Shown in pieces: positions 1 through 64,000 of a DNA stretch of 64,000 nt. This DNA is from Alphaproteobacteria bacterium (GTDB taxonomy: Bacteria; Pseudomonadota; Alphaproteobacteria; JACZXZ01): contig DATJLQ010000001.1 in the NCBI GenBank assembly GCA_035509415.1, forward strand, positions 101 to 64,100. The letters run 5' to 3'. The position numbers and the translations under genes were made by a program. Under the pieces are notes generated by a model that was not told the DNA's origin, did no database searches, and worked only from the letters and a program-made list of their open reading frames with translations. The number at the start of each line of letters is the position of its first letter. Positions within the stretch are counted from its first letter, which is position 1.

Positions 1-174
1 AACGTCCGCCAGGGTGTCGACCTGCACCTGGGCGTCAACAACGTCTTCGACCGCCTGCCGCCGACGCTCACCACCAACGCTCTGCCGGTCGGTCCGGGCA
101 ACGACAACACCTTCCCGGGCACCTACGACTCGCTCGGCCGCACCTTCTTCATCGGTGCGTCGATCAAATACTGA
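1..174 (+). CDS. TonB-dependent receptor, C-terminal fragment (gene continues upstream of window)
   Basis: Frame 1 from nt 1 reads ...NVFDRLPPTLTTNALPVGPGNDNTFPGTYDSLGRTFFIGASIKY then stop at 172-174. Typical TBDR C-terminal beta-barrel signature ending in an aromatic residue. Confidence 0.75.
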   Translation, partial: NVRQGVDLHLGVNNVFDRLPPTLTTNALPVGPGNDNTFPGTYDSLGRTFFIGASIKY

Positions 175-267
175 GTTTTGTGCTTGTCAAAACGCGAACG
201 GCGGCCCGGTGGGCCGCCGTTTTGCTTTTCACCTCCCCCTGCGGGGAGGGTCGGATCAATGTCGGAG

Positions 268-807
268 CTATTCTTCTCCGTCGTGGCTCATCTCGAGCAG
301 GAACCAGCTTCTGTGCTCGGTCTGATCGGCGAGCGTGTCGAGGAGATCGATCGTGTGGGCGTCCTTGTAGCGCTCGCAGAGGCTGCGGGTGTGAGCCAGC
401 GCTTCGGCCATCGCCTTGTTGTCGTCGATCAGCTCGCAGAGCATGTCCGTGGGCTGCACGAATGTCCGCTCATGATCGCGCACGCGGCGAAGCTGGCCCA
501 CTTCCGTCAAGGCGGGTTTGCGTCCGCCGATGGCACGCACGCGATCCGCAAGGCGATCCGTCGCCGCGAAAAGCTGCTCTGCGTGTTCGTCGAATTCGAG
601 GCGATAGGAAATCTGATAGGAGCGGAAACGGGGGCCGCCCACCTGCCAGTGAAAATTCTTGGTTTTGAGATAGAGCGCAAAGCTGTCCGCCAGGATGGCA
701 TTGAGCGCGCGGGAGATCGCGACGACACCGGCCGAATCGAACTCGGCAACCGGGGAAGCGTCTACACCTTTGCTTTTGATTGTACGGGAAATCTCTACTT
801 GCGCCAT
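268..807 (-). CDS. dps: Dps (DNA-binding ferritin-like protein from starved cells)
   Basis: 179 aa with Dps/ferritin-like motifs (LYLKTKNFHWQVGGPRFRSYH, ferroxidase-site His/Asp/Glu). GGGAG Shine-Dalgarno upstream of ATG. Confidence 0.9.
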   Translation of the reverse strand: MAQVEISRTIKSKGVDASPVAEFDSAGVVAISRALNAILADSFALYLKTKNFHWQVGGPRFRSYQISYRLEFDEHAEQLFAATDRLADRVRAIGGRKPALTEVGQLRRVRDHERTFVQPTDMLCELIDDNKAMAEALAHTRSLCERYKDAHTIDLLDTLADQTEHRSWFLLEMSHDGEE

Positions 808-976
808 GCCGTTTCACTCCCATGGGTAGTAGTTGGACTTTGATTTTGGTGCAGATATGGAGCCGCGCCGTACACACCCCATTTCCACCACACACCCAAA
901 CGCGCGGTCTATCTAAAGGGTTGCGACAACGAAGCCAAGTATTCCCGGCCCGCGCTTTAATTCTTCCTTGACGAAA

Positions 977-1017
977 CCCTAAAAGCCGGAAAGGGCCGGC
1001 AACCGTGCCGACCCTTT
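977..1017 (-). terminator. Putative rho-independent terminator downstream of the 1044..1382 gene
   Basis: Stem AAGGGCCGGC / GCCGACCCTT around a 6-nt loop, followed on the minus strand by a T-rich run (TTCCGGCTTTTAGGG). Confidence 0.4.
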
Positions 1018-1043
1018 GAATTCATTGCGGAATTGAGCCTCGG

Positions 1044-1382
1044 CTAAAGGTCGGATGCTGCGATGCGGCGCAATTCCTTATCGGCATCGCGTTGAAACAT
1101 CAGTCCGGTGAGGATTCCGAGGCCTGCTGCGCCGGTAAGAAAGAAGGCGAGGTTGAGAAAATTAAGCGCGCCCGCGATCGCGAAATCGGCGATGCCGCCG
1201 ATCATCATGAGCCAGAACAGGGCGGCGAGGACGAGGGCGACGCGGCGGATCTGTGCAAAGTCGGTGCTGCGTTCGCGCCGGGATTCGAGCGCCGTCAGCG
1301 ATGTAACGGTGAAGACGACGAGGGCAGTGAACACGACCGCATCGATCGCGCGCGACGACAGAAGAGTCTGCAGCGTAGTCAT
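1044..1382 (-). CDS. Small integral membrane protein (about 3 TM helices), uncharacterised
   Basis: Internal Met (MTTLQTLLSS...) of the 213-aa ORF. ATGA start/stop overlap with the upstream gene. Strongly hydrophobic segments. Confidence 0.6.
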   Translation of the reverse strand: MTTLQTLLSSRAIDAVVFTALVVFTVTSLTALESRRERSTDFAQIRRVALVLAALFWLMMIGGIADFAIAGALNFLNLAFFLTGAAGLGILTGLMFQRDADKELRRIAASDL

Positions 1383-1711
1383 TTGCTCTCTCCATCCTTG
1401 TTCGGTTGAACCGCTTTCACATCCTTGGCGCCGGCCGCGAGGAGCTTGCGCGCATCGACGAGATCGAGCGAGCCTTCCTCGACCATCTGGCGCACGATGC
1501 GTCTGAGCTCGCTCATCGGCTTCTCCTTCGTGGCGCGCCGCACCTTCTCGATCAGCGCGTCCAGGCGCAGACGAATGGTCGGATAGGACACACCATATTC
1601 TTCGGCCATCTCCTTGAGCGAACCGGACGCAAGCACGAAGCGGCGCACGAAGGCGAGATCCTCCGGCTCCAACGCATCGGTCCAACGCTGCGGCTCTTCG
1701 AATCGGGCCAT
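1379..1711 (-). CDS. Small HTH-containing protein (DUF2089-like / sigma-70 region-4-like), uncharacterised
   Basis: 110 aa, with an HTH-like segment EMAEEYGVSYPTIRLRLDALIEK. Translationally coupled to the membrane protein gene. Confidence 0.5.
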   Translation of the reverse strand: MARFEEPQRWTDALEPEDLAFVRRFVLASGSLKEMAEEYGVSYPTIRLRLDALIEKVRRATKEKPMSELRRIVRQMVEEGSLDLVDARKLLAAGAKDVKAVQPNKDGESK

Positions 1712-1784
1712 TTAATAAAGTTCAATTCACTTGAAGAAAATTAAAACGGAGCGGTCGCGCTGTCAAGCGTGACGCGCATTCCTC

Positions 1785-1905
1785 CCTCGAACGAAGTTCG
1801 GGGGAGGGGGACCGCGAAGCGGTGGAGGGGGCGAAGTCTGCCTAGATGCCCCCTCCGTCGCGCACTTCGTGCGCGCCACCTCCCCCAAACTTCGTTCGGG
1901 GGAGG
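1785..1905. repeat. REP/RIME-like mosaic of GC-rich palindromic units
   Basis: Two near-identical 27-nt self-complementary units (CCTCCCTCGAACGAAGTTCGGGGGAGG and CCTCCCCCAAACTTCGTTCGGGGGAGG) flank inner palindromes GGAGGGGGC-N15-GCCCCCTCC and GCGCAC-TTC-GTGCGC. Non-coding. Confidence 0.55.
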
Positions 1906-1915
1906 ATTATGTCGC

Positions 1916-1952
1916 GAAACAAAAAGGGCCGGAGTTTCCTCCGGCCCTTTCC
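1916..1952 (-). terminator. Rho-independent (bidirectional-type) terminator downstream of groEL
   Basis: GGGCCGGAG-tttc-CTCCGGCCC stem-loop flanked by an A-run on plus (= T-run on minus after the hairpin) and TTTCC on plus. Confidence 0.6.
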
Positions 1953-2040
1953 GTGTGATTGAGGCTGCATGGATCAGCCCTCCTACGCGCTGCGCCCTTC
2001 GGAGGGTTGATTGTTCGCGGAGCTCGCGCTCCGCGCCCAA

Positions 2041-3684
<1,644 letters not shown>

Positions 3685-3720
3685 TTACTCCTTGAATGGG
3701 ATCGTTGCGACGCGCGCGGG

Positions 3721-4035
3721 TCAGGCGGCTTTCTTGCCGGCCTTGGCTCCCTCGATCACGCCCATGATGTCGGACTCCTTCATGATCAGGAGCTCCTCGC
3801 CGTCCATCTTGACCTCGGTGCCGGACCATTTGCCGAACAGCACCCGGTCGCCCGGCTTCACGTCGAGGGGATGGATCTTGCCGTTCTCGTCGCGCGTCCC
3901 GGCACCCACCGCGATGACCTCGCCCTCCTGGGGCTTCTCCTTGGCGGTGTCGGGGATGATGATGCCGCCCGCGGTCTTGTGCTCGGCGTCGATGCGACGC
4001 AAGAGGACGCGGTCGTGCAAGGGCCGGAATTTCAT
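3721..4035 (-). CDS. groS: Co-chaperonin GroES (10 kDa)
   Basis: 104 aa [14 protein letters not shown]... with the mobile-loop motif. Immediately upstream of groL. Confidence 0.98.
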
Positions 4036-4084
4036 GGTCGGACTCCTCCGTGGAATTGGCGCAATGGTGAATTTCGGCGTGTTG

Positions 4085-4111
4085 TTAGCACTCTTGTCGT
4101 TGGAGTGCCAG
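4085..4111 (-). promoter_or_regulatory. CIRCE (HrcA operator) inverted repeat upstream of groES
   Basis: On the coding (minus) strand: CTGGCACTC-N9-GAGTGCTAA versus consensus TTAGCACTC-N9-GAGTGCTAA (2 mismatches). Lies 50-76 nt upstream of the groES start. Confidence 0.8.
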
Positions 4112-4284
4112 GGATTTAGGGAGACCGAAATATCGCTTCAAGGGTAGTAGCGAAAAATCGGCCCTCGCTGGCAGCCCTCTCGGCCGTGGGCTGCTAGAGG
4201 ATTGATAAAGGCCGCAGATTTTATTTTGCAGTTGCGAGATCGAGGCGCAGAATAGTTGCGTCGAGGGGAGCTTGGGAGGCTCGC

Positions 4285-4548
4285 ATGATCCGGATGCGAC
4301 GGGCTTTGGGCGACTGGCGGCTCACGACCGCCGAAATCCTCTACCACCTGCCGGATTTCCCGGCCCTGCTCCAAACCTACATCTGGCAAGCGCCCGACAT
4401 GTCGCCCGACTTCCCGGCCTTGAAGCGCTTCCTCGATTTCTGGGAACGCAATCTCGAGGGCCGGCTCCATTCGGTGCGTATCGCGAGCGCGCGGCTCGTC
4501 GGCCCGCGCGAGCTGCGGTATGCGGGCGTCGAGCTCCGGCTCCACTGA
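4285..4548 (+). CDS. usg: Usg family protein
   Basis: 87 aa with the Usg-like signature LTTAEILYHLPDFPALLQTYIWQ...PDFPALKRFLDFWE...LHSV. Confidence 0.7.
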   Translation: MIRMRRALGDWRLTTAEILYHLPDFPALLQTYIWQAPDMSPDFPALKRFLDFWERNLEGRLHSVRIASARLVGPRELRYAGVELRLH

Positions 4549-4633
4549 AACGGCGCGATCGAAGCGCCGAGCCCCTTGCGGCCCGGCGCTTGGAGCGGCA
4601 CTCTCCCCGCCCCATGATTTTTCCGAACGCGCG

Positions 4634-5752
4634 ATGCCTTCGCTGATCACAGACTCGCCCGCAGCGCCGACGGCGCACGCTCCCGCGACCCTGCGACCGG
4701 ACGCGCGCGCCGGCGATCGGGCGCTCGCCCTGTGGCTCCTCGCCTGCTGCGGCATGATTTTCGTCATGGTGATTCTCGGCGGCGTCACGCGCCTCACGCT
4801 TTCGGGCCTCTCGATCACCCAATGGCAGCCCTTGATGGGCGTGATCCCGCCCCTCGATCACGCGGATTGGATGCGCGAGTTCGCGCATTACAAGGCGACC
4901 ACCCAGTATCAGGTCGTGAACGAGGGCATGAGCCTCGCCGACTTCAAATCGATCTTCTGGTGGGAATACACCCATCGTCTTTGGGGCCGGCTCATCGGCA
5001 TCGCCTTCCTGGTGCCGTTCCTCTATTTCCTCGCGCGCCGGCGCATCGCGCGCCCGCTCGTGCCGCGCCTCGCGATTCTGTTCGCGCTCGGCGCCCTCCA
5101 GGGTGCGGTCGGCTGGTACATGGTGATGAGCGGGCTCGAGGGCCGCACCTCGGTGAGCCAATACCGCCTCGCGGCCCATCTCGGCTTGGCGCTTTTGATC
5201 TACGCCTACATGCTGTGGCTGGCGCTCGACCTGCTTTGGCCGCGCGCGGATTCCTTGCCGCACGACGCCGCGCGCGGCGTCGCGCGATGGGGACGCGCGC
5301 TGGCCGCGTGGATTTACCTCGTGGCCCTCTCGGGCTCGTTCGTCGCGGGGCTCCATGCCGGGCTCATCTACAACACCTTCCCGCTCATGAACGGGCATTT
5401 GATCCCGCCCGGTCTTTATCCGCTCTCGCCCTGGTTCCGAAGCGCCTTCGACGACGTGATGACGGTGCAGTTCGACCACCGCATGCTCGCGATCGCGACC
5501 GTGCTGCTCGTGGTCGCGTTCCGTCTGGCGCTCGCGCGTCTCGAGCTATCGCCGCGCGCCCGGCTCGCGGCCAATCTCATGTGCGGATGGGTGTTCGTGC
5601 AGGTGGCCCTCGGCGTCTCGACTTTGCTGCTCGTGGTGCCGGTGGCGCTCGCCGCCTGCCATCAGGCGGGAGCGCTGGTCCTGTTCAGCCTCGCCATCCT
5701 CGCCGCGCATGAGCTCCCCTCCGCGCGGCGGCGCGGCGGCGCCGAAACCTAA
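4634..5752 (+). CDS. ctaA: Heme A synthase (COX15/CtaA type 2)
   Basis: Internal ATG (MPSLITD...) of the 410-aa ORF. Eight TM segments with conserved His pairs typical of COX15/CtaA. Confidence 0.85.
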   Translation: MPSLITDSPAAPTAHAPATLRPDARAGDRALALWLLACCGMIFVMVILGGVTRLTLSGLSITQWQPLMGVIPPLDHADWMREFAHYKATTQYQVVNEGMSLADFKSIFWWEYTHRLWGRLIGIAFLVPFLYFLARRRIARPLVPRLAILFALGALQGAVGWYMVMSGLEGRTSVSQYRLAAHLGLALLIYAYMLWLALDLLWPRADSLPHDAARGVARWGRALAAWIYLVALSGSFVAGLHAGLIYNTFPLMNGHLIPPGLYPLSPWFRSAFDDVMTVQFDHRMLAIATVLLVVAFRLALARLELSPRARLAANLMCGWVFVQVALGVSTLLLVVPVALAACHQAGALVLFSLAILAAHELPSARRRGGAET

Positions 5753-6294
5753 GCCGCGCAGGCCGGGCACAGGCCGATCGCCTCGACCACCACGTTGCGG
5801 ACCTGGAAGCCGAGCGCCTTCGCATCCGCGCCGATGGCACCCTGGATGCGCCGGTCGTGGAGCTCCGACGCCGCACCGCAACGCGCGCAGATGAGGAACT
5901 GGGTCGCATGGCCGTGCTCGGGGTCGGCGCAACCCAGATAGGCGTTGAGGGACTCGATGCGATGCACGAGCCCCTGCTCGGTCAGGAATTCGAGCGCGCG
6001 ATAGACCGTGGGCGGCGCCGCCGCGCGCCGCTCGCGCCGGAGCGCCGCCAGGATCGCGTAGGCGCCCACGGGATCGTGGCTGCGCCAGACGAGCTCGAGC
6101 ACGCGCCGGCGCAACGGCGTGAGCCGCGCGCCGCGTAGCGCGCACAGGCGCTCGGCCGTGCTCAATGCCGCCGCCTGGCAGCCCGAGTGATTGTGCCGCG
6201 TCTTGCCGAACGGGTCGGCCGTGAGCGCGCCGCGCGGCGTAGCGCCGTCGGCGGATGCCGCTCCTTTGCGCGCGACTCGGGAACTGGGCTTCAT
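5749..6294 (-). CDS. zur: Fur-family transcriptional regulator, Zur-like (zinc uptake regulator)
   Basis: 181 aa with a winged-helix N-terminus and C-terminal CxxC pairs (CARC, CPAC). A canonical Zur box is present elsewhere in the window (12901-12917). 3' end overlaps ctaA convergently by 4 nt. Confidence 0.65.
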   Translation of the reverse strand: MKPSSRVARKGAASADGATPRGALTADPFGKTRHNHSGCQAAALSTAERLCALRGARLTPLRRRVLELVWRSHDPVGAYAILAALRRERRAAAPPTVYRALEFLTEQGLVHRIESLNAYLGCADPEHGHATQFLICARCGAASELHDRRIQGAIGADAKALGFQVRNVVVEAIGLCPACAA

Positions 6295-6571
6295 CGTCCG
6301 AGATTACACGAAGCGCCGCGCGCCCGGAAGCCGCGCGGCGCGCGGGCGGCATTTGACGGCGCCGAGGGGCCGTGCTAGGTCGCACGCCGCCTGGCTCGCT
6401 TCCTCGAACATGCGCGCTGCGGAGCGAATTGGGCCGGGAGGGCATTCGAGTTCGGGTGCGGCGGATTTGCCGAAAAATTGATCGGCGCTCGACGCGCCCG
6501 TAACCACAGATTTGCCACTATTCCTGCTAATCTTCCCCCCTCTAAGTTGTCGTCCCAAAATGGAGAGTAGA

Positions 6572-6913
6572 ATGACGAAGTCGACGATCCGGCTCGCGAC
6601 CCTGGCCGCGGCCCTCATGCTCGGCGCCGCGACCGTGCTGCCGGGTGCGACCCCGGCTTTTGCCCAGACCACCCCGCCCGCCGCGACCGCGCCGGCGAAG
6701 CCCATGCACATGCACAAGCCCATGCACATGGCGCACGGCAGCGCCATGGTCAAGAAGGCGCAGGAGGCTCTCAACAAGGGCGGCGCCAAGCTCGCCGTCG
6801 ACGGCAAGTACGGGCCCAAGACCAAGGCCGCCATCATGGCGTTCCAGAAGGAGCACGGCCTCAAGGCCAACGGCCATCTGGACAAGGCGACCAAGAAGGC
6901 GCTCGGCGTCTAA
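6572..6913 (+). CDS. Exported small protein: signal peptide + Met/His-rich motif + peptidoglycan-binding (PG_binding_1-like) domain
   Basis: GGAGAG Shine-Dalgarno 4 nt before ATG 6572 (alternative ATG at 6560). Signal peptide MTKSTIRLATLAAALMLGAATVLPGATPAFA. Motif PMHMHKPMHMAHGSAM. C-terminus LAVDGKYGPKTKAAIMAFQKEHGLKANGHLDKATKKALG. Confidence 0.7.
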   Translation: MTKSTIRLATLAAALMLGAATVLPGATPAFAQTTPPAATAPAKPMHMHKPMHMAHGSAMVKKAQEALNKGGAKLAVDGKYGPKTKAAIMAFQKEHGLKANGHLDKATKKALGV

Positions 6914-6933
6914 GCGGCGCATTCCCATCGCAA

Positions 6934-6973
6934 CCGGGCCGTTGCGGGCGACCGCGGCGGCCCGTTTCTTTTT
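6934..6973 (+). terminator. Rho-independent terminator after the 6572..6913 gene
   Basis: CGGGCCG...CGGCCCG stem followed by TTTCTTTTT. Confidence 0.55.
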
Positions 6974-7059
6974 CCGCCTGCGCCCAAGTCTCTCGCGCCA
7001 CCTTTTTTCGCCACGTCCCGGCTAGGCGCATCATATCCCAAGGGCTAGATTGGGCGCCG

Positions 7060-7707
7060 ATGGACGGGGCCCGCGAGACGCGCGACGAGACGGTTGGCCG
7101 CCGCGCGCGCTTTCGCGCCGCGGGGCTCGGCGCGCTCGCCTGCGCCGCGGCGTTGCTCGCGAGCCTGCCGGCCGCGCGCGCCCATCCCCATGTCTGGATC
7201 GACAATTCGGTCGTGGTGCGGTTCGAGCACGCGAAGATCGCGGCCCTCGACGTGAGCTGGGTGTTCGACGAGTTCTACAGCGCCGACACGATCCAGGATT
7301 TCGACGAAGGCCACAAAGGGACCTTGGACCAAGCCGAGCTCGGCAAGCTCGCCGCGACCGGGGTCAAGTCGCTCAAGGGCTACAACTACTTCTCCTATCT
7401 CTATCTCGACGGCAAGAAGACGCCGGTCGCCTCGGTTACCCATTTCGCCGTCGGCCTCGAGAAGAATATCCTGGTCTACCGCTTCACCATCCCGGTGAGC
7501 CCGCCCATCGACCCCAAGGCGCGCAAATTCGCCTTCGCCATCTACGACGACAGCTATTTCGTCGACATCGAGCCGGCGAAGACGAATCCGGTGACCTTCG
7601 CGGGCGACGTGCCCAAGGGCTGCGCTGCCCGGGCGGCCGAGGACAAGAACGATCCCTATTATTTCGGCCAGGTCTATCCGCTCGTGGTCTCGGTGACCTG
7701 CCCATGA
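7060..7707 (+). CDS. DUF1007-family periplasmic protein (partner of NicO-type transporter)
   Basis: 215 aa with signal peptide and HPHVWID motif. ATGA overlap with the downstream NicO gene. Confidence 0.75.
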   Translation: MDGARETRDETVGRRARFRAAGLGALACAAALLASLPAARAHPHVWIDNSVVVRFEHAKIAALDVSWVFDEFYSADTIQDFDEGHKGTLDQAELGKLAATGVKSLKGYNYFSYLYLDGKKTPVASVTHFAVGLEKNILVYRFTIPVSPPIDPKARKFAFAIYDDSYFVDIEPAKTNPVTFAGDVPKGCAARAAEDKNDPYYFGQVYPLVVSVTCP

Positions 7708-8642
7708 GCCGCGTCGCGTCCCTCGTCACCGCGTTGCTCGCGGGGCTCCTCGCACTCGCCATCTGGGCGACCCTCGAGCGCACGCCGTGGCTCGAGGTCG
7801 GCTGGATGCACGAGCTGATGCGCGCCGTGTTCCTCGCCCAGCGCGAGCTCTACCGCGACATGGCGCAGGCGGTCGGCGATTACCGCGATCGTGCCGCGCG
7901 CGCGCCGCTTCTGTGGCTCATGGGTCTCTCGTTCGTTTACGGCGTGTTCCACGCGGTCGGCCCCGGCCACGGCAAGCTCGTGATCTCGTCCTACCTGGTC
8001 GCGCGCGGGAGCCGGATGCGGCGCGGGCTTTGGATCACCCTCGCCTCGGCGCTCGCCCAGGCCGCGAGTGCGGTGGCGCTGGTGGGCACCCTCGCGATCG
8101 GCCTCCACGTCACCGGGCGGCGCATCGAGGCCCAGACCCAGACTCTCGAGATCGCGAGCTACGCGCTCATCGTCCTGGTCGGATTCTGGATGCTCTACGG
8201 CGCGTTGCGCCGCGCGCAGCCCCATGCCCACGGACCCGCGCACAGCTTCGACCCGCTCGGCGTCGGCGACGAGACGCATTACCCGCCCGGCGCGGGCTTC
8301 CTCGCCTTCGCGCGGCGCCATCATGTCGCGGCCGTGGTGCTCGCGGTCGGCATCCGGCCCTGCAGCGGCGCGATCCTGGTGCTGCTCTTCACCCTCGGCC
8401 AGGGGATTTTCGCCGTCGGCATCGCGGCCGCCGTGGTGATGGCGCTCGGCACCGCGCTCACGGTCGCGAGCTTGGCGCTCTTCACCGTCGTCTCGCGTGC
8501 GGCCGCGGTGCGCCTCGCGCGCCGGAAGTCGCGTTGGGAGGGACTGCTCGAGCGCGCGCTCGAGCTCCTGGGCTCGCTCGCCGTGCTCGCGGGCGGCTCG
8601 CTCTTCCTGCTCGTGGCATTGCAACAGCCGGTCCCGCTCTGA
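7704..8642 (+). CDS. NicO/RcnA-family metal (Ni/Co/Zn-type) transporter membrane protein
   Basis: 312 aa, multi-TM, with the RcnA/NicO signature FHAVGPGHGK and a His-rich loop HAHGPAHSFD. Lies in frame within the fused 7050..8642 ORF. Confidence 0.8.
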   Translation: MSRVASLVTALLAGLLALAIWATLERTPWLEVGWMHELMRAVFLAQRELYRDMAQAVGDYRDRAARAPLLWLMGLSFVYGVFHAVGPGHGKLVISSYLVARGSRMRRGLWITLASALAQAASAVALVGTLAIGLHVTGRRIEAQTQTLEIASYALIVLVGFWMLYGALRRAQPHAHGPAHSFDPLGVGDETHYPPGAGFLAFARRHHVAAVVLAVGIRPCSGAILVLLFTLGQGIFAVGIAAAVVMALGTALTVASLALFTVVSRAAAVRLARRKSRWEGLLERALELLGSLAVLAGGSLFLLVALQQPVPL

Positions 8643-8667
8643 GGCGTCCCCGAATGCCGGGGTCGCC

Positions 8668-9375
8668 TTATCGCACCGAGATCGGGATGCGCAGATCGAG
8701 GGTGCTTGCGACCGGCCTGCCGCTCCGAATCGCGGGAAAGAAGCGCCAGCGCCGAAGCGCATCCAGCAATAAGCGATTGACGCGCGGCTCGGCCGTCGGC
8801 TCGATCAGCTCGACGGTCGCGCTGCCGTCGGGCTCGATGTGGAAGCGCGCGACCGCGATCCATTCGACGTTGCGGCGGCGGAGGTCGTCGGGCAGCTCGG
8901 GCATCGGCTTGAAGATCGCGCGCGGCGCGACACTGTCGCCGAACGATGGGTGCGCAGGGACCGGCGTCGAAGGCGCGCGGGGTGCCGGCTCCGTATTCGC
9001 GGGCGAAGCCGGAGCCGGAGATGGGCGAGGCGGCGTGGGTCTGGGCGGCGGCGGCGCCGGTTTGGGCACGGGCATGGGTGCCAGCAGGGGGGCTCGCTCC
9101 GGCTGGGGCGCCTCCTGTGGCGGCGGCGGTTCCAGCACGGGCGGTGGCGGCGTCGCCGCTCGAGGTGCGGGGGTCGGCGTCGGCGCCTCGACCGGGTGCA
9201 GTTCGACCAATTGCACCACGAGCGGCGCCGGGCGGGGTGTCGGAGGAGCCAGGACCAGGACGCTCAGAAATGCGCCGACCGCGGCCGACGTCGCGAGCAA
9301 GGCCGCCGGCAGGAGCCAATAGAGCCGCGGCCATGGATCGTCCCGAAACGTGGACCGCAGCGGGGCCTGGCGCAC
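8668..9375 (-). CDS. tonB: Energy transducer TonB
   Basis: N-terminal TM anchor, long Pro-rich spacer (PTPRPAPL...PPPPRPTPPRPSPAP) and C-terminal TonB domain. Confidence 0.85.
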   Translation of the reverse strand: MRQAPLRSTFRDDPWPRLYWLLPAALLATSAAVGAFLSVLVLAPPTPRPAPLVVQLVELHPVEAPTPTPAPRAATPPPPVLEPPPPQEAPQPERAPLLAPMPVPKPAPPPPRPTPPRPSPAPASPANTEPAPRAPSTPVPAHPSFGDSVAPRAIFKPMPELPDDLRRRNVEWIAVARFHIEPDGSATVELIEPTAEPRVNRLLLDALRRWRFFPAIRSGRPVASTLDLRIPISVR

Positions 9376-9387
9376 GGCGCCGCAAGC

Positions 9388-9789
9388 CTATTCCGGCTTG
9401 ATCGCGAACAGGAAATGCTCGACGCCCGCCGCGCGCGCCTTGAGCATCGCCTCGACCACGATGCCGTTCGGCGCGGCGCTGTCGGCATTGACCACGAGGC
9501 TCGTGGCACCGCCGGGTGCGAGGCGCATAAGCGTCGGTCCGATCGTCTCGAGCGTCACCGGCGTGCGGTCGAGTGCCAAATCGCCCGCGCGCGTGACCGT
9601 GAGCGTCACCGACGCTTTGGGCGGCGCCGCCAGCGCCTGTCCGCGCGGGAGGTCGACCGGAAGGGAGTGGAGGTTCTCGAGCGAGAGCGAGGCGAGCATG
9701 AAGGTCGCGAGCAAAAAGAACATCACATCGATCATCGGGATGATCTCGATGCGTCCCTTGCGCCGGGCGCGCGCCCTACGCAGCTTCAT
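9388..9789 (-). CDS. exbD: ExbD/TolR biopolymer transport protein
   Basis: 133 aa, IPMIDVMFFLL TM segment plus periplasmic domain. Confidence 0.9.
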   Translation of the reverse strand: MKLRRARARRKGRIEIIPMIDVMFFLLATFMLASLSLENLHSLPVDLPRGQALAAPPKASVTLTVTRAGDLALDRTPVTLETIGPTLMRLAPGGATSLVVNADSAAPNGIVVEAMLKARAAGVEHFLFAIKPE

Positions 9790-10414
9790 CGCCCGCTCCT
9801 TCCCGGTCCAGGCGCACGCGATCGATCATGCGGGTGCCCAAGCGCTCCATCTCGTCCATGATCCGGGCCTGGCGTTGGGAGAAGTAATTGAAGGCGAACA
9901 GCGCAATAAGCGCCACGAACAGGCCGAGCGCGGTCGCGATCAACGCCTCGGCGACGCCCCCGGTGACGCCCGCGGGATCGACCAGGCCCTGGCTGCCGAA
10001 CAGGCGGAATGCGCGGATCATGCCCGTGATGGTGCCGAGGAGCCCGAGCAAGGGTGCGGCGGTGACGATGGTCTCGAGCATCCAGAGCCAGCGCCCGAGC
10101 GATTTCTCGATCAGGCTCGCCTCGTCGCCCGCGCGCGATTCGAGCCACCAGGGCGGCTGGGCGCGGCCTGCGGCGAGCGTCGACAGGAAGGCGCCGAAAT
10201 AGTTGCGCGATCCGAGCGAGGCGAGCCCGCTCTCGAGCTCGGCCCACGAATACCGGTACGTCTCGATCAGCCCGCGCAGGGGTTCGGGCAGCCGCGTGCG
10301 CGCCCAGAAGACGAATCCCTTCTCAAGCACGATGATCGCGGCCAGGAGGGCGAGCGCCAGCAAGGGGTAGACCATCGCACCCCCGGCTTGAAGCGTCGCG
10401 AGAACGTTCTGCAT
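9776..10414 (-). CDS. exbB: ExbB (MotA/TolQ/ExbB proton channel)
   Basis: 212 aa with 3 TM segments and the conserved C-terminal MotA/TolQ region. Overlaps exbD by 14 nt. Confidence 0.9.
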   Translation of the reverse strand: MQNVLATLQAGGAMVYPLLALALLAAIIVLEKGFVFWARTRLPEPLRGLIETYRYSWAELESGLASLGSRNYFGAFLSTLAAGRAQPPWWLESRAGDEASLIEKSLGRWLWMLETIVTAAPLLGLLGTITGMIRAFRLFGSQGLVDPAGVTGGVAEALIATALGLFVALIALFAFNYFSQRQARIMDEMERLGTRMIDRVRLDREGAGDEAA

Positions 10415-10470
10415 GCAAGCTCCGTTAGTCGCCGATCCCGATCCCGACCCCGATTCGTGTCGCCGCTCGG

Positions 10471-12867
10471 CTAGAATTCCTTGGTGATGCCGGCGAAGAA
10501 GGCGCGCCGAGGTCCGTACTGGGGCGCGAACACGCCGACGCCGGTGCCGCTACGGATTTGATAGGTCCGGTCGAACAGGTTGATGACGGTGAATTTGATC
10601 TCGAACGTGCCGAAGCTCTCGGTTGCGATCTTGTCCGAGGCGCCGACGTTCATCTGCCAATAGGGCGTCACGGTCGCGCCATTGGGCGTGTCGCCGTCCT
10701 CGCGCAGGCCGCTGCCGTAGAGCAAATCCGAGCTGAACCGGACCCCGTGCCATTTGTAGGCGGCGCCGCTCGAGGCGGTGATGAACTGGTCGTGGTCGAG
10801 CGGGATGAAGTGGGTCTGGATGTAGGCGAGATCGGACGCGGAGAAATTATACTGTCCCGAGACGATGTCCTTGCCCACCGCGTGGGAGAACGCGACGTTG
10901 CCGTAGGCCGAGAAATCGCCCTGGGTGTAGTTGGTCGTGAGCTCGACGCCGTATTGCCGCCCTTCGCGATAGTTGAACGGCGTGAGGATGACCGGCGCGC
11001 CGAACTGGCCCTCGTCGATCAAGTCGTGGGATTTCTTGAAGTAGGAATCGATGCCGGCGTCTAGGCCCGGCAGGATCTTCTGGGTGACGCCGCCATCGAA
11101 GTAGTGGGAGCGCTCGGCCTTGATCGACGAATCCTCCGTCACCTCGGGTGCTGCCGAAGTGTTGGCGAAGCTCGCCACGCTGGCGGCCGAGAACAGCTCG
11201 AAGGGCGGGGGCGTGAAGTAGCGCGCGTAGCCGACATGAAGCGTGGTCGCATCGATCGGCCGCCACACCACGTTGATGCGCGGGCTCAACTGATCGGCAT
11301 GGGTCACCGTGTCCACGCGGTCGGCGCGCCCGCCGTAATTGATCGTGAGGCGCGGGAACAGCCGCCATTCGTCCTGGAGATAGATGCTCTCGGTCCAGCC
11401 GGTCTTGCCTTCCTCGTCGAAGATGCTCTCGGGCGCGGTGCCGATCTGATTGCCGTTCGCGTCGGTCGGCACCACCGACGAGATCGTCTTCGAGATGCTG
11501 CGCTCGCCGGTCAGGAGGAAGCCGGAGCGCAAGGTATGGTCGTCGGCGATCCGGTAGCTGCCGTCGGTCTGGATGCCGCTCGCCTGGTCCTGGCGGTAGG
11601 CTTGCTGGGCGATGCCGTTATAGAGGAGATCGCCGACCTCGTCGGGAACGAAGTTCAGGCTGCTGTAACGGGTGAAGAAGGCGGTCTGGACGTCGACTTT
11701 GTCCCACGATTTCTGCAGCGCTGCGATGCCGAATTGCGTGATCTCGCGCTGGTTCTCGTCGAGCTGCGAGGAATCGAAGGTGGTCTGGCCGTTGACGTTC
11801 CATCCGAGGCTCGGCATCTGGCCCGGCGTGTTGGGAATCTCGAACTGGCTGCGCTCGGTGCCGAGCATCGCGCTGATGCGGCTGGTCGGATCGAGGATCG
11901 CCGAGAAATAGGCGAAGCCGTGGCCCTGCTCCGATTGGTCGTGAAGCGGGTTCGCGCCCGGCGTCGGCGATTCGATGCCGAGATCGTTCTGGAGATAGTC
12001 GCCCGTGACGTAGTAGTCGACCCGGCCGTAGGAGCCGCCATATTCGGCGCTCGGATGCAACGTCGAGCGGCTGCCGCCTTCCATGCTTACGCTGCCGCCC
12101 GGCTCGAACGCGCCGCTCTTGGTCCGGATGTCGATGATGCCGGCCGTGTCGAGGCCGTATTCGGCCGGCAAGGCGCCGGTGACGAGCTGGACCTGGTCGG
12201 CGAAGCGCGCGCTCAGCGCCTGGCCGAACACGCTCATCCCCTCGGGCAGGATGAAGCCGTTGATGCGGTACTGGAGCGCATTGTGCTCGCCCCGGATATG
12301 GAGCTGGCCGAAGGAATCCATGGCGACGCCGGGCGCTTGCAGCACGATCTGGTCCAAGGGATTGTCGGCGCCGAGCGGCTCCGCCGAAATCGCCTCCCGC
12401 GAGATCGTGTAGGTCGAAGCGCCGATCTGCGGCTCGATCCCCGCGCGCGCCTCGTCGAGGCGCTTTTCGGTGACGGCCAGATCGAGCGCTTGCTGCGCCG
12501 ACAGCACGAGCTCCACGCTTGCGACGCCGGAAGCGCTCACGGTCACGATCGTCGTCGCGGGCTCGAAGCCGGCCTTGCTGCCGACGACCGAGAGCACGCC
12601 GGGGGCGATACCGGAGACGCGGGCGGAGCCCTCCGGATCGGTCGCGGCGCGGCCCACGACCGCGCCGTCCGCCGATTGCACCTCGGTCTCGACGCCCGCA
12701 AGCGGCCGCCCGAGCGAATCCCGAGCCTCGATCTGGATCGCGCCGGTGGACCCCGGGCCGGCCGAGGCCCCGGGCGCCGCGCCGACAAGCCCCGCCGCCA
12801 AAAACACACACGCCGCGATCGTCCGCACCATCGGCATCGCGGCCACGCTCCCGCTCGTCGCTTTCAT
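10471..12867 (-). CDS. TonB-dependent outer-membrane receptor with N-terminal carboxypeptidase-regulatory-like extension (Zur-regulated, ZnuD-like candidate)
   Basis: 798 aa with signal peptide, an extra N-terminal beta-sandwich-like domain before the plug, a 22-strand barrel and C-terminal ...AGITKEF. GGGGGAG Shine-Dalgarno. Zur box 34 bp upstream. Confidence 0.9.
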   Translation of the reverse strand: MKATSGSVAAMPMVRTIAACVFLAAGLVGAAPGASAGPGSTGAIQIEARDSLGRPLAGVETEVQSADGAVVGRAATDPEGSARVSGIAPGVLSVVGSKAGFEPATTIVTVSASGVASVELVLSAQQALDLAVTEKRLDEARAGIEPQIGASTYTISREAISAEPLGADNPLDQIVLQAPGVAMDSFGQLHIRGEHNALQYRINGFILPEGMSVFGQALSARFADQVQLVTGALPAEYGLDTAGIIDIRTKSGAFEPGGSVSMEGGSRSTLHPSAEYGGSYGRVDYYVTGDYLQNDLGIESPTPGANPLHDQSEQGHGFAYFSAILDPTSRISAMLGTERSQFEIPNTPGQMPSLGWNVNGQTTFDSSQLDENQREITQFGIAALQKSWDKVDVQTAFFTRYSSLNFVPDEVGDLLYNGIAQQAYRQDQASGIQTDGSYRIADDHTLRSGFLLTGERSISKTISSVVPTDANGNQIGTAPESIFDEEGKTGWTESIYLQDEWRLFPRLTINYGGRADRVDTVTHADQLSPRINVVWRPIDATTLHVGYARYFTPPPFELFSAASVASFANTSAAPEVTEDSSIKAERSHYFDGGVTQKILPGLDAGIDSYFKKSHDLIDEGQFGAPVILTPFNYREGRQYGVELTTNYTQGDFSAYGNVAFSHAVGKDIVSGQYNFSASDLAYIQTHFIPLDHDQFITASSGAAYKWHGVRFSSDLLYGSGLREDGDTPNGATVTPYWQMNVGASDKIATESFGTFEIKFTVINLFDRTYQIRSGTGVGVFAPQYGPRRAFFAGITKEF

Positions 12868-12900
12868 GATCTCCCCCGGAAGGAATGCCCAACGACCGGG

Positions 12901-12917
12901 ATGTTATAGTATAACAT
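12901..12917. promoter_or_regulatory. Zur box (perfect 8-1-8 palindrome ATGTTATAgTATAACAT)
   Basis: Exact match to the widely conserved Zur operator ATGTTATAnTATAACAT. Lies between the divergent TBDR operon and the znuA-like operon. Confidence 0.8.
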
Positions 12918-12936
12918 TTTGCATCGGCAAGAGCTT

Positions 12937-12953
12937 TGTTATATTATTACACA
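12937..12953. promoter_or_regulatory. Possible second, degenerate Zur box
   Basis: TTGTTATATTATTACAC matches 14/17 of the Zur-box consensus. About 70 bp upstream of the znuA-like ATG. Confidence 0.4.
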
Positions 12954-13023
12954 TCAAGTCGCGCGCGCCGCTCGGAGGCGAGCGCACGGCACCAAACTTA
13001 TCGGCGTCCACAGGAGGGGCACG

Positions 13024-13935
13024 ATGCGACATTTCATCTTCGCAGCACTGGCCGGCGCGGTTATGATCGTCTCGACCGCGGTCGTCACGACGGCCGCGGC
13101 GCAGCCGGTCAACGCCGTCGGCGTGGAAAACGAATATGCCGACGTGATCGAGCAGATCGGCGGCAGTTATGTTAAGGTGAGCGCGATCGAAACCGATCCC
13201 AACACCGATCCGCACACCTTCGAGGCAAGCCCCAAGGTCGCGACCCAGATTTCGTCGGCTCAATTGATCGTCGAGAACGGCCTCGGCTACGATTCCTGGG
13301 CGGACAAGATCATCGCCGCGGCGCCCAACGCCAACCGCAAGGTGATCGTCGTCCAGCAATTGCTCGGTCTCCCCGACAGCACGCCGAACCCCCATTTGTG
13401 GTACGATCCGAAAGCGATGCCGGCCGTGGCGCAGGCAGTGGCGCAGGCCCTCGCAGCCCAACGGCCGGCGCAAGCGGCCTACTTCAAATCCAACGCGGAC
13501 AAATTCGTGGCATCGCTCAAGCCTTGGATGGCGGCCATCGCTTCGTTCAAGGCGGCGTACGGGCATACGCCGGTCGCGGTCACCGAGCCGGTTGCCGACT
13601 ACATGCTCGAAGCCATCGGCTGCGACATCCTGACGCCCTTCACGCTCCAGGCGGCGATCATGAACGGAACCGACCCCTCGCCCCAGGACGTGACCACGCA
13701 GAACGCCCTTTTCAACGAACACAAGGTCAAGGTCTTCGTCTATAATCAGCAGGTCACGGACACGCTGACCCAGGCGTTCCTCAACCTCGCCAAGAAGAAC
13801 GGCATACCCGTCGTCGGCGTCTACGAGACGATGCCGACCCCCGGCTACAACTACCAATCCTGGATGCTTGCGGAGGTCGTCGCCCTGCGCAAGGCGGTGA
13901 CCCTCAAAGCATCCACCGAGACGCTGATCAAGTGA
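13024..13935 (+). CDS. Metal ABC transporter substrate-binding protein (ZnuA/TroA/AztC cluster-9 family)
   Basis: Internal ATG (MRHFIFAALAGAVMIVS...) preceded by AGGAGG. Signal peptide and TroA-like fold motifs. No long His-rich loop. The six-frame ORF begins at a TTG at 12919 that overlaps the Zur box. Confidence 0.85.
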   Translation: MRHFIFAALAGAVMIVSTAVVTTAAAQPVNAVGVENEYADVIEQIGGSYVKVSAIETDPNTDPHTFEASPKVATQISSAQLIVENGLGYDSWADKIIAAAPNANRKVIVVQQLLGLPDSTPNPHLWYDPKAMPAVAQAVAQALAAQRPAQAAYFKSNADKFVASLKPWMAAIASFKAAYGHTPVAVTEPVADYMLEAIGCDILTPFTLQAAIMNGTDPSPQDVTTQNALFNEHKVKVFVYNQQVTDTLTQAFLNLAKKNGIPVVGVYETMPTPGYNYQSWMLAEVVALRKAVTLKASTETLIK

Positions 13936-14771
13936 AACCGGCAATCCTACATGATGGAGGCGAGATCCTCGCCGTCGACCGGGTGGGGGTCTCGCTCTCG
14001 GGGCGACAAATCCTCCAGGATGTGAGCTTCAAGTTAAGGCCCGGCGAGTTCTGCGGTCTGATCGGCATGAATGGCTCGGGCAAGACCACGCTCCTGCGCG
14101 CCATTCTCGGCTTTCTGACTCTGAGCGCGGGCAAAGTCAGGATCGACGGTCGCGGCGACGGCCCGGTCTCGGTCGGCTACGTTCCCCAGAAGATCTCGTT
14201 CGATTCCCACGTACCGCTGCGCGCGCGCGATCTGGTCGCGCTCGGCCTCGACGGTCATCGGCTCGGCATCCCGCTCCCCTCGAAGGCGCGCCGACGGCTG
14301 GTCGATGAGGCATTGCAGGAGGTGAACGCGGAGAGCTTCGCCGACCGTCGAGTCGGCAATCTCTCCGGCGGCGAGCAGCAACGGGTGCTGATCGCGCATG
14401 CCTTGATTCGCCGTCCGCGCCTGCTGTTGCTGGACGAGCCGCTCGCCAATCTCGACATTCGGGGTGTCGCCGAAATCGTCGCGGTCCTGCGCCGCCTATC
14501 CGTGGAGCACAAGATCGCGGTGCTGCTTTCCGCCCACGACATGAATCCGCTGCTCCCGGTCATGGATCGCATCGTGTATTTGGCCAGCGGCCGTGCGGCG
14601 AGCGGCCGGACGGACGAGGTCGTGCGAACCGAGGTGCTCAGCAAGCTCTACGGCTACCATATCGACGTCGTCCGCGTGCATGGCCGGGTCCTGGTGATCG
14701 CCGCCGGGGGCGCCGACGACATCCTCACGGCGGTCGCGGAAAATCCCGCGCACGTCGCCCAGATTCCGTGA
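13932..14771 (+). CDS. Metal ABC transporter ATP-binding protein (ZnuC-like)
   Basis: Walker A GMNGSGKTT, ABC signature LSGGEQQR, Walker B LLLLDEP. GTGA overlap with the SBP gene. Confidence 0.9.
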   Translation: MKPAILHDGGEILAVDRVGVSLSGRQILQDVSFKLRPGEFCGLIGMNGSGKTTLLRAILGFLTLSAGKVRIDGRGDGPVSVGYVPQKISFDSHVPLRARDLVALGLDGHRLGIPLPSKARRRLVDEALQEVNAESFADRRVGNLSGGEQQRVLIAHALIRRPRLLLLDEPLANLDIRGVAEIVAVLRRLSVEHKIAVLLSAHDMNPLLPVMDRIVYLASGRAASGRTDEVVRTEVLSKLYGYHIDVVRVHGRVLVIAAGGADDILTAVAENPAHVAQIP

Positions 14772-14777
14772 TCGGCC

Positions 14778-15689
14778 ATGAAATTCCTGCTCACGATGAT
14801 CTTCGCCCCAGGCTTCCTCACGAGCGAGCCCGTGCAAACCGCGATGATCGTCGGAGGCGGCGCCGCGCTCGTGTCGGGCGTGGTCGGCGTATTCGCGGTC
14901 ATGAGGGGTCAGTCCTTCGCCGGCCACGCGCTCGCCGACGTGACCAGCGCCGGCGGCGCGGCCTCGTTCCTCCTTGGCATCAATCCGCTGCTCGGATTCT
15001 TGTGCATGGCCGTGCTTGCCGCCGGAGGAATGGAGGCGGCCGGGGTTCGTCGCATCCGAGAGCGCGACCTCGTGACCGGCATCGTCCTGGGCGCAGGGCT
15101 CGGCGTTACCGCGCTGTTCTTGTACTTGGACGTCACCTTGGGGAGCACCACCGGAGCGGCAAACATGGTGATGTTCGGCTCGATGTTCGCCATCCCCGCC
15201 GAGACAATCCCGCTCGCCCTCGGAGTCGGCCTATGCGCGCTGGCGTCGGTCGCCGTCCTCTACCGCCCGTTGCTTCTGAGCTCGCTCAATCCGGAACTCG
15301 CCGAGGCCCGGGGGCTGCCGCTTCGGCTGATCGGATTCCTCCAGTTGCTGGCATTGGCCCTGGCCGTGTCGCTCTCCGCGATGACGATCGGCGCCATTCT
15401 GTCCACAGCGTTGTTGATCGGGCCGGCTGCGACGGCCTTGCGCGTGGCGCGGCGGCCTGGCTGGGCAATCGTGATCGCCGCCCTGGTCGGCCTCGGCGCC
15501 ACTTGGGGCGGGATTCTTCTCGCCTATGACAGTTTCTATTGGACGCCCGGGCACGGCTGGCCCGTGAGCTTCTTCGTCGTCACGCTCGTTTTCCTGGCCT
15601 ACCTGCTCGCGAGCCTCTCCGGGAGAAGGGGCGAACGGACGCGGGACGCGCCGAGCCACTCGGCACCCGGCGCGATGGGCAAGGCCTGA
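14778..15689 (+). CDS. Metal ABC transporter permease (ZnuB/TroC-like)
   Basis: 303 aa, 8-9 TM segments, ABC-3 family. Confidence 0.9.
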   Translation: MKFLLTMIFAPGFLTSEPVQTAMIVGGGAALVSGVVGVFAVMRGQSFAGHALADVTSAGGAASFLLGINPLLGFLCMAVLAAGGMEAAGVRRIRERDLVTGIVLGAGLGVTALFLYLDVTLGSTTGAANMVMFGSMFAIPAETIPLALGVGLCALASVAVLYRPLLLSSLNPELAEARGLPLRLIGFLQLLALALAVSLSAMTIGAILSTALLIGPAATALRVARRPGWAIVIAALVGLGATWGGILLAYDSFYWTPGHGWPVSFFVVTLVFLAYLLASLSGRRGERTRDAPSHSAPGAMGKA

Positions 15690-15691
15690 CC

Positions 15692-16513
15692 ATGTTCTCG
15701 GGCTTCATGATCAACACTTGGGTCGTGGCGAGCATCGTTGCGGCCGTTGCCGGCTGCGTCGGCTTCTTTGTGGTCATCCGGGGTTCCGCGTTCGCCGCTC
15801 ATGCATTGCCGCTCGGCGCCTTCCCCGGCGCAGCGGCGGCGAGCTTCATCGGCGTCAATCAATTCTTCGGGCTGATCGTGTTCGCCGGTCTCGGGATCGT
15901 CGGAATTCTCCAGCTCGGCCGCCGGGGACGGCCCGATGTCGCGACGGCACTTTCCCTGGTGACGCTCCTCGGGCTGGGAACGCTGTTCCTGAGCATGACC
16001 CGGGAATATTCTCAGGAAGTCTACGCCCTTCTCTTCGGGCAGGTCCTCGGCATCGGCGCCAAGGACTTCGCGCCGGTCGCGGCGGTGGGCGCGATCTCGG
16101 TCGCGGCCATCGTGACGCTGTTCCGGCCCCTCCTGCTCAACTCCCTATCGCCCGAGCTGGGGAATGCCAGGGGAGTGTCGGACCGCCGCTCGGAGCTCTG
16201 CTTTTTGATTATTCTGGCGCTCGCCACGACCGTGACGCTCCCGGTGGTGGGCGCACTCCTCGTTTTCAGCCTGATGGTCGGCCCGGCTTCCGCCGCGCGT
16301 TTCTTTACCGATCGGCCGCTCCACGCAATGCTCATCTCCATGGGCGTGGCGCTGGTCACTATGTGGTCTGCGATCGCCCTCTCTTACGTCTCGAACTGGC
16401 CCATAGGCTTTTTCGTCGGAAGCATGAGTGCCGTTTGCTACGGCGTCGGGCGAACCTGGGCCTGGGTCAGATTGAGCAAGCGGCAAGCGACGTTAGCGGC
16501 CGATCTGTCGTAA
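15692..16513 (+). CDS. Metal ABC transporter permease, second subunit (TroD-like)
   Basis: Internal ATG (MFSGFMINTWVVASIVAAV...) 3 nt after the previous stop. ABC-3 family, paralogous to the preceding permease. Confidence 0.85.
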   Translation: MFSGFMINTWVVASIVAAVAGCVGFFVVIRGSAFAAHALPLGAFPGAAAASFIGVNQFFGLIVFAGLGIVGILQLGRRGRPDVATALSLVTLLGLGTLFLSMTREYSQEVYALLFGQVLGIGAKDFAPVAAVGAISVAAIVTLFRPLLLNSLSPELGNARGVSDRRSELCFLIILALATTVTLPVVGALLVFSLMVGPASAARFFTDRPLHAMLISMGVALVTMWSAIALSYVSNWPIGFFVGSMSAVCYGVGRTWAWVRLSKRQATLAADLS

Positions 16514-16569
16514 ATCGAGGAAAGCGCCCGTCTAAAGACGCATGCCCGCGTCCACGCCGACGCTCGCCC

Positions 16570-17931
16570 TCACACCACCTTGGTCGCCGGCTTGCCTTGG
16601 AGATTTTCCTCCTCGGCGTAGGTGCGGCTCATGATCACGATCGCGACGCAGGCGAGCGCCAGCGGCAGCCCGCCCAGGAGGAAGATCGAGGCGGTCGGCC
16701 ATTTGAGCGAGATCAGGAACGCGGCCACGAGCGGCCCGACGATCGCACCCACGCGCCCGATGCCGAGGCACCAGCCGACCCCGGTCGAGCGCATCGCGGT
16801 CGGATAGAAGATGGCCGAGAGCGCGTTGGCGCAGTTCTGGCCGCCGATCACGCAGAAGCCGGCGCCGAAGGTGAGCAGCATCAGGACCGGCACGTCGGTG
16901 CCCGCGTGGCCGAGCACGATCACGAACACGCAGCCGAGCCCGAACATGAGCGGCAGCACGCGGAACGCGCCGTAGCGGTCCATCGGCATGCCGATAAGGA
17001 AGCTCGCGACGATGCCGCCGATCTGGAACAGCGTGCCGATGATGACCGCGGTCTGGACCGGCACGCCGGCGCCCGTGGTGATCGCGGGAATCCAGTTCTG
17101 CAGGAAGAAGAGATCGAGCAAATTCATGAAGAAGATGATCCACAGCAGGACCGTGCCGGCGCCGCGCGCGTTGCGGAACAGGTGTGCCACGGGCACGCCC
17201 GTGATGTTCGTCTCGCCGATGGTGAAGCGCGCGTCGGCGGCGAGCGCCAGGCGGGGATCGATGCGGCGCACGAGGGAGGCGATGCGCTCGCGCGCGGCGT
17301 TGGTCACCATGAGGAAGCGGATCGATTCCGGCAGTGCCGCGAATTGGAGCGGCAGCGTGATGAGCGGCAGGATTCCCCCCACGTACCAGACCACGCGCCA
17401 GCCATGCGTCGGGATCGCGTGGGCCGCGATGGCGCCCGCGGCGGCGGCGCCGAACGAGAAGCCGGTGAACATGATCATCACGAGGGTCGCGCGCCGGCGC
17501 TCGGGGCAATATTCGGCGGTGAGCGCGATGCAGTTGGGCATCGCCCCGCCGAGCCCGAAGCCGGTCAGGAGCCGGTAGATCAGGAGCTGGGTCAAATTGT
17601 CGGATGTCGCCGTGAGCAGCGTGAAGACGCCGAAGATCGCGGTGCAGATCAGGATCACCTTGCGCCGGCCGATCTTGTCGGCGACCACGCCGAACAGAAG
17701 CGCCCCCACGAGGAGACCCACCAGGCTCGCGGTGAAGACCGGCCCGAGGGTGAACTTGTCGAGGTGCCATTCCTTCGCGATCGACGGGGCGACGAAGGCG
17801 ATCGACTGGGCGTCGTACCCGTCGAGGAGCACGGTGAAGCCGCAGATGAGCACCACCCAAAGCTGGAAGCGCCCGAGCTTGCGCTCGTTGATGAAAGACG
17901 GAATGTCGATGACCGCGCCGTCGGCCGCCAT
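16570..17931 (-). CDS. MFS transporter, aromatic acid:H+ symporter (AAHS) family
   Basis: 454 aa from internal ATG (MAADGAVIDIPSF...), 12 TM segments, MFS motifs GRRKV and DRYG. Resembles PcaK/MhpT-type hydroxybenzoate transporters. Confidence 0.8.
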   Translation of the reverse strand: MAADGAVIDIPSFINERKLGRFQLWVVLICGFTVLLDGYDAQSIAFVAPSIAKEWHLDKFTLGPVFTASLVGLLVGALLFGVVADKIGRRKVILICTAIFGVFTLLTATSDNLTQLLIYRLLTGFGLGGAMPNCIALTAEYCPERRRATLVMIMFTGFSFGAAAAGAIAAHAIPTHGWRVVWYVGGILPLITLPLQFAALPESIRFLMVTNAARERIASLVRRIDPRLALAADARFTIGETNITGVPVAHLFRNARGAGTVLLWIIFFMNLLDLFFLQNWIPAITTGAGVPVQTAVIIGTLFQIGGIVASFLIGMPMDRYGAFRVLPLMFGLGCVFVIVLGHAGTDVPVLMLLTFGAGFCVIGGQNCANALSAIFYPTAMRSTGVGWCLGIGRVGAIVGPLVAAFLISLKWPTASIFLLGGLPLALACVAIVIMSRTYAEEENLQGKPATKVV

Positions 17932-18059
17932 GATCGCCTCCCCCAGTCGCGCCGGCGGCCCGTGGCCGATCCGGCTGCCATTGAGGCGCGCCTGCGCGCG
18001 CCCGTTTTGGAGCATTGTCGGCGATTAGGCGAGCGCGATCAAGCGCGCCGCGCGCACCC

Positions 18060-18977
18060 TCACGCCATCTTGTTCTCGAGCGTGCCGATGCCCTCGATCC
18101 AGAGCTTGACCGTGTCGCCGGGCTTCAGGAACTCGCGCCGCGCGGCGCCCACGCCCGACGGCGTGCCGGTCAAGATCAGGTCGCCCGGATAGAGTGTCAC
18201 GTAGGTCGAGAGCTGGGAGAGCTGCTCGGCGAGGGTGAAGATCATCTTCGCGGTGTTCGAATCCTGCTTGATCGCGCCGTTGACCCAGAGCTTGAGGTCG
18301 AGCGTCTGCGGATCGGCGATCGCGCGCGCGGGCACGATCCAGGGCCCGAGCGGGCACGCGCCGTCGAAGCATTTCTGCGCGACCCAGTCGTACTTGAAGG
18401 GCGAGCTGTCGGGGAGCGGATCGCGCTTCATCACGTCGCGCGCCGAAAGATCGTTCGCGATCGTGTAGCCCGCGACGTGGTCGAGGGCGCGCTCGAGCGG
18501 CACGCGCGTCGCGATGCGTCCGATCACCGCCACGAGCTCGACCTCCCAATCGACCGCCTTCGAGTGGGGCGGCAGCTTCACTTCCGCGCCCGGCCCGACG
18601 ATGGCGCGCGGCGACTTGATGAAATGCCAGGGCTTGAGGCCCACCTGGTGCGGATCGGGCGCCGGCGCGATCTTGTGCAGGTTCGCCATCTCCAGCATGT
18701 GGTCGGTGTAGTTGGCGCCGGCGCAATAGACGCACGAGGGGTAGAGCACGGGCGCGAGCAACGCCGCCTCGGTGAGCGGGATCGCCTTCCCCTTGGGCTT
18801 GGCGGCGGCGGCCGAAAGGCGCCCCTCGGCGCGGGCCCAATCCTCGAGGATGGCGAGCACGCTCGCGTCGGCCCCATTCCCGGTCGCGGCCGCCGCGTCG
18901 TAGACCGTGTCCCCCAGAACGAGGCCCGCGCGCGGGCCGGACGAGGTGCCGTAGGTCGCGAGCTTGTAGCTGGTCAT
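18060..18977 (-). CDS. Fumarylacetoacetate hydrolase (FAH) family protein
   Basis: 305 aa with an FAH-fold C-terminal domain and metal-binding motifs (WEVELVAVIG, FTLAEQLS...YPGDLILTGTPSGVG). Confidence 0.9.
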   Translation of the reverse strand: MTSYKLATYGTSSGPRAGLVLGDTVYDAAAATGNGADASVLAILEDWARAEGRLSAAAAKPKGKAIPLTEAALLAPVLYPSCVYCAGANYTDHMLEMANLHKIAPAPDPHQVGLKPWHFIKSPRAIVGPGAEVKLPPHSKAVDWEVELVAVIGRIATRVPLERALDHVAGYTIANDLSARDVMKRDPLPDSSPFKYDWVAQKCFDGACPLGPWIVPARAIADPQTLDLKLWVNGAIKQDSNTAKMIFTLAEQLSQLSTYVTLYPGDLILTGTPSGVGAARREFLKPGDTVKLWIEGIGTLENKMA

Positions 18978-19196
18978 GGGCGGGGCTCCTGGTTCGGGGC
19001 GGACTGGGGCGATGGGCGGAGGCGCGAGCCTATCCGCGCCCGCCGCTCCCGGTCAATCGCGCGGGGTGCCCAGCCGAACCCCCTCGAACCCGTTCCGCGG
19101 TTGGAGTAGTCTCGGCCTCCCGGGCGGCTCCCAGAACAACAACGAACGCGCCGCCTCGGAACGGACGCAAACCGCACTCGGGCGAAGGATCCTTCC

Positions 19197-20459
19197 ATGA
19201 CCATCTACGGCGGACCCGTTTTCGAGATGGCGCGCCAGCAATTCGTTGCCGTCGCCGACCATCTCGCCATTCCGGCCGACGAGCGCGACCGGCTCCTCTA
19301 TCCGAAGCGCGCGGTCGCGGTCGCGATCCCGATTCACGCCGACGACGGCTCGACGCGCGTGTTCGAAGGCTATCGCGTGCAGCACCACCTGACCCTCGGA
19401 CCGACCAAGGGCGGGACGCGCTTCGCGCCCACGCTCGACATCGGCGAGGTGGGGGCGCTCGCGATCTGGATGAGCTGGAAATGCGCGCTCGCGGGCCTGC
19501 CCTACGGCGGCGCCAAGGGCGGGGTCGCGTGCGACCCGTTGAAGCTCTCGCCGCGCGAGCTCGAGGCGGTGTCGCGCCGCTACATGCAGGAAATGATCCC
19601 CTTCGTCGGCCCGCACACCGACATCATGGCGCCGGACATGGGCACCAACGAGCAGGTCATGGCCTGGTTCATGGACACCTACTCCATGCATCACGGCCAC
19701 GCGATCACCGAGATCGTGACCGGGAAGCCGGTCTCGGTCGGCGGCACGGTCGGGCGGCGCGAGGCGACCGGGCGCGGCGTCGCCTATCTCGCCTCGCGCG
19801 CGCTCCAGAAGCTCAACCTGCGCTCGACCGACTGCACCGCGATCGTGCAGGGCTTCGGCAATGTCGGGAGCTACGCGGCCCTCATCCTCGCGCGCCAGCA
19901 CGGGCTCAAGATTCTCGGCGTGTCCGACCACACGGCCGCCTATTTCGACGCGCGCGGCCTGCCGCTCGACGACATCGAGCGCCACGTCGCGAAGAACCGC
20001 GTGCTCGCGGGCTGGTCCAAGGAGGCGCTCGCCGATCCCGCCGAGTTGCTTACGCGCGAATGCGACGTGCTGGTGCCGGCGGCGGTCGAGCAGGTGATTA
20101 CCGGCAAGAACGCCGGCCAGCTCAAATGCCGCGTGCTCGCCGAGGGAGCAAACGGACCCACCACACCCGAGGCGGACGCCGTCCTCGCCCAGCGCAACGA
20201 CGAGATCTTCGTCATCCCGGACATATTGTGCAATTCGGGCGGCGTGATCGTGTCCTATTTCGAATGGGTGCAGGATCTCCAACAGCTGTTCTGGACCGAG
20301 GTCGAGGTCAACAGCCGGCTCGAGCGTCTCCTCGAGATGGCGTTCCAGCAGGTGGTGAAGCGCGCGGCCGCCGAGCGGATCGCGAACCGCACCGCCGCGA
20401 TGTCGATCGGCGTCGAGAAGGTGTGGGCCGGGAAGCGCCTTCGGGGGCTGTTCCCGTGA
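19197..20459 (+). CDS. gdhA: Glu/Leu/Phe/Val-family glutamate dehydrogenase
   Basis: 420 aa with the catalytic Lys region KGGTRF and Rossmann motif GFGNVG. Confidence 0.92.
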   Translation: MTIYGGPVFEMARQQFVAVADHLAIPADERDRLLYPKRAVAVAIPIHADDGSTRVFEGYRVQHHLTLGPTKGGTRFAPTLDIGEVGALAIWMSWKCALAGLPYGGAKGGVACDPLKLSPRELEAVSRRYMQEMIPFVGPHTDIMAPDMGTNEQVMAWFMDTYSMHHGHAITEIVTGKPVSVGGTVGRREATGRGVAYLASRALQKLNLRSTDCTAIVQGFGNVGSYAALILARQHGLKILGVSDHTAAYFDARGLPLDDIERHVAKNRVLAGWSKEALADPAELLTRECDVLVPAAVEQVITGKNAGQLKCRVLAEGANGPTTPEADAVLAQRNDEIFVIPDILCNSGGVIVSYFEWVQDLQQLFWTEVEVNSRLERLLEMAFQQVVKRAAAERIANRTAAMSIGVEKVWAGKRLRGLFP

Positions 20460-21259
20460 GACGCGGCGCCGGGTTGCGCGCCGCTTTCGGCGCCGCGGCG
20501 GCGCTGGCGCTCGTCGCCGGCGCGGGCGCCGCGCGGGCGCAGGTGCGCACCTATTCCTTCCCCGAGACGCGCGTCGAGCAGCCGCGCGAGGAGAACGGCT
20601 GCGAGATCAAGCCCTACACCCAATGCATCAACGCCAATTTGCACGGCGTCGATTACTCGAACGCGAACCTGCAGCAGGCAAGCTTCCAGAACAGCAACCT
20701 GGAGCAAGCCAACCTGACCGGCGCCAACCTCGAGAGCGCCGATTTCCGCGGCGCGGACCTGACCGACGCCAATTTGACGCAGGCCGACCTCACCTTCGCG
20801 AGCTTCCAGGGCGCCAACCTCACCCACGCGAATTTCAACAGCGCCACGCTCGACTCGGCCAATTTCACCGGCGCCACCCTGTTCAAGACCGACTTCCGCT
20901 TCGCCCACATGCTGCGCGCGAAGCTCGCCGACCTCGATCTGCGCCAGACGCTGCTCTCGAACGTGAAGCTCGGCGCCGCCGATCTCGAGCGCGTCCGGCT
21001 CTCCGACGCGGACATCTCGTCGAGCTCGTTCGACCAGTCCGACTTCACGGACGCCGACCTGACGCGCGCCAACGCCAACGGCTCGAGCTTCCAGGGCGCC
21101 AATCTCTCGGGCGTCAAGCTGACCTCGGCCATCCTGACCGGCTGCGACTTCACCGGCGCGATCCTGGCCGGTGCCGATTTGACCAAGGCCAATCTCTCGG
21201 GCGCGACCTGGATCGACGGCCGCGTGTGCGCCGAGCAGTCGATCGGCACCTGCAAATAG
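20456..21259 (+). CDS. Secreted pentapeptide-repeat protein
   Basis: GTG start overlapping the gdhA stop (GTGA). Signal peptide (...ALALVAGAGAARA) followed by >30 consecutive A(D/N)LxX pentapeptide repeats. Confidence 0.7.
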   Translation: MRRGAGLRAAFGAAAALALVAGAGAARAQVRTYSFPETRVEQPREENGCEIKPYTQCINANLHGVDYSNANLQQASFQNSNLEQANLTGANLESADFRGADLTDANLTQADLTFASFQGANLTHANFNSATLDSANFTGATLFKTDFRFAHMLRAKLADLDLRQTLLSNVKLGAADLERVRLSDADISSSSFDQSDFTDADLTRANANGSSFQGANLSGVKLTSAILTGCDFTGAILAGADLTKANLSGATWIDGRVCAEQSIGTCK

Positions 21260-21323
21260 CCCCGCGGGCGCCGGACGCGACGGTCCGGTCCCGCCCAACA
21301 TCCGTTCCGGAAGGGAGGAGTCC

Positions 21324-22565
21324 ATGGAGCCGCATGCGCGCGGACTGACCGAGGAGCAGCGCCTGATGCGCGCGAGCTGCCGCGCCTTCGTCGACCAGGT
21401 GGTCACGCCCTTCATGCGCCGCGACTGGCAGCGCGAATGGCTCATGGATCCGGACGCGCGCCTGCCGCCCGAAATCCTCGAGGCGGCCGACAAGGTCGGC
21501 GTACGCACCCTCGGCGTGCCCGAGGCGTTCGGCGGCATCGAGCTCGAGCCCGCGACCGAGGTGCGGAGCTTCGCCGTGATCGCGGAGGAGATCGCGCGCG
21601 GCGATTCCGGCCTCGCCGACAAGCTGGTGCAGAACTGGAAGGTCGCGGTGCTGCTGCGGAACCTGGCGCCGCGCCATCTCCAGGAGCGCTGGTTCAAGCG
21701 CCTCGTGGCCGAGCCCGGGTTCCTCCTCGCCCATTGCCTCACCGAGCCGCGCGGGGCGTCGGACCGCTGGCTGCCCTACGACGTGCCCGAGGCCGCGATG
21801 CACACGCGCGCCGTCCTCGAGGGCGACGAATGGGTCATCAACGGACGGAAGCAGTTCATCAGCAACGGCTACGACGCGGGCCTGTTCGTCGTCTACGCCA
21901 ACACGAACCCGAAGACCGGCATGATGCGCGGCACCTCGAGCTTCGTGGTGCCGCGCGATACGCCGGGCCTCACGATCGCGCGTTGCAACGAGACCATCGG
22001 CTGCCGCTTCATGAACAACGGCGAGCTGGTGTTCGAGGATTGCCGCGTGCCGCGCGACCATCTCCTGGTCGAGGGCGAGGCGCTGGGGAAGGCCGCGGTC
22101 TATTTCCGGCCCGGGAAGATCATCCAGGCGGCGAAGAATCTCGGCGTCGGGGTGGCAGCGTTCGAGCGCACGGCGGACTACGTCCAGACCTACGTCCAGG
22201 GCGGGCGCATCCTGATCAAGCACCAGGCGGTCGCGTTGCGGCTCGCCGAGATGGCGACCAAGCTCGCGGCCGTGCGCGCCCTTCTCGGCGAGGCCGCGCG
22301 CGCGGTCGACGAGCAGGCGCCCGACGCCGACCAGCTCTGCAACATGGTGAAGCTGTTCGCGTCCGAGGAGGTGTTCAAGGTGAGCCAACACGCCATGGAG
22401 CTCCATGGCGGCAACGGGGCCATGCTCGATTTCGGCATCGAGAAGCTGATGCGCGACGCGTCCATCTTCCTCCACATGGACGCGACCACGGACATTTCGC
22501 GCTTCAAGATCGTGAAGGCGATGTTCCCCGCGACCGCGGGGAAATACGCAGGGCCGGAGGCGTGA
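21324..22565 (+). CDS. Acyl-CoA dehydrogenase family protein
   Basis: 413 aa with ACAD N-terminal, middle and C-terminal domain motifs. Confidence 0.9.
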   Translation: MEPHARGLTEEQRLMRASCRAFVDQVVTPFMRRDWQREWLMDPDARLPPEILEAADKVGVRTLGVPEAFGGIELEPATEVRSFAVIAEEIARGDSGLADKLVQNWKVAVLLRNLAPRHLQERWFKRLVAEPGFLLAHCLTEPRGASDRWLPYDVPEAAMHTRAVLEGDEWVINGRKQFISNGYDAGLFVVYANTNPKTGMMRGTSSFVVPRDTPGLTIARCNETIGCRFMNNGELVFEDCRVPRDHLLVEGEALGKAAVYFRPGKIIQAAKNLGVGVAAFERTADYVQTYVQGGRILIKHQAVALRLAEMATKLAAVRALLGEAARAVDEQAPDADQLCNMVKLFASEEVFKVSQHAMELHGGNGAMLDFGIEKLMRDASIFLHMDATTDISRFKIVKAMFPATAGKYAGPEA

Positions 22566-22571
22566 CGGCGC

Positions 22572-23372
22572 TCAGTCGCAGCGCGCGGCCATGCCGCCAT
22601 CGACCAGGATCTCGGCGCCGGTGACGAAGCGCGCCTCGTCGGACGCGAGATAGAGGGCGGCAAAGGCCGTGTCGCGCCCGTCGCCCATGAAGCCGAGCGG
22701 AATGCGCTTCAGGCGCTCGGCCAAGAGCGTCTCGACGTCGCCGCCGGTGCGCTCGCGCGCGAGACGCGCCTCGACCATGGGCGTATGGAGCTGGCCCGGA
22801 ATCACGCAATTCGCGCGGATGCGCTTCGGTGCGTACTGGACCGCGGTCACGCGCGTGAGCTGAAGCACGCCCGCCTTCGACGCCGCGTAGCCGACTTGGG
22901 GATTGCCCGAGAAGCGGATGCCCGAGGTCGAGGCGACGTTCACGATCGCCCCGCCGCCCGCATCGATCATCGCCGGGATGGCGTGCTTCGTCGCGAGGAA
23001 CACGCTCGTGAGGTTGAGCTCGAGCTGGGCGTGCCACGCGGCCTCGCTCAGCTCGGCGGCACCGCCGGGTGCGGAGCCGCCCACATTGTTGACCAATATG
23101 TCGACGCGGCCGAAACGCTCGCGGCAGGCCGCGACCATTTCTTCGACCGCGTCCGCATCCGTGAGGTCGGCCAGATGGCGCACGAGCGTGCCGCCCTCCG
23201 CCGCGACCAGCGAACCGGTCTCCTCCATGCGCCCGGCGTCGCGGTCGACCGCGAACACGGAGGCGCCCTCGCGCGCGAACAGCGCCGCGATCGCGCGCCC
23301 GTTGCCCCAGCCGGGCCCGACCGAGCCAGCACCGGTCACGATCGCAACCTTGCCTTGGAGCCGTCCGGCCAT
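22572..23372 (-). CDS. SDR-family oxidoreductase
   Basis: 266 aa with TGAGSGxG, the YxxxK catalytic motif and NNVG. Confidence 0.9.
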   Translation of the reverse strand: MAGRLQGKVAIVTGAGSVGPGWGNGRAIAALFAREGASVFAVDRDAGRMEETGSLVAAEGGTLVRHLADLTDADAVEEMVAACRERFGRVDILVNNVGGSAPGGAAELSEAAWHAQLELNLTSVFLATKHAIPAMIDAGGGAIVNVASTSGIRFSGNPQVGYAASKAGVLQLTRVTAVQYAPKRIRANCVIPGQLHTPMVEARLARERTGGDVETLLAERLKRIPLGFMGDGRDTAFAALYLASDEARFVTGAEILVDGGMAARCD

Positions 23373-23396
23373 GCCGTCCCTCTCTCGATGCGGGCT

Positions 23397-23945
23397 CTAG
23401 GGCTCGAGCTCGGTGGCAGCACCCTCGGGCAGCTTCACCTCGAAGACGTTGAGGGTCATCGAGACCAGCGTGTAATAGCCGAGAATGCCGACCAGCTCGA
23501 CCAGTCCCTGGTCGCCGAGAGCCGCCGCCGCGGCATCATAGAGTGCCTCGTCGACTTGGTGCCCCTCATGAAGCGATTTCGCGAAGCGATAGACGGTGCG
23601 CTCCTCGTCGGCCGCGAAGCGCGGCTCGCGGCGCGTGCGGATGGCCTCGACGATCGCGGGGTCGAGCCCGGCGGCGAGCGCCTCCTTCTTGTGCGCATGC
23701 CACTCGTAATGGGAGGTCCAATGGCGCGCGGTCACCAGGATCGCGAGCTCGGAAAGGCGTTTCGGCAGCGAGGTCTGGTAACGCGCGAACTCGCCGAGGC
23801 GCTCGGCGCGGCGCGCGAGCTCGGGCGAGGTGAGCCACAACGCCGTCGGCGCCGGCACGCGGCCGCGGCGTGCGGTAACGTCGTCATGCACCGCGCGTTG
23901 GGCGGTGCTCATGGTCTCGGGCTTGGGCGGGGTGAGACGCGGCAT
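23397..23945 (-). CDS. Carboxymuconolactone decarboxylase (CMD/AhpD-like) family protein
   Basis: About 182 aa from internal Met (MPRLTPPKPETMSTAQR...), CMD fold. Divergent from the PcaD-like hydrolase. Confidence 0.7.
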   Translation of the reverse strand: MPRLTPPKPETMSTAQRAVHDDVTARRGRVPAPTALWLTSPELARRAERLGEFARYQTSLPKRLSELAILVTARHWTSHYEWHAHKKEALAAGLDPAIVEAIRTRREPRFAADEERTVYRFAKSLHEGHQVDEALYDAAAAALGDQGLVELVGILGYYTLVSMTLNVFEVKLPEGAATELEP

Positions 23946-24092
23946 GGATCGCTCCTCGAGGCGGCGGTCCCGTCCTGTAGCGGCTTCCGCCGGGCGGCGC
24001 AACGGCCTCGCGTGGCCGGCCAGGCTCAGGCGATTGACAGGCGCTGTGCCCCCATGGCCTATACGGCGCATGAGGACGGGCGGGGCACGCGC

Positions 24093-24902
24093 ATGATGGT
24101 CGACGCCAATGGCAGCCGCTTCCATTGCCGCGTCGACGGGCCGGACCGCGTCGACGGGCCGGCGGGAGCGCCCTGGATCGCGTTCAGCAATTCGCTTGCG
24201 ACCGATCTTTCCATGTGGGACGACCAGGCGGCTTTTTTCGCGCGCCGTTACCGCGTGCTGCGTTACGACCAACGCGGCCACGGCTTGAGCGCAGCCCCCG
24301 AGGGCGATTACGATTTCGCGCTCCTGGTCGCGGACGCGCTCGCCCTTCTCGACGCGCACGGGATCGAGCGTTGCCATTTCGTCGGATTGTCCATGGGCGG
24401 CGTCACGGCCCTCGGCCTCGCCGAGCGGCATGGCGCGCGGCTTCTCTCGGTCGCGGTGTGCGACGCGAACGGCGCCTCGAGCCCCGAGGGTGCGCGTGCC
24501 TGGAGCGAGCGCTGCACCCTCGCGCGCGCCCAAGGTATCGAGGCGCTGGTCGAGCCGACGGTGAAGCGCTGGTTCCATCCCGATTATTACGCGCGCAATC
24601 CCGCGGGGCTCGAGAAGGTACGCGGGATGATCCGAACGACCCCGCTCGCGGGCTTTCTCGGCTGCGCCGCGGCGCTCTCGGATTACGACTACAAGACGGA
24701 TTTGGGCCGCATCCGCGTGCCGACGCTGTTTCTCGCAGGTGCCGAGGACGGTGCCGTGCCCCAAGGCATGCGCGCGATGGCGGCGTCCGTCCCGGGTGCG
24801 CGTTATGCCGAGGTCTCGCCCGCGGGCCATATCTCCAACATCGAGCAGCCCGAAGCCTTCACCGAGGCGCTCGGCGATTTCATCGCGAGCGTCGCGTCAT
24901 GA
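24093..24902 (+). CDS. Alpha/beta hydrolase, 3-oxoadipate enol-lactonase (PcaD)-like
   Basis: Internal Met-Met (MMVDANG...), PcaD signature AFSNSLATDLSMWD, nucleophile elbow GLSMGG. ATGA overlap with the downstream transaminase gene. Confidence 0.8.
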   Translation: MMVDANGSRFHCRVDGPDRVDGPAGAPWIAFSNSLATDLSMWDDQAAFFARRYRVLRYDQRGHGLSAAPEGDYDFALLVADALALLDAHGIERCHFVGLSMGGVTALGLAERHGARLLSVAVCDANGASSPEGARAWSERCTLARAQGIEALVEPTVKRWFHPDYYARNPAGLEKVRGMIRTTPLAGFLGCAAALSDYDYKTDLGRIRVPTLFLAGAEDGAVPQGMRAMAASVPGARYAEVSPAGHISNIEQPEAFTEALGDFIASVAS

Positions 24903-26221
24903 GCGCCGGGATCGAGCGGCCCAACGACCTCGCCGCCTATTGGATGCCGTTCACGGCCAACCGGCGCTTCAAGGCCGATCCCGTGATGCTGGTCGGAGCC
25001 GAGGGCATGTATTACCGCGCGGCCGACGGCCGCGAGATCCTCGACGGCTCGGCCGGGCTCTGGTGCGTGAACGCGGGCCATGGGCGGAAGGAAATCGTCG
25101 ACGCGGTGCATGGCGCGATGTCGACCCTCGATTACGCGCCCTCGTTCCAGGTCGGCCATCCCTTGGCCTTCACCGCCGCGAGCCGCCTCGCCGCGATCGC
25201 GCCCGCCGATTTGAGCCGCGTCTTCTTCACGAACTCCGGCTCGGAATCGGTCGATACCGCGCTCAAGATCGCCCTCGCCTATCACCGCGCGCGCGGCGAG
25301 GGGCAACGCACGCGCTTCGTCGGACGCGAGCGCGGCTATCACGGCGTCGGCTTCGGCGGCATTTCCGTGGGCGGCATTGCGGCGAACCGCAAGGCGTTCG
25401 GCACCCTCCTGCCCGGCATCGACCATCTGCCCCACACCCATTTGCCCGAGCAAAACGCCTTCGCGCGCGGCCAGCCCGCTTACGGCGCCGAGCTCGCCGA
25501 TGCGCTCGAGCGTATCGTGGCGTTGCACGATCCCTCGACCGTCGCGGCCGTGATCGTCGAGCCCGTCGCGGGCTCGACCGGCGTGCTCATCCCGCCCAAG
25601 GGCTATCTCGAGCGTCTGCGCGCGATCTGCGACAAGCACGGCATTCTCCTCATCTTCGACGAGGTGATCACCGGCTTCGGGCGTTTGGGCTCCGCCTTCG
25701 CCGCGACGCGCTTCGGCATCGCCCCCGACCTCATCGCCTGCGCCAAGGGCTTGACCAACGGCGCCATCCCCATGGGGGCCGTGCTGGTGCGCGAGCCGAT
25801 CCACGCTTCCCTCATGACCGGGCCCGAGGAGACGATCGAGCTCTTCCACGGCTACACCTATTCGGGCCATCCCGCGGCAGCGGCGGCGGCGATTGCGACC
25901 CTCGACATTTACGCCAAGGAAAAGCTGTTCGAGCGCGCGGCGTCGCTCGAGAAGACATGGGAAGACGCGGTCCACGGGCTCAAAGGCCTGCCGCACGTGA
26001 TCGACATCCGCAATCTCGGCCTCGTGGCGGGCATCGAGCTCGAGTCTGCCCCCGGAAAGCCGGGTGCGCGCGGCTATGCCGCGTTCCGGCAATGCTTCGA
26101 GCGCGGGCTGTTCCTGCGTTTCACCGGCGACATCCTCGCCCTCTCGCCGCCGCTCGTGATCTCGGCGGCCGAGATCGAGCGCATCTTCGCGATCGTCGCC
26201 CAGGTGTTGAAATCGCTCTAG
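24899..26221 (+). CDS. Class III (omega) aminotransferase, beta-alanine/omega-amino acid:pyruvate type
   Basis: 440 aa, PLP-dependent with catalytic Lys in ACAKGLTNG, and DEVITGFGR. Confidence 0.9.
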   Translation: MSAGIERPNDLAAYWMPFTANRRFKADPVMLVGAEGMYYRAADGREILDGSAGLWCVNAGHGRKEIVDAVHGAMSTLDYAPSFQVGHPLAFTAASRLAAIAPADLSRVFFTNSGSESVDTALKIALAYHRARGEGQRTRFVGRERGYHGVGFGGISVGGIAANRKAFGTLLPGIDHLPHTHLPEQNAFARGQPAYGAELADALERIVALHDPSTVAAVIVEPVAGSTGVLIPPKGYLERLRAICDKHGILLIFDEVITGFGRLGSAFAATRFGIAPDLIACAKGLTNGAIPMGAVLVREPIHASLMTGPEETIELFHGYTYSGHPAAAAAAIATLDIYAKEKLFERAASLEKTWEDAVHGLKGLPHVIDIRNLGLVAGIELESAPGKPGARGYAAFRQCFERGLFLRFTGDILALSPPLVISAAEIERIFAIVAQVLKSL

Positions 26222-26268
26222 GCTATGCGACCCAACGACGGACGCATCAACGCAAGGGAAGACGCGAC

Positions 26269-27237
26269 ATGGACGGCAAGATCGGGCTCGAGGAGCATTT
26301 CGCGACGGAGGAAACGATCGGCGATTCGGCGGGCTTCGTCGACGATGCGACCTGGGTCGATCTCAAGGCGCGTCTCCTCGATTTCCAGGAGAAGCGCGTC
26401 GCGATCATGGACCAGCTCGGCATCGAGCGCATGATCCTCTCACTCAACGCGCCCGCGATCCAGCGCATCGACGACGCCAAGAAGGCGGCCGAGGTCGCGC
26501 GTCGCGCCAACGACTTGCTCGCGCAGCAGATCGCGAAGCGGCCTCATCGATTCTCGGGCTTCGCGGCGCTTGCGATGCAGGACCCCGAGGGGGCCGCGCG
26601 CGAGCTCGAGCGCTCGGTCGAGCAATACGGCTTCAAGGGTGCCCTGGTGAACGGCTATTCCCAGCTCGGCAATCCCGAGAACTGCCTCTATTACGACGTG
26701 AAGAGCTACTGGCCGTTCTGGGCCGCGGTCGAGGAGATCGGCGTTCCCTTCTATCTCCATCCGCGCGAGCCGAGCCAGCGCCGCGCCTATGAGGGCCATC
26801 CCTGGCTGGTCGGTCCCGCCTACGGCTTCGCGGCCGAGACCGGGCTCCACGCGTTGCGCCTCATGGGCTCGGGCCTGTTCGACAAGTATCCGCGGCTCAC
26901 CATCATCCTCGGCCACATGGGCGAGAACCTGCCCTTCACGCTTCATCGCACCGATGGGCGCATCGCCTGGTCGCCCATGGGCTATCCGGCAAAGCACCCG
27001 ATCTCCCACTACTTCCGCAACAACTTCTACATCACCACCGCCGGCAATTTCCGTACCCAGTCTCTCGTCTCCTCGATGCTCGAGGTGGGTGCCGACCGCA
27101 TCCTGTTCTCGACCGACTATCCTTTCGAGCAGGCGGCGGAGGCGGCGCACTGGTTCGACGCCGCCTCGATCAGCGAGGCCGACCGGCTCAAGATCGGCCG
27201 CACCAATGCGCTGAAGCTGTTCAAGCTCGGCGCGTGA
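26269..27237 (+). CDS. Amidohydrolase-2 family non-oxidative decarboxylase (ACMSD / gamma-resorcylate decarboxylase-like)
   Basis: 322 aa MDGKIGLEEHFATEE...HPREP...HMGE...STDYPFE metal-ligand pattern of the ACMSD/RSD/LigW family. AAGGGAAG Shine-Dalgarno upstream. Confidence 0.85.
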   Translation: MDGKIGLEEHFATEETIGDSAGFVDDATWVDLKARLLDFQEKRVAIMDQLGIERMILSLNAPAIQRIDDAKKAAEVARRANDLLAQQIAKRPHRFSGFAALAMQDPEGAARELERSVEQYGFKGALVNGYSQLGNPENCLYYDVKSYWPFWAAVEEIGVPFYLHPREPSQRRAYEGHPWLVGPAYGFAAETGLHALRLMGSGLFDKYPRLTIILGHMGENLPFTLHRTDGRIAWSPMGYPAKHPISHYFRNNFYITTAGNFRTQSLVSSMLEVGADRILFSTDYPFEQAAEAAHWFDAASISEADRLKIGRTNALKLFKLGA

Positions 27238-27259
27238 CGCGCGGCGCGGGAGGACATCC

Positions 27260-28291
27260 ATGGAGCCCGTGAGATTGGCGCTCGCCGGGGCCGGGATCAT
27301 CGGCCGCGCCCATGCCGGCGTGATCGCGCGCGACCCCGGGGCGACGCTGGTCGCGATCGCGGATCCGGCACCCGCCGCCGCGGATTATGCGCGCGAGCTC
27401 GGGGTCGCCCATTTCGCCGACGTGGCGGACATGCTCGACGATGCCAAGCCCGAGGGCCTGGTGGTCGCGTCCCCCAATGCGCTTCACCTTCCCCACGCAC
27501 TCGCCGCGATCGAGCGCCGCATTCCGGCGCTCGTCGAGAAGCCGATCGCCGACACGCTCGAGGCGGCCGCGTCGCTGGTCGCGGCGTCGGATGCCGCGCG
27601 CGTCCCCGTCCTGGTCGGCCACCACCGGCGCCACAGCCCGACGATCGCCGCGGCGCGCGACGCGGTGCGCGCGGGGCGCATCGGGCGCGTGGTCTCGGTC
27701 GCAGCCCTCTGCCAGTACCTGAAGCCCGACGCCTATTTCGACATTGCCTGGCGCCGCGCCCCCGGCGGCGGGCCGGTCCTCATCAATCTCATCCACGACA
27801 TCGACAGCCTGCGCCACGTCGTGGGCGAGATCGCGAGCGTGCAGGCCGCGACCTCGAACGCGGTGCGCGGCTTTCCGGTCGAGGACACCGCCGCCCTCGT
27901 GCTGCGCTTCGCCGAGGGTGCCATCGGCACGGTCGCGATCACGGACGCGGCCGCCGCCCCCTGGAACTGGGAGCACGATTCGGGCGAGAATCCGTTCTAC
28001 CCGCATGTCGCGGAGAATTGCTATTACCTCGCGGGCACCGAGGGGGCGCTCGCGTTGCCGCGCCTCGACCTCTGGCGCTACGAAGGGGCGCGCGGCTGGA
28101 CCGAGCCCTTCGCCCGTTCGCGCCTCGAGATCGTGCGCGCCGATCCGCTCGTCGTGCAGATGCGCCATTTCTGCCGCGTCGCGCGCGGAGAAGAGGCGCC
28201 GCTCGTCTCGGCCGAGGACGCGGCGCGCACCCTTGCCGCGACGCTTGCGGCACGCCGCTCGGCCGAGACCGGCGCGCGCATCGATTTGTGA
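27260..28291 (+). CDS. Gfo/Idh/MocA-family NAD(P)-dependent oxidoreductase
   Basis: 343 aa with an N-terminal Rossmann LAGAGIIGRAH and C-terminal alpha/beta domain. Confidence 0.9.
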   Translation: MEPVRLALAGAGIIGRAHAGVIARDPGATLVAIADPAPAAADYARELGVAHFADVADMLDDAKPEGLVVASPNALHLPHALAAIERRIPALVEKPIADTLEAAASLVAASDAARVPVLVGHHRRHSPTIAAARDAVRAGRIGRVVSVAALCQYLKPDAYFDIAWRRAPGGGPVLINLIHDIDSLRHVVGEIASVQAATSNAVRGFPVEDTAALVLRFAEGAIGTVAITDAAAAPWNWEHDSGENPFYPHVAENCYYLAGTEGALALPRLDLWRYEGARGWTEPFARSRLEIVRADPLVVQMRHFCRVARGEEAPLVSAEDAARTLAATLAARRSAETGARIDL

Positions 28292-28300
28292 GAGCTGCCC

Positions 28301-29176
28301 TCAGCCGCCGAACATCGGCTCCGGCACGCCGCGCACGCCGACCTCGAGCCTGAAGAGGCTGCCCGCCTCGGGCTCGGCCGCGCGCTGGGCCGCGTCGAGG
28401 GCGAAGGATGCCGAAGTGACGTAGAGACAGTCCAGGCGCTCGCCGCCGAAAGCGCAGCAGGTGGGACAGCTCACCGGCAATTCGACCTCGCGGTCGACCC
28501 GCCCGTCGGGCGCATAGCGCACGATGCGGCCGCCGGCATATTCGGCGTTCCAGAGAAACCCCTCCGCGTCGACGCAGGAGCCATCGGGCCGGCCGCGTCG
28601 GCCCGCAAGGTCGGCGAAGACGCGCCGGTTCGAGATCGCACCCGAGGCGAGGTCGAGATCGAAGGTCCAGATCGCGAAGCGCCGCGTGTCGGCGAAGAAG
28701 AGACGCCGGTCGTCGAGGTCGAAGGCGAGGGAGTTCGGGATTGCGATGCCGCCGAGGACGCGCGCCGCGCGCCCGCTTGGCTCGACGCGATAGAGCGCTC
28801 CCGTGACACCGCGGTCCGCGGCATCCATCGAGCCGACCCAGAAGCGTCCGCGCCGGTCGCACTTCCCGTCATTGAGCCGGTTTCCCGGCCGGTCCGGCTC
28901 GAGCTCGACGAGCGGCGTCGCCTCGCCACGTCCGGGCTCGAAGCCGAGCAGTCCCCGCTCGGTCGCGAGCACGAACCCGCCCGAGGCGCGTAGCGCGATC
29001 GAGCCGAGCGTCTCAGCCGGCACGCGCTCGATCCGATGCTCGCCCGTCGCGGGATCGTAGGATTGGAGCGCCGGGCGCAGGATGTCGACCCACCAGAGGC
29101 GCTTGGTGCGCGCGCACCAGAGGGGCGATTCGCCGAGCCGATCCCGGCTCGGCACGATGCACTCGATGTCGGTCAT
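28301..29176 (-). CDS. SMP-30/gluconolactonase/LRE-family lactonase
   Basis: 291 aa from internal Met (MTDIECIV...), six-bladed beta-propeller motifs. Convergent with the preceding operon. Confidence 0.85.
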   Translation of the reverse strand: MTDIECIVPSRDRLGESPLWCARTKRLWWVDILRPALQSYDPATGEHRIERVPAETLGSIALRASGGFVLATERGLLGFEPGRGEATPLVELEPDRPGNRLNDGKCDRRGRFWVGSMDAADRGVTGALYRVEPSGRAARVLGGIAIPNSLAFDLDDRRLFFADTRRFAIWTFDLDLASGAISNRRVFADLAGRRGRPDGSCVDAEGFLWNAEYAGGRIVRYAPDGRVDREVELPVSCPTCCAFGGERLDCLYVTSASFALDAAQRAAEPEAGSLFRLEVGVRGVPEPMFGG

Positions 29177-29295
29177 GCCGCACGCGGTCCCGGGCGGCGG
29201 GCGCCCCTGCCTCTCTGTGGCCGATCGCGCGCCCGATTGCAACCGCGCGCGGCGTCAGAGCGCCGGAGCCTCCGGCGCGTCAGAGCGTCTTGGCG

Positions 29296-31212
29296 TCAGA
29301 GCGTCCGGGCGAGCACCTCGAACGAGGAGGCGGCGCGGGCATTGGCTTGGGCGGCCAAACGCACCGGCGTGTTGGCGGCGCCGAACAGGTCGTAGTTGCG
29401 CCGCTCGACGATCTCGAAGAAGAAGCGGTCCTCGAAGGTCGCGGTGTAGGCGTGGAAGAACTCGCCGCCGGCCTGGCCGCGGTCGTAGAGCACGTTGAGC
29501 TCGCGCATGCGCTCGAGCGCGGGTGCTGGAATGTCGAAGCGCGCGCCGAGGTCTTCGTAGTAGTTCTTCGGGATGTCGAGGAAGGAGACGCCGCGGTCGC
29601 GCGCGCGCTCGACGAAATCGAGCAGGTTCGCGGTTTCGAGCGCGATCTGCTGGATGCCGGCGCCGCCGAATGCGCCCATGAAGCTCACGGCCGCGGTCGA
29701 TCCGCCCTCGGCGACGTTGAGCGGGATGCGGATCTGGCCGTCGCGCGAGCGCACGACGCGGCTCGAGAGGGCGCCGTAGGGATCGGCGAGCTCGATCTGG
29801 GGCTCGCTCACGAAGCCGAACATGGCCTTGTAGAACAAGAGCCAGGTGAGGAATTCGCCGCGCCGCACGACGTTGGAGAAATGGTCGATGCGCGTGAGCG
29901 GACCCGGCACCGTGGGCCCCAGGGGCACGAAATCGCGCTCCCAGATCGACGGGCCCGAGCGCGCGCCGGGCGCGGGCACGAAATAGATCAGGCTGTTCTC
30001 GATTCCCGCGATCGCCGGGATCAGCGTCTCGCCCTGGCCGATGCGCCCGTAATAGGTGCTCGAGCCGAGCGCGTTGGCGCGCTCGAGCGCGCGCTCCGGC
30101 TCGTCGAAGCGCAGCGCCATGGCGCACACCGAGGTCCCGTGCACCAAAAAGAAGGAATGGGCGAAGCTGTCGGTCTCGCGGTTGACCACGATGTTAACGT
30201 CGTTCTGGCGGTAGAGATCGATGTCCTTGCTGCGATGATGGCCCGCGCGCGCGAAGCCGAGCCCCTCGAGAAGCTTGGCGAGCCGCCCGGCCTCCTTGCC
30301 GCCCGAGGCGAACTCGACGAACTCGATGCCGCGGACCTGGGCGGGTGGCGGCATCGGCGCCCCCGACGGCGTCGCCGGCACCGTCACGGACGGATGCGCG
30401 CGCCGCAGCGCCTCGCCGCACAGCTCGAGCGAGCGCATGCCGTCGAGGGCGATGCCCGAGACCGAGGCGCCGCGGAACTGGTCGTTGAAGATCACGAGCG
30501 AAACCGGCCCGCTGTAGCCCGTGCGCACGACCGCCTCGAGGAACGGCTCGATCGGCCAGTCGCCCTGGCCGGGAAAGCAGCGGTGATGCCGGCTCAAGGA
30601 CATCGGGTCCATCACCAGCGCCGGCGCGTCCGCGATTTGGACCAGCGCGATGCGGTCGCCCGGCAACGACGAGATCGTCTCGATCGGGCCGTTGCGCACC
30701 AAAGTGTGGAAGCTGTCGAGCACGAGGCCGAGATTGGGCCGGTCGGCGAGACGCACGATGTCCCACGCCTGGGTCCATTCGCGCACGTGGGTGCCCCAGG
30801 CGAGCGCCTGGTAGCCGATGCGCAGCCCGCGCGCCTGGGCGCGGTCGGCGAGCAGCGCCAGGTCCGCGGCGGCGCGCTCCACCCCGTCGAGCGCCTCGGG
30901 TGCGACGTTCGAGCACACGCAGAGAAGCCGCGTGCCGAGCTCGTCCATCAGGTCGAGCTTGCGGCTCGCGCGCTCGAGGTTGCGCGCGCGTTGCGGCTCG
31001 GGCATGGCCTCGAAGTCGCGCAGCGGCTGGAGGGCCACGATCTCGAGCCCGAGGCCCTCGGCCATGCGGCGCACGTCGCGCGGCGAGCCGTTGAAGAAGG
31101 TCAGGTCGTTCTCGAACAGCTCGACGGCGCGGAAGCCGGCCTTGGCGACCGCCATCAGCTTGGCCTCGAGGGTCCCGCCCAGGGACGCCGTCGAGATCGA
31201 CCATTTGAGCAT
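29296..31212 (-). CDS. quiC: 3-dehydroshikimate dehydratase, fused QuiC1 type (sugar-phosphate isomerase/TIM-barrel N-domain + HPPD/VOC-like C-domain)
   Basis: 638 aa. The N-terminal 280 aa are xylose-isomerase-like TIM barrel (AsbF-like). The C-terminal 350 aa are 4-hydroxyphenylpyruvate-dioxygenase-like. Same architecture as Pseudomonas QuiC1. Confidence 0.8.
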   Translation of the reverse strand: MLKWSISTASLGGTLEAKLMAVAKAGFRAVELFENDLTFFNGSPRDVRRMAEGLGLEIVALQPLRDFEAMPEPQRARNLERASRKLDLMDELGTRLLCVCSNVAPEALDGVERAAADLALLADRAQARGLRIGYQALAWGTHVREWTQAWDIVRLADRPNLGLVLDSFHTLVRNGPIETISSLPGDRIALVQIADAPALVMDPMSLSRHHRCFPGQGDWPIEPFLEAVVRTGYSGPVSLVIFNDQFRGASVSGIALDGMRSLELCGEALRRAHPSVTVPATPSGAPMPPPAQVRGIEFVEFASGGKEAGRLAKLLEGLGFARAGHHRSKDIDLYRQNDVNIVVNRETDSFAHSFFLVHGTSVCAMALRFDEPERALERANALGSSTYYGRIGQGETLIPAIAGIENSLIYFVPAPGARSGPSIWERDFVPLGPTVPGPLTRIDHFSNVVRRGEFLTWLLFYKAMFGFVSEPQIELADPYGALSSRVVRSRDGQIRIPLNVAEGGSTAAVSFMGAFGGAGIQQIALETANLLDFVERARDRGVSFLDIPKNYYEDLGARFDIPAPALERMRELNVLYDRGQAGGEFFHAYTATFEDRFFFEIVERRNYDLFGAANTPVRLAAQANARAASSFEVLARTL

Positions 31213-31219
31213 TGCAGTA

Positions 31220-31298
31220 ATCTCCTATATTTCGGAGATAATCATATAACTACGCAATTTGAAAATAAAGCGGATTTGACGTAGGGTCGCCGGGCGAC
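31220..31298. promoter_or_regulatory. quiC/gntR divergent control region with palindromes and AT-rich box
   Basis: ATCTCC-N8-GGAGAT (31220-31239). AT-rich AATCATATAACT (-10-like for both directions). GTCGCCgGGCGAC palindrome (31286-31298). Confidence 0.35.
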
Positions 31299-31321
31299 TC
31301 TTTCCGAGCGGATGGGCGGCA

Positions 31322-32071
31322 ATGAGCGACGGAGCGGAACGGGCTGCCGGTTCGGCGACGCTGACGGAGGCGCTCCAGGAGCGTATCCGCCAGGATATCA
31401 TCTTGGGCGCGCTCGAGCCAGGCGCCAAGCTCCGGCTCGAGCGTCTGCGCAAGATTTACGGCGCGAGCGTCAACACGCTGCGCGAGACGCTCTCGCGCCT
31501 CGCCTCGGAGGGGCTGGTCGTGGCCGAGGGCCAACGCGGCTTCGCGGTGCTGCCGGTCTCGCTCGAGGATTTGCGCGACATCACCTACATGCGCCAGCTT
31601 CTCGAGTGCCATGCGCTCCGGGTCTCGATCGAGCATGCCGACCTCGACTGGGAGGCGCGCGTGGTGGGCGCCTACCACAAGCTTTCCAAGATCGACAACC
31701 TGGTCGAGGATCGCCCCGACGAATTCGGCGACGCGTGGGAGAAGTACAATCAGGAATTCCACGAGGCGCTGATCTCGAATTGCGGCTCGCGTTGGCTCGC
31801 GTTGTTCCACCGGGCCATGTACGACCACAGCCGGCGCTACCGCATGCTCTCGCTCAAGACCAAGCCGTTCCCGCGCTCGCAATCGGCCGAGGAGCACAAG
31901 GCTATTCTCGAGGCCGCGATCGCGCGCGACGCGGACCGGGCTTGCGCGATCCTCCAGGCTCACATCCTCAAGGGTGCCGATCTCGATCAGCCCGGCGAAG
32001 TGGCGGCCAAGGCGCAAAAGCGCGGCGCCGCGCGCCGGCGCCAGGGCAACGCGAGTGCCAAGCAGAAATAG
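31322..32071 (+). CDS. GntR-family (FadR/FCD subfamily) transcriptional regulator
   Basis: 249 aa with N-terminal wHTH (LRLERLRKIYGASVNTLRETLSRLASEGLV) and C-terminal FCD domain. Divergent from quiC. Confidence 0.9.
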   Translation: MSDGAERAAGSATLTEALQERIRQDIILGALEPGAKLRLERLRKIYGASVNTLRETLSRLASEGLVVAEGQRGFAVLPVSLEDLRDITYMRQLLECHALRVSIEHADLDWEARVVGAYHKLSKIDNLVEDRPDEFGDAWEKYNQEFHEALISNCGSRWLALFHRAMYDHSRRYRMLSLKTKPFPRSQSAEEHKAILEAAIARDADRACAILQAHILKGADLDQPGEVAAKAQKRGAARRRQGNASAKQK

Positions 32072-32098
32072 CGCCGCGCCGAGGAGCGCCGTCCGCGC

Positions 32099-33859
32099 TC
32101 ACACGGTCGCGACGTGGGAAATGCCCTTTCCCGGCGAATAGATGTCCAGAATGTTCCAGTGGCCGGCGGTCGGCGTCGGGTTGTTGACCATCGCGACGTC
32201 GATCACCGAAGGCCGGCCCGAAGCGATCGCCTCCGCGAGCGCGGGCTTGAACTCGGACGCCTTGCGGATGCGGATGCCGTGGACGCCGTAGCCGCGCGCG
32301 ATCGCGGCATAGTCGGGCATGAAGGGCCCGCCCGTCTCCGGGAAGGTCGTGCCGTAGGTCAGGCCGAAATGCGCCTTCTGCAGGCCCGCGATCGTGCCGA
32401 AGGCGTTGTTGTTCATGACCACCCAGATCACCGCGAGATTTTCCTCGGCCGCGGTCGCGAGCGTCGCGGGGTTCTGGCCGAAGCCGCCGTCGCCGACGAG
32501 CGAGACCACCACCCGGTCCGGCCGCGCGATCTTGGCGCCGAGCGCCGCGGGCGGGCCGAATCCCATGGTCGCGTAGCCGCCGGGGGTCAAGATGCTGCCG
32601 GGCGTATAGATGGGGAATTGCTGGCCGACGCCGTTCTTGTTCCAGCCCACGTCGGTCGTGACGATGGCGTCGCGCGGCAGCACCTCGCGCACTTCGGCGA
32701 GGATGCGCTCGGGCATCATCGGGAACGCCTCGCTCCGCACCATCTCGAGATTGGCCCGACGCTGCTCGGCGCGATAGGCCGCGATCTCGCGCTCGAGCGC
32801 CTCGTTGCGGCGCGCGCGCGGCACGAGCTCGCGCGCGATCCGGTTGAGCGTCTTGAGCGCCTGCTTCAAGTCCGCGACCGCGCCGATCGCGGTCGGGAAA
32901 TTGCGCCCGATCTCGCTCGGCTCGATGTCGATGTGGATGAGCTTCGAGGGCGGGAAGCTGAAGGTGTATTTGGGCTCCCAGGAGCTGCTGTCGGCCTCCT
33001 TGAAGCGCGTGCCGAGGCCGAGCATCCAATCGGCGCCGAGGCACTTCGCGTTGATGAACTTGGTACCCCAGAAGCCGGTCATGCCGAGGACGAGCGGATG
33101 GTCGTCGGGCAAGGCGCCCTTGCCCATGAGGCTGTGGGCGACCGGGATCGCGAGATGGTCGACCAAGGCGCGTAGCTCCTCCGCCGCCTGGGCCAGCACG
33201 ACGCCGCCGCCGACATAGATCACCGGCCGCTTCGCCGCGGCGAGCGTGCGCACGATCTCGGCCGCGACCGCGGCGTCGATGTCCGGCTTCGCGATCGACT
33301 TCGCGTTGAGGGCCAGCCGGTCGAAGCGCTCGACGTCCACCTCGCGCGAGAAAATGTCCATCGGCACGTCGACCAGGACCGGTCCCGGCTGACCCGATTC
33401 CGCGAGCTGGAACGCCTTCTCGATGATCTCGGGGAACAGCTCCGGGCTCTCGACGCGCCAGGCGCGCTTCACGAACGGGCGATAGATCTCGAACTGGGTC
33501 GCGTCGCCGTGGAGGTTGACCTCCTGGTGCGGATGCTTGCCGTAGTAATGGCTCGGGATGTCGCCCGCGATCACCACCATGGGAATGCAGTCGAGGGCCG
33601 CGTTGGCGACCCCGGTCGCGGCGTTGGTCAGGCCCGGGCCGAGATGGGTCAGGAGCACCGAGGCCTTCCCGGTCACGCGCGCGTAGCCGTCGGCGGCGTG
33701 CGCCGCGATCTGCTCGTGCCGCACGGTGACGAACTGGATCTTGCTGTTCGCCATCGCCGAGAGCACCGCGATGTTGGTGTGGCCGCACAGCCCGAAGACG
33801 TGGGTGATGCCGCGGCCTTCGAGGTAGCGGACCAGCTGATGGGAGACGAGATCGCGCAT
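32099..33859 (-). CDS. Thiamine-diphosphate-dependent enzyme (acetolactate-synthase-like; sulfoacetaldehyde acetyltransferase / oxo-acid lyase-type candidate)
   Basis: 586 aa from internal Met (MRDLVSHQL...) of the 1101-aa fused ORF. TPP motif GDGGFGQN-X22-NNNAFG and a central FAD/ADP-like domain. Confidence 0.85.
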   Translation of the reverse strand: MRDLVSHQLVRYLEGRGITHVFGLCGHTNIAVLSAMANSKIQFVTVRHEQIAAHAADGYARVTGKASVLLTHLGPGLTNAATGVANAALDCIPMVVIAGDIPSHYYGKHPHQEVNLHGDATQFEIYRPFVKRAWRVESPELFPEIIEKAFQLAESGQPGPVLVDVPMDIFSREVDVERFDRLALNAKSIAKPDIDAAVAAEIVRTLAAAKRPVIYVGGGVVLAQAAEELRALVDHLAIPVAHSLMGKGALPDDHPLVLGMTGFWGTKFINAKCLGADWMLGLGTRFKEADSSSWEPKYTFSFPPSKLIHIDIEPSEIGRNFPTAIGAVADLKQALKTLNRIARELVPRARRNEALEREIAAYRAEQRRANLEMVRSEAFPMMPERILAEVREVLPRDAIVTTDVGWNKNGVGQQFPIYTPGSILTPGGYATMGFGPPAALGAKIARPDRVVVSLVGDGGFGQNPATLATAAEENLAVIWVVMNNNAFGTIAGLQKAHFGLTYGTTFPETGGPFMPDYAAIARGYGVHGIRIRKASEFKPALAEAIASGRPSVIDVAMVNNPTPTAGHWNILDIYSPGKGISHVATV

Positions 33860-33900
33860 GGGATCCTCGCAATCGGTGCGCGCCGAGGCGCGCCCCGCGA

Positions 33901-35307
33901 CTAAAGAGCGTCGGTGCCGAAGAACTCGCCGAACAGCTCCTGCTCCGTCGGCCGGTCCTCGGCGATCGGTCGGCTGACCCAGGTGACGTTCATGTAGTGG
34001 CGCAGGTTGATGTTCTCGTTGGTGATGTTGCCGCCCCAGATGCCGCAGCCGAGGCTCGAGGTCATCGGCATGCCGTTGTTGAAGGCGCCCGCGTTCGCCT
34101 TCGACTGGGGTTGGCGCACCATGATGCGGCTGACCGGGGCCACGCGCGCGAGCCGGTCGACATGGTCGTCGTCGAACGAGTAGATGCCGCACGAGTGGCC
34201 CTTGCCGCCGACCTCGTAGATATCGTGCACCATCTGGAGCGCTTCGTCGAAGGTCCGGTACTTGAAGACCGCGAGCACGACGCACAGCTTCTCGCTCGAG
34301 AACCGGTGCTGCTTGCCGATCGCGTCCTGGCGTACGAACAGGAACACGCGGTCGGCCGGAATCGCGAAGCCGGCGCGCTCGGCGATGCGTTGCGCGGAGA
34401 TCGCGATGGTGTCGGGCCGGCGATGGCCCTCCTCGTCCCACAGCGCCTTCTCGAGCAGCGCCTTTTCGCGCTCGTCGCAGAGGTAGCCGCCCTCCTTCTG
34501 GAGCTGCGCGATCATCGCGTCGTAGAGCTTGGCGTCGACCAGCATGTTGCCGTCCGCCGAGCAGCCCGAGCCGAAATCGGAGGTCTTGCTGATGCGCGTG
34601 TTGCGCGCCGCATCCGCCACGTCCGCGGTCTCGTCGACCAGGACGGTCGAGTTCCCGGCCCCGACCCCGAAGGCGGGCCGGCCCGAGCTGTAGGCGGCCT
34701 CGACCATGGGCCGTCCGCCGGTCGCCATGGTAAGGTCGCAGGTCGACATCAGCTCGGCCGTGAGCGGGATGCTGGGCTTCCACACGCATTGGAACAGGTC
34801 CTCGGGGGCGCCCAGGCTCTTGAGCGTCTTGCGCATCACCTCGACCATCTCGTAGGTCGTCTGCCGGCTGCGCGGGTGCGGCGAGAAGATCACCGCGTCC
34901 TTGCATTTGAGCGCGTAGATCGCGGTCACCGGCGGCGTGAGCTCGGGATTGGTGGTCGGCACCAGCGAGACGATCACGCCCGCGGGCTTCGCGTACTTGA
35001 CCAGCCCTTTGGCTTCGTCGACCTCGATCACGCCCATGCTTTTCTGGCGCAACGCGTCGCGCAGCACGCCCTGGATCTTGAAGCGCTTGGCGCCGCGGCC
35101 GGCGCGGTCGCCGATGCCGCTCTCGTCGACGCCCATCTGGGCGATGCGCAGGAAGGTCTTCTCGTTGCCGGTCGCCCAGCCGATCGCCCGGCACAGCCGG
35201 TCGATCCGGGCCTGATCGTAATCCGCGACCGCGGCCATTGCCGCGCGCGCCTTGGCGAGAAGCTCGTGCGCGAGCACCCGCTCCTCGGGCGTGATGTCCC
35301 TGGCCAT
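33901..35307 (-). CDS. Aldehyde dehydrogenase, CoA-acylating type (EutE/PduP/SauS/SucD-like)
   Basis: 468 aa, ALDH superfamily, of the short (~470 aa) acylating subclass. Catalytic Cys in SDFGSGCSADGN. Confidence 0.75.
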   Translation of the reverse strand: MARDITPEERVLAHELLAKARAAMAAVADYDQARIDRLCRAIGWATGNEKTFLRIAQMGVDESGIGDRAGRGAKRFKIQGVLRDALRQKSMGVIEVDEAKGLVKYAKPAGVIVSLVPTTNPELTPPVTAIYALKCKDAVIFSPHPRSRQTTYEMVEVMRKTLKSLGAPEDLFQCVWKPSIPLTAELMSTCDLTMATGGRPMVEAAYSSGRPAFGVGAGNSTVLVDETADVADAARNTRISKTSDFGSGCSADGNMLVDAKLYDAMIAQLQKEGGYLCDEREKALLEKALWDEEGHRRPDTIAISAQRIAERAGFAIPADRVFLFVRQDAIGKQHRFSSEKLCVVLAVFKYRTFDEALQMVHDIYEVGGKGHSCGIYSFDDDHVDRLARVAPVSRIMVRQPQSKANAGAFNNGMPMTSSLGCGIWGGNITNENINLRHYMNVTWVSRPIAEDRPTEQELFGEFFGTDAL

Positions 35308-35355
35308 GATCGACGCGTCCTCCGCTCGATGCCGCCGACGCGGCGGCGGCGCGCG

Positions 35356-35739
35356 CTAGCGGGTCGGCAGGAATCCGGGCGGCGCGTAGCACCACAGCAG
35401 CCACAACGGCTCGTTGCCGTCGTTGTAGTGGACGTGCGCGTTGCCGGCGGGGATGAAGATCCAGTCGTTCTGCTTGAAGCGCATCTCGGTGCCGGCGGTG
35501 CGGTCGTAGGCGATGCCGCCGCCGCGGATCGCGACGTTGATTTCCTCGGAGCCCGGGTGATTGTGCTCGGCGCAGCGCTCGCCGGGCTCGAACACGGTCA
35601 GGCCGGCAACCATCTGCGAAGCGCCCACGCGGTCCTTGTCGATGAGCCTGAAGACCTTGCGCCGCAACCCCTCCTCGCCGAGGCCGAGCCAGATTTCCTT
35701 GGCGTCCTTGAAGGGGTCGAGGATTTGAATCTTGTTCAT
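35356..35739 (-). CDS. Cupin-domain protein (cupin_2), small
   Basis: 127 aa with metal-binding His motif HNHPGSEE...H. First gene of the cupin-ALDH-TPP operon. Confidence 0.8.
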   Translation of the reverse strand: MNKIQILDPFKDAKEIWLGLGEEGLRRKVFRLIDKDRVGASQMVAGLTVFEPGERCAEHNHPGSEEINVAIRGGGIAYDRTAGTEMRFKQNDWIFIPAGNAHVHYNDGNEPLWLLWCYAPPGFLPTR

Positions 35740-35837
35740 CGAGGTTCCTCCCTGACGCGCGCGGCGCCTCTTCTCGGGTTCCGATCGCCGCGCGGCCGCA
35801 TTACCGCCGATCGGCCCGCGCGCCGCAATCGATGGAG

Positions 35838-35889
35838 CGTAAACATCCTATGTTTCGCGTTTACGCCAAAAATGTACCATTTTGTACAT
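35838..35889. promoter_or_regulatory. Operator-like palindromes upstream of the cupin operon
   Basis: Nested palindromes CGTAAAC-N14-GTTTACG and AAACAT-cct-ATGTTT (35838-35865). ATGTAC-N6-GTACAT with A/T flanks (35872-35889). An AT-rich ATCATATAT box follows at about 35911. Confidence 0.45.
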
Positions 35890-36019
35890 CTCGGCGCCGA
35901 ACCGTGTCAATGGCAGGAACATCATATATTTTTCGAAATATGGAAAAGCATTCGGAATCCGTCGCGTACGCGACGCGGCGCGTCGGCGCCCGGGCCAAGC
36001 CGGCCCGGAGTCGCAACCG

Positions 36020-37210
36020 CTAGCGGCCCGCGCCGAGCACGCCGATCCGCACCAGCTCGTCGATCTCGCTGCGCTCGAGACCGAGCTCCTCGGCAACCGC
36101 CTTGCTGTGCTCACCCGCGCGCGGCACGTCGAGACGCCGGCCCAAGCGCGCGCCGCCGAGCTCGAGCGGCAACGCCGGAAGCCGCGTGGATCCGCCGTCG
36201 GGCAGGCTCACCTCGATCATGGCCCCTTGCGTGTCGAGCTGCGGGTCGTCGAACAATTCGTCCGGCCGCGCGATGGGCGCGAACGGCAGCCCGACGCGCT
36301 CGCATTTCCGCGCGATCTCGGCGCGGCTCATGGTCTTGAACAGCGTGCGCAAGTGCGGGATCAGCCGCTCGCGCGCGGCGACGCGTCGATTGTTCGTGGC
36401 GAGCGCCGCGTCGGCCGCGAGGTCGGCCGCGTCGAACTCGCCGCAGAAGGCGCGCCACTGGGTGTCGGTGACGACGCCGACGAAAATCTGCAGCGCGTCC
36501 GCGGTATCGAACACGTCGTAGACGCCCCAGGCGGAGATGCGCGCGGGCATCGGCTGGGCCGGCTGGCCGGTCACGGCATATTGCGCCATCGAGGTCGAGA
36601 CCAGGAACGCGACGTTCTCGAACAACGCGCTCCTGACGCATTGGCCGCGCCCGGTCCGGTCGCGCTCGCGCAACGCCGCGAGCACGCCGATCGCGGCGAA
36701 CAGGCCGCCCATCATGTCGTTGACCGGCGCACCGGCGCGTAGCGGCCGGCCCGGCGGCCCGGTCATGTAGGCGAGGCCGCCCATCATCTGCACCACCTCG
36801 TCGAGGGCGGCGCGATGCTCGTAGGGGCCGGAGAGGAATCCCTTGAGCGAGCAATAGACGAGGCGCGGGTTGAGCGGCTCGAGGGTCTCATAGCCCAGGC
36901 CCATCGCGTCCATCGCCCCGGGCCGGAAATTCTCGATCAGCACGTCGGCGCGCGCGATCAGCCGGCGCGCGAGATCGAGCCCGCGCGGCGCTTTCATGTC
37001 GAGCGCCAAGCTGCGCTTGTTGCGGTTGAAGCTGATGAAGAATCCGGCACCCGAGCCCGGGAGATTCCGCGTGTTGTCGCCGCCCTTGGCGGGCTCGACC
37101 TTGACCACGTCGGCACCCAGGTCCGCGAGGACCAGGCCGCAGCTCGGGCCCATCACCATATGGGAGAATTCCACCACGCGCACGCCGTCGAGGGGAAGGC
37201 GCGTCGTCAT
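36020..37210 (-). CDS. CaiB/BaiF-family (class III) CoA-transferase
   Basis: 396 aa from internal Met (MTTRLPLDGVRVVEFSHMVMGP...) with the class III CoA-transferase signature. Confidence 0.9.
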   Translation of the reverse strand: MTTRLPLDGVRVVEFSHMVMGPSCGLVLADLGADVVKVEPAKGGDNTRNLPGSGAGFFISFNRNKRSLALDMKAPRGLDLARRLIARADVLIENFRPGAMDAMGLGYETLEPLNPRLVYCSLKGFLSGPYEHRAALDEVVQMMGGLAYMTGPPGRPLRAGAPVNDMMGGLFAAIGVLAALRERDRTGRGQCVRSALFENVAFLVSTSMAQYAVTGQPAQPMPARISAWGVYDVFDTADALQIFVGVVTDTQWRAFCGEFDAADLAADAALATNNRRVAARERLIPHLRTLFKTMSRAEIARKCERVGLPFAPIARPDELFDDPQLDTQGAMIEVSLPDGGSTRLPALPLELGGARLGRRLDVPRAGEHSKAVAEELGLERSEIDELVRIGVLGAGR

Positions 37211-37253
37211 GCGGGTCGCTTCGTCATGCCGGGCGCGTTCCCATGCCGGCGCG

Positions 37254-38201
37254 TTACGCCGGGTGCGGAGTCGTATGGGCGAATCCCTTCGGCAGGCCCG
37301 CGTCGGAGACGAAGCCGTAGATCGGCTCGTCCGGCAGCGACGCGGCGAGCAGCCTGCGCGCGGCGAACAGCGCGTCGAAGTCGATGCCGGTCCTGAGCCC
37401 CATGGATTCGAGGAGGAAGACGAGATCCTCGGTGACGATGTTGCCGCTCGCCCCCGGCGCATAGGGGCAGCCGCCGATCCCGCCTTGGGACGAATCGAAG
37501 GTCCGCACGCCGACCTCGAGCGCCGCCACGACGTTGGCGAGCCCTTGGCCGCGCGTGTTGTGGAGATGGGCACCCCCGGTCCGCTCGCCGATCGCGGCGC
37601 GCACCGCGGTGAACAGGCGCCGCACCTGGACCGGGTTGGCATAGCCCACCGTGTCCGCGAGATTGACCGAATCGACGCCCGCCTCGGCCATGGCGAGTGC
37701 GAGGCGCACGGTGTCGCTTTCCGGCACCACGCCCTGGATGGTGCAGCCGAACGCGGTCGAGAGCCCGGTTTCGACCTTGACGCTCGGGTAGCGCTCGTTG
37801 CGCAAGGCGACGATCGCCTTCACCTCGGCCAGCATCTGCTCGTGGGTCATGCGCACGTTGCGCATGAGATGCGCGGCACTCACCGAGACCGGGATCGTGA
37901 TCATGTGCGCGCCGGCCTCGAGCGCGAGGCGCGCATATTTGAGGTTCGGCACCAGGACCGCGACGCGCAGGCGCGGGATGGTCAGCGCATGGGCCACGAC
38001 CGCGCCGATATCGGCCATCTGCGGCAAGATCTTGGGCGAGACGAACGAGCCGACTTCGATTTCGCGGAGGCCGGCCGCCGCGAGCGCCGAGATCCAGCGA
38101 TTCTTGTCCTCGGTCCGCATGGCGTGCTTGGCGCTTTGCAGGCCGTCGCGCGGGCCGACCTCGCTCACCAGGACGTCGATGTCGCTGTCGCTGCCGGTCA
38201 T
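37254..38201 (-). CDS. HMG-CoA-lyase-like (DRE-TIM metallolyase) family protein
   Basis: 316 aa from internal Met (MTGSDSDIDVLVSEVGPRDGLQS...). DRE-TIM motifs PRDGLQ and GGCPYAPGASGN. Confidence 0.85.
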   Translation of the reverse strand: MTGSDSDIDVLVSEVGPRDGLQSAKHAMRTEDKNRWISALAAAGLREIEVGSFVSPKILPQMADIGAVVAHALTIPRLRVAVLVPNLKYARLALEAGAHMITIPVSVSAAHLMRNVRMTHEQMLAEVKAIVALRNERYPSVKVETGLSTAFGCTIQGVVPESDTVRLALAMAEAGVDSVNLADTVGYANPVQVRRLFTAVRAAIGERTGGAHLHNTRGQGLANVVAALEVGVRTFDSSQGGIGGCPYAPGASGNIVTEDLVFLLESMGLRTGIDFDALFAARRLLAASLPDEPIYGFVSDAGLPKGFAHTTPHPA

Positions 38202-38351
38202 GGCCGATCTCCTCGCGCTCGCGCCGGCCGCGCGCGGCCGACGCCGCCTTGCCATGTCGCGCCGAAATCGCGCGCGGCGCCGCGTGCGGAGCCGTGATTG
38301 ATAATCTCGGGTCGGTTGACTGTCAACTCGCGGCCAAGTGCGCGCGGCTCC

Positions 38352-38807
38352 TCAGGCCGATGGCGCGCGCGCGGCGATGAGGCGCGCGATCGCGTCGACG
38401 GCGAGGACGTAGCCCTGCGGCCCGAAGCCCGCGAGCACGGCGGTCGCCGCCTGCGACACCAGCGAATGACGACGGAACGCGTCGCGCCGGTGGATGTTGG
38501 TGACGTGGATCTCGACGATCGGCCCGCCGAACGCGAGCAGCGCGTCGAGCACCGCGACCGAGGTCGTCGTCCAGCCCGCCGGGTTGATGACGATGCCGGC
38601 CGCGCGCTTCGACGCCTCCTGGATCCAGTCGACCAGCTTGCCCTCGCTGTTGGTCTGGCGGAACACGGCCGTGAGGCCGTGCTCCGCCGCGCGCCGCGCG
38701 CACTGCGCCGCCACCTCGGGCAGCGTGGTCGAGCCGTAGAGATGGGGCTCGCGCGTCCCGAGCAGGTTGAGGTTCGATCCGTTCAGGATATAGAGGCGCT
38801 TCGGCAT
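38352..38807 (-). CDS. aroQ: Type II 3-dehydroquinate dehydratase
   Basis: 151 aa MPKRLYILNGSNLNLLGTREP...NPAGWTTTS...IEIHVTNIHRRDAFR, the canonical type II DHQase. Confidence 0.9.
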   Translation of the reverse strand: MPKRLYILNGSNLNLLGTREPHLYGSTTLPEVAAQCARRAAEHGLTAVFRQTNSEGKLVDWIQEASKRAAGIVINPAGWTTTSVAVLDALLAFGGPIVEIHVTNIHRRDAFRRHSLVSQAATAVLAGFGPQGYVLAVDAIARLIAARAPSA

Positions 38808-39072
38808 GTTCGCTCTCCCTCGGATTCGGGCGCCCGGCGCCGGCACGCTCGGCGCTCGCGGCCGCCGGCCATCCCTAGGCCCGACGGCCCCGCTTGTCAA
38901 TTCGAGGCGGCCGGTTCGCCGGTGCCGCGACCGCTCGAAGCTTGGCGTGCCATGATTTGCATTTCGCGCCCGCACAGAGCATCCTGTGCCTCGGTCCATG
39001 GCGCTTCCCGCCTGCGTCGCGCGCGCCTCGGCGCCCCGCGACCGCCCGGGCCGCCCGCCGGAGATTTCCCCC

Positions 39073-39729
39073 ATGAGCCGCACGCACGCCGAGAAACACA
39101 AGCCGCGCCGGCGGCGCGTCAACGATCCCGAGGGGACCAAGCGCAACATCATCGAGGTCGCGACGCGCGAGTTCGCCGACAAGGGCTATGGCGGCGCCCG
39201 CGTCGACCAGATCGCGGCGCGCACCCGGACCAGCAAGCGCATGATCTATTACTATTTCGGCGGCAAGGAGGGCCTCTACATCGCCGTGCTCGAGGAGGCC
39301 TACCGCAGCATCCGCAGCATCGAATCGACCCTCGATCTCGGCCGGCGCGGACCCGAGGAGGCGCTCCGCAAGCTGGTCGCCTTCACCTTCGACTACCAGA
39401 ATGCGCACCCCAAGTTCGTGCGCCTGGTGATGAACGAGAACATCCTCAACGGCGCCCACGTCGCGCGCTCGACCGCGATCCAGCGCCTCAACACCGTCGT
39501 CATCGACACGTTGCGCGAGCTGCTCGCCCGGGGCCGGGCCGAGGGCGTGTTCCGGCGCGACATCGACCCGGTCGAGCTTCATATGTCGATCAGCGCGCTG
39601 TGCATCTTCAACGTCGCGAACCGCGCCACCTTCTCGACCATCTTCAAGCGCGACATGACGTCCGCCGCGGCCCTGGCCGCGCGCCGCACCCAGGTCGTCG
39701 ACCTGATCATCCGGTACGTGATGCGCTGA
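39073..39729 (+). CDS. TetR/AcrR-family transcriptional regulator
   Basis: 218 aa with N-terminal HTH (TKRNIIEVATREFADKGYGGARVDQIAARTRTSKRMIYYYFGGKEGLY). Located between aroQ and the TRAP operon. Confidence 0.9.
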   Translation: MSRTHAEKHKPRRRRVNDPEGTKRNIIEVATREFADKGYGGARVDQIAARTRTSKRMIYYYFGGKEGLYIAVLEEAYRSIRSIESTLDLGRRGPEEALRKLVAFTFDYQNAHPKFVRLVMNENILNGAHVARSTAIQRLNTVVIDTLRELLARGRAEGVFRRDIDPVELHMSISALCIFNVANRATFSTIFKRDMTSAAALAARRTQVVDLIIRYVMR

Positions 39730-39779
39730 GCGGCGCGGACCGCGGTCTCCCTCCGGGGCGGCGCCGCTGTTTTGGCTCG

Positions 39780-39809
39780 TTGACAAAATGAACCAACTGG
39801 TACATTTTG
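39780..39809 (+). promoter_or_regulatory. Promoter (-35 TTGACA) overlapping a 26-bp palindromic operator upstream of the TRAP operon
   Basis: TTGACA, then CAAAATGAACCAACTGGTACATTTTG (22/26 self-complementary; core ATGAAC-N6-GTACAT). Lies 80 nt upstream of the dctP ATG. Confidence 0.55.
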
Positions 39810-39891
39810 GCGCCCGATAAAGAGCCGCAAGAGCCCCTGCCGACGGGCGCGCCGCGCGACCCGGGCAGAATCGATCATGGGAGGATGAAAA

Positions 39892-40878
39892 ATGAAGTCG
39901 ATCAAACGTCGCACCGTTTTGGCCGCCGGCGCCTCGATCGTCGCGCTCGGCATGGCGGGCGTGCCGCGCGCGCGCGCCAAGACCAAGCTTCGCTTCTCCG
40001 GCGCGTTCACCGAGCAGGACCCTCGGGCCGACGCCTACAAGGCGCTCGCGCAGGCGGTCAAGGACGAGTTCGAGATCGAGCTTTACTTCAACAACACGCT
40101 CTTCAAGCAGGGCACCGAGCTCGTCGCCATGGAGCGCGGCAATCTCGAGATGTGCAACCTCGCCCCGCAGGACATCGCGAAGCAGGTGCCGGCCTGGACG
40201 CTCATGACCTCGGCCTATCTCTTCCGCGGCATCGACCACCTCGAGAAGACGTACAAGAGCGCTCCCGGCAAGGAGATGATCAAGCTCGCCAAGGACAAGC
40301 TCGGCGTCCAGGTCATCACGCCGGTCTATTTCGGCACGCGCCAGGTGAACCTGAAGCCCGACCGCAAGATCGAGACGCCGAAGGACATGGCGGGGATCAA
40401 GCTGCGCATGCCGCCGGGCGAGGTGTGGCAATTCCTCGGCGAGGCGATCGGCGCCAACCCGACGCCGGTTGCGTTCTCCGAGGTCTACACCGCGCTCCAG
40501 ACCGGCGCCATCGACGGCCAGGACAATCCGCTGGTGCTGAGCAAGCTGATGAAGTTCTACGAGGTCACCACCCAGTTCGTGCTCACCAGCCACCTGGTCG
40601 GCCACGACGTGATGGCGATGGATTCCAAGGTCTGGAACGCCATGACGCCGGCGCAGCAGGCGCGCTTCCAGTCGGCGGCGGAGAAGTCGATCAAGATCTC
40701 CACCTCGGCGTTCAACGGCCAGGAGCAGGACGCGGCGGCCTTCTTCAAGGCGCAAGGCCTGAAGCTCTACAAGCCCGACGTGGCCGCGTTCCGCACCTAC
40801 GCCCAGAAGAAGTACCTCGACAAGTACGGCGCGGATTGGCCCAAGGGCATGCTCGAGCGCATCAACGCGATCGCCTGA
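39892..40878 (+). CDS. TRAP transporter substrate-binding protein (DctP family)
   Basis: 328 aa with signal peptide and DctP-family fold motifs. Confidence 0.9.
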   Translation: MKSIKRRTVLAAGASIVALGMAGVPRARAKTKLRFSGAFTEQDPRADAYKALAQAVKDEFEIELYFNNTLFKQGTELVAMERGNLEMCNLAPQDIAKQVPAWTLMTSAYLFRGIDHLEKTYKSAPGKEMIKLAKDKLGVQVITPVYFGTRQVNLKPDRKIETPKDMAGIKLRMPPGEVWQFLGEAIGANPTPVAFSEVYTALQTGAIDGQDNPLVLSKLMKFYEVTTQFVLTSHLVGHDVMAMDSKVWNAMTPAQQARFQSAAEKSIKISTSAFNGQEQDAAAFFKAQGLKLYKPDVAAFRTYAQKKYLDKYGADWPKGMLERINAIA

Positions 40879-40998
40879 GCCGCACCCGCCGATTGCGGCA
40901 CGCAAGCGAATCCAGGCGGCCGTCCGCGGACGGTCGCCTGGACGCACGAACGGGATAGCGGCGCGCCGCCTTCGGCGCGCTGCGAGGGGATCCTGCCG

Positions 40999-41517
40999 AT
41001 GAGAGGGGAATCCGCCTTGACGCACTGGGGCCGGTGGCTGCGGCGGCGCGCGGAGAACGTCGCGGTGGCCCTCCTCGCGACCATGTTCGTCGCCTTCATC
41101 GTCCAGATCGTCTTCCGCTACGTGTTCGATTACCCGGTCGGCTGGACCGTCGAGGTCAGCACCGTCACGTGGCTCTGGACCGTGCTGTGGGGGGCCGCGT
41201 TCGTGCTCTCCGAGCGCGACGAGATCCGCTTCGACATCGTCTACGGCAGCGTGCCCGAGCGCTGGCGGCGCCGCTTCACGATCGTCACCGGGATCGCGCT
41301 CGTGGCACTCTACGGCGCGTCGCTGCCGGCCGCCTACCGCTACGTCGCCTTCATGAAGATCGAGACCTCGACCTATCTCCACATTCCGATCGATTACCTC
41401 TACTCGATCTACATCATCTTCGCCGTCGCCTGCATTTGCCGCTACGGCTGGCTGGTCTGGCGCGCGCTCCATAGGGCGAAGTCGCCGGTCACCGACCCCG
41501 CCAGGCTGGCGGACTGA
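40999..41517 (+). CDS. TRAP transporter small permease (DctQ family)
   Basis: 172 aa, 4 TM. Confidence 0.8.
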   Translation: MRGESALTHWGRWLRRRAENVAVALLATMFVAFIVQIVFRYVFDYPVGWTVEVSTVTWLWTVLWGAAFVLSERDEIRFDIVYGSVPERWRRRFTIVTGIALVALYGASLPAAYRYVAFMKIETSTYLHIPIDYLYSIYIIFAVACICRYGWLVWRALHRAKSPVTDPARLAD

Positions 41518-41519
41518 CC

Positions 41520-42818
41520 ATGACGATCACGCCCTTCGAGGTCTGCGTCGGCACCATCGTCGGCCTGGGCATCCTCGGCCTCCCGATCGGCCATTCGATG
41601 ATCGCCGCCTCGATCCTCTACCTGTTCCTCGCCCATCTCGATCCGGGCACCGCGGCCGAGCAGATCCTGAACGGCATCAACGACAGCTACGTGCTGATCG
41701 CGGTGCCGTTGTTCATCGTCGCGGCCGACATCATGAACGCCGGCAGCCTGACCGACCGGCTGCTCAATTTCTGCCTCGCCCTGGTCGGCCGGTTCCGCGG
41801 CGGCCTCGGCCACGTGAACGTCGTGGCCAACGTGATTTTCGCCGGCATGTCGGGCTCGGCGATCGCGGACGCGGTCGGCATCGGCCGCATCATCATCGGC
41901 ATGATGACCAAGGAGAACCGCTACCCCGCCGCGTATGCGGGCGCCATTACCGCCGCCTCCGCCGTGATCGGGCCGATCATCCCGCCCTCGATCCCGATGG
42001 TGGTTTACGCGCTCATCTCGGACGCCTCGATCGGCTACCTCTTCCTCGGCGGCGTGGTGCCCGGCCTGCTCTTGGGCGTCGCCTACATGGTGACCAACGC
42101 CGTCATCTCCCGCCGCCGGCGCTATCCCGTCGAGGCGCCGGTGCCGCTGCGCGAATTCCCCAAGATCACGATGCGCGCGTTCCCCGCGCTGATGCTGCCG
42201 GTGATCCTGCTGTTCGGCATCTATGGCGGGGTCACGACGCCGACCGAGGGTGCCGCGCTCGCCGCCGCCTACGCGCTCTTCGCCTCGACCGTGATCTACC
42301 GCGCGGTCACTTGGAAGCAGCTCTACGCCGCGTTCCTCACGAGCTTCAAGTCGGCCTCCTCGGTCGGCATCCTGATCGCCGGCGCCCTCGCCTTCAATTA
42401 CGTCGTAACGATCGAGAACGTGCCGACCGGGCTCCAGCATTTCATGAGCGGCTTCCATCTCTCGGCCTGGGGCTTCCTGCTGCTGGTGAACATCCTGCTC
42501 CTGATTCTCGGCTGCCTGCTCGAGGGCACCACCATCCTGCTCGTCATCGTTCCGATCTTCATTCCGACCGCGAAGTCGCTCGGCATCGATCTCGTCTATT
42601 TCGGCGTCGTGGTCGTGGTCAACATCATGATCGGCCTGGTGACGCCGCCCTACGGCCTGCTGCTGTTCGTCATCGCCAACATGACCAAAGAGCCGCTGGC
42701 CAAGATCGTGCGCGAGGCAGCACCCTTCATCGTCGCGGCGGTCGTGGTCCTGATCCTGATCACGGCCGTACCCGACCTGGTGCTCTGGCTGCCGCGCGAA
42801 ATCGGCTACAAGGGATAG
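41520..42818 (+). CDS. TRAP transporter large permease (DctM family)
   Basis: 432 aa, 12+ TM, DctM motifs. Confidence 0.92.
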   Translation: MTITPFEVCVGTIVGLGILGLPIGHSMIAASILYLFLAHLDPGTAAEQILNGINDSYVLIAVPLFIVAADIMNAGSLTDRLLNFCLALVGRFRGGLGHVNVVANVIFAGMSGSAIADAVGIGRIIIGMMTKENRYPAAYAGAITAASAVIGPIIPPSIPMVVYALISDASIGYLFLGGVVPGLLLGVAYMVTNAVISRRRRYPVEAPVPLREFPKITMRAFPALMLPVILLFGIYGGVTTPTEGAALAAAYALFASTVIYRAVTWKQLYAAFLTSFKSASSVGILIAGALAFNYVVTIENVPTGLQHFMSGFHLSAWGFLLLVNILLLILGCLLEGTTILLVIVPIFIPTAKSLGIDLVYFGVVVVVNIMIGLVTPPYGLLLFVIANMTKEPLAKIVREAAPFIVAAVVVLILITAVPDLVLWLPREIGYKG

Positions 42819-42822
42819 CGCC

Positions 42823-43755
42823 GTGAACGGACCCTTCCCCGCGCAGCACGGCACGCCGTCCGGCAGGACAGCCGCGACGGGGAGCGCGCTCGTGGGCCTC
42901 ATCGGCGCCAATATCAAGAGCTCGCTCTCGCCAGCGCTCCACGAGGATGCGTTCGCGGCGGCGGGCCTGCGCGGCCATTACCATCTCATGGATCTCGATC
43001 TTCTCCCCGGCCGCACGCTCGCCGAGCTGCTCGCTTCCGTGCGCGCCGCGGGCTTCGCCGGCGTCAACGTCACCTATCCCTGCAAGGAGGCGGTGCTACC
43101 GCTGCTCGACGCGGTGTCGGCGGAGGCGCGCGACATCGGCGCCGTCAACACGGTCACGATCGCGCCCGACCGCTCGACCGTGGGCTACAACACCGACCGG
43201 ATCGGATTTCGGCGCGCCTTCGAGGAGACGTTCGGGCGCGGCCCGGTCGAGGGGGCGACGGCGCTTCTCATCGGCGCGGGCGGCGCCGGCCGCGCGGTCG
43301 CGTTCTCGCTCTTCGATCTCGGCGTCGCGACCCTCCTGGTCCACGACCTCGCTCGGACGCGCGCGGTCGCCCTTGCCGACGAGCTCGCGCAGCGCTTCGG
43401 CCCGGGCCGCGCGCGCGCGGCGAGCGATGCCGCCGCCGCTCTCGCCGAGGCCGCTGGCGTGGTGAACGCGACGCCGGTGGGCATGCTCGGCATCCCCGGC
43501 AACCCCGTGCCCATGGCGGCGCTCGAGCCGCGCCACTGGGTCGCGGACGTGATCTACACGCCGCTCGAGACCCAGCTCGTCACGGGTGCCCGCGCGATCG
43601 GCGCCCGCGCCATGGGCGGGTCCGCGATGTGCGTGCACCAGGCGGCGGAATCGTTCCGCCTCTTCACCGGCCTCGTCCCCGACATCGCGCGTATGCGCCG
43701 CACCTTCGCCGACGCCGCCGCCGCGCGCGAAGCCACGCTCGCGCGCGCGGGCTGA
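42823..43755 (+). CDS. Shikimate/quinate 5-dehydrogenase family protein (AroE-like paralog)
   Basis: GTG start 4 nt after the dctM stop. Substrate-binding N-domain (SLSPALHE) and Rossmann GAGGAGRAV. Confidence 0.85.
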   Translation: MNGPFPAQHGTPSGRTAATGSALVGLIGANIKSSLSPALHEDAFAAAGLRGHYHLMDLDLLPGRTLAELLASVRAAGFAGVNVTYPCKEAVLPLLDAVSAEARDIGAVNTVTIAPDRSTVGYNTDRIGFRRAFEETFGRGPVEGATALLIGAGGAGRAVAFSLFDLGVATLLVHDLARTRAVALADELAQRFGPGRARAASDAAAALAEAAGVVNATPVGMLGIPGNPVPMAALEPRHWVADVIYTPLETQLVTGARAIGARAMGGSAMCVHQAAESFRLFTGLVPDIARMRRTFADAAAAREATLARAG

Positions 43756-44113
43756 GCGCGGCCCCGGCACGTTTTCAGCGTTTCCGCGTTATGGAGCGTC
43801 GGGCGGCCGCGCGACCGCGCACGGCGTTGCGCGCAGCCTTGCCCGCGCATCGTCCCGCCCGCGCGCGCCCCGGCTTGGGCGCCGCAAGGCCTGAAGCCCC
43901 GCTTTCCCAATGAAATAGGAGATTTTCTTGAATATCATATAATCGCGTTGATTTCTCCGCGCGTGCCACTTAGGCTCCGATGCCGAGCCCGGCGGAACGG
44001 GCGGGCGCTTCGGCGCCTTCCGCCCGCCGGGCCCGGATGCTACAAAAGCTGCCCGGGTCGCGGGCCACCGCCGGTTCCGGGCAACAACGACAACGAGACC
44101 CAAACGGGAGGAA

Positions 44114-45265
44114 ATGATCATGAAATCGTTCGTCGCGGGCGTCGCCATCGCGGGCGCCGCCCTCATCCTGTCGCCCATCGCCGCGCGCGCCGCGGATACG
44201 GTGCTCATCCCCTATGTGGGCGAGCTGTCCGGGCCCGGCGCCGTCTCCGGCACCAACTTCCGCGACGGCATCGTCCTGGCCGAAGAGGAGATCAACGCCA
44301 AGGGCGGCATTCTCGGCAAGAAGATCGACACGCCGATGTACGACACCCAGAGCGACGCGAGCGTCTCGCGCGCCCAGATCCAGAAGGTGCTCGACGAGCA
44401 TCCCTACGTGATCCTGGGCCCGGTCTATTCCGGCTCGGTCGTGGTCGACATGAAGCTGACCCAGGCGGCCGAAATCCCCGAGATCGTCGGCGGCGAGGCG
44501 GGCAACATCACGACCCAGGGCGACCCCTACGTGTTCCGCACCTCGTTCGGCCAGCAGTTCAGCATGCCGATCATCGCGAACTACATGGCCGACCAGCTCA
44601 AGATCAAGTCGGTCGCGGTGGTGTGGGTCAACAACGATTTCGGCAAGGGCGGGCGCGACGCCTTCGACAAGGAGATGGCCAAGCGCGGCATCAAGGTGGT
44701 CGTCGACGATTCGACCGAATCGGGCCAGACCGACTTCTCGGCCGACGTGGTCAAGGTCAAGGCGGCCAACCCGGACGCGGTGTTCGTCTATCTCAACGAG
44801 GAGGAAAGCGCGCGCTTCCTGCGTGAGGCCAAGAAGCAGGGCCTCCATAAGCCGCTCATCGGCGAGACCACGCTCCTGGGCCAGATCGTGATCAAGCTCG
44901 CCGGCGACGCCGCCAACGGCGTGCGCGGACATGTCGGCCTCACGATCGACGCGCCGATTCCGGCGGTCAAGGCGTTCGCCGAGCGCTTCCACAAGCGCTT
45001 CGGCTATTACTGCGATCATAACGGCATCAAGGGCTATACGGCCGTCTACATGATCAAGTACGTGACCGAGAAGATGGGCAAGTTCGATTCGAAGCTGTTT
45101 GCCACCACCCTCCATGGGCTCACCATCACGCCCAAGGAGGAGCCGAACATCCTGATGACGGCGACCTGGGACAAGAACGGCGACATCTACCGCGAGAGCT
45201 TCCTCGGCGAGGTCGTCGACGGCAAGCAGAAGATCGTGCAGATTCTGCCCGCGCTCAAGCCCTAG
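44114..45265 (+). CDS. ABC transporter substrate-binding protein, Liv (branched-chain amino acid / aromatic acid) family
   Basis: 383 aa with signal peptide and periplasmic binding protein type I fold. Confidence 0.9.
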   Translation: MIMKSFVAGVAIAGAALILSPIAARAADTVLIPYVGELSGPGAVSGTNFRDGIVLAEEEINAKGGILGKKIDTPMYDTQSDASVSRAQIQKVLDEHPYVILGPVYSGSVVVDMKLTQAAEIPEIVGGEAGNITTQGDPYVFRTSFGQQFSMPIIANYMADQLKIKSVAVVWVNNDFGKGGRDAFDKEMAKRGIKVVVDDSTESGQTDFSADVVKVKAANPDAVFVYLNEEESARFLREAKKQGLHKPLIGETTLLGQIVIKLAGDAANGVRGHVGLTIDAPIPAVKAFAERFHKRFGYYCDHNGIKGYTAVYMIKYVTEKMGKFDSKLFATTLHGLTITPKEEPNILMTATWDKNGDIYRESFLGEVVDGKQKIVQILPALKP

Positions 45266-45329
45266 GCACGGCCCGACCGCTCAAGGGCCCGGCGTCCTCG
45301 CAGGGGCGCCGGGCCGCCGAGGGATAATA

Positions 45330-46208
45330 ATGGTCGCGCTCATTCAGCTTCTGGTCTCCGGGCTCGCGACGGGCGCCATCTACGCGCTCGCCGCGGTCGG
45401 CTTCACCCTGCTTTGGCAGACCTCGCAGACGATCAACTTCGCCCAGGGCGAGTTCGTCATGCTGCCCGCCTTCTTCGTGCTCGCGGCGATGAAGTTCCTC
45501 GGCCTCGGCTTCTGGCCGGCGTCCCTCCTGGGCGTGCTGCTCTCGGTCCTGGTGCTCGGCCTCCTGTTCAAGCGCCTGGTGGTCGACCCGATGCTGCGCC
45601 ACGGCCTCCTGCCGCTCGTGATCTCGACCATCGCGCTCTCGCTCCTTCTCAAGGAGTCGGTCAAGGATTTCTACAGCCCGCAGGCCCAATCCTTCCCCTC
45701 GATGGTCGAGGCGCGCGACCTCCATGTGCTGGGGGCGGCGATCTCGACCCAGAGTATCGCCGTGATCGGCGCCGCGGTCATTGCGATCGCGGCGTTGCAC
45801 GTCTTCCTCCACTCGACGCGCGTCGGCCGCGCGATGCAGGCGACGGCGCAGAACCCGACGGTCGCGCGCATTCTCGGGATTCCGGTCGAGCGCATGATCC
45901 TCTACACCTTCCTGATCAACGCGGTCCTCGTGGCTCTCGCCTCGCTCCTGGTGAGCCCGATCTATCTCGCAAAATTCACCAACGGCGAGACGCTCGGCCT
46001 CGCGGCCTTCATCGCCGCCATCGTGGGCGGCTTCAACCAGGTGCGCGGCGCCATCCTCGGCGGCGTCATCCTCGGCATCCTCGACAACCTGACCGCGGCC
46101 TATCTCTCGGCCCAGTATCGCGGCGCGATTCCGCTCGTGCTGCTCATCGTCGTGATCCTGTTCCGGCCCCAGGGCATCTTGGGCCGGGTCGAGGAGCGCA
46201 CGGTATGA
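45330..46208 (+). CDS. ABC transporter permease (LivH-like)
   Basis: 292 aa, 8 TM. Confidence 0.9.
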   Translation: MVALIQLLVSGLATGAIYALAAVGFTLLWQTSQTINFAQGEFVMLPAFFVLAAMKFLGLGFWPASLLGVLLSVLVLGLLFKRLVVDPMLRHGLLPLVISTIALSLLLKESVKDFYSPQAQSFPSMVEARDLHVLGAAISTQSIAVIGAAVIAIAALHVFLHSTRVGRAMQATAQNPTVARILGIPVERMILYTFLINAVLVALASLLVSPIYLAKFTNGETLGLAAFIAAIVGGFNQVRGAILGGVILGILDNLTAAYLSAQYRGAIPLVLLIVVILFRPQGILGRVEERTV

Positions 46209-47191
46209 CGCGCCTCGGCGTGCTGTGCGCGGCCCTCGTCCTTGGGGCCGCCTGCGTGCTCCCCTTCTTCCTCGAGCCCTACGGCATCTATCTCCTGAGT
46301 GTCTGGGCGGTGACCTCGATCGCGGCCCTCGGGCTCAATCTCACCCTCGGCTATGCGGGCCAAATCTCGCTCGCCCAAGGTGCGTTCGTCGGCATCGGCG
46401 CCTATGTGGTGGCGCTCCTGACCAAGGGTGGGGTGCCGTTTCCGATCGCCTTCGCGGCCGCGGGTGCGGCCGCCTTCGCGGTCGGCTGGTGCTTGGGATA
46501 TCCGGCCCTCCGGGTCCAGCACCACTATCTCGCCTTCGTGACCCTCGCCTTCACCACCCTCGTGTTCCTGGTTTTGCGCAACGAGGAATGGCTCACGGGC
46601 GGCACCTACGGAATCAACGGCATCGCGCGGCCCGACGTCCTCGGCTGGTCGACCGAGCCCGCGCGCGCCTATTACTTTTTTTGCCTGGCGCTCATGGTGG
46701 TCGCGGCGGCGGCGTTCTGGGCCATGCTGCGCTCGCCCTGGGGCCGCGCCTTCGTCGCCTTGCGCGAGAACCCGGTGCGGGCACTCTCGCTCGGCGTCGA
46801 CACGCGGCGCTACACGCTCATGGCGTTCGCGATCGGCTCGGCCTTCGGCGGCATCGCGGGCGCGCTCGACGCGCCGCTGGTCCAGTTCATCGAGCCCAAC
46901 TCCTTCGCGCTCGGCCTCTCCTTCAACCTGCTGCTGATGGTGATCGTGGGCGGCGCCGGCACCTTCTTCGGGCCGTTCGTCGGCGCCATGGTCGCGGTAT
47001 TGCTGCCGGAATGGTTGCGCATCGCCCAGGCCTATTACCTGATCCTCTACGCGCTCGCGGTGATGGTGCTGATGGCGTTCTGTCCGTCGGGCATCCTGGG
47101 CCTGGTACGGCGCATCGGCGACGCGGCGCGCGCCCGGCGCACCGCGCTCGCGCGCGCGGCGGCGGCGAACGCGGCCGGGGGCTCGAAATGA
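46205..47191 (+). CDS. ABC transporter permease (LivM-like)
   Basis: Internal ATG overlapping the previous stop (ATGA). MTRLGVLCAALVLGAAC..., multi-TM. Confidence 0.88.
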   Translation: MTRLGVLCAALVLGAACVLPFFLEPYGIYLLSVWAVTSIAALGLNLTLGYAGQISLAQGAFVGIGAYVVALLTKGGVPFPIAFAAAGAAAFAVGWCLGYPALRVQHHYLAFVTLAFTTLVFLVLRNEEWLTGGTYGINGIARPDVLGWSTEPARAYYFFCLALMVVAAAAFWAMLRSPWGRAFVALRENPVRALSLGVDTRRYTLMAFAIGSAFGGIAGALDAPLVQFIEPNSFALGLSFNLLLMVIVGGAGTFFGPFVGAMVAVLLPEWLRIAQAYYLILYALAVMVLMAFCPSGILGLVRRIGDAARARRTALARAAAANAAGGSK

Positions 47192-47931
47192 GCGCGGTGC
47201 TCGAGGTCTCGGCGCTCAAGAAATCCTTCGGCGGCATCCTCGCGGTCGACGGCGTCTCCTTCTCGGTCGAGGAAGGCGAAATCCTCGGCATCATCGGCCC
47301 GAACGGCTCGGGGAAATCGACGCTCTTCAACTGCGTCCTCGGCCAGATGCGCCCCAGTGCCGGCGAGGTGCGGGTCGACGGGCGCCGGGTCACGGGCATG
47401 CGTCCCTGCGATCTCAACCGGCTCGGGGTCAGCCGCACCTTCCAGCTCTTGCAGGTGTTCCCCGAGCTCTCGGTGCGCGATAATCTGATCCTCGCGGGCC
47501 AGGAGCATCGCGGCACCATGCTCTCGCGCCTCCTCGGCCACCCCGACGCGGGCCTCGGCGCGGCGGCGGAGCGCATGATCGCGTTCTTCGCCCTCGGCCA
47601 CCTCGAAAACGAGAAGGCGGGCCGCTTGAGCTACGGCCAGCAGAAGCTGCTCGATGCCGCGATGGCGTTCATGGCGGGCCCGCGCCTGGTGCTCCTCGAC
47701 GAGCCCGCGGGCGGCGTCAATCCGAGCATGCTCGGCCAGCTGGCCGAGCGCTTGCGCGCGATCAACGCGGAGCAAGGGGCGACTTTCGTCGTGATCGAGC
47801 ACAACATGGACTTCGTCATGTCGCTGTGCAGCCGGATCCTGGTGCTCGCCGAAGGGAAGATCATCGCCGAGGGGACGCCCGAAGCGGTGCGCCGCGATGC
47901 CCTCGTGATGGAGGCCTATCTTGGCCGCTGA
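47188..47931 (+). CDS. ABC transporter ATP-binding protein (LivG-like)
   Basis: Walker A GPNGSGKST and signature LSYGQQK. ATGA overlap. Confidence 0.9.
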   Translation: MSAVLEVSALKKSFGGILAVDGVSFSVEEGEILGIIGPNGSGKSTLFNCVLGQMRPSAGEVRVDGRRVTGMRPCDLNRLGVSRTFQLLQVFPELSVRDNLILAGQEHRGTMLSRLLGHPDAGLGAAAERMIAFFALGHLENEKAGRLSYGQQKLLDAAMAFMAGPRLVLLDEPAGGVNPSMLGQLAERLRAINAEQGATFVVIEHNMDFVMSLCSRILVLAEGKIIAEGTPEAVRRDALVMEAYLGR

Positions 47932-48679
47932 CGCCGCAGCGCCCGACGCTACGCCGATCCTCGAGCTCGACGGGATCGTCGCGGGCTACGGGGCCATGAC
48001 CATCCTCCACGGCACCTCGTTCAAGGTGCGGCGCGGCGCGATCACCACCGTGATCGGGCCCAACGGCGCGGGGAAGTCGACCGTATTCAAGACCGTGTTC
48101 GGCCTGCTCAAGGCGCGCGCGGGGCGCGTGCTGTTCGACGGCGCCGACGTCACCAACGCGAGCCCGCGCCGCCTTCTCGATCTCGGCATGTGCTACGTGC
48201 CCCAGGGACGCAACATCTTCCCCGAGCTCAGCGTGCGTCATAACATCGAGCTCGGCGCGGTGTCGGCGCGCCGCGACGTCGACGTGGGCGCGCGCGTCGA
48301 CGCGGCGATGGAGCGGTTTCCGGTCTTGAAGCGCAAGGCGGGCCACCAGGCGTCGACCTTGAGCGGCGGCGAGCAGAAGCTGCTCGAGATCGCGCGCGGC
48401 CTGTTGCTCGATCCGAAGCTCATCCTGATCGACGAGCCCTCGATCGGCCTCTCGCCCATCATGGCGGCGGAGACTTTCGCGATCCTCAAGGAGCTGCGCG
48501 CCCAGGGTCGCTCGATCCTCATGGTCGAGCAGAACGCGAAGAGTGCCCTCGGCATTTCGGACGACGGGCTGGTGCTCGAGCTCGGGCGCGCGCGCCTGGC
48601 GGCACCCGCCGCCGCCATGCTCGCCGACCCGCGGGTCGGCCATCTGTTCCTGGGCGGCGCCATGGAGGGGACGGCGTGA
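47921..48679 (+). CDS. ABC transporter ATP-binding protein (LivF-like)
   Basis: Walker A GPNGAGKST and signature LSGGEQK. Confidence 0.9.
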   Translation: MAADAAAPDATPILELDGIVAGYGAMTILHGTSFKVRRGAITTVIGPNGAGKSTVFKTVFGLLKARAGRVLFDGADVTNASPRRLLDLGMCYVPQGRNIFPELSVRHNIELGAVSARRDVDVGARVDAAMERFPVLKRKAGHQASTLSGGEQKLLEIARGLLLDPKLILIDEPSIGLSPIMAAETFAILKELRAQGRSILMVEQNAKSALGISDDGLVLELGRARLAAPAAAMLADPRVGHLFLGGAMEGTA

Positions 48680-49428
48680 GCGGGACCGGCCCGGCATCGG
48701 GGGGAATGGCGGGCCAGGTCGCGATCGTGACCGGCGGAGCGCGCGGCATCGGGCTCGGCATCGCGCGGCGGCTCGCGGCCGAGGGATGCAAGGTCGCGGT
48801 GTGGGACTGGAACCTCGAGCCGCTCGCGGCGGGGGGATACGCGCCCGAGGGCGCGTGGCAGGTCGACGTCACGGACTATGCCGCGGTCGAGCGCGCGGCG
48901 GGCGAGGTTGCGGCGCGGTTCGGCGCCATCCAGATCCTGATCAACAATGCGGGCGTGAACGGGCCGGTCCTGCCGGCCTGGGAATACCCGCTCGGGGAAT
49001 GGCAACGCGTGCTCGCGGTCGACCTGACGGGCGTGTTCCATTGCTGCCGCGCGGTGGTGCCCCATATGCGGAGGAAAGGCTACGGCCGCATCGTCAACAT
49101 CGCCTCCATCGCGGGGAAGGAGGGCATGCCCGGCATTGCCGCCTACTCCGCGGCCAAGGCGGGTGTCATCGGCTTCGCCAAGGCGCTCGCGCGCGAGCTC
49201 GTGACCGCCGGCATCACGGTCAATTGCCTGACGCCGGGGATCACCGAGACCGAGCTGTTCCGCGAGATGACCGAGGAGCACATCGCGAGCGCCAAGAGCC
49301 GCATCCCCATGGGCCGCTTCTGCACGGTTGACGAAATCGCGGCGATGACGGCCTATGTCGCGAGCCCGGAATGCAGCTTTACCACGGGTGCCGTGTTTGA
49401 TCTTTCGGGCGGGCGCGCGACGTATTAA
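48676..49428 (+). CDS. SDR-family oxidoreductase (FabG-like)
   Basis: 250 aa with TGGARGIG and the YSAAK catalytic motif. Translationally coupled to the ABC operon. Confidence 0.9.
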   Translation: MSGTGPASGGMAGQVAIVTGGARGIGLGIARRLAAEGCKVAVWDWNLEPLAAGGYAPEGAWQVDVTDYAAVERAAGEVAARFGAIQILINNAGVNGPVLPAWEYPLGEWQRVLAVDLTGVFHCCRAVVPHMRRKGYGRIVNIASIAGKEGMPGIAAYSAAKAGVIGFAKALARELVTAGITVNCLTPGITETELFREMTEEHIASAKSRIPMGRFCTVDEIAAMTAYVASPECSFTTGAVFDLSGGRATY

Positions 49429-49490
49429 ATAGGCGCTCGGCCGCTCGGCCGTCCCGCCTGTCCGCCGCCCCGCCCCAAGGAGACCCGTGC

Positions 49491-50333
49491 ATGTCCCACC
49501 CCGATCGCTTTCTGCTCGCCGGCGTCATGGGCTGGCCGGTGATGCATTCGCGTTCGCCGAAGCTCCATAATTTCTGGCTTGCCGAGCACAATCTCGCGGG
49601 CGCGTACCTGCCGCTCGCGATCAAGGTCGAGCGGCTCGGGCCCGCGTTGCGCGCCTTGCCGGCGCTCGGCTTTTCCGGCTGCAACCTCACCATCCCCCAC
49701 AAGGTCGCGGCCCTCGACATCGTCGATCGGATCGACCCCGCGGCGAAGCACATGGGCGCGATCAATTGCGTCGTGGTGGAAGCGGACGGCTCGCTCTCCG
49801 GGTTCAACTACGACAGCTTCGGCTACACCCAATGCCTCCGCGAGGCGCACCCCGAGTGGCGCGCGGATGCGGGCCCGATCGCCGTCATGGGCGCCGGCGG
49901 CGGGGCGCGCGCGGTGCTCACCAGCCTCATCGAGCGCGGCGCCAGGGAGATCCGCCTCGCGAACCGCACGCCGTCGCATGCCGAAGCGCTCGCGCGCGAT
50001 CTCGGCGGGCCGATCCGCATCGTCCCATGGTCCGAACGTCACGCAGCACTCGACGGCGCAACGCTCCTGGTCAACGCGACGAGCCAGGGCATGGTCGGAA
50101 ACCCGCCTCTCGATCTCAAGCTCGACAAGCTGCCGAAGGCGGCGCTCGTCTCCGACATCATCTACATTCCGCTCGAGACGCCGCTCCTCGCCGCCGCGCG
50201 CGCGCGCGGCAACATGACGGTCAACGGACTCGGCATGCTGCTCAATCAGGCGCGGCCCGCGTTCAACGCCTGGTTCGGCGTGATGCCCGAGGTGACGCCT
50301 GCGTTGCGCAAGATGATCGAAGCCACGATCTGA
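49491..50333 (+). CDS. aroE: Shikimate dehydrogenase
   Basis: 280 aa with MHSRSPKLHN, NLTIPHK and GAGGGARAV, the classic AroE. Confidence 0.88.
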   Translation: MSHPDRFLLAGVMGWPVMHSRSPKLHNFWLAEHNLAGAYLPLAIKVERLGPALRALPALGFSGCNLTIPHKVAALDIVDRIDPAAKHMGAINCVVVEADGSLSGFNYDSFGYTQCLREAHPEWRADAGPIAVMGAGGGARAVLTSLIERGAREIRLANRTPSHAEALARDLGGPIRIVPWSERHAALDGATLLVNATSQGMVGNPPLDLKLDKLPKAALVSDIIYIPLETPLLAAARARGNMTVNGLGMLLNQARPAFNAWFGVMPEVTPALRKMIEATI

Positions 50334-50357
50334 AGCCCGCGATCTGATGCTCGCGCG

Positions 50358-51983
50358 CTAATGCGCGTCCCGCGGCGGGCCCGCCGTGGACGCCACCTTG
50401 CGTAGGAGCGGCACGAGCGCGGTCGCGAGCGCGAAACAGAGGGCGAGCGCGAAGAACGCGTCGGCATAAGTCTGGGTCTGGGCCTCGCGCCACGTTATTT
50501 GCCAGAGCTGGGCGAGCGCGGCATGGTGCGCGCGCACCGGATCGCCGCCGAGGAACGTCGCATCGTGCGCGGCAAGCGTCGCGAGATAGCGCGCGAGCGC
50601 CGCGTTGGTCGCGTTCAGATGCTCGGCCAGGCGGAGGAAATGGAGGTTGGCGCGGTCGTTGAGGATGGTGCCCGAAAGCGCGATCCCGATCGCACCGCCC
50701 AAATTGCGCATCAGGTTGAACAGGCCCGAGGCGAGCCTCAGGCGCTCGGGCGCCAGGCCGCCGAGCGTCAACGTCACCGCGGGCGCCACCGCGAAGAGCT
50801 GGGCGAAGCCGCGGAACGCCTGGGGCAAAAGCAGCTCGTGCCAGCCCCATTGGCTGGTGATCGAGGTGAAGTCCCACATGCCGATGCCGAAACAGGCAAG
50901 GCCGAACATCATCAGCCATCGGAGATCGACGTAGCGCGTGAGCGTCGTGTAGACCGGGATCGCGACGACCTGGAACAAGCCGGTCGAGAACACGGCGAAG
51001 CCGATGTCGAGGGCGCTCATGCCGCGCACGCGGCCAAGGAAGAGCGGCGTCAGATAGATGGTCGCGAAGATGCCGATGCCGGTCACGAACGAGAAGAAGC
51101 AGCCGAGCGCGAAGTTGCGGCTCTTGAGCGCCCGGAGATCGACCACGGGCTGCGCGTAGGAGAGGCTTCGCAGCACGAACGCGACGCCCGCGATGCCCGA
51201 GATCCACGCGGTCGTCAGGATGGTTCGGTCGCCGAACCAGCCCCAACGCGGCCCTTCTTCCAACGTGTATTCGAGGCAGCCGAGGAAAAGCGCCATGAGC
51301 GCCATGCCGGGATAGTCGGCGCCGCGCAGCAGCCCCCAATTGGGCCGGTCGACGCGCACCAGCGCCGGCACCGCGAAGGTCACGAACAGCCCCGGCACGA
51401 GGTTCACGTAGAACAGCCAGTGCCAGGAATAATGGTCGGTGATCCAGCCGCCGATCGTGGGGCCGAGGGTCGGGGCCAGGGACGCGATGCAGCCGATGAC
51501 CGCGGCCGAAATCACGCGCTGCGGCCCGCGGAAATAGAGGAACGAGGTGGTGAACACGGTCGGGATCATCGAGCCGCCGAGGAAGCCCTGCAACGCGCGG
51601 AACAGGATCATGCTCTCGATGTTCCAGGCCCAGCCGCACAACATGCTGGTCGCCGTGAAGCCCGCGGCCGAAACCGCGAACAGCCAACGCGTGGACATGA
51701 CGCGGCTGAGCCAGCCCGAAAGCGGAATCACCACGATCTCGGCGATGAGATAGCTGGTCTGGACCCAGGCGATTTCGTCGGGCCCGGCCGAGAGGCCGCC
51801 CGCGATGTCGGACAGCGAGGCAGCGACGATCTGGATGTCGAGGAGGGCGATGAAGAAGCCCACGCACATGGCCGAGAAGGCGAATATCTTGGCCGCGGTC
51901 GAAAGCTCGGGCTCGGCCGCGGGCTCGACGCCCACGGGCGCGCGCGGCGCCGCGAGCTTCCCGGCGAGGGTCGCGGCAGTCAT
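50358..51983 (-). CDS. MFS multidrug efflux transporter, DHA2 (EmrB/QacA) family, 14 TM
   Basis: 541 aa with DHA2 motifs. Translationally coupled to the HlyD-family gene. Confidence 0.88.
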   Translation of the reverse strand: MTAATLAGKLAAPRAPVGVEPAAEPELSTAAKIFAFSAMCVGFFIALLDIQIVAASLSDIAGGLSAGPDEIAWVQTSYLIAEIVVIPLSGWLSRVMSTRWLFAVSAAGFTATSMLCGWAWNIESMILFRALQGFLGGSMIPTVFTTSFLYFRGPQRVISAAVIGCIASLAPTLGPTIGGWITDHYSWHWLFYVNLVPGLFVTFAVPALVRVDRPNWGLLRGADYPGMALMALFLGCLEYTLEEGPRWGWFGDRTILTTAWISGIAGVAFVLRSLSYAQPVVDLRALKSRNFALGCFFSFVTGIGIFATIYLTPLFLGRVRGMSALDIGFAVFSTGLFQVVAIPVYTTLTRYVDLRWLMMFGLACFGIGMWDFTSITSQWGWHELLLPQAFRGFAQLFAVAPAVTLTLGGLAPERLRLASGLFNLMRNLGGAIGIALSGTILNDRANLHFLRLAEHLNATNAALARYLATLAAHDATFLGGDPVRAHHAALAQLWQITWREAQTQTYADAFFALALCFALATALVPLLRKVASTAGPPRDAH

Positions 51984-53038
51984 TGCGCCGTGCCTTGGTC
52001 GGCGCGCGGCCGCGTATCGACCTCGACCGTGACCGAGAGCCCCGGGCGCAAAGCGCCCAAGAGCGCGCCCTCGCCGGTCAAGCGGATGCGTACCGGCACG
52101 CGCTGCACGATCTTGGTGAAGTTGCCGGTGGCATTCTCCGGCGGCAGCAAGCTGAAGAGAGCACCGCTCGCCGGCGCGAAGCTCTCGACATAGCCGCGCA
52201 GCGTCTTGCCCGGCAAAGCATCGACGGTGACGCTGACCGGCTGCCCCGGCCGGATGCCGGCGAGCTGCGTCTCCTTGAAGTTGGCGACGACATAGACGTT
52301 GGGCAGCGGCACCAGCGCCAGCAGCAAGGTGCCGGGCTTGACCAGCTGGCCGATCTCGACGCCCTTATTGCCGACGACGCCGTCGATCGGCGCGCGGATC
52401 ACGGTGTCGTCGAGATCGTTCTTCGCCAGCTGCAACGCCGCCTCCGCCTGCTTTACCTTCGCCTGATCCTGCACGCGCTCGGCATCCAGCACGGCGAGCT
52501 GATCGCGCTCGGCGGCGAGCGCGGCGCGGGCGCGATTCATGCCGGCATCGGCCTTCTCGGCATCGGCCTCGGCGGATTCGAATTTCTGCCGGCTCGCCAC
52601 ATCCATCTTGCTGAGATTGCGCTGGCGCGTCAGCTCGAGCTGAGAGCGGTGCAGCTCCGCCTCGGCGCTCGCCACCGCGGCAGCGGCCTGCTCGATCACC
52701 GCCTTTTGCCAGTTGCGGCGGGTTTCGAGCATGGCGAGCGCGGCGTGCGCGGCATCGCGGCTGCCGCGCGCCTGATCGGCGCGCGCGGTGAAATCGCGAT
52801 CGTCGATCACCACCAGGACATCGCCGGCCTTCACCTGCTGATTGTCGGTGACGTGCACCTCGCGCACATAGCCTTCGACCTTGGGGCTGATGGCAGAGAT
52901 ATCGGCCTGCACGAAAGCGTCGTCGGTCGATTCGATGAAGCGCCCCACGCGCCACCAATAGGCGGCGCCCGCCGTGCCGGCGGCGATGAGCGCGACCAGG
53001 ACCAGAATCCCCCAGGGCTTCCGCATGTGCGACTTCAA
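51980..53038 (-). CDS. HlyD/EmrA-family membrane fusion protein
   Basis: 352 aa with N-terminal TM, coiled-coil and lipoyl/beta-barrel domains. Confidence 0.88.
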   Translation of the reverse strand: MKSHMRKPWGILVLVALIAAGTAGAAYWWRVGRFIESTDDAFVQADISAISPKVEGYVREVHVTDNQQVKAGDVLVVIDDRDFTARADQARGSRDAAHAALAMLETRRNWQKAVIEQAAAAVASAEAELHRSQLELTRQRNLSKMDVASRQKFESAEADAEKADAGMNRARAALAAERDQLAVLDAERVQDQAKVKQAEAALQLAKNDLDDTVIRAPIDGVVGNKGVEIGQLVKPGTLLLALVPLPNVYVVANFKETQLAGIRPGQPVSVTVDALPGKTLRGYVESFAPASGALFSLLPPENATGNFTKIVQRVPVRIRLTGEGALLGALRPGLSVTVEVDTRPRADQGTAQ

Positions 53039-53206
53039 CCTCCCGCCGATGCCCGGCCGCTGTCCGCGGCTCTTGGACCCACGTCACAATGGGGCACGGG
53101 ATGAAATCCCGTCAAGGTAGTGTGGCGAAAGACTGACTCCCGATTTATAGCTTTCGAGATATCGGCCGAAACACCTCAACCCTTACGCGCTAAAGGCGAC
53201 CGCAGA

Positions 53207-54082
53207 TCAATCGGCGTCGCCCTGCGTCGCGCTGCGGCGGAAGGGATGGCCGGGATAAACCCCGAGAATGCGCACCTCGCGCGAGAAGAAGCGCAGCTCC
53301 TCGAGTGCGAGCTTCAGCGGCCGATCCTCCGGATGCGCTTCGACATCGGCGTAGAACTGCGTGGCGGTGAAGCGGCCGCCCAGCATGTAGCTTTCGAGCT
53401 TGGTCATGTTGACGCCGTTGGTGGCGAAGCCGCCCAACGCCTTGTAGAGCGCCGCCGGCACGTTGCGCACGCGAAAGACGAAGGTGGTGACGATGAGGCC
53501 GCTGCCGGGCTTCGCCAGCTTCGGCGCGCGCGACATGACCAGAAAGCGGGTGGTGTTGTGCTCGGCATCCTCGATATTCGCCTTGAGCGAAACCAGGCCA
53601 TAGATCTTGCCGGCCAGCGCCGAGGCGATCGCGGCTTCGCTGGGATCGCCGCGCTCGGCCACCTCGGCGGCAGCGCCGGCCGTATCGGCGGCGACCACCG
53701 CTTTGATCCCGAGCTCGCGGATGAGCTTGCGACATTGCGACAGCGCGTGGACATGGCTGCGCACCACCTTCAGTCCTTTGAGCGTCGCGCCCTTCGGCGC
53801 CAGCAGGTGATGGTTCACGCGCTGGAAATGCTCGCCGATGATGTGCAGGCCCGATTCCGGCATCAGGTGATGGATGTCGGCGACGCGCCCAGCCACCGAG
53901 TTCTCGATCGGCAGCATGCCGTAGCGCGCGCGGCCGCGCCGCACCGCCGCGATCGCCGCTTCGAAATCGACGCAAGGCAGCGTCGTGAGGCGCGGAAAGA
54001 CCTCGCGGCAGGCGAGATCGGAATAAGCGCCCCACGCACCTTGAAAGGCGATCAGCGAAGCCGGGTTCTGGCGAGAGGTCAT
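53207..54082 (-). CDS. pheA: Prephenate dehydratase
   Basis: 291 aa with a PDT domain (TRF, ESRP-like motifs) and C-terminal ACT domain. Confidence 0.9.
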   Translation of the reverse strand: MTSRQNPASLIAFQGAWGAYSDLACREVFPRLTTLPCVDFEAAIAAVRRGRARYGMLPIENSVAGRVADIHHLMPESGLHIIGEHFQRVNHHLLAPKGATLKGLKVVRSHVHALSQCRKLIRELGIKAVVAADTAGAAAEVAERGDPSEAAIASALAGKIYGLVSLKANIEDAEHNTTRFLVMSRAPKLAKPGSGLIVTTFVFRVRNVPAALYKALGGFATNGVNMTKLESYMLGGRFTATQFYADVEAHPEDRPLKLALEELRFFSREVRILGVYPGHPFRRSATQGDAD

Positions 54083-54882
54083 TCTGGACGAGGCGGGAAG
54101 CCGACCGGCGCGAGCAGCTCACGCGCGCGGGCAAGCTCGGCCGGAGTATCGACACCGAAGGGAAAGGTGTCAACGAGCGCGAGGTCGATGCGCATGCCCG
54201 CCTGCAGCGCACGCAGCTGCTCGAGGTTCTCGCGCTGCTCCAGCAGCGCGGCCGGCAGCGCAACGAAGCGCTCGAGCGCGGCACGGCGATAGGCGTAGAT
54301 GCCGATATGGTGGTAGTGGTCGCCCGCGCCCGAGGGCACCGGCAGTCGGCTGAAATAGAGCGCGCGGGCGATGCGCTGCCCGGCGGCGAAACCGGCGGCG
54401 GCCTTCACCGCATTCGGGTTGTCGCGCTCATCCGCGTCGCGAATCCGGCAGGCGAGCGTGGCGATATCGACCTCGGGATCGGCAAGCGGCGCCAGCACGG
54501 CGCGGATCGCCGCGGGATCGATCATGGGAAAATCACCCTGGAGATTGACGACGACGTCGTGGCGGCGGTCGGGGTCGCTCTGCGCCAGCGCTTCGAAAAT
54601 CCGGTCGGAGCCCGAGGCGTGATCGGGCCGAGTCAGCACCGCCCTGCCGCCGGCGCGCTCGACCGCGGCCTTGATCTCGGCCTCGGCGCAAGCGACCAGC
54701 ACCGGACCGATCGCCGCCGCCTCGGCGCGACGCAACACATGGACGATCATCGGCTGCCCAGCGATATCGGCGAGCGGCTTGCCCGGAAGCCGCTTCGCGG
54801 CCATGCGCGCGGGGATCACCACGATCGGTCGAAAGCTCGGCACGGGAAGGCTCAAAGGGCTCCTTTTCTCGGCCCGACCCAA
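54079..54882 (-). CDS. kdsB: 3-deoxy-manno-octulosonate cytidylyltransferase (CMP-KDO synthetase)
   Basis: 267 aa with IVVIPARMAAKRLPGKPL. ATGA overlap with pheA. Confidence 0.9.
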   Translation of the reverse strand: MGRAEKRSPLSLPVPSFRPIVVIPARMAAKRLPGKPLADIAGQPMIVHVLRRAEAAAIGPVLVACAEAEIKAAVERAGGRAVLTRPDHASGSDRIFEALAQSDPDRRHDVVVNLQGDFPMIDPAAIRAVLAPLADPEVDIATLACRIRDADERDNPNAVKAAAGFAAGQRIARALYFSRLPVPSGAGDHYHHIGIYAYRRAALERFVALPAALLEQRENLEQLRALQAGMRIDLALVDTFPFGVDTPAELARARELLAPVGFPPRPE

Positions 54883-54941
54883 CGCCTCGTTGCGGCGTTA
54901 TGCCGCACGAAAACCGGGGCGGGCAGCGCATCGGGCAAGCT

Positions 54942-54977
54942 ATTGTCCGGCCGCTTCAATTGTCCCGCCGCTTCAAT
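54942..54977 (+). repeat. Tandem direct repeat (2 x about 17-18 bp) upstream of the cytochrome c gene
   Basis: ATTGTCCGGCCGCTTCAAT followed by ATTGTCCCGCCGCTTCAAT (1 mismatch). Lies 75-110 nt upstream of ATG 55053. Confidence 0.45.
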
Positions 54978-55052
54978 CACATTTCGTTTGAGTTGTCAGC
55001 GAAATTCCGTTTTTCTCCGCCGCTGGAACAGCTTGCCCGAGGGATAGGGGGA

Positions 55053-55601
55053 ATGTCGTCTTTCGATTGGAACAAAGTCATCGGTGCGGTCCTCGCCTCG
55101 ATGATCCTGGCCATGGTCTCGGGCATCATTGCCGGCAATCTGGTCAAGCCGACCATTCCGGCAAAGCCCGCCTATGTCGTCGCCGGCGCGGCGCAGCCGG
55201 CTGAGACGCAGGCCGCCGCTCCCGCGGAAGCCGGACCCGAGCCGATCGCGCCGCTGCTGGCCAAGGCCGATCCCAAGCAGGGTGAGGCGGAGACGAAGCC
55301 GTGCCAGGTCTGCCATACCTTCAACAAGGGCGGCCCCAACCGCATCGGCCCCAACCTCTACGCGGTTTTCGACCAGCCGATCGCCGAGGACCGCAATGGC
55401 TACGAGTTCTCGGAAGCGCTCTCCAAGCACAAGGGCGACAAATGGACGGTCGACAACCTGAACAAGTGGCTGTTTAAACCGTCGGGCTTCGCTCCGGGGA
55501 CCAAGATGACCTTCGTCGGCCTGCCCAAGGCGCAGGACCGTGCGGACGTCGTCGCCTATCTCAATACGCTGAGCGACAAGCCAGAGACTCTCGGCAAGTA
55601 G
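55053..55601 (+). CDS. Membrane-anchored cytochrome c (CycM-like, class I)
   Basis: N-terminal TM anchor, heme-binding CQVCH, and distal Met in MTFVGL. Confidence 0.8.
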   Translation: MSSFDWNKVIGAVLASMILAMVSGIIAGNLVKPTIPAKPAYVVAGAAQPAETQAAAPAEAGPEPIAPLLAKADPKQGEAETKPCQVCHTFNKGGPNRIGPNLYAVFDQPIAEDRNGYEFSEALSKHKGDKWTVDNLNKWLFKPSGFAPGTKMTFVGLPKAQDRADVVAYLNTLSDKPETLGK

Positions 55602-55615
55602 CGCGGACGGGCGGC

Positions 55616-56401
55616 ATGACGGAAGAGGTCAGCGCCGCCCATATCGCCCTCGCCGAGGCGCTGGCAGACGCGGCGGGCGCGATCATCCGCGGCCATTTCC
55701 GCCAGCCGATCGCGGTCGACGAAAAGAGCGACCAAACCCCCGTCACCATCGCCGACCGCGCGGCGGAAGCGGCGATGCGCGCGCTCATCGAGCAGCGCTT
55801 CCCCGAGCACGGCATCATCGGCGAGGAGCATGGCAGCACGCGCGCAGAAGCCGAGCATGTCTGGGTGCTCGATCCCATCGACGGCACCAAATCCTTCATC
55901 AGCGGCATCCCGCTGTTCGGCACGCTTATCGCCTTGACCCGCCGCGGGCGGCCGGTGCTCGGCGTCATCGACCAGCCGATCCTGCGCGAGCGTTGGCTCG
56001 GCGCCGAAGGGCGCGCGACCACGCTGAACGGCGCCCCGGTGCGCGCGCGCGCCTGCGCCGCGCTCGACCGGGCGACGCTGTTCTCGACCGCGCCCGAGCT
56101 CATGTTCCAGGGCGCCGACGCGGCGGGGTTCGCGCGGCTGCGCGCCGCGGTGAAGCTGGTCCGCGCCGGCGGCGATTGCTACGCCTACGCGCAGCTCGCG
56201 AGCGGCTTCATCGATCTCGTCGTCGAGGCGCAGCTCAAGCCATACGATTATTGCGCGCTGGCGCCGGTGATTGCCGGCGCGGGCGGCACGATCACCGATT
56301 GGCAGGGGCGCACGCTCGATCTTGCCGCCGATGGCCGCGTGATCGCCTGCGGCGACCCTGCCCTCGCCGCGCCGGCGCGGGCGCTGCTCGCCGGCGGTTG
56401 A
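55616..56401 (+). CDS. Inositol-monophosphatase-family protein (histidinol-phosphatase HisN-like)
   Basis: 261 aa with IMPase motifs (WVLDPIDGT, GGDCYAY). Confidence 0.8.
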   Translation: MTEEVSAAHIALAEALADAAGAIIRGHFRQPIAVDEKSDQTPVTIADRAAEAAMRALIEQRFPEHGIIGEEHGSTRAEAEHVWVLDPIDGTKSFISGIPLFGTLIALTRRGRPVLGVIDQPILRERWLGAEGRATTLNGAPVRARACAALDRATLFSTAPELMFQGADAAGFARLRAAVKLVRAGGDCYAYAQLASGFIDLVVEAQLKPYDYCALAPVIAGAGGTITDWQGRTLDLAADGRVIACGDPALAAPARALLAGG

Positions 56402-56482
56402 ACGACCGCGCCTCGCAATCGCGCTGTCGCGGCCGGCGCTTTCCACTAAAGTGTCACGCAACGAGATTCGAAGGAACGCTTC

Positions 56483-58357
56483 ATGCGCGTCGTGCTCGCC
56501 GCTCTCATCGCCTTGATCTTTGCCCTGCCGGCCGCCGCGGCCGATCCCGGTGGGCCCAGCTACGGCATGTCGCTCTTCGGCGACCCGCTCAAATATCCGC
56601 CCAACTTCACCCATTTCGACTACGTCAACCCCGACGCGCCCAAGGGCGGCAGCGTGCGCTTCGGCGATCTCGGCACCTTCGACAATCTCAACCCCTTCAT
56701 CCTGCGCGGCGTTTCTTATATTCGCTTTGCCGATTCCATGGTCGGCGTCGGCGCAATGTACGACAGCCTGATGGCCGGCGCTTTGGACGAGCCCAACGCC
56801 GCTTACGGCCTCATCGCCGAGACCGTCGAGCTGGCGCCGGACCGCAGCTCGATCATCTTCAACCTGCGCCCTGAGGCTCGCTTCCAGGACGGCAGCCCGA
56901 TCACCGCCGCGGATGTCTGCTGGACCTACGACACGCTGATCAGCAAAGGCGCGCCGGTGTTTCGCATCGAATTCGCCAATGTCGACAAATGCCAGGTGCA
57001 GGGCCCGCACCGCGTCGAATTCTTGTTCAAGAACGGCAGTGACCGCGATCTGCCGATGCAGGTCGCGGGGCTTCCCGTGCTGCCGCAGAAATGGTGGCAG
57101 GGGCGCGATTTCAGCCAGCCGACGCTCGACATCCCGCTCGGCAGCGGCGCCTACCGCATCACGGCCGTCGATCCCGGCCGCTCCATCACCTATGAGCGGG
57201 TGAAGGATTACTGGGCCAAGGATCTGCCGGTGAACAAGGGCTCGAACAATTTCGACACCATCCGCGTCGACTACTACCGCGACATGTCGGTGATGTTCGA
57301 GGCTCTGAAAGCCGGGCAGATCGACGTGCGCGGCGAGTACACGGCCAAGGATTGGGAGACGCTCTACGATTTCCCGGCGGTCAAGGACGGCATGGTGATC
57401 AAGGCGCAGGTGCATCACGAAGTACCGCAGGGCATGCAAGGCTTCATCTTCAACACCAGGCGGCCGATCTTCAGCGACCGCCGCGTGCGCCGCGCCATCG
57501 GCTATCTCTTCGATTTCGAATGGACCAACAAGAACATCCTCTACGACGCCTATAAGCGCACCAAGAGCTATTGGGAGAATTCCGATCTCGCCGCGCGGGG
57601 CCTGCCGCAGGGCGAGGAGCTGAAGCTGCTCGAGGGCTATCGCGGCCGGATTCCGGACGAGATCTTCACCACCGCCTACGAGCCGCCCGTCTATGACGGC
57701 AGCGGCGACATCCGCCCCGGCATCCGCGAGGCGCTGAAGCTCTTCCAGGAGGCGGGCTGGAGCATCAAGAACGGCAGGCTGGTCAACGACAAGACCGGGC
57801 AGCCCTTCACCTTCGAGTTCCTGAGCGACGAGCCGCGGATGGAGAAGGTGGTTCTGCCCTTCCTCGACAATTTGAAGCGCGTCGGCATCTTCGCGCAGCT
57901 GCGCAACATCGACGCGGCGCAGTACGAGAACCGCCGACGCAACTACGATTTCGACATGATCAGCGTGCGCTACAACGCGTCGCTGTCGCCCGGCACCGAG
58001 CTGCGCGAGTTTTTCGGCAGCGCGGCCGCCGACGAGCCGGACAGCGCCAATACCTCAGGCATCAAGGATCCCGTCGTCGACGACCTCGTCGAGCGGGCGA
58101 TCAAGGCGAAGTCGCGCGCCGCGCTGGTGCCGATCATCCACGCGCTCGACCGCGTCCTGCTGTTCGGCTACTACGTCGTGCCGAACTGGTATTCGGATTA
58201 TTACCGCGTCGCCTATTGGAACAAGTTCGGCATGCCCAAGGTGCAGCCGAAATATGCCAGCTCCGCCGCCGCGGTGATCAACGACTGGTGGATCGACCCG
58301 AGCAAGGAGCAGCAGGTCTCCGCGCGCCAGGCGCACGCCGGACCCGCGGCGCATTAG
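56483..58357 (+). CDS. yejA: ABC transporter substrate-binding protein, family 5 (YejA-like peptide/microcin C binding protein)
   Basis: 624 aa with signal peptide and SBP_bac_5 architecture. Confidence 0.8.
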
Positions 58358-58370
58358 GCGCGACGGGCCG

Positions 58371-59444
58371 ATGCTCGCCTATATCGTCAGGCGCCTGCTG
58401 CTGGTGATACCGACGCTGTTCGGCATCATGCTGGTCAATTTCGTCATCGTGCAAGCGGCGCCGGGCGGCCCGATCGACCAGGTCATCGCCCAGATCCGCG
58501 GCGCGCAGGGCGGTGCTTTGGCACGGATCAGCGGCGGCGGCCAGGGCGAGGCCGGCACGCCGCAGACGCGCGCCGGGCGCGGCATCGATCCCAAGCTCAT
58601 CGCCGATCTGCAGCATCAATTCGGCTTCGACAAGCCGCCGGGCGAACGCTTCCTGCTGATGATGGGCAACTATCTCCGCTTCGATTTCGGCAACAGCTTC
58701 TTCGAGAACGGCACCGTCGCCCAGCTCGTCGCCCAGCGCCTGCCGGTGTCGATCTCGCTCGGCATCTGGACGACGCTGCTGGGCTATCTCATCTCGATTC
58801 CGCTCGGCATCCGCAAGGCGGTGCGCGACGGCTCGAGCTTCGACGTCTGGACCAGCGCCGTGATCATCATCGGCTATGCCATACCGTCGTTCCTCTTCGC
58901 CATCCTGCTGATCGTGGTGTTCGCCGGCGGCAGCTACGTTCAGTGGTTCCCGCTGCGCGGCCTCGTCTCGGATAATTGGGCGAGCCTCGCCTGGCCGCAG
59001 CGCATCCTCGATTACTTCTGGCATCTGGCGCTGCCGGTCACGGCGATGATCATCGGCAGCTTCGCCAACCTCACCATGCTGACCAAGAATTCCTTCCTCG
59101 ACGAGATCAACAAGCAATACGTGGTCACCGCGCGCGCCAAGGGGCTGGGCGCGCGGCGCGTGCTCTACCGCCACGTCTTCCGCAACGCCATGCTGATCAT
59201 CGTCGCCAATTTCCCCGCCGCCTTCGTCAGCGTCCTGTTCACCAGCGCGTTGCTGATCGAGGTGATCTTCTCGCTGAACGGCCTCGGCCTCCTGGGATTC
59301 GAGGCCGTGCTCAACCGCGACTACCCCATCATCTTCGGCACGCTCTACATCTATACGCTGGTCGGCATCGCGCTCAACCTGGTGCGGGACATCACCTACA
59401 TGCTGGTCGATCCCCGCATCGATTTCGCGACGCGCCAGGCATGA
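58371..59444 (+). CDS. yejB: ABC transporter permease (YejB-like)
   Basis: 357 aa, DppB/OppB-type permease. Confidence 0.85.
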
Positions 59445-60514
59445 GCGCCGCCGAGACGATTGGCGCGCGCCGGGCCGACCGCGTGCTGGGCCTGCGCGTG
59501 AGCCCGCTCACGCGCCGGCGCCTCGCCAATTTCCGCGCCAACCGCCGCGGCTTCTGGTCGCTGTGGATTTTTCTCGCGCTCTTCGTCGTGAGCCTCTTCG
59601 CCGAGTTCATTGCCAACGACCGGCCGATCGTCGTCTCCTATGCCGGTCATCTCTATTTCCCGATCTTCGCCAACTATCCCGAGACCACCTTCGGCGGCGA
59701 GTTTCCGACCGAGGCGGATTATCGCGACCCCTACGTCAAAAAGCGCATCGAGGCGAAGGGCTGGATCGTCTGGCCGCCGATCCCGTTCCACTACGATACG
59801 ATCAACTACGCGCTGAAGACGCCGGCGCCCTCGCCGCCCGATTCCGTCGATTGGCTCGGCACCGACGATCAGGGGCGCGATGTGCTGGCGCGGCTCATCT
59901 ACGGCTTCCGCATCTCGACGCTGTTCGGGCTGACACTCACCATCCTGAGCTCGATCATCGGCATCGCCGCCGGCGCCATCCAGGGCTATTACGGCGGCCT
60001 CGTCGACCTCTCCTTCCAGCGCTTCATCGAGCTCTGGTCGAACATCCCGACCCTTTTCCTGCTCATCATCCTGTCGAGCTTCGTCCAGCCGAACTTCTGG
60101 TGGCTCCTCGGCATCATGCTCGCCCTCTCCTGGATGCAGCTCGTCGATCTCGTGCGCGCCGAGTTCCTGCGCGCGCGGAACTTCGACTATGTCCGGGCGG
60201 CGCGCGCGCTCGGCGTGCGCAATCCCGTGATCATCGTCCGCCATGTCCTGCCCAACGCCATGGTCTCGACGCTGACCTTCATGCCGTTCATCCTGAACGG
60301 CTCCATCACCACCCTCACCTCGCTCGACTTTCTCGGTTTCGGGCTGCCGCCGGGCTCGCCGTCGCTCGGCGAATTGCTGCTGCAAGGCAAGAACAACATC
60401 ACCGCCCCCTGGCTCGGCCTCACCGGCTTCTTCGTCCTCGCCCTGATGCTGAGCCTCCTTACTTTTATCGGCGAAGCCGTTCGCGATGCGTTCGATCCGA
60501 GGAAGGTAAGATAA
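59441..60514 (+). CDS. yejE: ABC transporter permease (YejE-like)
   Basis: Internal ATG, ATGA overlap with yejB. DppC/OppC-type permease. Confidence 0.85.
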
Positions 60515-60517
60515 GGG

Positions 60518-60554
60518 AGTTGTCAGTTGTCAGTTCTCAGCTATCAGTCGTCAG
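60518..60554 (+). repeat. Left array of 5 tandem heptamers (TTGTCAG-like), inverted relative to the right array
   Basis: TTGTCAG TTGTCAG TTCTCAG CTATCAG TCGTCAG, immediately after the yejE stop. Confidence 0.6.
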
Positions 60555-60567
60555 ACTGGAGCCGGCC

Positions 60568-60933
60568 ATGCAGAACTTTCGGGATCTCAGAGTTTGGCGC
60601 AAGGCACATGACGTGGCGCTTTCCGTCTACAAAATGTCCGACGGCTTCCCGTCCGCTGAACGTTATGGCATCACCAGCCAAATGCGGCGCGCCGCTTTCT
60701 CGGTGCCATCGAATATCGCAGAAGGTTGTGGCAGATCGAGCGGTGCCGACTTTGCCCGATTTCTCGACATCGCCTTCGGGTCGGCCAGCGAGCTCGAATA
60801 CCTGCTCCTCCTCGCCGTCGACCTGGGCATTCTCGAATCTGCGACATATGACGCTATGCTCGCCGAGCTGCAGGAGGTCAAGCGCATGCTGACCGCGCTG
60901 ATTGGCCGCGTGAGGTCAGGCACTGAGAACTGA
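60568..60933 (+). CDS. Four-helix-bundle protein (23S rRNA intervening-sequence / IVS protein family)
   Basis: 121 aa MQNFRDLRVWRKAHDVALSVYKMSDGFPSAERYGITSQMRRAAFSVPSNIAEGCGR..., the hallmark of the PF05635/TIGR02436 family. Nested between yejE and yejF. Confidence 0.8.
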   Translation: MQNFRDLRVWRKAHDVALSVYKMSDGFPSAERYGITSQMRRAAFSVPSNIAEGCGRSSGADFARFLDIAFGSASELEYLLLLAVDLGILESATYDAMLAELQEVKRMLTALIGRVRSGTEN

Positions 60934-60978
60934 GAACTGACGACTGAGAACTGACAACTCACAACTGAGAACTGACAA
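60923..60978 (+). repeat. Right array of 8 tandem heptamers (CTGAVAA), reverse complement of the left array
   Basis: CTGAGAA CTGAGAA CTGACGA CTGAGAA CTGACAA CTCACAA CTGAGAA CTGACAA. Overlaps the last 4 codons of the IVS gene and ends 11 nt before the yejF ATG. Confidence 0.6.
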
Positions 60979-60989
60979 CCAACCCCGCC

Positions 60990-62615
60990 ATGCCCCTCCT
61001 CTCCGTCCGCAATCTCCACGTCACCTTTGCCGTTCCCGGCGGCGCGGTCGAGGCGGTGAAAGGGGTTTCGTTCGATCTCGACAAGGGCGGCACGCTGGCG
61101 CTGGTCGGTGAATCCGGCTCGGGCAAGTCGGTCACCGCGCTCTCGGTTCTGCAGCTCCTGCCCTATCCCATGGCGCGTCACGCGGCGGGCAGCAGCATCG
61201 TTTTCGACGGCGCCGAGCTGGTCGGCGCGCCCGAATCGCAGCTGCGCGACATTCGCGGCAACCGCATCGCGATGGTGTTCCAGGAGCCGATGACCTCGCT
61301 GAACCCGCTCCATACCATCGAAAAACAAATCGCCGAAACGCTTTATCTGCACAAGCACATGGCGCCCAGCGCGGCGCGCGCCCGGGTACTCGAGCTGCTG
61401 CGGCTGGTCGGGCTGTCCGAGGCCGAGAAGCGGCTCGGCGCCTATCCGCACCAGCTCTCCGGCGGGCAGCGCCAGCGCGTGATGATCGCCATGGCGCTCG
61501 CCAACGAGCCCGACATCCTCATCGCCGACGAGCCGACGACGGCGCTCGACGTCACCATCCAGGCCCAGATCCTGAAGCTGCTGAAGGAGCTGCAGGCGCG
61601 CTTCGGCATGGCGCTGCTGCTCATCACCCACGATCTCGGCGTCGTCCGCAAGATGGCCGACACGGTGCTGGTGATGACCAAGGGCGAGGTCGTCGAGGCG
61701 GGTCCGGTCGGCGATGTGTTCGCCCGGCCGCAGCATGCCTATACGCGTCATCTGCTGGCGGCCGAGCCCAAGGGCGCGCCGCCGCCGGCTGATCCCGCGG
61801 CGCCGGTGCTCGTCGCCGCCGACGGCCTCAAAGTGTGGTTCCCGATCCGCAGCGGCGTGCTCCGCCGCGTCACCGACCATGTCAAGGCGGTGGACGGCGT
61901 CGGCTTCGAGCTGCGCCAGGGCGAGACGCTCGGCGTCGTCGGCGAGAGCGGCTCGGGCAAGACGACGCTCGGCCTGGCCCTGCTTCGGCTCATCGCCAGC
62001 GAAGGCGCGATCTCCTTCGACGGCAAGCGGCTCGACGACCTCTCCGAGGGCCGCATGCGGCCGCTCCGCCGCGCGCTGCAGATCGTCTTCCAGGACCCCT
62101 TCTCCAGCCTTTCGCCGCGTCTCTCGGTGGCGCAGATCGTCGAGGAAGGGCTCAAGGTGCATCGCATCGGACGAAACGCGCAGGAGCGCCGCGCCATCAT
62201 CGACCAGGCGCTCGTCGAGGTCGGGCTCGATCCCGACTCCGCCGAGCGCTACCCGCATGAATTCTCGGGCGGGCAGCGCCAGCGTGTCGCCATTGCCCGC
62301 GCCACGGTGCTGAAGCCGCGCTTCGTCGTGCTGGACGAGCCGACCTCGGCGCTCGACATGTCGGTGCAGGCGCAAGTGGTCGAGCTGCTGCGCGAGCTGC
62401 AGCGGCGCCACGGCCTCTCCTATCTCTTCATCAGCCATGATTTGCGCGTGGTGCGCGCGCTCGCGCATCAGGTGATGGTGATGAAGGACGGCAAGATCGT
62501 CGAGGCCGGCCCGGCGCAGGAGCTGTTCCAGCGGCCGCGCCATCCCTATACGCGCGCGCTGATGGCCGCGGCCTTCGAACTCGAGGTGGTGGAGGGCGCC
62601 GCGACGACGCAGTAG
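60990..62615 (+). CDS. yejF: ABC transporter ATP-binding protein with duplicated ATPase domains (YejF-like)
   Basis: 541 aa with two Walker A motifs (GESGSGKS twice) and two LSGGQRQR signatures. Confidence 0.9.
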
Positions 62616-62626
62616 AGTGGCCGAGT

Positions 62627-63556
62627 ATGGCTCTTCTCTTCCTCTCCGACGTTGACAGCGCCCGTGACTGGCGGAAGGAGCTGGCAAAGCACCTCCCCGG
62701 TCTGGAGATGCGCGTCTGGCCTGAGCTCGGCGATCCCGGCGAGATCGACGCGGCGCTGGTCTGGCGCCCGCCGGCGGGACTCTGGGACCGGCTGCCCAAT
62801 CTGAAGCTGATCGCGTCGCTCGGCGCCGGCGTCGATCACATCTTTGCCGATCCGTCGCTGCCGCCCGGCGTCCCGATCGTGCGTCTCGTCGATCCCTACC
62901 TGACGACGGCGATGAGCGAATATGTGCAGCTTCAGGTGCTGCGCCTCCATCGCAACGATCCCGTCTATCGCGCCCAGCAGCAAGCGCGGGTATGGCGGCC
63001 ATGGCCGCAGCCGAATGCCGCCGAGCGCCGCGTCGGCGTGCTCGGGTTGGGCGTGCTCGGCCGCGACGCGGCCTCGAAACTCGAAGTGCTGGGCTTCGAC
63101 GTTGCCGGCTGGAGCCGCCGCGAGAAGCGGCTGCCGGGAATTCCAAGCTTCCACGGCGCCCAGGGTCTCGAGGCGCTGCTCCAGCGCTCGGAGATCCTGG
63201 TCTGTCTGCTACCGCTGACGCCGGCGACGGAGAACATCCTCGACACCAGGCTCTTCACCCGGTTACCGCGCGGCGCCGCGATCATCAATTGCGGGCGCGG
63301 CCGGCATCTCGTCGAAGCCGATCTCCTCGCCGCGCTCGACAGCGGCACGCTCTCCGCCGCGGCGCTCGACGTGTTCCGCGACGAGCCGCTGCCGCCGCAG
63401 CATCCGTTCTGGCGCCATGAGCGTATCCTGGTGACGCCGCATGTCGCGGCCGCAACCAATCCGCCGACCGCCGCCTTGGCGGTGGTGGACAATCTCCGCC
63501 GGCTGCGCGACGGCAGGCCGCTGCGCAACCGCGTCGACGGTTCAGAGCGCTATTGA
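62627..63556 (+). CDS. D-isomer-specific 2-hydroxyacid dehydrogenase (glyoxylate/hydroxypyruvate reductase A-like)
   Basis: 309 aa with NAD-binding GVLGLGVLG and the catalytic His in VTPHVAA. Confidence 0.88.
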   Translation: MALLFLSDVDSARDWRKELAKHLPGLEMRVWPELGDPGEIDAALVWRPPAGLWDRLPNLKLIASLGAGVDHIFADPSLPPGVPIVRLVDPYLTTAMSEYVQLQVLRLHRNDPVYRAQQQARVWRPWPQPNAAERRVGVLGLGVLGRDAASKLEVLGFDVAGWSRREKRLPGIPSFHGAQGLEALLQRSEILVCLLPLTPATENILDTRLFTRLPRGAAIINCGRGRHLVEADLLAALDSGTLSAAALDVFRDEPLPPQHPFWRHERILVTPHVAAATNPPTAALAVVDNLRRLRDGRPLRNRVDGSERY

Positions 63557-63931
63557 CCGCTCGTAAGGGATGAGGGTGTCGCGCTGCTGCTCGAGCCGGC
63601 GGCTCGCCGCCGCGACGCTTTCGGCGAAATCGCTCAGGAACACCGAGCCCTTCACCGTACGCTGCACCAACACCGAGCGGCGATCCTGATCATCGCGCCG
63701 GCGCCGCGCCAGGCCGAGCATGCCGAGCCGGTCGAGCGCGCGGGTGACGGCAGGCTTCGAGATGCGCAACAGGGCCGCAAGCCCGCGCACCGTGTGCGGC
63801 GGCGGCGTCAGATAGACGGTGAGGACGATGGCGAGCTGGCGTGCCGAGAGGTCGGGTCCGGCGCTGCGCACGGTCTCGATCAACACGTCCCGCCAGAGAT
63901 CCAGCGCCTGGGTCGGCTTAAGCTCGGCCAT
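63542..63931 (-). CDS. MarR-family transcriptional regulator
   Basis: 129 aa with wHTH (LAALLRISKPAVTRALDRLGMLGLARRRRDDQDRR). Convergent 15-nt overlap with the dehydrogenase gene. Confidence 0.88.
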   Translation of the reverse strand: MAELKPTQALDLWRDVLIETVRSAGPDLSARQLAIVLTVYLTPPPHTVRGLAALLRISKPAVTRALDRLGMLGLARRRRDDQDRRSVLVQRTVKGSVFLSDFAESVAAASRRLEQQRDTLIPYERSIAL

Positions 63932-64000
63932 CCCCGTCCTCGCCTTGGGCTGCCATAGCCGCCCATTCTCGGCGACGCAGGGTTGAGGAAACGTAAAGGG

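Follow-up and report, generated by a model that had tools for sequence, protein, structure and literature searches.

A zinc-linked TonB-dependent receptor with a carboxypeptidase-regulatory-like N-terminal extension and a co-encoded Ton system in a predicted Zur-regulated locus

Introduction

Why should an outer-membrane receptor in a predicted zinc regulon carry an extra N-terminal domain and be followed by its own ExbB-ExbD-TonB genes? The question is raised by a locus in a 64,000-nucleotide stretch of DNA from an alphaproteobacterium (GCA_035509415.1; the whole stretch is called the window below), in which a first-pass annotation had pointed out a TonB-dependent transporter (TBDT) of this kind. 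Here we describe the gene order, domains, folds and operator sequence of the locus and their conservation in relatives, and consider zinc as the presumed substrate, Zur as the presumed repressor and the part that the N-terminal extension (NTE) may play. The locus is probably a Zur-repressed zinc-acquisition island in which the receptor has a co-expressed, private Ton motor.

Results

Gene organization

Positions 8668 to 12867 of the minus strand hold all four open reading frames, in the order TBDT, exbB, exbD and tonB, as the first-pass annotation had placed them. The TBDT and exbB are 56 nt apart, exbB and exbD overlap by 14 nt, and 12 nt lie between exbD and tonB; this operon-like array, which is kept in 25 other loci, agrees with the proposed co-transcription. 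The genes of the locus are:

5749..6294, minus strand: Fur-family regulator, closest to Zur (127.6 bits for the Zur equivalog, under the cut-off of 167; next best family 40.7 bits)
7060..7707, plus strand: DUF1007 protein, first of a gene pair convergent with tonB
7704..8642, plus strand: NicO-family membrane transporter, second gene of the pair
8668..9375, minus strand: tonB of a distinct subfamily, 235 aa, GTG start
9388..9789, minus strand: exbD, 133 aa (Pfam ExbD 68.7 bits, above threshold)
9776..10414, minus strand: exbB, 212 aa (Pfam MotA_ExbB 95.8 bits, above threshold)
10471..12867, minus strand: TBDT, 798 aa (translation, Pfam, AF2 model, Foldseek)
13024..13935, plus strand: znuA-like substrate-binding protein, divergent from the TBDT
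13932..14771, plus strand: znuC-like ATPase
14778..15689, plus strand: ABC-3 permease 1
15692..16513, plus strand: ABC-3 permease 2

The database gene call starts the TBDT at Met11 (12837), which gives 788 aa. ExbB is 44–74% identical to the ExbB proteins of other receptor-exbB-exbD-tonB cassettes. Read from its sequence, TonB consists of an N-terminal hydrophobic anchor, a spacer that is Pro-rich, as had been noted, and a C-terminal domain. The latter is divergent, with a TonB_C score of 23.8 bits, just below the Pfam threshold of 24.6, against 57–62 bits for canonical neighbours; PF03544 is present in most homologues of the subfamily. The zur, znuA/C/B and DUF1007-NicO genes that flank the operon likewise flank four relatives (L001, L021, L081, L083), and L081/L082 and L083 also have DUF1007 in linkage with the cassette.

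Zur operator

The TBDT and the divergent znuACBB genes have a common upstream region of 156 bp, in which two candidate operators were located:

12901..12917, no strand assigned: Zur box 1, ATGTTATAGTATAACAT, a perfect 17-nt palindrome, 33 nt upstream of the TBDT start codon
12936..12952, no strand assigned: Zur box 2, TTGTTATATTATTACAC, 3 mismatches, overlapping the -10 element of a znuA promoter-like site

Box 1 contains the -10 element of a leftward promoter (TATAAC, by eye), and the znuA promoter-like site reads TTTGCA-16-TATATT (12918–12945). No Zur-box match was obtained in 100 shuffles of the window, and none is expected by chance. The palindrome fits validated Zur operators of Caulobacter, for example GATGTTATATCATAACAAT; the best match is znuK, from which it differs at 3 positions (PMC4176598). 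Related boxes recur upstream of receptor orthologues: a scan of related loci totalling 1.27 Mb gave 20 sites with at most 2 mismatches, of which 18 precede a TBDT start; one of the others was inside an over-extended match, and the last, about 0.9 kb upstream, adjoins a zur-like gene. As far as operator sequences can tell, the assignment to a Zur regulon made in the first-pass annotation therefore appears well founded. A box was found in 14 of 26 cassette loci and in many loci whose receptor lacks the NTE. As NTE-less orthologues also have Zur boxes, or zur or znuA adjoining, the whole receptor family seems to be linked to zinc.

Receptor architecture

The receptor was divided as follows:

12760..12867, minus strand: signal peptide, aa 1–36 (cleavage after ASA by eye; pLDDT <50 for aa 1–39)
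12499..12741, minus strand: NTE, a CarboxypepD_reg/transthyretin-like seven-strand beta-sandwich, aa 43–123 (Pfam, AF2, Foldseek)
12466..12489, minus strand: putative TonB box ALDLAVTE, aa 127–134 (alignments)
12118..12450, minus strand: plug domain, aa ~140–250 (Pfam Plug below threshold; fold)
10474..12099, minus strand: 22-strand beta-barrel, aa 257–798 (Pfam, alignment, AF2)

The earlier estimate that about 110 residues separate the signal peptide from the plug is borne out by these boundaries, and the beta-sandwich of the SusC-NTE kind suspected there was recovered as well. CarboxypepD_reg (PF13620) matched aa 49–122 with 35.8 bits against a threshold of 32.3 (E 1e-8), and the AF2 model of aa 35–136 has seven strands at pLDDT 89. 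Foldseek grouped this model with transthyretin-like/CnaB domains (carboxypeptidase D, 5aq0, TM 0.85; further matches 3mn8 and 1qmu) and also matched it to a SusC-transporter NTE (9hfj, E 2e-5). In the remainder of the protein the barrel scored 93.6 bits with TonB_dep_Rec and the plug 20.9 bits, just below the threshold of 23.9; plug motifs are invariant in the alignment of the receptor family, and full-length fold matches cover the plug region. The full-length model (pLDDT 81) shows 22 long barrel strands and a plug, and matches the solved TBDTs PqqU, PfeA and BtuB (E 1e-29). Two invariant pairs, H309-D310 and D691-H692, sit in predicted loops.

The putative TonB box starts about 4 residues past the last NTE strand, so that a TonB C-terminal domain bound there necessarily lies against the NTE. 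Its alignment partners in NTE-less orthologues are canonical boxes of the ETVTVTA type; the consensus is LD(V/L)xVxA in NTE-type receptors versus (E/D)x(V/I)(V/T)V(T/I)A in most orthologues without the NTE.

Co-occurrence of the extension and the Ton genes

In 80 related genomic loci, where the cassette was scored only if sufficient downstream sequence was available, the receptor occurs in two forms, NTE-bearing (~780–800 aa) and NTE-less (~700 aa). The exbB(-exbD-tonB) genes follow 25–98 nt downstream of 18 of the 19 scorable NTE-bearing receptors and are absent behind 52 of 54 NTE-less receptors; the Ton systems of the two exceptions belong to a different, canonical subfamily. A metagenome check gave the same picture (cassette in 3/3 NTE-bearing and 0/2 NTE-less forms). 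Cassettes were seen in Alpha-, Beta- and Gammaproteobacteria and in Myxococcota, which suggests a self-contained module; Paraburkholderia caffeinilytica and Caballeronia udeis are among the cultured carriers. Their TonB proteins form a narrow, distinct subfamily (293 relatives at E<=1e-5), and every member examined sits inside an NTE-TBDT cassette, including, as a reverse check, all three that were picked independently. Distances of the NTE correlated best with those of the TonB C-terminal domain (r = 0.85; partial r 0.64 given the barrel); for this TonB domain the correlation with the barrel is just as good (r = 0.84).

The NTE might be the determinant that pairs the receptor with its private, divergent TonB, both being gained or lost together within one zinc-TBDT family; we regard this as a tentative and rather doubtful reading. 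A serious possibility, if short of probable, is that the NTE has no TonB-specific role, acting as a spacer, biogenesis aid or periplasmic tether, and that its co-occurrence with the Ton genes is shared ancestry, an ancestral four-gene cassette having been stripped of both in one or two lineages. For 60 bootstraps of the receptor tree, Fitch parsimony needed 2 transitions in 55 and 1 in the remaining 5, and about two transitions suffice for the pattern. The Fisher p-value of the association is therefore not independent evidence, and parsimony leaves the coupling of NTE and TonB suggestive, not proven. One locus (L001) retains the NTE with a canonical TonB box and no cassette. The NTE is devoid of His and Cys, its conserved residues look structural, and it is the fastest-evolving part (mean p-distance 0.62 versus 0.38–0.43 for the other four parts). 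Moreover, the Myxococcus xanthus TBDT Oar works without its NTE, and at its N-terminus it binds the C-terminal domains of several TonB proteins, that of E. coli among them (PMC6434023). However, changes in the NTE and in the Ton genes fell on the same branches of the receptor tree, although the NTE is encoded at one end of the receptor gene and the Ton genes lie at the other, so that no single deletion could take out both. The contact imposed by the position of the TonB box and the close tracking of NTE distances by the TonB C-terminal domain also argue for a TonB-related role, and in the SusC-like transporter Bt1763 deletion of the NTE abolished function (PMC7782687).

Discussion

Substrate and Ton motor

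The captured form is most likely zinc as an ion or loosely bound, which, on the structural model, would be held by the invariant His/Asp residues. That the receptor instead takes up a zinc-metallophore made elsewhere or by neighbours, or Cu, Ni or Co, seems unlikely to us. The Zur motif is missing in 12 of the 26 cassette loci and a DUF2946 gene precedes the receptor in L087, L088 and L090, which together suggest that the metal may differ between lineages; a NicO-family transporter adjoins the cassette, and the form of zinc that crosses Zur-regulated TBDTs is not settled in the literature (PMC10563805). Against this, a perfect Zur box is common to the TBDT and a ZnuA-type ABC importer with zur adjacent, and invariant His/Asp pairs are placed in predicted loops. 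The flanks in the window contain no metallophore biosynthesis or export genes, and nothing points to the zincophore or metallophore piracy that had been put forward. It is highly improbable that exbB-exbD-tonB is the general Ton system of the organism, or one of several: the 64-kb window holds no other Ton genes, but the TonB falls into the narrow cassette subfamily with its divergent C-terminal domain, and a general system placed, like this operon, behind a Zur box would be switched off in cells replete with zinc.

Proposed model

For a zinc-acquisition island with a private motor the following course can be envisaged. With sufficient zinc, Zur-Zn would occupy the two boxes of the divergent region and, because each box overlaps a -10 element, block both promoters. 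Zinc starvation would derepress TBDT-exbB-exbD-tonB to the left and znuA-znuC-znuB-znuB' to the right. The TBDT, a member of a widespread zinc-linked family, would then capture zinc at the cell surface, energised by the co-expressed ExbB-ExbD-TonB motor, whose divergent TonB C-terminal domain would pair with the TonB box next to the NTE. By offering a further surface for docking or selectivity, the NTE may let the private TonB serve this receptor, so that there is no competition for the housekeeping Ton system. Zinc transfer across the inner membrane would fall to ZnuA and the ABC permeases, and DUF1007-NicO may give a second route.

The four-gene package is seen in more than one bacterial phylum, and it offers a handle on what the NTE does. 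If the NTE indeed pairs the receptor with a private TonB, the family would be a natural experiment, in culturable Proteobacteria, on the role of SusC/Oar-type NTEs.

Comparison with known systems

ZnuD of Neisseria meningitidis and other Zur-regulated zinc TBDTs are Zur-repressed outer-membrane receptors feeding ZnuABC, as the receptor described here would be; unlike it, ZnuD has neither an NTE nor linked Ton genes. Membership in the ZnuD family was rejected, as ZnuD was found neither by the family profile in PDB sequences at E<=1e-3, which gave only weak CirA/PfeA stretches, nor among the top 50 structural matches of the full-length model (Foldseek). The nearest folds are generic TBDTs with 13–16% identity.

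In Caulobacter crescentus, ZnuK, ZnuL and ZnuM are alphaproteobacterial Zur-repressed TBDTs whose operator overlaps the -10 element, and ZnuK and ZnuL are needed for growth in zinc starvation (PMC4176598). They share the operator type of our locus, but no NTE or linked Ton system has been described for them (PMC4176598). Caulobacteraceae hold NTE-less members of the present family with similar Zur boxes (L011, L039, L069). In a search started from the Caulobacter sp. member L011, bearing on possible orthology to ZnuK/L/M (CC1517, CC0214, CC0663), none of the best 120 proteins listed came from C. vibrioides.

A complete exbB-exbD-tonB set in a predicted Zur regulon is present, as the first-pass annotation stated, but to call this unusual overstated the case, given the precedents in Acinetobacter baumannii and in Oar. 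The A. baumannii tonB1-exbB1-exbD1 operon has a Zur box, is induced by zinc chelation and has been put forward as a Ton system reserved for zinc uptake (PMC3516566). It is a separate operon, with the receptors ZnuD1/2 elsewhere and no NTE described, whereas here the receptor is part of the array.

A PF13620 NTE characterises one of two dominant TBDT architectures. Oar has such an NTE before its TonB box and its own ExbB/ExbD/TonB cluster (PMC6434023); it serves protease secretion and development and, unlike the presumably Zur-regulated receptor of the window, is not metal-regulated. The Oar subclass was rejected, as only aa 487–518 (32 residues) match the 838-position PF25183 profile. SusC-like transporters of Bacteroidota (Bt1763 NTE, 6YTC; BT3090 NTE, 9hfj) have the same NTE fold directly before the TonB box, and Gray et al. 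proposed that it gives specificity among TonB paralogues (PMC7782687). The locus studied here differs from these in having no SusD, a presumed metal rather than glycan substrate, PF13620 rather than PF13715 and a proteobacterial host. The SusC/RagA family was rejected too, as no SusD-like lipoprotein adjoins the receptor, which has exbB on its downstream side and znuA on its upstream side. Each element of the locus has a precedent: ZnuD, ZnuK/L/M, A. baumannii tonB1-exbB1-exbD1, and Oar with its own Ton system.

Organization of the receptor operon

On the minus strand of the window, positions 8668–12867 contain four open reading frames in an operon-like array, the last three forming an exbB-exbD-tonB cassette downstream of the receptor gene:

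10471–12867, minus strand: TonB-dependent transporter (TBDT), 798 aa; barrel match of 93.6 bits (Pfam)
9776–10414, minus strand: exbB, 56 nt past the TBDT gene; MotA_ExbB, 95.8 bits (Pfam)
9388–9789, minus strand: exbD, overlapping exbB by 14 nt; ExbD, 68.7 bits (Pfam)
8668–9375, minus strand: tonB, GTG start, 12 nt past exbD; TonB_C, 23.8 bits

Two Pfam matches fell just below threshold, namely TonB_C (threshold 24.6) and the Plug domain of the TBDT (20.9 bits, threshold 23.9). A site scan found no promoter-like or terminator-like site between the four genes on their own strand. Together with the near-abutting array, this agrees with the first-pass annotation, which had proposed that receptor, exbB, exbD and tonB are co-transcribed, and a single transcript is predicted. 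The start of the TBDT is ambiguous: translation from the ATG at 12867, with GGGGGAG 3 nt upstream, yields 798 aa, and the database call, Met11 (12837), yields 788 aa; both starts leave the signal peptide intact.

Public gene calls shorten the window tonB to its last 78 codons and drop the anchor and the Pro-rich region; in the full open reading frame, membrane anchor and Pro-rich spacer are restored. The same truncation was observed at two related genomic loci (L085, 12953–13189; L086, 13934–14170), and in L085 a spurious ORF is called on the strand opposite tonB. Because of these truncated calls, automated annotation under-reports the TonB subfamily of the cassette.

Structure of the receptor and its N-terminal domain

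Residues 49–122 of the receptor matched the CarboxypepD_reg domain PF13620 (35.8 bits, threshold 32.3; Pfam). An AF2 model of residues 35–136, built with 57 homologues, showed seven strands at a pLDDT of 89. Compared to the PDB using Foldseek, this N-terminal extension (NTE; aa 43–123) resembled transthyretin-like and CnaB domains; among the matches were carboxypeptidase D (5aq0, TM 0.85; further entries 3mn8, 1qmu) and, from the SusC dextran transporter BT3090, its NTE (9hfj, E 2e-5). Domain search and structure prediction thus bore out the earlier description of an N-terminal CarboxypepD_reg beta-sandwich like that of SusC-like transporters.

The full-length model (pLDDT 81) contained 22 barrel strands and a plug and resembled PqqU, PfeA, BtuB and YncD (E 1e-27 to 1e-29, 13–16% identity), which identifies the window protein as a genuine TBDT. 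The family has no solved member among the PDB structures matched, and searching PDB sequences with the family profile returned only short CirA/PfeA stretches, neither ZnuD nor any other informative relative. A putative TonB box, ALDLAVTE (aa ~127–134), starts about four residues past the last NTE strand; the geometry of NTE and TonB box is the same in the Bacteroidota SusC-like transporter Bt1763 (Gray et al., PMC7782687).

Predicted zinc regulation of the divergent region

In divergent orientation to the TBDT gene lie the genes of a ZnuA-type ABC importer: znuA (13024–13935), an ATPase and two ABC-3 permeases. The permeases are encoded by two separate genes (14778–16513, plus strand) rather than one, which implies a heterodimer. 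The 156 bp between TBDT and znuA are AT-rich in a genome of ~68% GC. The predicted regulatory elements are:

12901–12917: Zur box 1, perfect palindrome ATGTTATAGTATAACAT
12936–12952: Zur box 2, copy of box 1 with 3 mismatches
5749–6294: Fur-family gene, by far best matched by Zur (127.6 bits; next family 40.7)

No such boxes arose by chance in 100 shuffles. Box 2 overlaps the -10 element of a promoter-like site of znuA called by the site scan. For the TBDT operon, a promoter was recognized by eye (TTGCCG-16-TATAAC, -10 within box 1); it was not among the sites called by the scan. Operators of Caulobacter Zur, validated by EMSA and reporter assays (e.g., GATGTTATATCATAACAAT for znuK), likewise overlap the -10 element (PMC4176598), and the palindrome of box 1 fits these validated operators. 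The Zur regulon predicted previously is consistent with the perfect box, the second box, the adjacent zur-like gene and the znu genes.

The receptor family and its distribution

About 7,300 database proteins matched the receptor at E<=1e-10. Close relatives occur in two forms, one of ~780–800 aa with PF13620 and one of ~700 aa without it; among aligned homologues of both forms, plug and barrel are 51–65% identical. The closest named relatives of the window proteins belong to MAGs of Stellaceae and other Alphaproteobacteria, and the source is probably an uncultured alphaproteobacterium. A genome scan with a single-protein query found no relatives; an alignment-based scan of species-representative genomes yielded 80 loci, distributed over Alpha-, Beta- and Gammaproteobacteria, Myxococcota and a small number of further groups. 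In one of the related loci (L083, 4572–6931), the receptor is split into two calls of 221 aa (CarboxypepD_reg) and 565 aa (barrel), reflecting either a frameshift/pseudogene or an assembly error.

For both forms, many loci from Alpha- and Betaproteobacteria have Zur-box-like palindromes a short distance before the receptor gene. The 1.27 Mb of sequence from the loci contain 20 sites with <=2 mismatches: 18 are located upstream of the receptor, one more falls inside an over-extended match (L060), and the last, next to a zur-like gene, is ~0.9 kb upstream (L059). Moreover, zur or znuA/C/B adjoin the receptor in L001, L005, L020, L021, L026, L069 and L089. The boxes in both forms and the adjacent zur and znu genes link the whole family to zinc, and the NTE is not needed for this link. 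The motif was absent from the gammaproteobacterial and Myxococcota members. Some loci carry a DUF2946 gene upstream of the receptor instead, which hints that a different metal or regulator may be involved in those lineages. Such small genes with His/Cys motifs lie immediately upstream in L087 (5428–5865), L088 (5500–5919) and L090 (5578–5949), and they precede motif-less receptors of both the NTE and the NTE-less form.

Association of the N-terminal extension with the Ton cassette

The count covered genomic loci in which 700 nt or more of sequence followed the receptor, with L003 and L060 reclassified as NTE-less. An exbB(-exbD-tonB) cassette followed at 25–98 nt in 18/19 NTE-bearing receptors, its proteins being 44–74% identical to those of the window, and 52 of the 54 NTE-less receptors had no Ton genes downstream. 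L003 and L060 had appeared to possess an NTE without a cassette, but this was due to tblastn over-extension; their ORFs (699 and 710 aa) begin past the Zur box. Similarly, L005 and L006 were rejected as NTE-less receptors with the cassette, as the Ton genes beside them are of a canonical type from another subfamily (ExbB 32–38% identical to that of the window, TonB_C 57–62 bits). In both, the receptor is followed by canonical exbB-exbD-tonB (L005, 3529–5446; L006, 10057–11940), and in L005 a znuA fragment comes after these genes. The pairing of a zinc receptor with an adjacent, dedicated Ton system has therefore arisen more than once.

The one NTE-bearing exception without a cassette is L001, a Stellaceae receptor (5524–7860) encoded divergently from znuACB, with Zur-like boxes. 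Its barrel clusters with those of the NTE-less forms, and its TonB box, EITITA, is of the canonical type; no NTE diverges more than that of L001, at 25% identity to the NTE of the window receptor. Family proteins checked independently in metagenomes gave the same picture: the cassette accompanied the NTE forms P0002, P0006 and P0059 and was absent in the NTE-less P0029 and P0073.

The TonB subfamily of the cassette is narrow (293 relatives at E<=1e-5), with a conserved N-terminus (RDDPWxRLPWLLPAAL) and C-terminal domain (...KPMPEIPExLRRR...WRFFPA...IRIPISVR). In a reverse test, 3/3 chosen members were found in NTE-TBDT-exbB-exbD-tonB arrays; a fourth is directly followed by DUF1007-NicO-znuACB. 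The aligned anchor (window TonB aa 12–45) contains no histidine in the membrane segment; in E. coli TonB, the functionally important His20 lies in this segment. No other Ton genes were present within the 64-kb window. The distribution of the subfamily suggests a "private" Ton motor, as had been proposed for this receptor.

A Fisher test gave p = 4e-12, computed before L003 and L060 were reclassified and ignoring phylogeny. This value was rejected as evidence, since parsimony on bootstrap trees yielded only about two events: on neighbor-joining trees of plug and barrel, Fitch counts were two cassette and three NTE changes in 55/60 bootstraps and one and two, respectively, in the other five. The association thus rests on about two co-transitions and one counter-example. 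In a mirror-tree analysis, NTE distances correlated best with the TonB C-terminal domain (r = 0.85; with the barrel accounted for, partial r = 0.64), but this domain correlated equally well with the barrel (r = 0.84); with all cassette parts co-varying, coupling of NTE and TonB is only suggested. Two further points argue for coupling: with NTE and Ton genes on opposite sides of the receptor gene, no one deletion could eliminate the two together, and the cassette has crossed phyla as an intact unit. Against it, Oar, the NTE-bearing TBDT of Myxococcus xanthus, still secretes PopC without its NTE, and its N-terminus interacts with the C-terminal domains of several TonB proteins (PMC6434023).

Neighboring genes

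A DUF1007-NicO pair lies between the zur-like gene and tonB (Pfam) and recurs beside the cassette:

Window 7060–8642, plus strand: DUF1007 + NicO pair
L081 1229–2833: pair beside the cassette
L083 2800–4331: pair beside the cassette, divergent from the receptor
Window 6575–6913, plus strand: small secreted protein (~112 aa) between zur and DUF1007

In Stellaceae, DUF1007-NicO directly follows tonB, and znuACB comes next. The pair is likely a member of the same zinc island and an inner-membrane metal importer. An Rfam scan of window positions 5000–17000 gave no match, and hence no riboswitch on DUF1007-NicO; in the window, neither DUF1007 nor the small His/Met-rich gene had a Zur box upstream. 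The latter's product combines a C-terminal PG_binding_1 domain with a His/Met-rich stretch, KPMHMHKPMHMAHGSAM, and possibly binds metal in the periplasm. Metallophore genes were not found in the flanks of the operon.

Proposed function and comparison with known systems

In the mechanism we propose, Zur-Zn would repress both divergent operons, and zinc starvation would derepress them. The TBDT would capture zinc at the cell surface; the invariant H309-D310 and D691-H692 lie within predicted loops (294–312 and 671–695), which standard TBDT topology would place outside the cell. The co-expressed ExbB-ExbD-TonB would energize the receptor via the TonB box, next to which the NTE may serve as an additional docking surface, and ZnuABC, possibly also DUF1007-NicO, would complete zinc import.

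Outer-membrane crossing of zinc is known for few receptors. The locus defines a large uncharacterized family in Alpha-, Beta- and Gammaproteobacteria and Myxococcota, with thousands of database relatives and, judged from the boxes, clear predicted Zur control in many lineages. One subset is a self-contained four-gene module of receptor and own motor. Matched orthologues with and without the NTE differ precisely in having a distinct TonB, which provides a concrete hypothesis on NTE function that could be put to the test in Paraburkholderia and Caballeronia, two genera with genetically tractable strains. Cultured carriers are P. caffeinilytica, P. fungorum and P. tuberum (Paraburkholderia) and Caballeronia udeis. 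The NTE form is one of two dominant TBDT architectures, and in a Bacteroides SusC the NTE is essential (PMC7782687).

Literature searches found no paper describing this receptor family or the combination, and none joining "carboxypeptidase regulatory", TonB-dependent, zinc and Zur, or DUF1007, zinc and Zur; a paper on zinc starvation in B. cenocepacia does not mention exbB or exbD. Nevertheless, every element has precedent: Zur-regulated TBDTs in ZnuD and in ZnuK/L/M of Caulobacter, a Zur-regulated tonB1-exbB1-exbD1 in A. baumannii, a TBDT with a PF13620 NTE and its own Ton cluster in Oar (PMC6434023), and the NTE itself in SusC, for which specificity towards TonB paralogues has been proposed (PMC7782687).

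Follow-up and report, generated by a model that had tools for sequence, protein, structure and literature searches.

Several described loci place zinc-uptake genes under a shared, Zur-controlled promoter region. In Caulobacter crescentus the divergently oriented znuK (TonB-dependent receptor) and znuGHI (ABC importer) genes share one common Zur box; EMSA demonstrated the binding of Zur, and lacZ fusions the repression (Mazzon et al. 2014, PMC4176598). A single box likewise represses znuA and zur-znuCB in both directions in Acinetobacter baumannii, where TPEN also induces znuD1/2 and tonB1-exbB1-exbD1, which have Zur boxes of their own (Hood et al. 2012, PMC3516566). The divergent znuA/znuCB promoter of Escherichia coli contains a Zur operator (structure 4MTD; reviewed in PMC6103462), and the Tro system of Agrobacterium tumefaciens is listed as Zur-regulated in the same review (PMC6103462). 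Finally, the Bordetella pertussis BP3077–BP3082 operon (PMC9858536) includes BP3077, a zinc-repressed ZnuD homologue (PMC8610307).

Here we analyse a 64-kb stretch of alphaproteobacterial DNA (64,000 nucleotides; hereafter the window), in which a TonB-dependent receptor operon and an ABC importer operon diverge from a 156-nt intergenic control region (12868–13023). The source organism is known only from metagenome assemblies (ENA ERZ27256608, locus L081), and the same DNA is present in a JGI metagenome (L086). Its type of CtaA and the closest homologues of its receptor, from Stellaceae and Aliidongia, indicate an uncultured alphaproteobacterium.

The locus resembles the Caulobacter divergon in its alphaproteobacterial origin, in the divergent arrangement of a receptor and an ABC importer, and in having an intergenic GTTA-N5-TAAC box that overlaps a −10 element (predicted in the case of the window). 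However, znuGHI is of the ABC-2 type and lacks a ZnuA-like binding protein, the Caulobacter region has one box whereas the window has two, and exbB-exbD-tonB genes do not follow znuK. With Acinetobacter the window shares a divergon with Zur-type boxes, and the linkage of such boxes to TonB-dependent reception and to a TonB-ExbB-ExbD system dedicated to it, but the Acinetobacter energiser and receptors form separate transcription units, rather than one receptor-exbB-exbD-tonB operon, and its importer (canonical ZnuABC) and receptors (ZnuD homologues) are of types found on neither side of the window's control region. The E. coli operator core, TGTTATAnTATAACA, is nearly identical to that of the window, whose regulator keeps Tyr45, Arg65 and all metal ligands of E. 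coli Zur; it has Ala in place of Asp49, and the E. coli system has no outer-membrane component and only one permease gene.

The gene order binding protein-ATPase-permease-permease and a Glu as third metal ligand are shared with the Sit, Yfe and Tro importers. Sit and Yfe are, however, Fur/MntR-controlled Mn/Fe systems, whereas the cassette of the window is associated with Zur-type operators, and the fourth ligand, probably Glu268 in the window, is Asp in Sit, Yfe and Tro. The Bordetella operon has the same gene set (genes for a NicO-family permease, a DUF1007 protein and a Sit-like ABC transporter alongside that of a TonB-dependent receptor), but differs in being a single operon with another gene order and a ZnuD-type receptor, and no exbBD-tonB genes are reported within it.

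Organisation of the island

The gene map was built from GC3-supported open reading frames together with Pfam and NCBIfam scans, and the elements of the control region were placed as described below.

4520–5752, plus strand: CtaA
5749–6294, minus strand: Zur-type Fur-family regulator, the presumed cognate repressor (PF01475, two CxxC pairs, 181 aa)
6575–6913, plus strand: small PG-binding protein, with a strong terminator after the gene (6935–6964)
7060–7707, plus strand: DUF1007 periplasmic protein
7704–8642, plus strand: NicO-family permease
8668–9375, minus strand: TonB, with an N-terminal membrane segment, a long Pro-rich spacer and a TonB_C domain
9388–9789, minus strand: ExbD, its gene overlapping exbB by 14 nt
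9776–10414, minus strand: ExbB (PF01618, 2e-27)
10471–12867, minus strand: TonB-dependent receptor, with signal peptide, CarboxypepD_reg domain (residues 49–122), plug, barrel and C-terminal Phe
12901–12917: candidate Zur box 1, ATGTTATAgTATAACAT, read from the sequence as a perfect 8-1-8 palindrome with core GTTA-N5-TAAC
12908–12916, minus strand: candidate extended −10 of the receptor operon, TGtTATACT, within box 1 and 33–41 nt before the ATG
12918–12945, plus strand: predicted sigma-70 promoter of the importer, −35 TTTGCA, 16-nt spacer, extended −10 TGtTATATT within box 2
12936–12952: candidate Zur box 2, a degenerate copy, TTGTTATATTATTACAC, with three mismatches to box 1, core GTTA-N5-TTAC
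13024–13935, plus strand: periplasmic cluster A-I metal-binding protein (Pfam ZnuA); His64, His124, Glu188 and Glu268 are family-invariant
13932–14771, plus strand: ABC ATPase
14778–15689, plus strand: ABC-3 permease 1
15692–16513, plus strand: ABC-3 permease 2, with the start position that the public annotation of L081 gives

The Pfam and NCBIfam scans agree with the layout proposed in the initial annotation, that is, receptor, ExbB, ExbD and TonB on the minus strand, and binding protein, ATPase and two permeases on the plus strand. No credible minus-strand terminator was found between the receptor, exbB, exbD and tonB genes; the succession of a receptor with plug and barrel by exbB-exbD-tonB points, at the level of sequence, to a dedicated energiser. 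Searches for COG0523, ribosomal-protein paralogues and other zinc-sparing genes returned none in the scanned parts of the window. The remainder of the window encodes general metabolism.

Two Zur-type boxes in the intergenic region

Direct reading of positions 12780–13100 gives ATGTTATAGTATAACAT at 12901–12917, so the initial description of this 17-mer as an exact 8-1-8 palindrome holds. The coordinates likewise confirm the reported distances of 34 bp to the receptor ATG and about 107 bp to the znuA-like ATG: box 1 starts 34 nt from the minus-strand receptor ATG at 12867, and its last base lies 107 nt from the plus-strand binding-protein ATG at 13024. A public gene call (P0121) sets the receptor start 10 codons later, at 12837 (788 rather than 798 aa), which would lengthen the distance from box 1 to the start from 34 to 64 nt. 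The degenerate second site that had been reported at 12937–12953 also exists, but lies one base lower, at 12936–12952.

Such sites are rare in the window, which has a G+C content of 67.5%. Base-composition arithmetic, done by hand, gives about 3e-7 expected exact matches to box 1 per window. Over all 17-mers of the window the mismatches to box 1 run 0, 3, 5 and then at least 6, and 100 dinucleotide-preserving shuffles produced no match with three mismatches or fewer, as against the two observed. The perfect GTTA-N5-TAAC core occurs only at box 1 within the 64 kb, the core of box 2 being one mismatch away from it; two other single-mismatch cores (42397 and 60662) are both inside coding sequence and were rejected as further boxes. 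Apart from boxes 1 and 2, no Zur box with fewer than five mismatches was found in the 64-kb window, and the window scan detected no box upstream of zur, the small PG-binding gene or the DUF1007-NicO pair.

The GTTA-N5-TAAC core is the one validated for Caulobacter Zur, for which boxes such as GATGTTATATCATAACAAT have been verified by EMSA and lacZ fusions (PMC4176598); box 1 differs from the EMSA-validated znuK/znuG box at three of 19 positions. It matches the gamma-proteobacterial Zur 19-mer consensus AATGTTATAWTATAACATT (PMC3516566) at 17 of 19 positions; the consensus scan counts a single mismatch because the central W was scanned as N. Matches to the pattern published for E. coli Zur, TRWNAYRWTATAWYRTNWCA (PMC6103462), are confined to boxes 1 and 2 in the whole window. 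The best Fur-box match in the intergenic region, in contrast, has eight mismatches in 19. Six of 14 positions are mismatched to the intergenic region for the Irr consensus and for the sequence that we take to be the Mur consensus. Box 1 has three mismatches to the 23-mer that we take to be the E. coli Zur operator. Fur, Irr, Mur and the actinobacterial Zur consensus, all of which match poorly, were rejected as the identity of the intergenic site. Judged on its letters, box 1 has the form by which proteobacterial Zur operators are defined (an inverted repeat with the GTTA-N5-TAAC core or the 19-mer), and the match to the canonical Zur operator claimed in the initial annotation is borne out by the Caulobacter core, the 17 of 19 consensus positions and the poor Fur-box fit.

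The presumed regulator

The gene at 5749–6294 had been annotated as encoding a Zur-like Fur-family regulator with two CxxC pairs, and both the PDB relatives and the conserved residues of its product agree with this. The best PDB relatives are the Zur proteins of X. campestris (7dh7, 1e-34) and E. coli (4mtd, 3e-30), as against about 1e-6 to 1e-4 for PerR, Fur and Nur; on these sequence comparisons the regulator is closer to characterised Zur than to Fur, PerR or Nur. Alignment with 4mtd indicates conservation of E. coli Zur Y45, R65, H77, C88, H96, C103, C106, E111, C143 and C146. The conserved residues (E. coli numbering) comprise what are presumably the structural Cys4 site, formed by the two CxxC pairs, and the sensing site, formed by His77, Cys88, His96 and Glu111. 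Asp49, which contributes to the dimer-of-dimers salt bridge in E. coli Zur, is Ala in the same alignment, and cooperative binding of two dimers to one box is thus not assured. Tyr45 and Arg65 are base-contacting residues in E. coli Zur (PMC6103462).

The NCBIfam Zur model is the best for this protein by far, although its score (127.6 bits) is below the equivalog cut-off of 167. The 5749–6294 product is most likely the Zur that acts on both boxes; other Fur paralogues might be encoded elsewhere in the genome.

Promoter geometry and a proposed mechanism of repression

A two-hexamer promoter scan of 5600–16800 gave, in intergenic sequence, only TTTGCA-16/18-TATATT/TATTAT at 12918–12945/12947; a third match (13039–13067) is inside the binding-protein gene. 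The first of these matches carries a TG extension, which sets box 2 over the predicted plus-strand −10 element, with box 1 abutting the −35. The same promoter layout is found at the importer of a homologous locus (L033), which repeats the 17-mer letter for letter and has another box at a distance of 38 nt, the −35 lying in between. The scan did not find a minus-strand promoter for the receptor, so the assignment of TGtTATACT as its extended −10 element derives from reading of the sequence. On the combined scan and reading, each of the two boxes is overlapped by a predicted promoter; in Caulobacter, the −10 elements of znuK, znuL and znuGHI are overlapped by Zur operators (PMC4176598).

We consider it probable (approximately 0.8) that 12868–13023 controls both operons and is repressed by zinc. 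Under zinc sufficiency, Zur in its Zn-loaded form (most likely the 5749–6294 product) would occupy both operators: on box 1 it would cover the minus-strand extended −10 element and abut the plus-strand −35, and on box 2 it would cover the plus-strand extended −10 element TGtTATATT, such that RNA polymerase would be blocked in both directions. As zinc falls, Zur would leave the DNA and both operons would be transcribed, the leftward operon supplying an outer-membrane TonB-dependent receptor with its private ExbB-ExbD-TonB energiser, and the rightward operon supplying the binding protein, ATPase and two permeases of an ABC importer. The geometry of boxes and promoters, the −10 overlap in Caulobacter and the precedents for paired boxes make steric repression of both promoters the most likely mode of action. 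The actual binding of Zur, the positions of the promoters, repression in either direction and the identity of the imported metal as zinc are inferred.

Certain observations weigh against this reading. The regulator falls below the NCBIfam Zur cut-off; the binding protein has neither a three-His site nor the His-rich loop of ZnuA, and its operon is laid out like those of Sit and Yfe, which import Mn/Fe; the receptor shows no specific similarity to ZnuD and no obvious His-rich loop; the minus-strand promoter was missed by the two-hexamer scan; and no box was detected for zur, for the DUF1007-NicO pair or for the receptor of one homologous locus (L083).

There is precedent for promoters that diverge towards a receptor and an ABC system, for multiple boxes and for TonB systems under Zur control, and the understanding of Zur regulation itself is unchanged by this locus. 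What is predicted is regulation of an ordinary kind, on transporter families that are uncharacterised, and the sequence comparisons support it well.

The chance is close to even that the two boxes work as separate operators, box 1 acting mainly on the receptor operon and box 2 mainly on the importer, with zinc thresholds that could differ; this refines the bidirectional reading and does not contradict it. Each box embeds a TGnTATAnT element resembling an extended −10, on different strands, and the plus-strand promoter match puts box 2 on the −10 and box 1 just outside the −35, an arrangement identical in L033. Homologous operons that are not adjacent have boxes of their own, and there are known cases of a promoter with a pair of Zur boxes (PMC6103462). 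On the other hand, box 1, in abutting the plus-strand −35, would probably hinder the importer promoter too, box 2 is degenerate, and a single box serves both directions in Caulobacter and Acinetobacter (PMC4176598, PMC3516566). The region probably contains a pair of operators, with an extended −10 element inside each, and not a single shared one. Of the single bidirectional Zur control region initially proposed, the Zur control is supported by the motif, by the regulator and by the boxes upstream of homologues of both arms, whilst the single operator is probably to be replaced by two.

The approximately 70-nt 5′ UTR of the importer was also considered as a riboswitch or structured leader; this was rejected, with zero Rfam matches in the window and a fold z-score of −1.44.

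Receptor and importer families, and the transported metal

Homologues of the receptor number roughly 7,000 and are annotated generically as iron receptors; the nearest are from Stellaceae and Aliidongia. A metagenome scan with the receptor gave three loci, and the receptor loci compared here were gathered from per-protein context look-ups. A Zur-type box lies directly upstream of the receptor in 10 of the 11 loci examined (L082, which has two, L084, L085, L087, L088, L089, L090, L013, L034 and L038, where it is a tandem GCTA-N5-TAGC pair); L083 is the only one of the 11 without such a box. The receptor is followed by exbB and exbD in seven loci (L082–L085 and L088–L090; ExbB copies 69–74% identical), and a recognisable tonB is present in L082–L084 and L090. 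The receptor and its private energiser are thus conserved as a module. This module is joined in L090 to DUF1007-NicO and to an ABC importer of ZnuA type, with boxes before the receptor and before znuA, and in L084 DUF1007-NicO is near the module. The DUF1007-NicO pair, which is thus recurrently linked to the receptor module and has no Zur box of its own in the window, is a possible extra inner-membrane route.

The only PDB sequence match of the receptor is the colicin I receptor (8e-6), solved ZnuD structures being absent from the matches. With no specific similarity to ZnuD and no obvious His-rich loops in its sequence, the receptor was rejected as ZnuD-type.

The importer fits, by sequence and by predicted structure, a cluster A-I metal ABC importer (Pfam ZnuA/ABC-3). 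Its components score far from the equivalog models, with ZnuA at 25.9 against a cut-off of 268, ZnuB at 62–82 against 284 and ZnuC at 131 against 306. The binding-protein family has only two invariant His residues (H64 and H124); in AztC and FpvC the residue aligned with Glu188 is the third-ligand His, an invariant Glu268 occupies the expected place of the fourth ligand, and there is no His-rich loop or stretch in the sequence. The binding protein has only distant relatives among solved proteins, the best match reaching 3e-17 and covering the N-terminal lobe only. The AlphaFold model (pLDDT 85.6) has a cluster A-I fold and its top PDB neighbours by Foldseek are all of cluster A-I, with Mn-, Fe- and Zn-binding proteins among them, such that the predicted fold did not separate Zn from Mn specificity; a Deinococcus MntC model and AztC share the top place among its NCBIfam matches. 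Strict ZnuABC identity was rejected, given two permease genes, a Glu third ligand, the lack of a His-rich loop and the failure of the equivalog models. The label 'ZnuA-type' in the initial annotation is therefore apt at Pfam level only, as the layout is that of Sit, Yfe and Tro and the ligand set is not that of ZnuA.

Neither importer nor receptor features decide the metal, and assignment of metal specificity thus rests on regulation. A metal guessed from ligand residues or operon layout, here Mn/Fe-like, can disagree with regulatory evidence, here pointing to zinc.

It is unlikely, but should be weighed, that the Zur switch serves a cargo other than free Zn2+, namely zinc complexed with a metallophore, or another scarce metal such as Co or Ni, which the receptor would bring in and the ABC importer or DUF1007/NicO would handle. 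The dissimilarity of the receptor to ZnuD and its lack of His-rich loops would suit such a cargo, as would the co-occurrence of NicO-family and HupE/UreJ genes with the receptor module; but cluster A-I binding proteins bind bare ions, and no metallophore biosynthesis genes were found in the scanned parts of the window. The literature has not settled in what form zinc passes through receptors under Zur control (PMC10563805, PMC6103462), which would also suit such a cargo; against it, the receptor BP3077, encoded by the first gene of the comparable Bordetella TonB-dependent receptor/NicO/DUF1007/ABC operon, is zinc-repressed (PMC8610307, PMC9858536).

Returning to zinc as the cargo, we tentatively suggest, as a possibility somewhat less likely than not, that the island at 5749–16513 is an uncharacterised uptake route for zinc starvation. 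Its parts would be the CarboxypepD_reg receptor with ExbB-ExbD-TonB, the DUF1007/NicO pair, leading from periplasm to cytoplasm, and, as a third component of the same tentative proposal, a non-ZnuA importer belonging to a very widespread cluster A-I family with a His2-Glu2 site and two different permeases. Confirmation would assign to Zur and zinc limitation two abundant, uncharacterised transport gene families of soil bacteria, presently labelled 'Zn/Mn binding protein' and 'Fe receptor' in databases.

Conservation of Zur-type boxes upstream of the importer

A genome scan with the binding protein yielded 80 loci at 61–81% identity; the family has at least 8,000 scored relatives. The loci come from Burkholderiaceae, Acetobacteraceae, Rhizobiales, Acidithiobacillus and many Actinomycetota, and the four-gene cassette is kept in approximately 70 of the 80. 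Upstream of almost all proteobacterial copies, the AT content peaks at a Zur-type palindrome. Across the 55 proteobacterial loci, GTTA-N5-TAAC with up to one mismatch occurs at 1.71 per kb in the upstream 400 nt and at 0.065 per kb elsewhere, and TGTTATAACA, also with up to one mismatch, at 1.16 against 0.010 per kb; 35 of the 55 have a Zur-type site upstream. When orthologous upstream regions are aligned, box 1 is the only conserved block. The actinobacterial copies instead have sites resembling TGAAAATGATTTTCA (15 of 25 loci; 1.5 against 0.025 per kb), the consensus footprinted for S. coelicolor Zur (PMC2823685). The importer family of both Proteobacteria and Actinomycetota is thus found with the local Zur operator, and, on these sequence comparisons, the putative operator is conserved upstream of orthologues in other genomes.

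This conservation bears on whether the palindrome might be an operator of Fur, Mur, Nur or DtxR/MntR type before a Sit/Yfe-type Mn/Fe importer, which we regard as improbable. Such an importer would have the observed Sit/Yfe/Tro gene order, a Glu at the third ligand position (invariant Glu188), as in Mn/Fe binding proteins, a Deinococcus MntC model as (tied) top NCBIfam match, and Mn-binding as well as Zn-binding structural neighbours. However, the motif carries the validated Zur core (PMC4176598) and fits Fur, Irr and Mur poorly, the regulator genes found within the flanks of the cassette (approximately 25 loci) are zur homologues and not fur or mntR, the actinobacterial cassettes have the Zur operator appropriate to their phylum, and Agrobacterium provides examples of Tro-type importers under Zur control (table in PMC6103462).

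Intergenic DNA of high-G+C genomes is comparatively AT-rich, but a chance AT-rich palindrome, or a plain promoter element lacking a dedicated regulator, is effectively refuted as the origin of box 1 by the comparative data, as the motif is 26- to 115-fold enriched upstream of homologues and is the sole conserved block in otherwise diverged upstream regions, quite apart from the empty shuffles and the distance of at least five mismatches that separates box 1 from all 17-mers of the window other than box 2.

Returning to the operators themselves, a GCTA-N5-TAGC variant is present in further importer loci, some of them Acetobacteraceae; exact matching to the degenerate core GYTA-N5-TARC recovered fewer loci than the one-mismatch search. 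A second box, placed similarly to box 2 of the window, is present in L033, L082 and L090.

Predicted Zur-type boxes upstream of the importer cassette

The predicted Zur box of the window (box 1, core GTTA-N5-TAAC) recurs as an identical 17-mer, accompanied by a second box, ahead of the same importer cassette in an Acetobacteraceae genome (locus L033; 8149-9642 and 9776-9830). The divergent partner differs, being an OprB-family porin gene in this locus, whereas in the window it is the TonB-dependent receptor gene. In some Acetobacteraceae and other proteobacterial loci (L001, L002, L006, L034 and L038) the box takes the form GCTA-N5-TAGC; in L038 a tandem pair of this variant (2396-2435) precedes a receptor-zur-importer operon. 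Use of the variant suggests a lineage-specific drift in half-site recognition by Zur.

The cassette copies of Solirubrobacterales and Acidimicrobiales carry a different palindrome, AAGACTCAGTCTT / GAGACTCAGTCTC, located 100-310 nt 5′ of the gene for the binding protein (L048-L051, L056, L057, L061 and L074), which resembles neither the proteobacterial nor the actinobacterial Zur consensus.

Genes adjoining the receptor module

The receptor-exbBD-tonB module is neighboured by a gene pair encoding a periplasmic DUF1007 protein and a permease of the NicO family in the window and in two other genomes (L084 and L090), and in some genomes (L083, L088 and L089) is preceded by a small ORF.

Genes near the receptor module
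Window 7060-8642: DUF1007-NicO pair, adjoining the module
L084 6911-8265: DUF1007 and NicO-family genes
L090 5253-5900 and 10197-11739: DUF1007 and NicO-family genes
L083 7428-7865: small ORF, weak DUF2946 match
L088 5500-5919: small ORF, weak DUF2946 match
L089 5512-5919: small ORF, no Pfam match

In L090 the pair shares one operon with the receptor module, 3′ of a predicted Zur box; a scan of the window sequence detected no Zur box for its own pair. The same set of receptor, DUF1007 and NicO genes occurs in Bordetella BP3077-82, where the receptor is zinc-repressed. The NicO-family permease contains a HAVGPGHGK motif.

A Zur-type box lies 5′ of the small ORF in L088 and L089; none was found at the receptor module locus of L083, where the divergent gene encodes a CDF efflux protein.

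Other features of the window

The gene at 6575-6913, divergent from zur and followed 3′ by a strong terminator (6935-6964), encodes a small secreted protein that contains a PG_binding_1 domain. This protein has a His/Met-rich stretch (MHMHKPMHMAHG) and may bind metal in the periplasm.

The gene for an oligopeptide ABC permease is separated from that for its ATPase by the following features:

60518-60554: heptamer array (AGTTGTC)x5.3
60568-60933: 23S rRNA-intervening-sequence protein gene (PF05635, 134 bits)
60922-60979: heptamer array (ACTGACA)x8.3

The two arrays flanking the PF05635 gene are inverted relative to each other, and the whole (60518-60979) looks like a small cassette-like insertion.

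Follow-up and report, generated by a model that had tools for sequence, protein, structure and literature searches.

The window analysed here, a stretch of 64,000 nucleotides from an uncultured alphaproteobacterium, carries at 24093-28291 a tight array of four plus-strand genes, all of which translate cleanly (4/4), encoding in this order a PcaD-like hydrolase (ABH), a transaminase (AT), a gamma-resorcylate-type decarboxylase (RSD) and a Gfo/Idh/MocA dehydrogenase (GFO). One question then is whether so mixed a set of enzymes serves one pathway or has been assembled from separate sources. The original prediction had proposed the former, a single pathway acting on a (hydro)aromatic compound with an amino or lactone group. 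Its account of the four genes, of their families and of how closely they are packed, with a CMD and an SMP-30 gene on the flanks, is borne out by translations, junction reads and profile matches, and it was also right that no characterised pathway has exactly this gene set. Around the four genes extends a catabolic island, from about 16.5 to 50.3 kb of the window, the relevant features of which are:

23397-23945, minus strand: divergent CMD-family gene (carboxymuconolactone decarboxylase/AhpD-like), 182 aa; PF02627, 29.2 bits
23946-24092: divergent intergenic region, presumed promoter region of the plus-strand operon; TTGACA at 24033-24038, read from the sequence
24093-24902, plus strand: ABH, PcaD-like alpha/beta-fold hydrolase, enol-lactonase family paralogue, 269 aa; Abhydrolase_1/6
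24899-26221, plus strand: AT, AptA/BauA-type omega-amino acid (beta-alanine):pyruvate aminotransferase, 440 aa; Aminotran_3
26269-27237, plus strand: RSD, gamma-resorcylate (2,6-dihydroxybenzoate)-type metal-dependent non-oxidative decarboxylase, 322 aa; PF04909 (Amidohydro_2)
27260-28291, plus strand: GFO, Gfo/Idh/MocA NAD(P)-dependent dehydrogenase of an uncharacterised subfamily, 343 aa; PF01408, PF22725, PF02894 (N- and C-terminal domains)
28301-29176 (or 29242 as start), minus strand: convergent SMP-30/gluconolactonase-family (SGL) gene; PF08450, 279 bits, and gene call on L001
29296-31212, minus strand: QuiC1/QsuB-type 3-dehydroshikimate dehydratase, TIM-barrel and HPPD-like domain fusion; 5hmq, 607 bits, full length
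31322-32071, plus strand: GntR/FCD-family regulator adjoining the dehydratase; Pfam GntR, FCD
32099-35739, minus strand: acetolactate-synthase-like ThDP enzyme, acylating aldehyde dehydrogenase and cupin, below all equivalog cut-offs
39919-50333, plus strand: two hydroaromatic-type uptake/oxidation modules (Pfam)
39919-43755, plus strand: module 1, TRAP DctPQM and a shikimate-DH-like gene (Pfam)
44114-50333, plus strand: module 2, branched-chain-type ABC transporter, SDR and a shikimate-DH-like gene (Pfam), the permease and ATPase genes at 45330-48679 being assigned from size and collinearity with L004

None of the four genes is unusual in itself: each comes from a large family that elsewhere has a conserved neighbourhood of its own, different from those of the other three. 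AT scores 724 bits against NCBIfam NF052567 (omega-aminotransferase AptA; cut-off 500) and 466 bits against the P. aeruginosa beta-alanine:pyruvate transaminase 4b98 (BauA), with the Schiff-base lysine motif CAKG aligned. The class given earlier, omega-transaminase, was right and can be narrowed to the AptA/BauA beta-alanine:pyruvate group. By the AptA-model match and the aligned catalytic lysine the enzyme resembles those of beta-alanine catabolism (bauA/aptA with mmsA/bauC; Caulobacter AptA), and most likely it would move the amino group of beta-alanine, or of a similar omega-amino acid, onto pyruvate, as in the AptA/BauA reaction. A Ralstonia orthologue, 70% identical, adjoins mmsA in the order MocR-type regulator, AT, mmsA, and a further orthologue of AT, 73% identical, abuts a downstream alanine dehydrogenase. 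In the window, unlike the bauA/aptA loci, no malonate/methylmalonate-semialdehyde dehydrogenase, MocR-type regulator or alanine dehydrogenase adjoins AT, which is wedged between hydrolase and decarboxylase instead of the mmsA/bauC setting.

RSD aligns end to end with the crystallised gamma-resorcylate decarboxylases (454 bits against 3s4t/4qro, 440 bits against 2dvt), is about 63% identical to both and to tsdA genes so named by PGAP, and retains E8, H10, H164 and D283 (equivalent to D287) from the list of metal ligands of gamma-resorcylate decarboxylase (PMC8187880). Of the earlier label, 'ACMSD-type', the amidohydrolase-2 decarboxylase stands, while the type is better given as that of gamma-resorcylate decarboxylase. 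Most likely the enzyme would decarboxylate an ortho-hydroxybenzoate, 2,6-dihydroxybenzoate for instance, which would bind to a Mn2+/Zn2+ ion held by Glu8, His10, His164 and Asp283; Asp283 would protonate C1. Its relatives stand among MarR, flavin reductase, flavin monooxygenase, tsdA, maleylacetate reductase and dioxygenase genes on R. leguminosarum plasmid pRle248e, and among FAH, extradiol dioxygenase and hydroxylase genes in L169 and L171. The closest known systems are the gamma-resorcylate catabolic clusters, gra in Rhizobium sp. MTP-10005 and tsd in Rhodococcus jostii, represented here by the tsdA cluster of pRle248e. The window RSD resembles them in the type of decarboxylase, with the end-to-end identity given above and all four ligands (4/4); unlike in those clusters, it is not adjoined by resorcinol hydroxylase, flavin reductase, hydroxyquinol dioxygenase, maleylacetate reductase or a MarR regulator.

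ABH shares with B. xenovorans PcaD (2xua), the 3-oxoadipate enol-lactonase of the beta-ketoadipate pathway, the fold and an aligned Ser-Asp-His triad (202 bits; GLSMGG serine, aspartate, HISNIE histidine), and with 255.5 bits against TIGR02427 (PcaD) it falls 0.35 bits short of the trusted cut-off of 255.85. Plasmid genes named pcaD by PGAP are just 40-41% identical to it (approximately), and its best plasmid homologues, at 44-47%, are unnamed hydrolases in unrelated contexts. As a PcaD-family paralogue it would most likely open an enol-lactone or an ester. The start of the gene is ambiguous, lying at 24093 (earlier note), 24054 (public gene call on L001) or 24012. Unlike in the PcaD setting, none of pcaB, pcaC, pcaG, pcaH, pcaI, pcaJ and pcaF, nor any other protocatechuate ring-cleavage (pca) gene, was found among the annotated window genes, which comprise the majority of the predicted genes that reach 180 aa, outside 45330-48679. 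The 'adjacent quinate/protocatechuate genes' of the original prediction are present in their quinate part, as the QuiC1-like dehydratase and the two shikimate-DH paralogues with transporters nearby, and lacking in their protocatechuate part among the annotated genes. The QuiC1-like dehydratase itself reaches 684 bits against NF042435 (QuiC), under the cut-off of 1200.

GFO, for which the best solved structure scores only 106 bits, is the only one of the four genes with a demonstrable evolutionary link to these neighbouring quinate genes. Shikimate DH, DHQase II or dehydroshikimate dehydratase genes occur in 27 of 39 GFO loci (those of at least 8 kb) versus 4 of 73 RSD loci (Fisher p = 1e-12). 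In about 13 of 80 metagenome loci the GFO orthologue has a homologue of the QuiC1-like dehydratase as its direct neighbour, as it does in L166 and Rhizobium anhuiense; homologues of the GntR/FCD regulator lie near it in 8 of the 80 and again in R. anhuiense; and a ThDP enzyme 69-72% identical to that of the window sits immediately upstream of GFO in L086, L167 and L168. The quinate/shikimate (qui/qsu) cluster of R. anhuiense pRA_T24_2 runs GntR, QuiC1-like dehydratase, binding protein, DHQase II, ABC genes, shikimate DH, GFO, aroQ, so that a member of the same GFO subfamily, about 50% identical, stands between shikimate dehydrogenase and aroQ; further contexts read shikimate DH, ABC genes, GFO, AP_endonuc_2 protein. 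The window has in common with pRA_T24_2 the QuiC1-like fusion and the GntR regulator, and it has two shikimate-DH paralogues. Unlike in qui/qsu clusters, its GFO runs with RSD, AT and ABH and convergently to the QuiC1-like dehydratase, and no type II dehydroquinase was found among the annotated window genes. A parallel, at the level of the family, is the fungal qut cluster gene qutH, a quinate-induced Gfo/Idh/MocA gene whose role is unexplained (PMC12610400); both are oxidoreductases tied to quinate use, although qutH lies off-cluster in A. niger, unlike the bacterial GFO within quinate clusters. Most likely GFO would use NAD(P)+ to oxidise a hydroxyl on a hydroaromatic acid of the quinate/shikimate type, and its functional partners would be the QuiC1-like dehydratase, the shikimate dehydrogenases and the transporters nearby. 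The most useful by-product of the analysis is this uncharacterised GFO subfamily as a recurrent member of bacterial quinate clusters.

Co-localisation of the orthologues elsewhere had been set beforehand as the test of a common pathway, and none was found beyond very close relatives. Among 80 species-level genome loci with RSD at 61-81% identity, each taken with flanks of 10 kb or as much of that as the contig offers, none (0/80) had GFO, an orthologous AT or a close ABH nearby; the only class-III aminotransferase matches were 31-32% identical, 6.7 kb off and on the other strand, at two Variovorax loci, and the only hydrolase match was 29% identical and 4.3 kb off. Likewise, RSD or ABH accompanied GFO in none of 80 metagenome loci with the orthologue at 46-59% identity, one of which has a transaminase, 31% identical and 10 kb off. 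AT and ABH were sampled far less deeply as anchors, with three contexts each and plasmid cross-checks; three Rhizobium leguminosarum plasmids carry both AT and RSD orthologues, the two genes more than 200 kb apart.

The close relatives form a nested series. L001-L003 are identical to the window; L004 has AT-RSD-GFO without ABH (RSD 90%, AT 86% and GFO 69% identical to the window); and L166 has RSD-GFO without ABH and AT (RSD 81%, GFO 64%). Of the loci examined, only those of the organism of the window carry ABH. The intergenic regions of L004 and L166 show no detectable trace of the genes that these two lack, and the SMP-30 gene of the window (170 bits against regucalcin structures) is absent from both as well. 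In L004 the same ABC-SDR-shikimate DH block as in module 2 directly follows GFO. The CMD gene adjoins the cluster in all three lineages, at 82% identity in L004 and 74% in L166. Most simply, the genes would have been added singly at the promoter-proximal end beside the CMD gene, gain being preferred here to loss. Since the relatives of the four genes occupy four different familiar neighbourhoods, the operon has the look of a patchwork put together recently within a single bacterial lineage rather than of a conserved pathway that is new, and we consider it probable that the four genes are a lineage-specific mosaic operon within the catabolic island.

Of the other explanations, the one that survives best, although we regard it as unlikely, is that only the RSD-GFO core is functional, GFO (possibly with the QuiC1-like dehydratase) turning a quinate/shikimate-type acid into an ortho-hydroxybenzoate for RSD to decarboxylate, with AT and ABH as later passengers. 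The two genes are adjacent in three lineages, always beside hydroaromatic genes, with a spacing of 22-26 bp kept while GFO has diverged down to 64%, and two 2-residue deletions in the RSD clade of the window, relative to the characterised enzymes, could shift specificity. Against this, neither gene accompanies the other in the two sets of 80 loci, L006 and L007, two further lineages with RSD at 80-81% identity, lack GFO, and the adjacency needs no cause beyond inherited synteny, because the three lineages also have flanking genes in common (Glu-DH-like, pentapeptide, CMD). Moreover, we know of no dehydroshikimate-derived product with the ortho-hydroxyl that the RSD mechanism requires. As for the mosaic reading, the constancy of the 22-26 bp spacing counts against it insofar as it could reflect selection for coupling, beyond inherited synteny.

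Whatever their origin, the four genes form a real operon that is probably co-transcribed. The ABH stop codon (TGA, 24900-24902) and the AT start (ATG, 24899-24901) are joined in an ATGA overlap, as read from the sequence. The AT stop (TAG, 26219-26221) is separated from the RSD ATG at 26269 by 47 bp containing the Shine-Dalgarno-like element AAGGGAAG, and the RSD stop (27235-27237) from the GFO ATG at 27260 by 22 bp containing GGGAGGA; the GFO stop (28289-28291) lies 9 bp from that of the convergent SMP-30 gene (28301-28303). We infer that 23946-24092 serves as the promoter, a consensus scan of this region giving no full sigma-70 match. That internal promoters drive RSD and/or GFO independently, the packing being incidental in a compact genome, seems to us distinctly unlikely. 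In its favour, the two spacers each have their own Shine-Dalgarno element, the first gene after the divergent intergenic region is RSD in L166 and AT in L004, and the sole promoter-like consensus match falls inside RSD (26879-26906). Against it, this single match does not exceed what chance would give (0.5 +/- 0.7), and a scan of 23300-29400 found no terminator-like sites. In bacteria, no simple predictor of co-transcription is stronger than terminator-free spacers of at most 50 bp on one strand, and such spacers are what the array has.

The least tenable proposal, and a very improbable one, is that the four enzymes, the SMP-30 lactonase and the CMD protein make up one dedicated, undescribed pathway, as originally predicted, which would act on a hydroxy-aromatic or hydroaromatic compound with an amino or lactone group and feed the quinate/protocatechuate genes, for although the tight, terminator-free junctions, the QuiC1-like dehydratase and shikimate dehydrogenases of the island and the recurrence of the AT-RSD-GFO trio in L004 favour it, the gene set was seen in close relatives only, of which L004 lacks ABH and SMP-30 and L166 in addition AT, while AT is a high-scoring beta-alanine:pyruvate equivalog with orthologues beside mmsA or alanine dehydrogenase and RSD is a plain gamma-resorcylate-decarboxylase orthologue.

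Some smaller observations concern the array and its flank. The ATGA overlap suggests that ABH and AT may be translationally coupled, a hint that counts against the mosaic reading. By NCBIfam the CMD gene is not PcaC-like, its score against PcaDC being only 19.6 bits. In favour of the mosaic reading, third-position GC is 0.82-0.90 in the four genes, ABH above all being low, versus 0.91-0.94 in most flanking catabolic genes.

The four closely packed genes at 24093-28291 are probably best understood as a lineage-specific mosaic, in which each enzyme would most likely act independently in the reaction characteristic of its family. The arrangement is new and lineage-restricted, and the kinds of genes that compose it are already known. 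The gene map of the window, based on the public contig L001, which is essentially identical to it, and on Pfam and NCBIfam scans, reads as follows.

Gene order in the window
Up to about 16 kb: housekeeping and metal-uptake genes
Then, ahead of the four genes: MFS transporter, FAH-family hydrolase, Glu-DH-like, pentapeptide-repeat, acyl-CoA dehydrogenase and SDR (minus strand) genes
23397-23945, minus strand: CMD-family gene, divergent
24093-24902, plus strand: ABH, PcaD-like hydrolase
24899-26221, plus strand: AT, AptA/BauA-type transaminase
26269-27237, plus strand: RSD, gamma-resorcylate-type decarboxylase
27260-28291, plus strand: GFO, Gfo/Idh/MocA dehydrogenase
28301 to 29176 or 29242, minus strand: SMP-30 gene, convergent
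Beyond it: QuiC1-like (minus), GntR, acetolactate-synthase-like ThDP (minus), acylating ALDH (minus) and cupin (minus) genes
Beyond the cupin gene: CoA-transferase (minus), HMGL-like (minus) and TetR genes
Then: TRAP transporter, shikimate-DH-like, ABC transporter, SDR and shikimate-DH-like genes, followed by efflux and housekeeping genes

One question then is how far the gene set is conserved. With RSD as the anchor, a clade alignment against GTDB representatives (one genome per species) provided the best 80 loci, at 61-81% identity, and their flanks, up to 10 kb where the contig allowed, were compared by tblastn with 18 proteins of the window. Homologues of GFO, of the SMP-30 protein and of the QuiC1-like dehydratase were detected by tblastn near RSD in none of these best 80 loci; matches to class-III transaminases occurred at two Variovorax loci only (31-32% identical, 6.7 kb away and on the other strand), and the sole hydrolase match among the 80 was 29% identical and 4.3 kb away. 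The recurrent neighbours of RSD in the 80 loci are FAH-family and MFS genes, and at two RSD loci (L169 and L171) Pfam assigns hydroxylases, extradiol dioxygenases and FAH proteins to its surroundings. The same approach, applied to metagenome contigs with GFO as the anchor, gave 80 loci at 46-59% identity, with neither RSD nor ABH near GFO in any of them and a transaminase, 31% identical and 10 kb away, in one. Likewise, AT and ABH as anchors, for which the sampling was shallower, revealed no co-occurrence of partners in three sampled contexts each.

The closest relatives form a nested series. Three loci (L001-L003) have the arrangement of the window, with 97-100% identity over the shared genes. 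On a 455-kb contig (L004) the divergent CMD gene is followed by AT-RSD-GFO (RSD 90%, AT 86% and GFO 69% identical), without ABH and without the SMP-30 gene; the ABC-SDR-shikimate DH block comes directly after GFO. The intervening block of about 16 kb (window 28301-44113), comprising the genes for SMP-30, the QuiC1-like dehydratase, GntR, the ThDP enzyme, ALDH, cupin, CoA-transferase, the HMGL-like protein, TetR, the TRAP transporter and a shikimate-DH-like protein, is missing from L004 at 12020-12400, where only a 79-aa ORF is found. In L166 the divergent CMD gene is followed by RSD-GFO alone (81% and 64% identical), with neither ABH nor AT, and the QuiC1-like gene on the minus strand lies directly after GFO. 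At the DNA level the window is closer to L004 (82% identity) than either of them is to L166 (77-78%), and the intergenic regions of L004 and L166 contain no convincing remnants of ABH or AT. Because of this nested series, together with two loci (L006 and L007) in which RSD is 80-81% identical and all partners are missing, the simplest reading is a stepwise addition at the promoter-proximal end, in a direction of gain that we infer, from RSD-GFO to the acquisition of AT and then of ABH. The third-position GC of ABH, the lowest in the region (0.82 vs 0.88-0.94 in the neighbours), would be consistent with its being the most recent arrival. The RSD-GFO pair, common to the window, L004 and L166, could in principle constitute a functional unit on its own; with the two genes found apart throughout the 80 loci of either anchor, we regard this as unlikely and retain the mosaic as the preferred reading.

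The mosaic nevertheless has the form of an operon. At the window's GC content of about 68% ORF lists are crowded; the four named frames are stop-free on translation and have a third-position GC of 0.82-0.90, as in real genes. Translation and reading of the sequence bore out exactly the four ORFs and the junction spacing of the original prediction, whose annotation of the gene families was also good. ABH and AT overlap by ATGA (24899-24902), AT and RSD are separated by a 47-bp spacer carrying AAGGGAAG ahead of the ATG at 26269, and RSD and GFO by a 22-bp spacer carrying GGGAGGA ahead of the ATG at 27260, while the stops of GFO and of the convergent SMP-30 gene are 9 bp apart (28289-28303). Genes packed so tightly on one strand are usually co-transcribed, so that 'operon' is a fair label for the four genes, with the spacing as the ground for predicting a common transcript. 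A scan of 23300-29400 detected no terminator-like site or hairpin and an Rfam scan of the whole window no RNA family; the single promoter-like match in 23300-29400 is within chance expectation. Co-regulation of all four genes from a CMD-proximal promoter is a plausible prediction, and independent transcription of the genes, against which the tight junctions speak, is improbable. The start of ABH is ambiguous (24093, 24054 or 24012), and a perfect TTGACA at 24033-24038 lies within both longer versions, favouring the short form if the hexamer is a -35 box.

The original prediction had read the four genes as one novel pathway for (hydro)aromatic compounds, and this reading, suggested by the tight packing, is now very unlikely, the set being present at none of the 80 RSD loci and none of the 80 GFO loci in the co-localisation test that the prediction itself had put forward. 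Of the adjacent quinate and protocatechuate genes that the pathway was suggested to feed, the quinate genes are real; among the annotated genes of the window no protocatechuate ring-cleavage (pca) genes were found, whether pcaC, pcaB, pcaGH, pcaIJ or pcaF. As a pathway the unit carries little weight: its enzymes are all unremarkable members of known families, and the combination is limited to one narrow lineage. It rather illustrates how closely packed genes can hint at a pathway without backing from comparative genomics, and how an operon seems to have grown one gene at a time beside a divergent promoter.

Taken singly, the enzymes are readily assigned to families. ABH scores 255.5 bits against the PcaD model TIGR02427 (trusted cut-off 255.85) and 202 bits in comparison with 2xua, a PcaD structure from Burkholderia, and its Ser-Asp-His triad (Ser of GLSMGG, Asp of GAED and His of GHISNIE) matches the positions in 2xua; on these similarities it can be assigned to the PcaD family of alpha/beta hydrolases and would hydrolyse an enol-lactone or an ester. 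Its best plasmid homologues (44-47% identity) are hydrolases without a gene name and occur in three unrelated contexts; identity to plasmid genes that do bear the name pcaD is about 40-41%. The CMD neighbour attains only 19.6 bits with the PcaDC model, and persists in relatives that lack ABH. A scheme of flavonoid or depside breakdown, combining an esterase with a phloroglucinol-carboxylate decarboxylase, was dropped, ABH being confined, among the loci compared, to the window's own organism.

For AT, the score of 724.2 bits against the AptA equivalog NF052567 (cut-off 500), spanning model positions 2-430 of 431, that of 466 bits over residues 10-438 against the beta-alanine:pyruvate transaminase 4b98 of P. 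aeruginosa, and the correspondence of CAKGLTNGA with VAKQVTNGA of 4b98 at the PLP-binding lysine place the predicted enzyme in the AptA/BauA omega-amino acid:pyruvate group, and not among generic omega-transaminases. It would convert beta-alanine or another omega-amino acid, with pyruvate, to a semialdehyde and alanine. Its homologues begin at 100%, 86% and 86% identity and then level off at 68-73%, where thousands of entries bear the name 'beta-alanine--pyruvate transaminase'. No (methyl)malonate-semialdehyde or alanine dehydrogenase gene lies beside AT in the window, whereas such genes are present beside orthologues at 70-73% identity: in Ralstonia (70%) the orthologue is upstream of mmsA and faces a MocR-type regulator, and an orthologue at 73% adjoins alanine dehydrogenase. 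Another orthologue, 70% identical, stands alone, and on three Rhizobium plasmids with orthologues of both AT and RSD a distance of over 200 kb separates the two.

RSD, to which the cluster representative P0001 is 100% identical, carries an Amidohydro_2 domain (PF04909, 151 bits, residues 31-320) and aligns end to end with crystallised gamma-resorcylate decarboxylases at about 63% identity (454 and 440 bits). The scores are lower for 2,3-DHBD (259 bits), salicylate decarboxylase (201), LigW (188) and ACMSD (at most 85). In gamma-RSD the metal ligands are Glu8, His10, His164 and Asp287, the last being also the proton donor (PMC8187880); E8, H10, H164 and D283 of RSD match these positions in 3s4t/4qro and 2dvt, and the ligands are invariant across 24 clade members. 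By these alignments RSD is a predicted gamma-resorcylate-decarboxylase orthologue, which would decarboxylate an ortho-hydroxybenzoate in a metal-assisted reaction with protonation by Asp. Its clade (about 69-100% identity, 320-324 aa) differs from both crystallised enzymes by two 2-residue deletions, one after the HPREP motif and one after the IAW motif, which might alter the substrate pocket. In gra/tsd clusters the decarboxylase is accompanied by resorcinol hydroxylase, hydroxyquinol dioxygenase and maleylacetate reductase, as in the textbook cluster of R. leguminosarum plasmid pRle248e (MarR, flavin reductase, monooxygenase, tsdA, maleylacetate reductase, dioxygenase), whereas none of these lies within 10 kb of RSD in the window. 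The ACAD-family gene at 21324-22565, considered as a GraA-like resorcinol hydroxylase, was rejected as part of the cluster: its NCBIfam matches group it with true acyl-CoA dehydrogenases, and neither L004 nor L166 has it.

GFO has the domains PF01408 (79 bits), PF22725 (80 bits) and PF02894 (66 bits) and the motifs GAGIIG and EKP, and 21 homologues all share G10, G12, G15, E93, K94 and P95. NCBIfam and structure scores place it in none of the characterised subfamilies compared (IolG, levoglucosan DH, AFR, LigC/PmdC and others), the best NCBIfam match being IolG (140 bits, cut-off 355) and the best solved structure giving 106 bits; thousands of homologues at 50-60% identity include no characterised member. 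The contexts of its orthologues are more informative. QuiC1-like fusions adjoin GFO in about 13 of the 80 loci; the window's own QuiC1-like dehydroshikimate dehydratase scores 607 bits against 5hmq. At two further loci (L172 and L173) the orthologue is flanked by ABC-transporter genes on one side and by a short AP_endonuc_2 protein on the other, L172 adding a shikimate dehydrogenase, and at L086, L167 and L168 a ThDP enzyme with 69-72% identity to that of the window is encoded upstream of it. In the cultured Rhizobium anhuiense the order is GntR, QuiC1-like (minus strand), then binding protein, DHQase II, ABC genes, shikimate DH, GFO and aroQ, unmistakably a quinate cluster. Among loci of at least 8 kb, shikimate DH, type II dehydroquinase or dehydroshikimate dehydratase accompanies 27 of 39 GFO loci vs 4 of 73 RSD loci (Fisher p = 1e-12). 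Because of these contexts and this count, GFO is most naturally assigned to the hydroaromatic module that flanks it, where it would oxidise a hydroaromatic hydroxyl in an NAD(P)-dependent reaction.

This association parallels that of the fungal quinate-induced gene qutH, which encodes a Gfo/Idh/MocA protein with an unexplained role (PMC12610400), and a literature search for an enzyme of this family in bacterial quinate clusters returned only that fungal remark. The GFO subfamily, recurrent in quinate/shikimate clusters and a concrete candidate enzyme for hydroaromatic catabolism, is a more useful result than the four-gene unit. It is conceivable, if very doubtful, that RSD-GFO beside a QuiC1-like dehydratase, as kept in three lineages, marks a new branch of this catabolism, in which GFO, as a possible bacterial counterpart of qutH, would oxidise a quinate- or shikimate-derived acid to an ortho-hydroxybenzoate for decarboxylation by RSD, AT and ABH having been recruited later and so having broadened the substrate range.

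The order SDR, aldehyde DH, ThDP enzyme, GFO and AP_endonuc_2 at L167 (6701-11912), L168 and L086 is reminiscent of the iolA/iolD/iolG/iolE scheme by which a carbocycle is opened, with all the proteins below curated equivalog cut-offs. In the window the ThDP-ALDH-cupin genes (32099-35739, minus strand) are on the strand opposite to GFO and 4 kb away. An iol-like ring cleavage, with a dehydrogenase, a TIM-barrel dehydratase, a ThDP hydrolase and an acylating ALDH in succession, was set aside, the window ThDP enzyme being acetolactate-synthase-like; it is below every equivalog cut-off and IolD is absent from its 25 best matches. Sulfonate or taurine metabolism, considered for SauS-like and Xsc-like matches and a TauE gene in L167, was rejected, both window proteins falling well short of the curated cut-offs (459 vs 600 and 314 vs 620).

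Upstream, a gene of the Glu/Leu/Phe/Val-dehydrogenase family (19197-20459, plus strand), glutamate-DH-like and below equivalog cut-offs, overlaps by 4 bp a gene for a 267-aa pentapeptide-repeat protein (20456-21259, plus strand), an unusual coupling without obvious rationale that is kept in L004 and L166. Downstream, there are two modules combining a transporter with a shikimate-DH-like gene, one of the TRAP type (39919-43755, plus strand) and one of the branched-chain ABC type with an SDR (44114-50333, plus strand), which suggests the uptake of two different hydroaromatic substrates.
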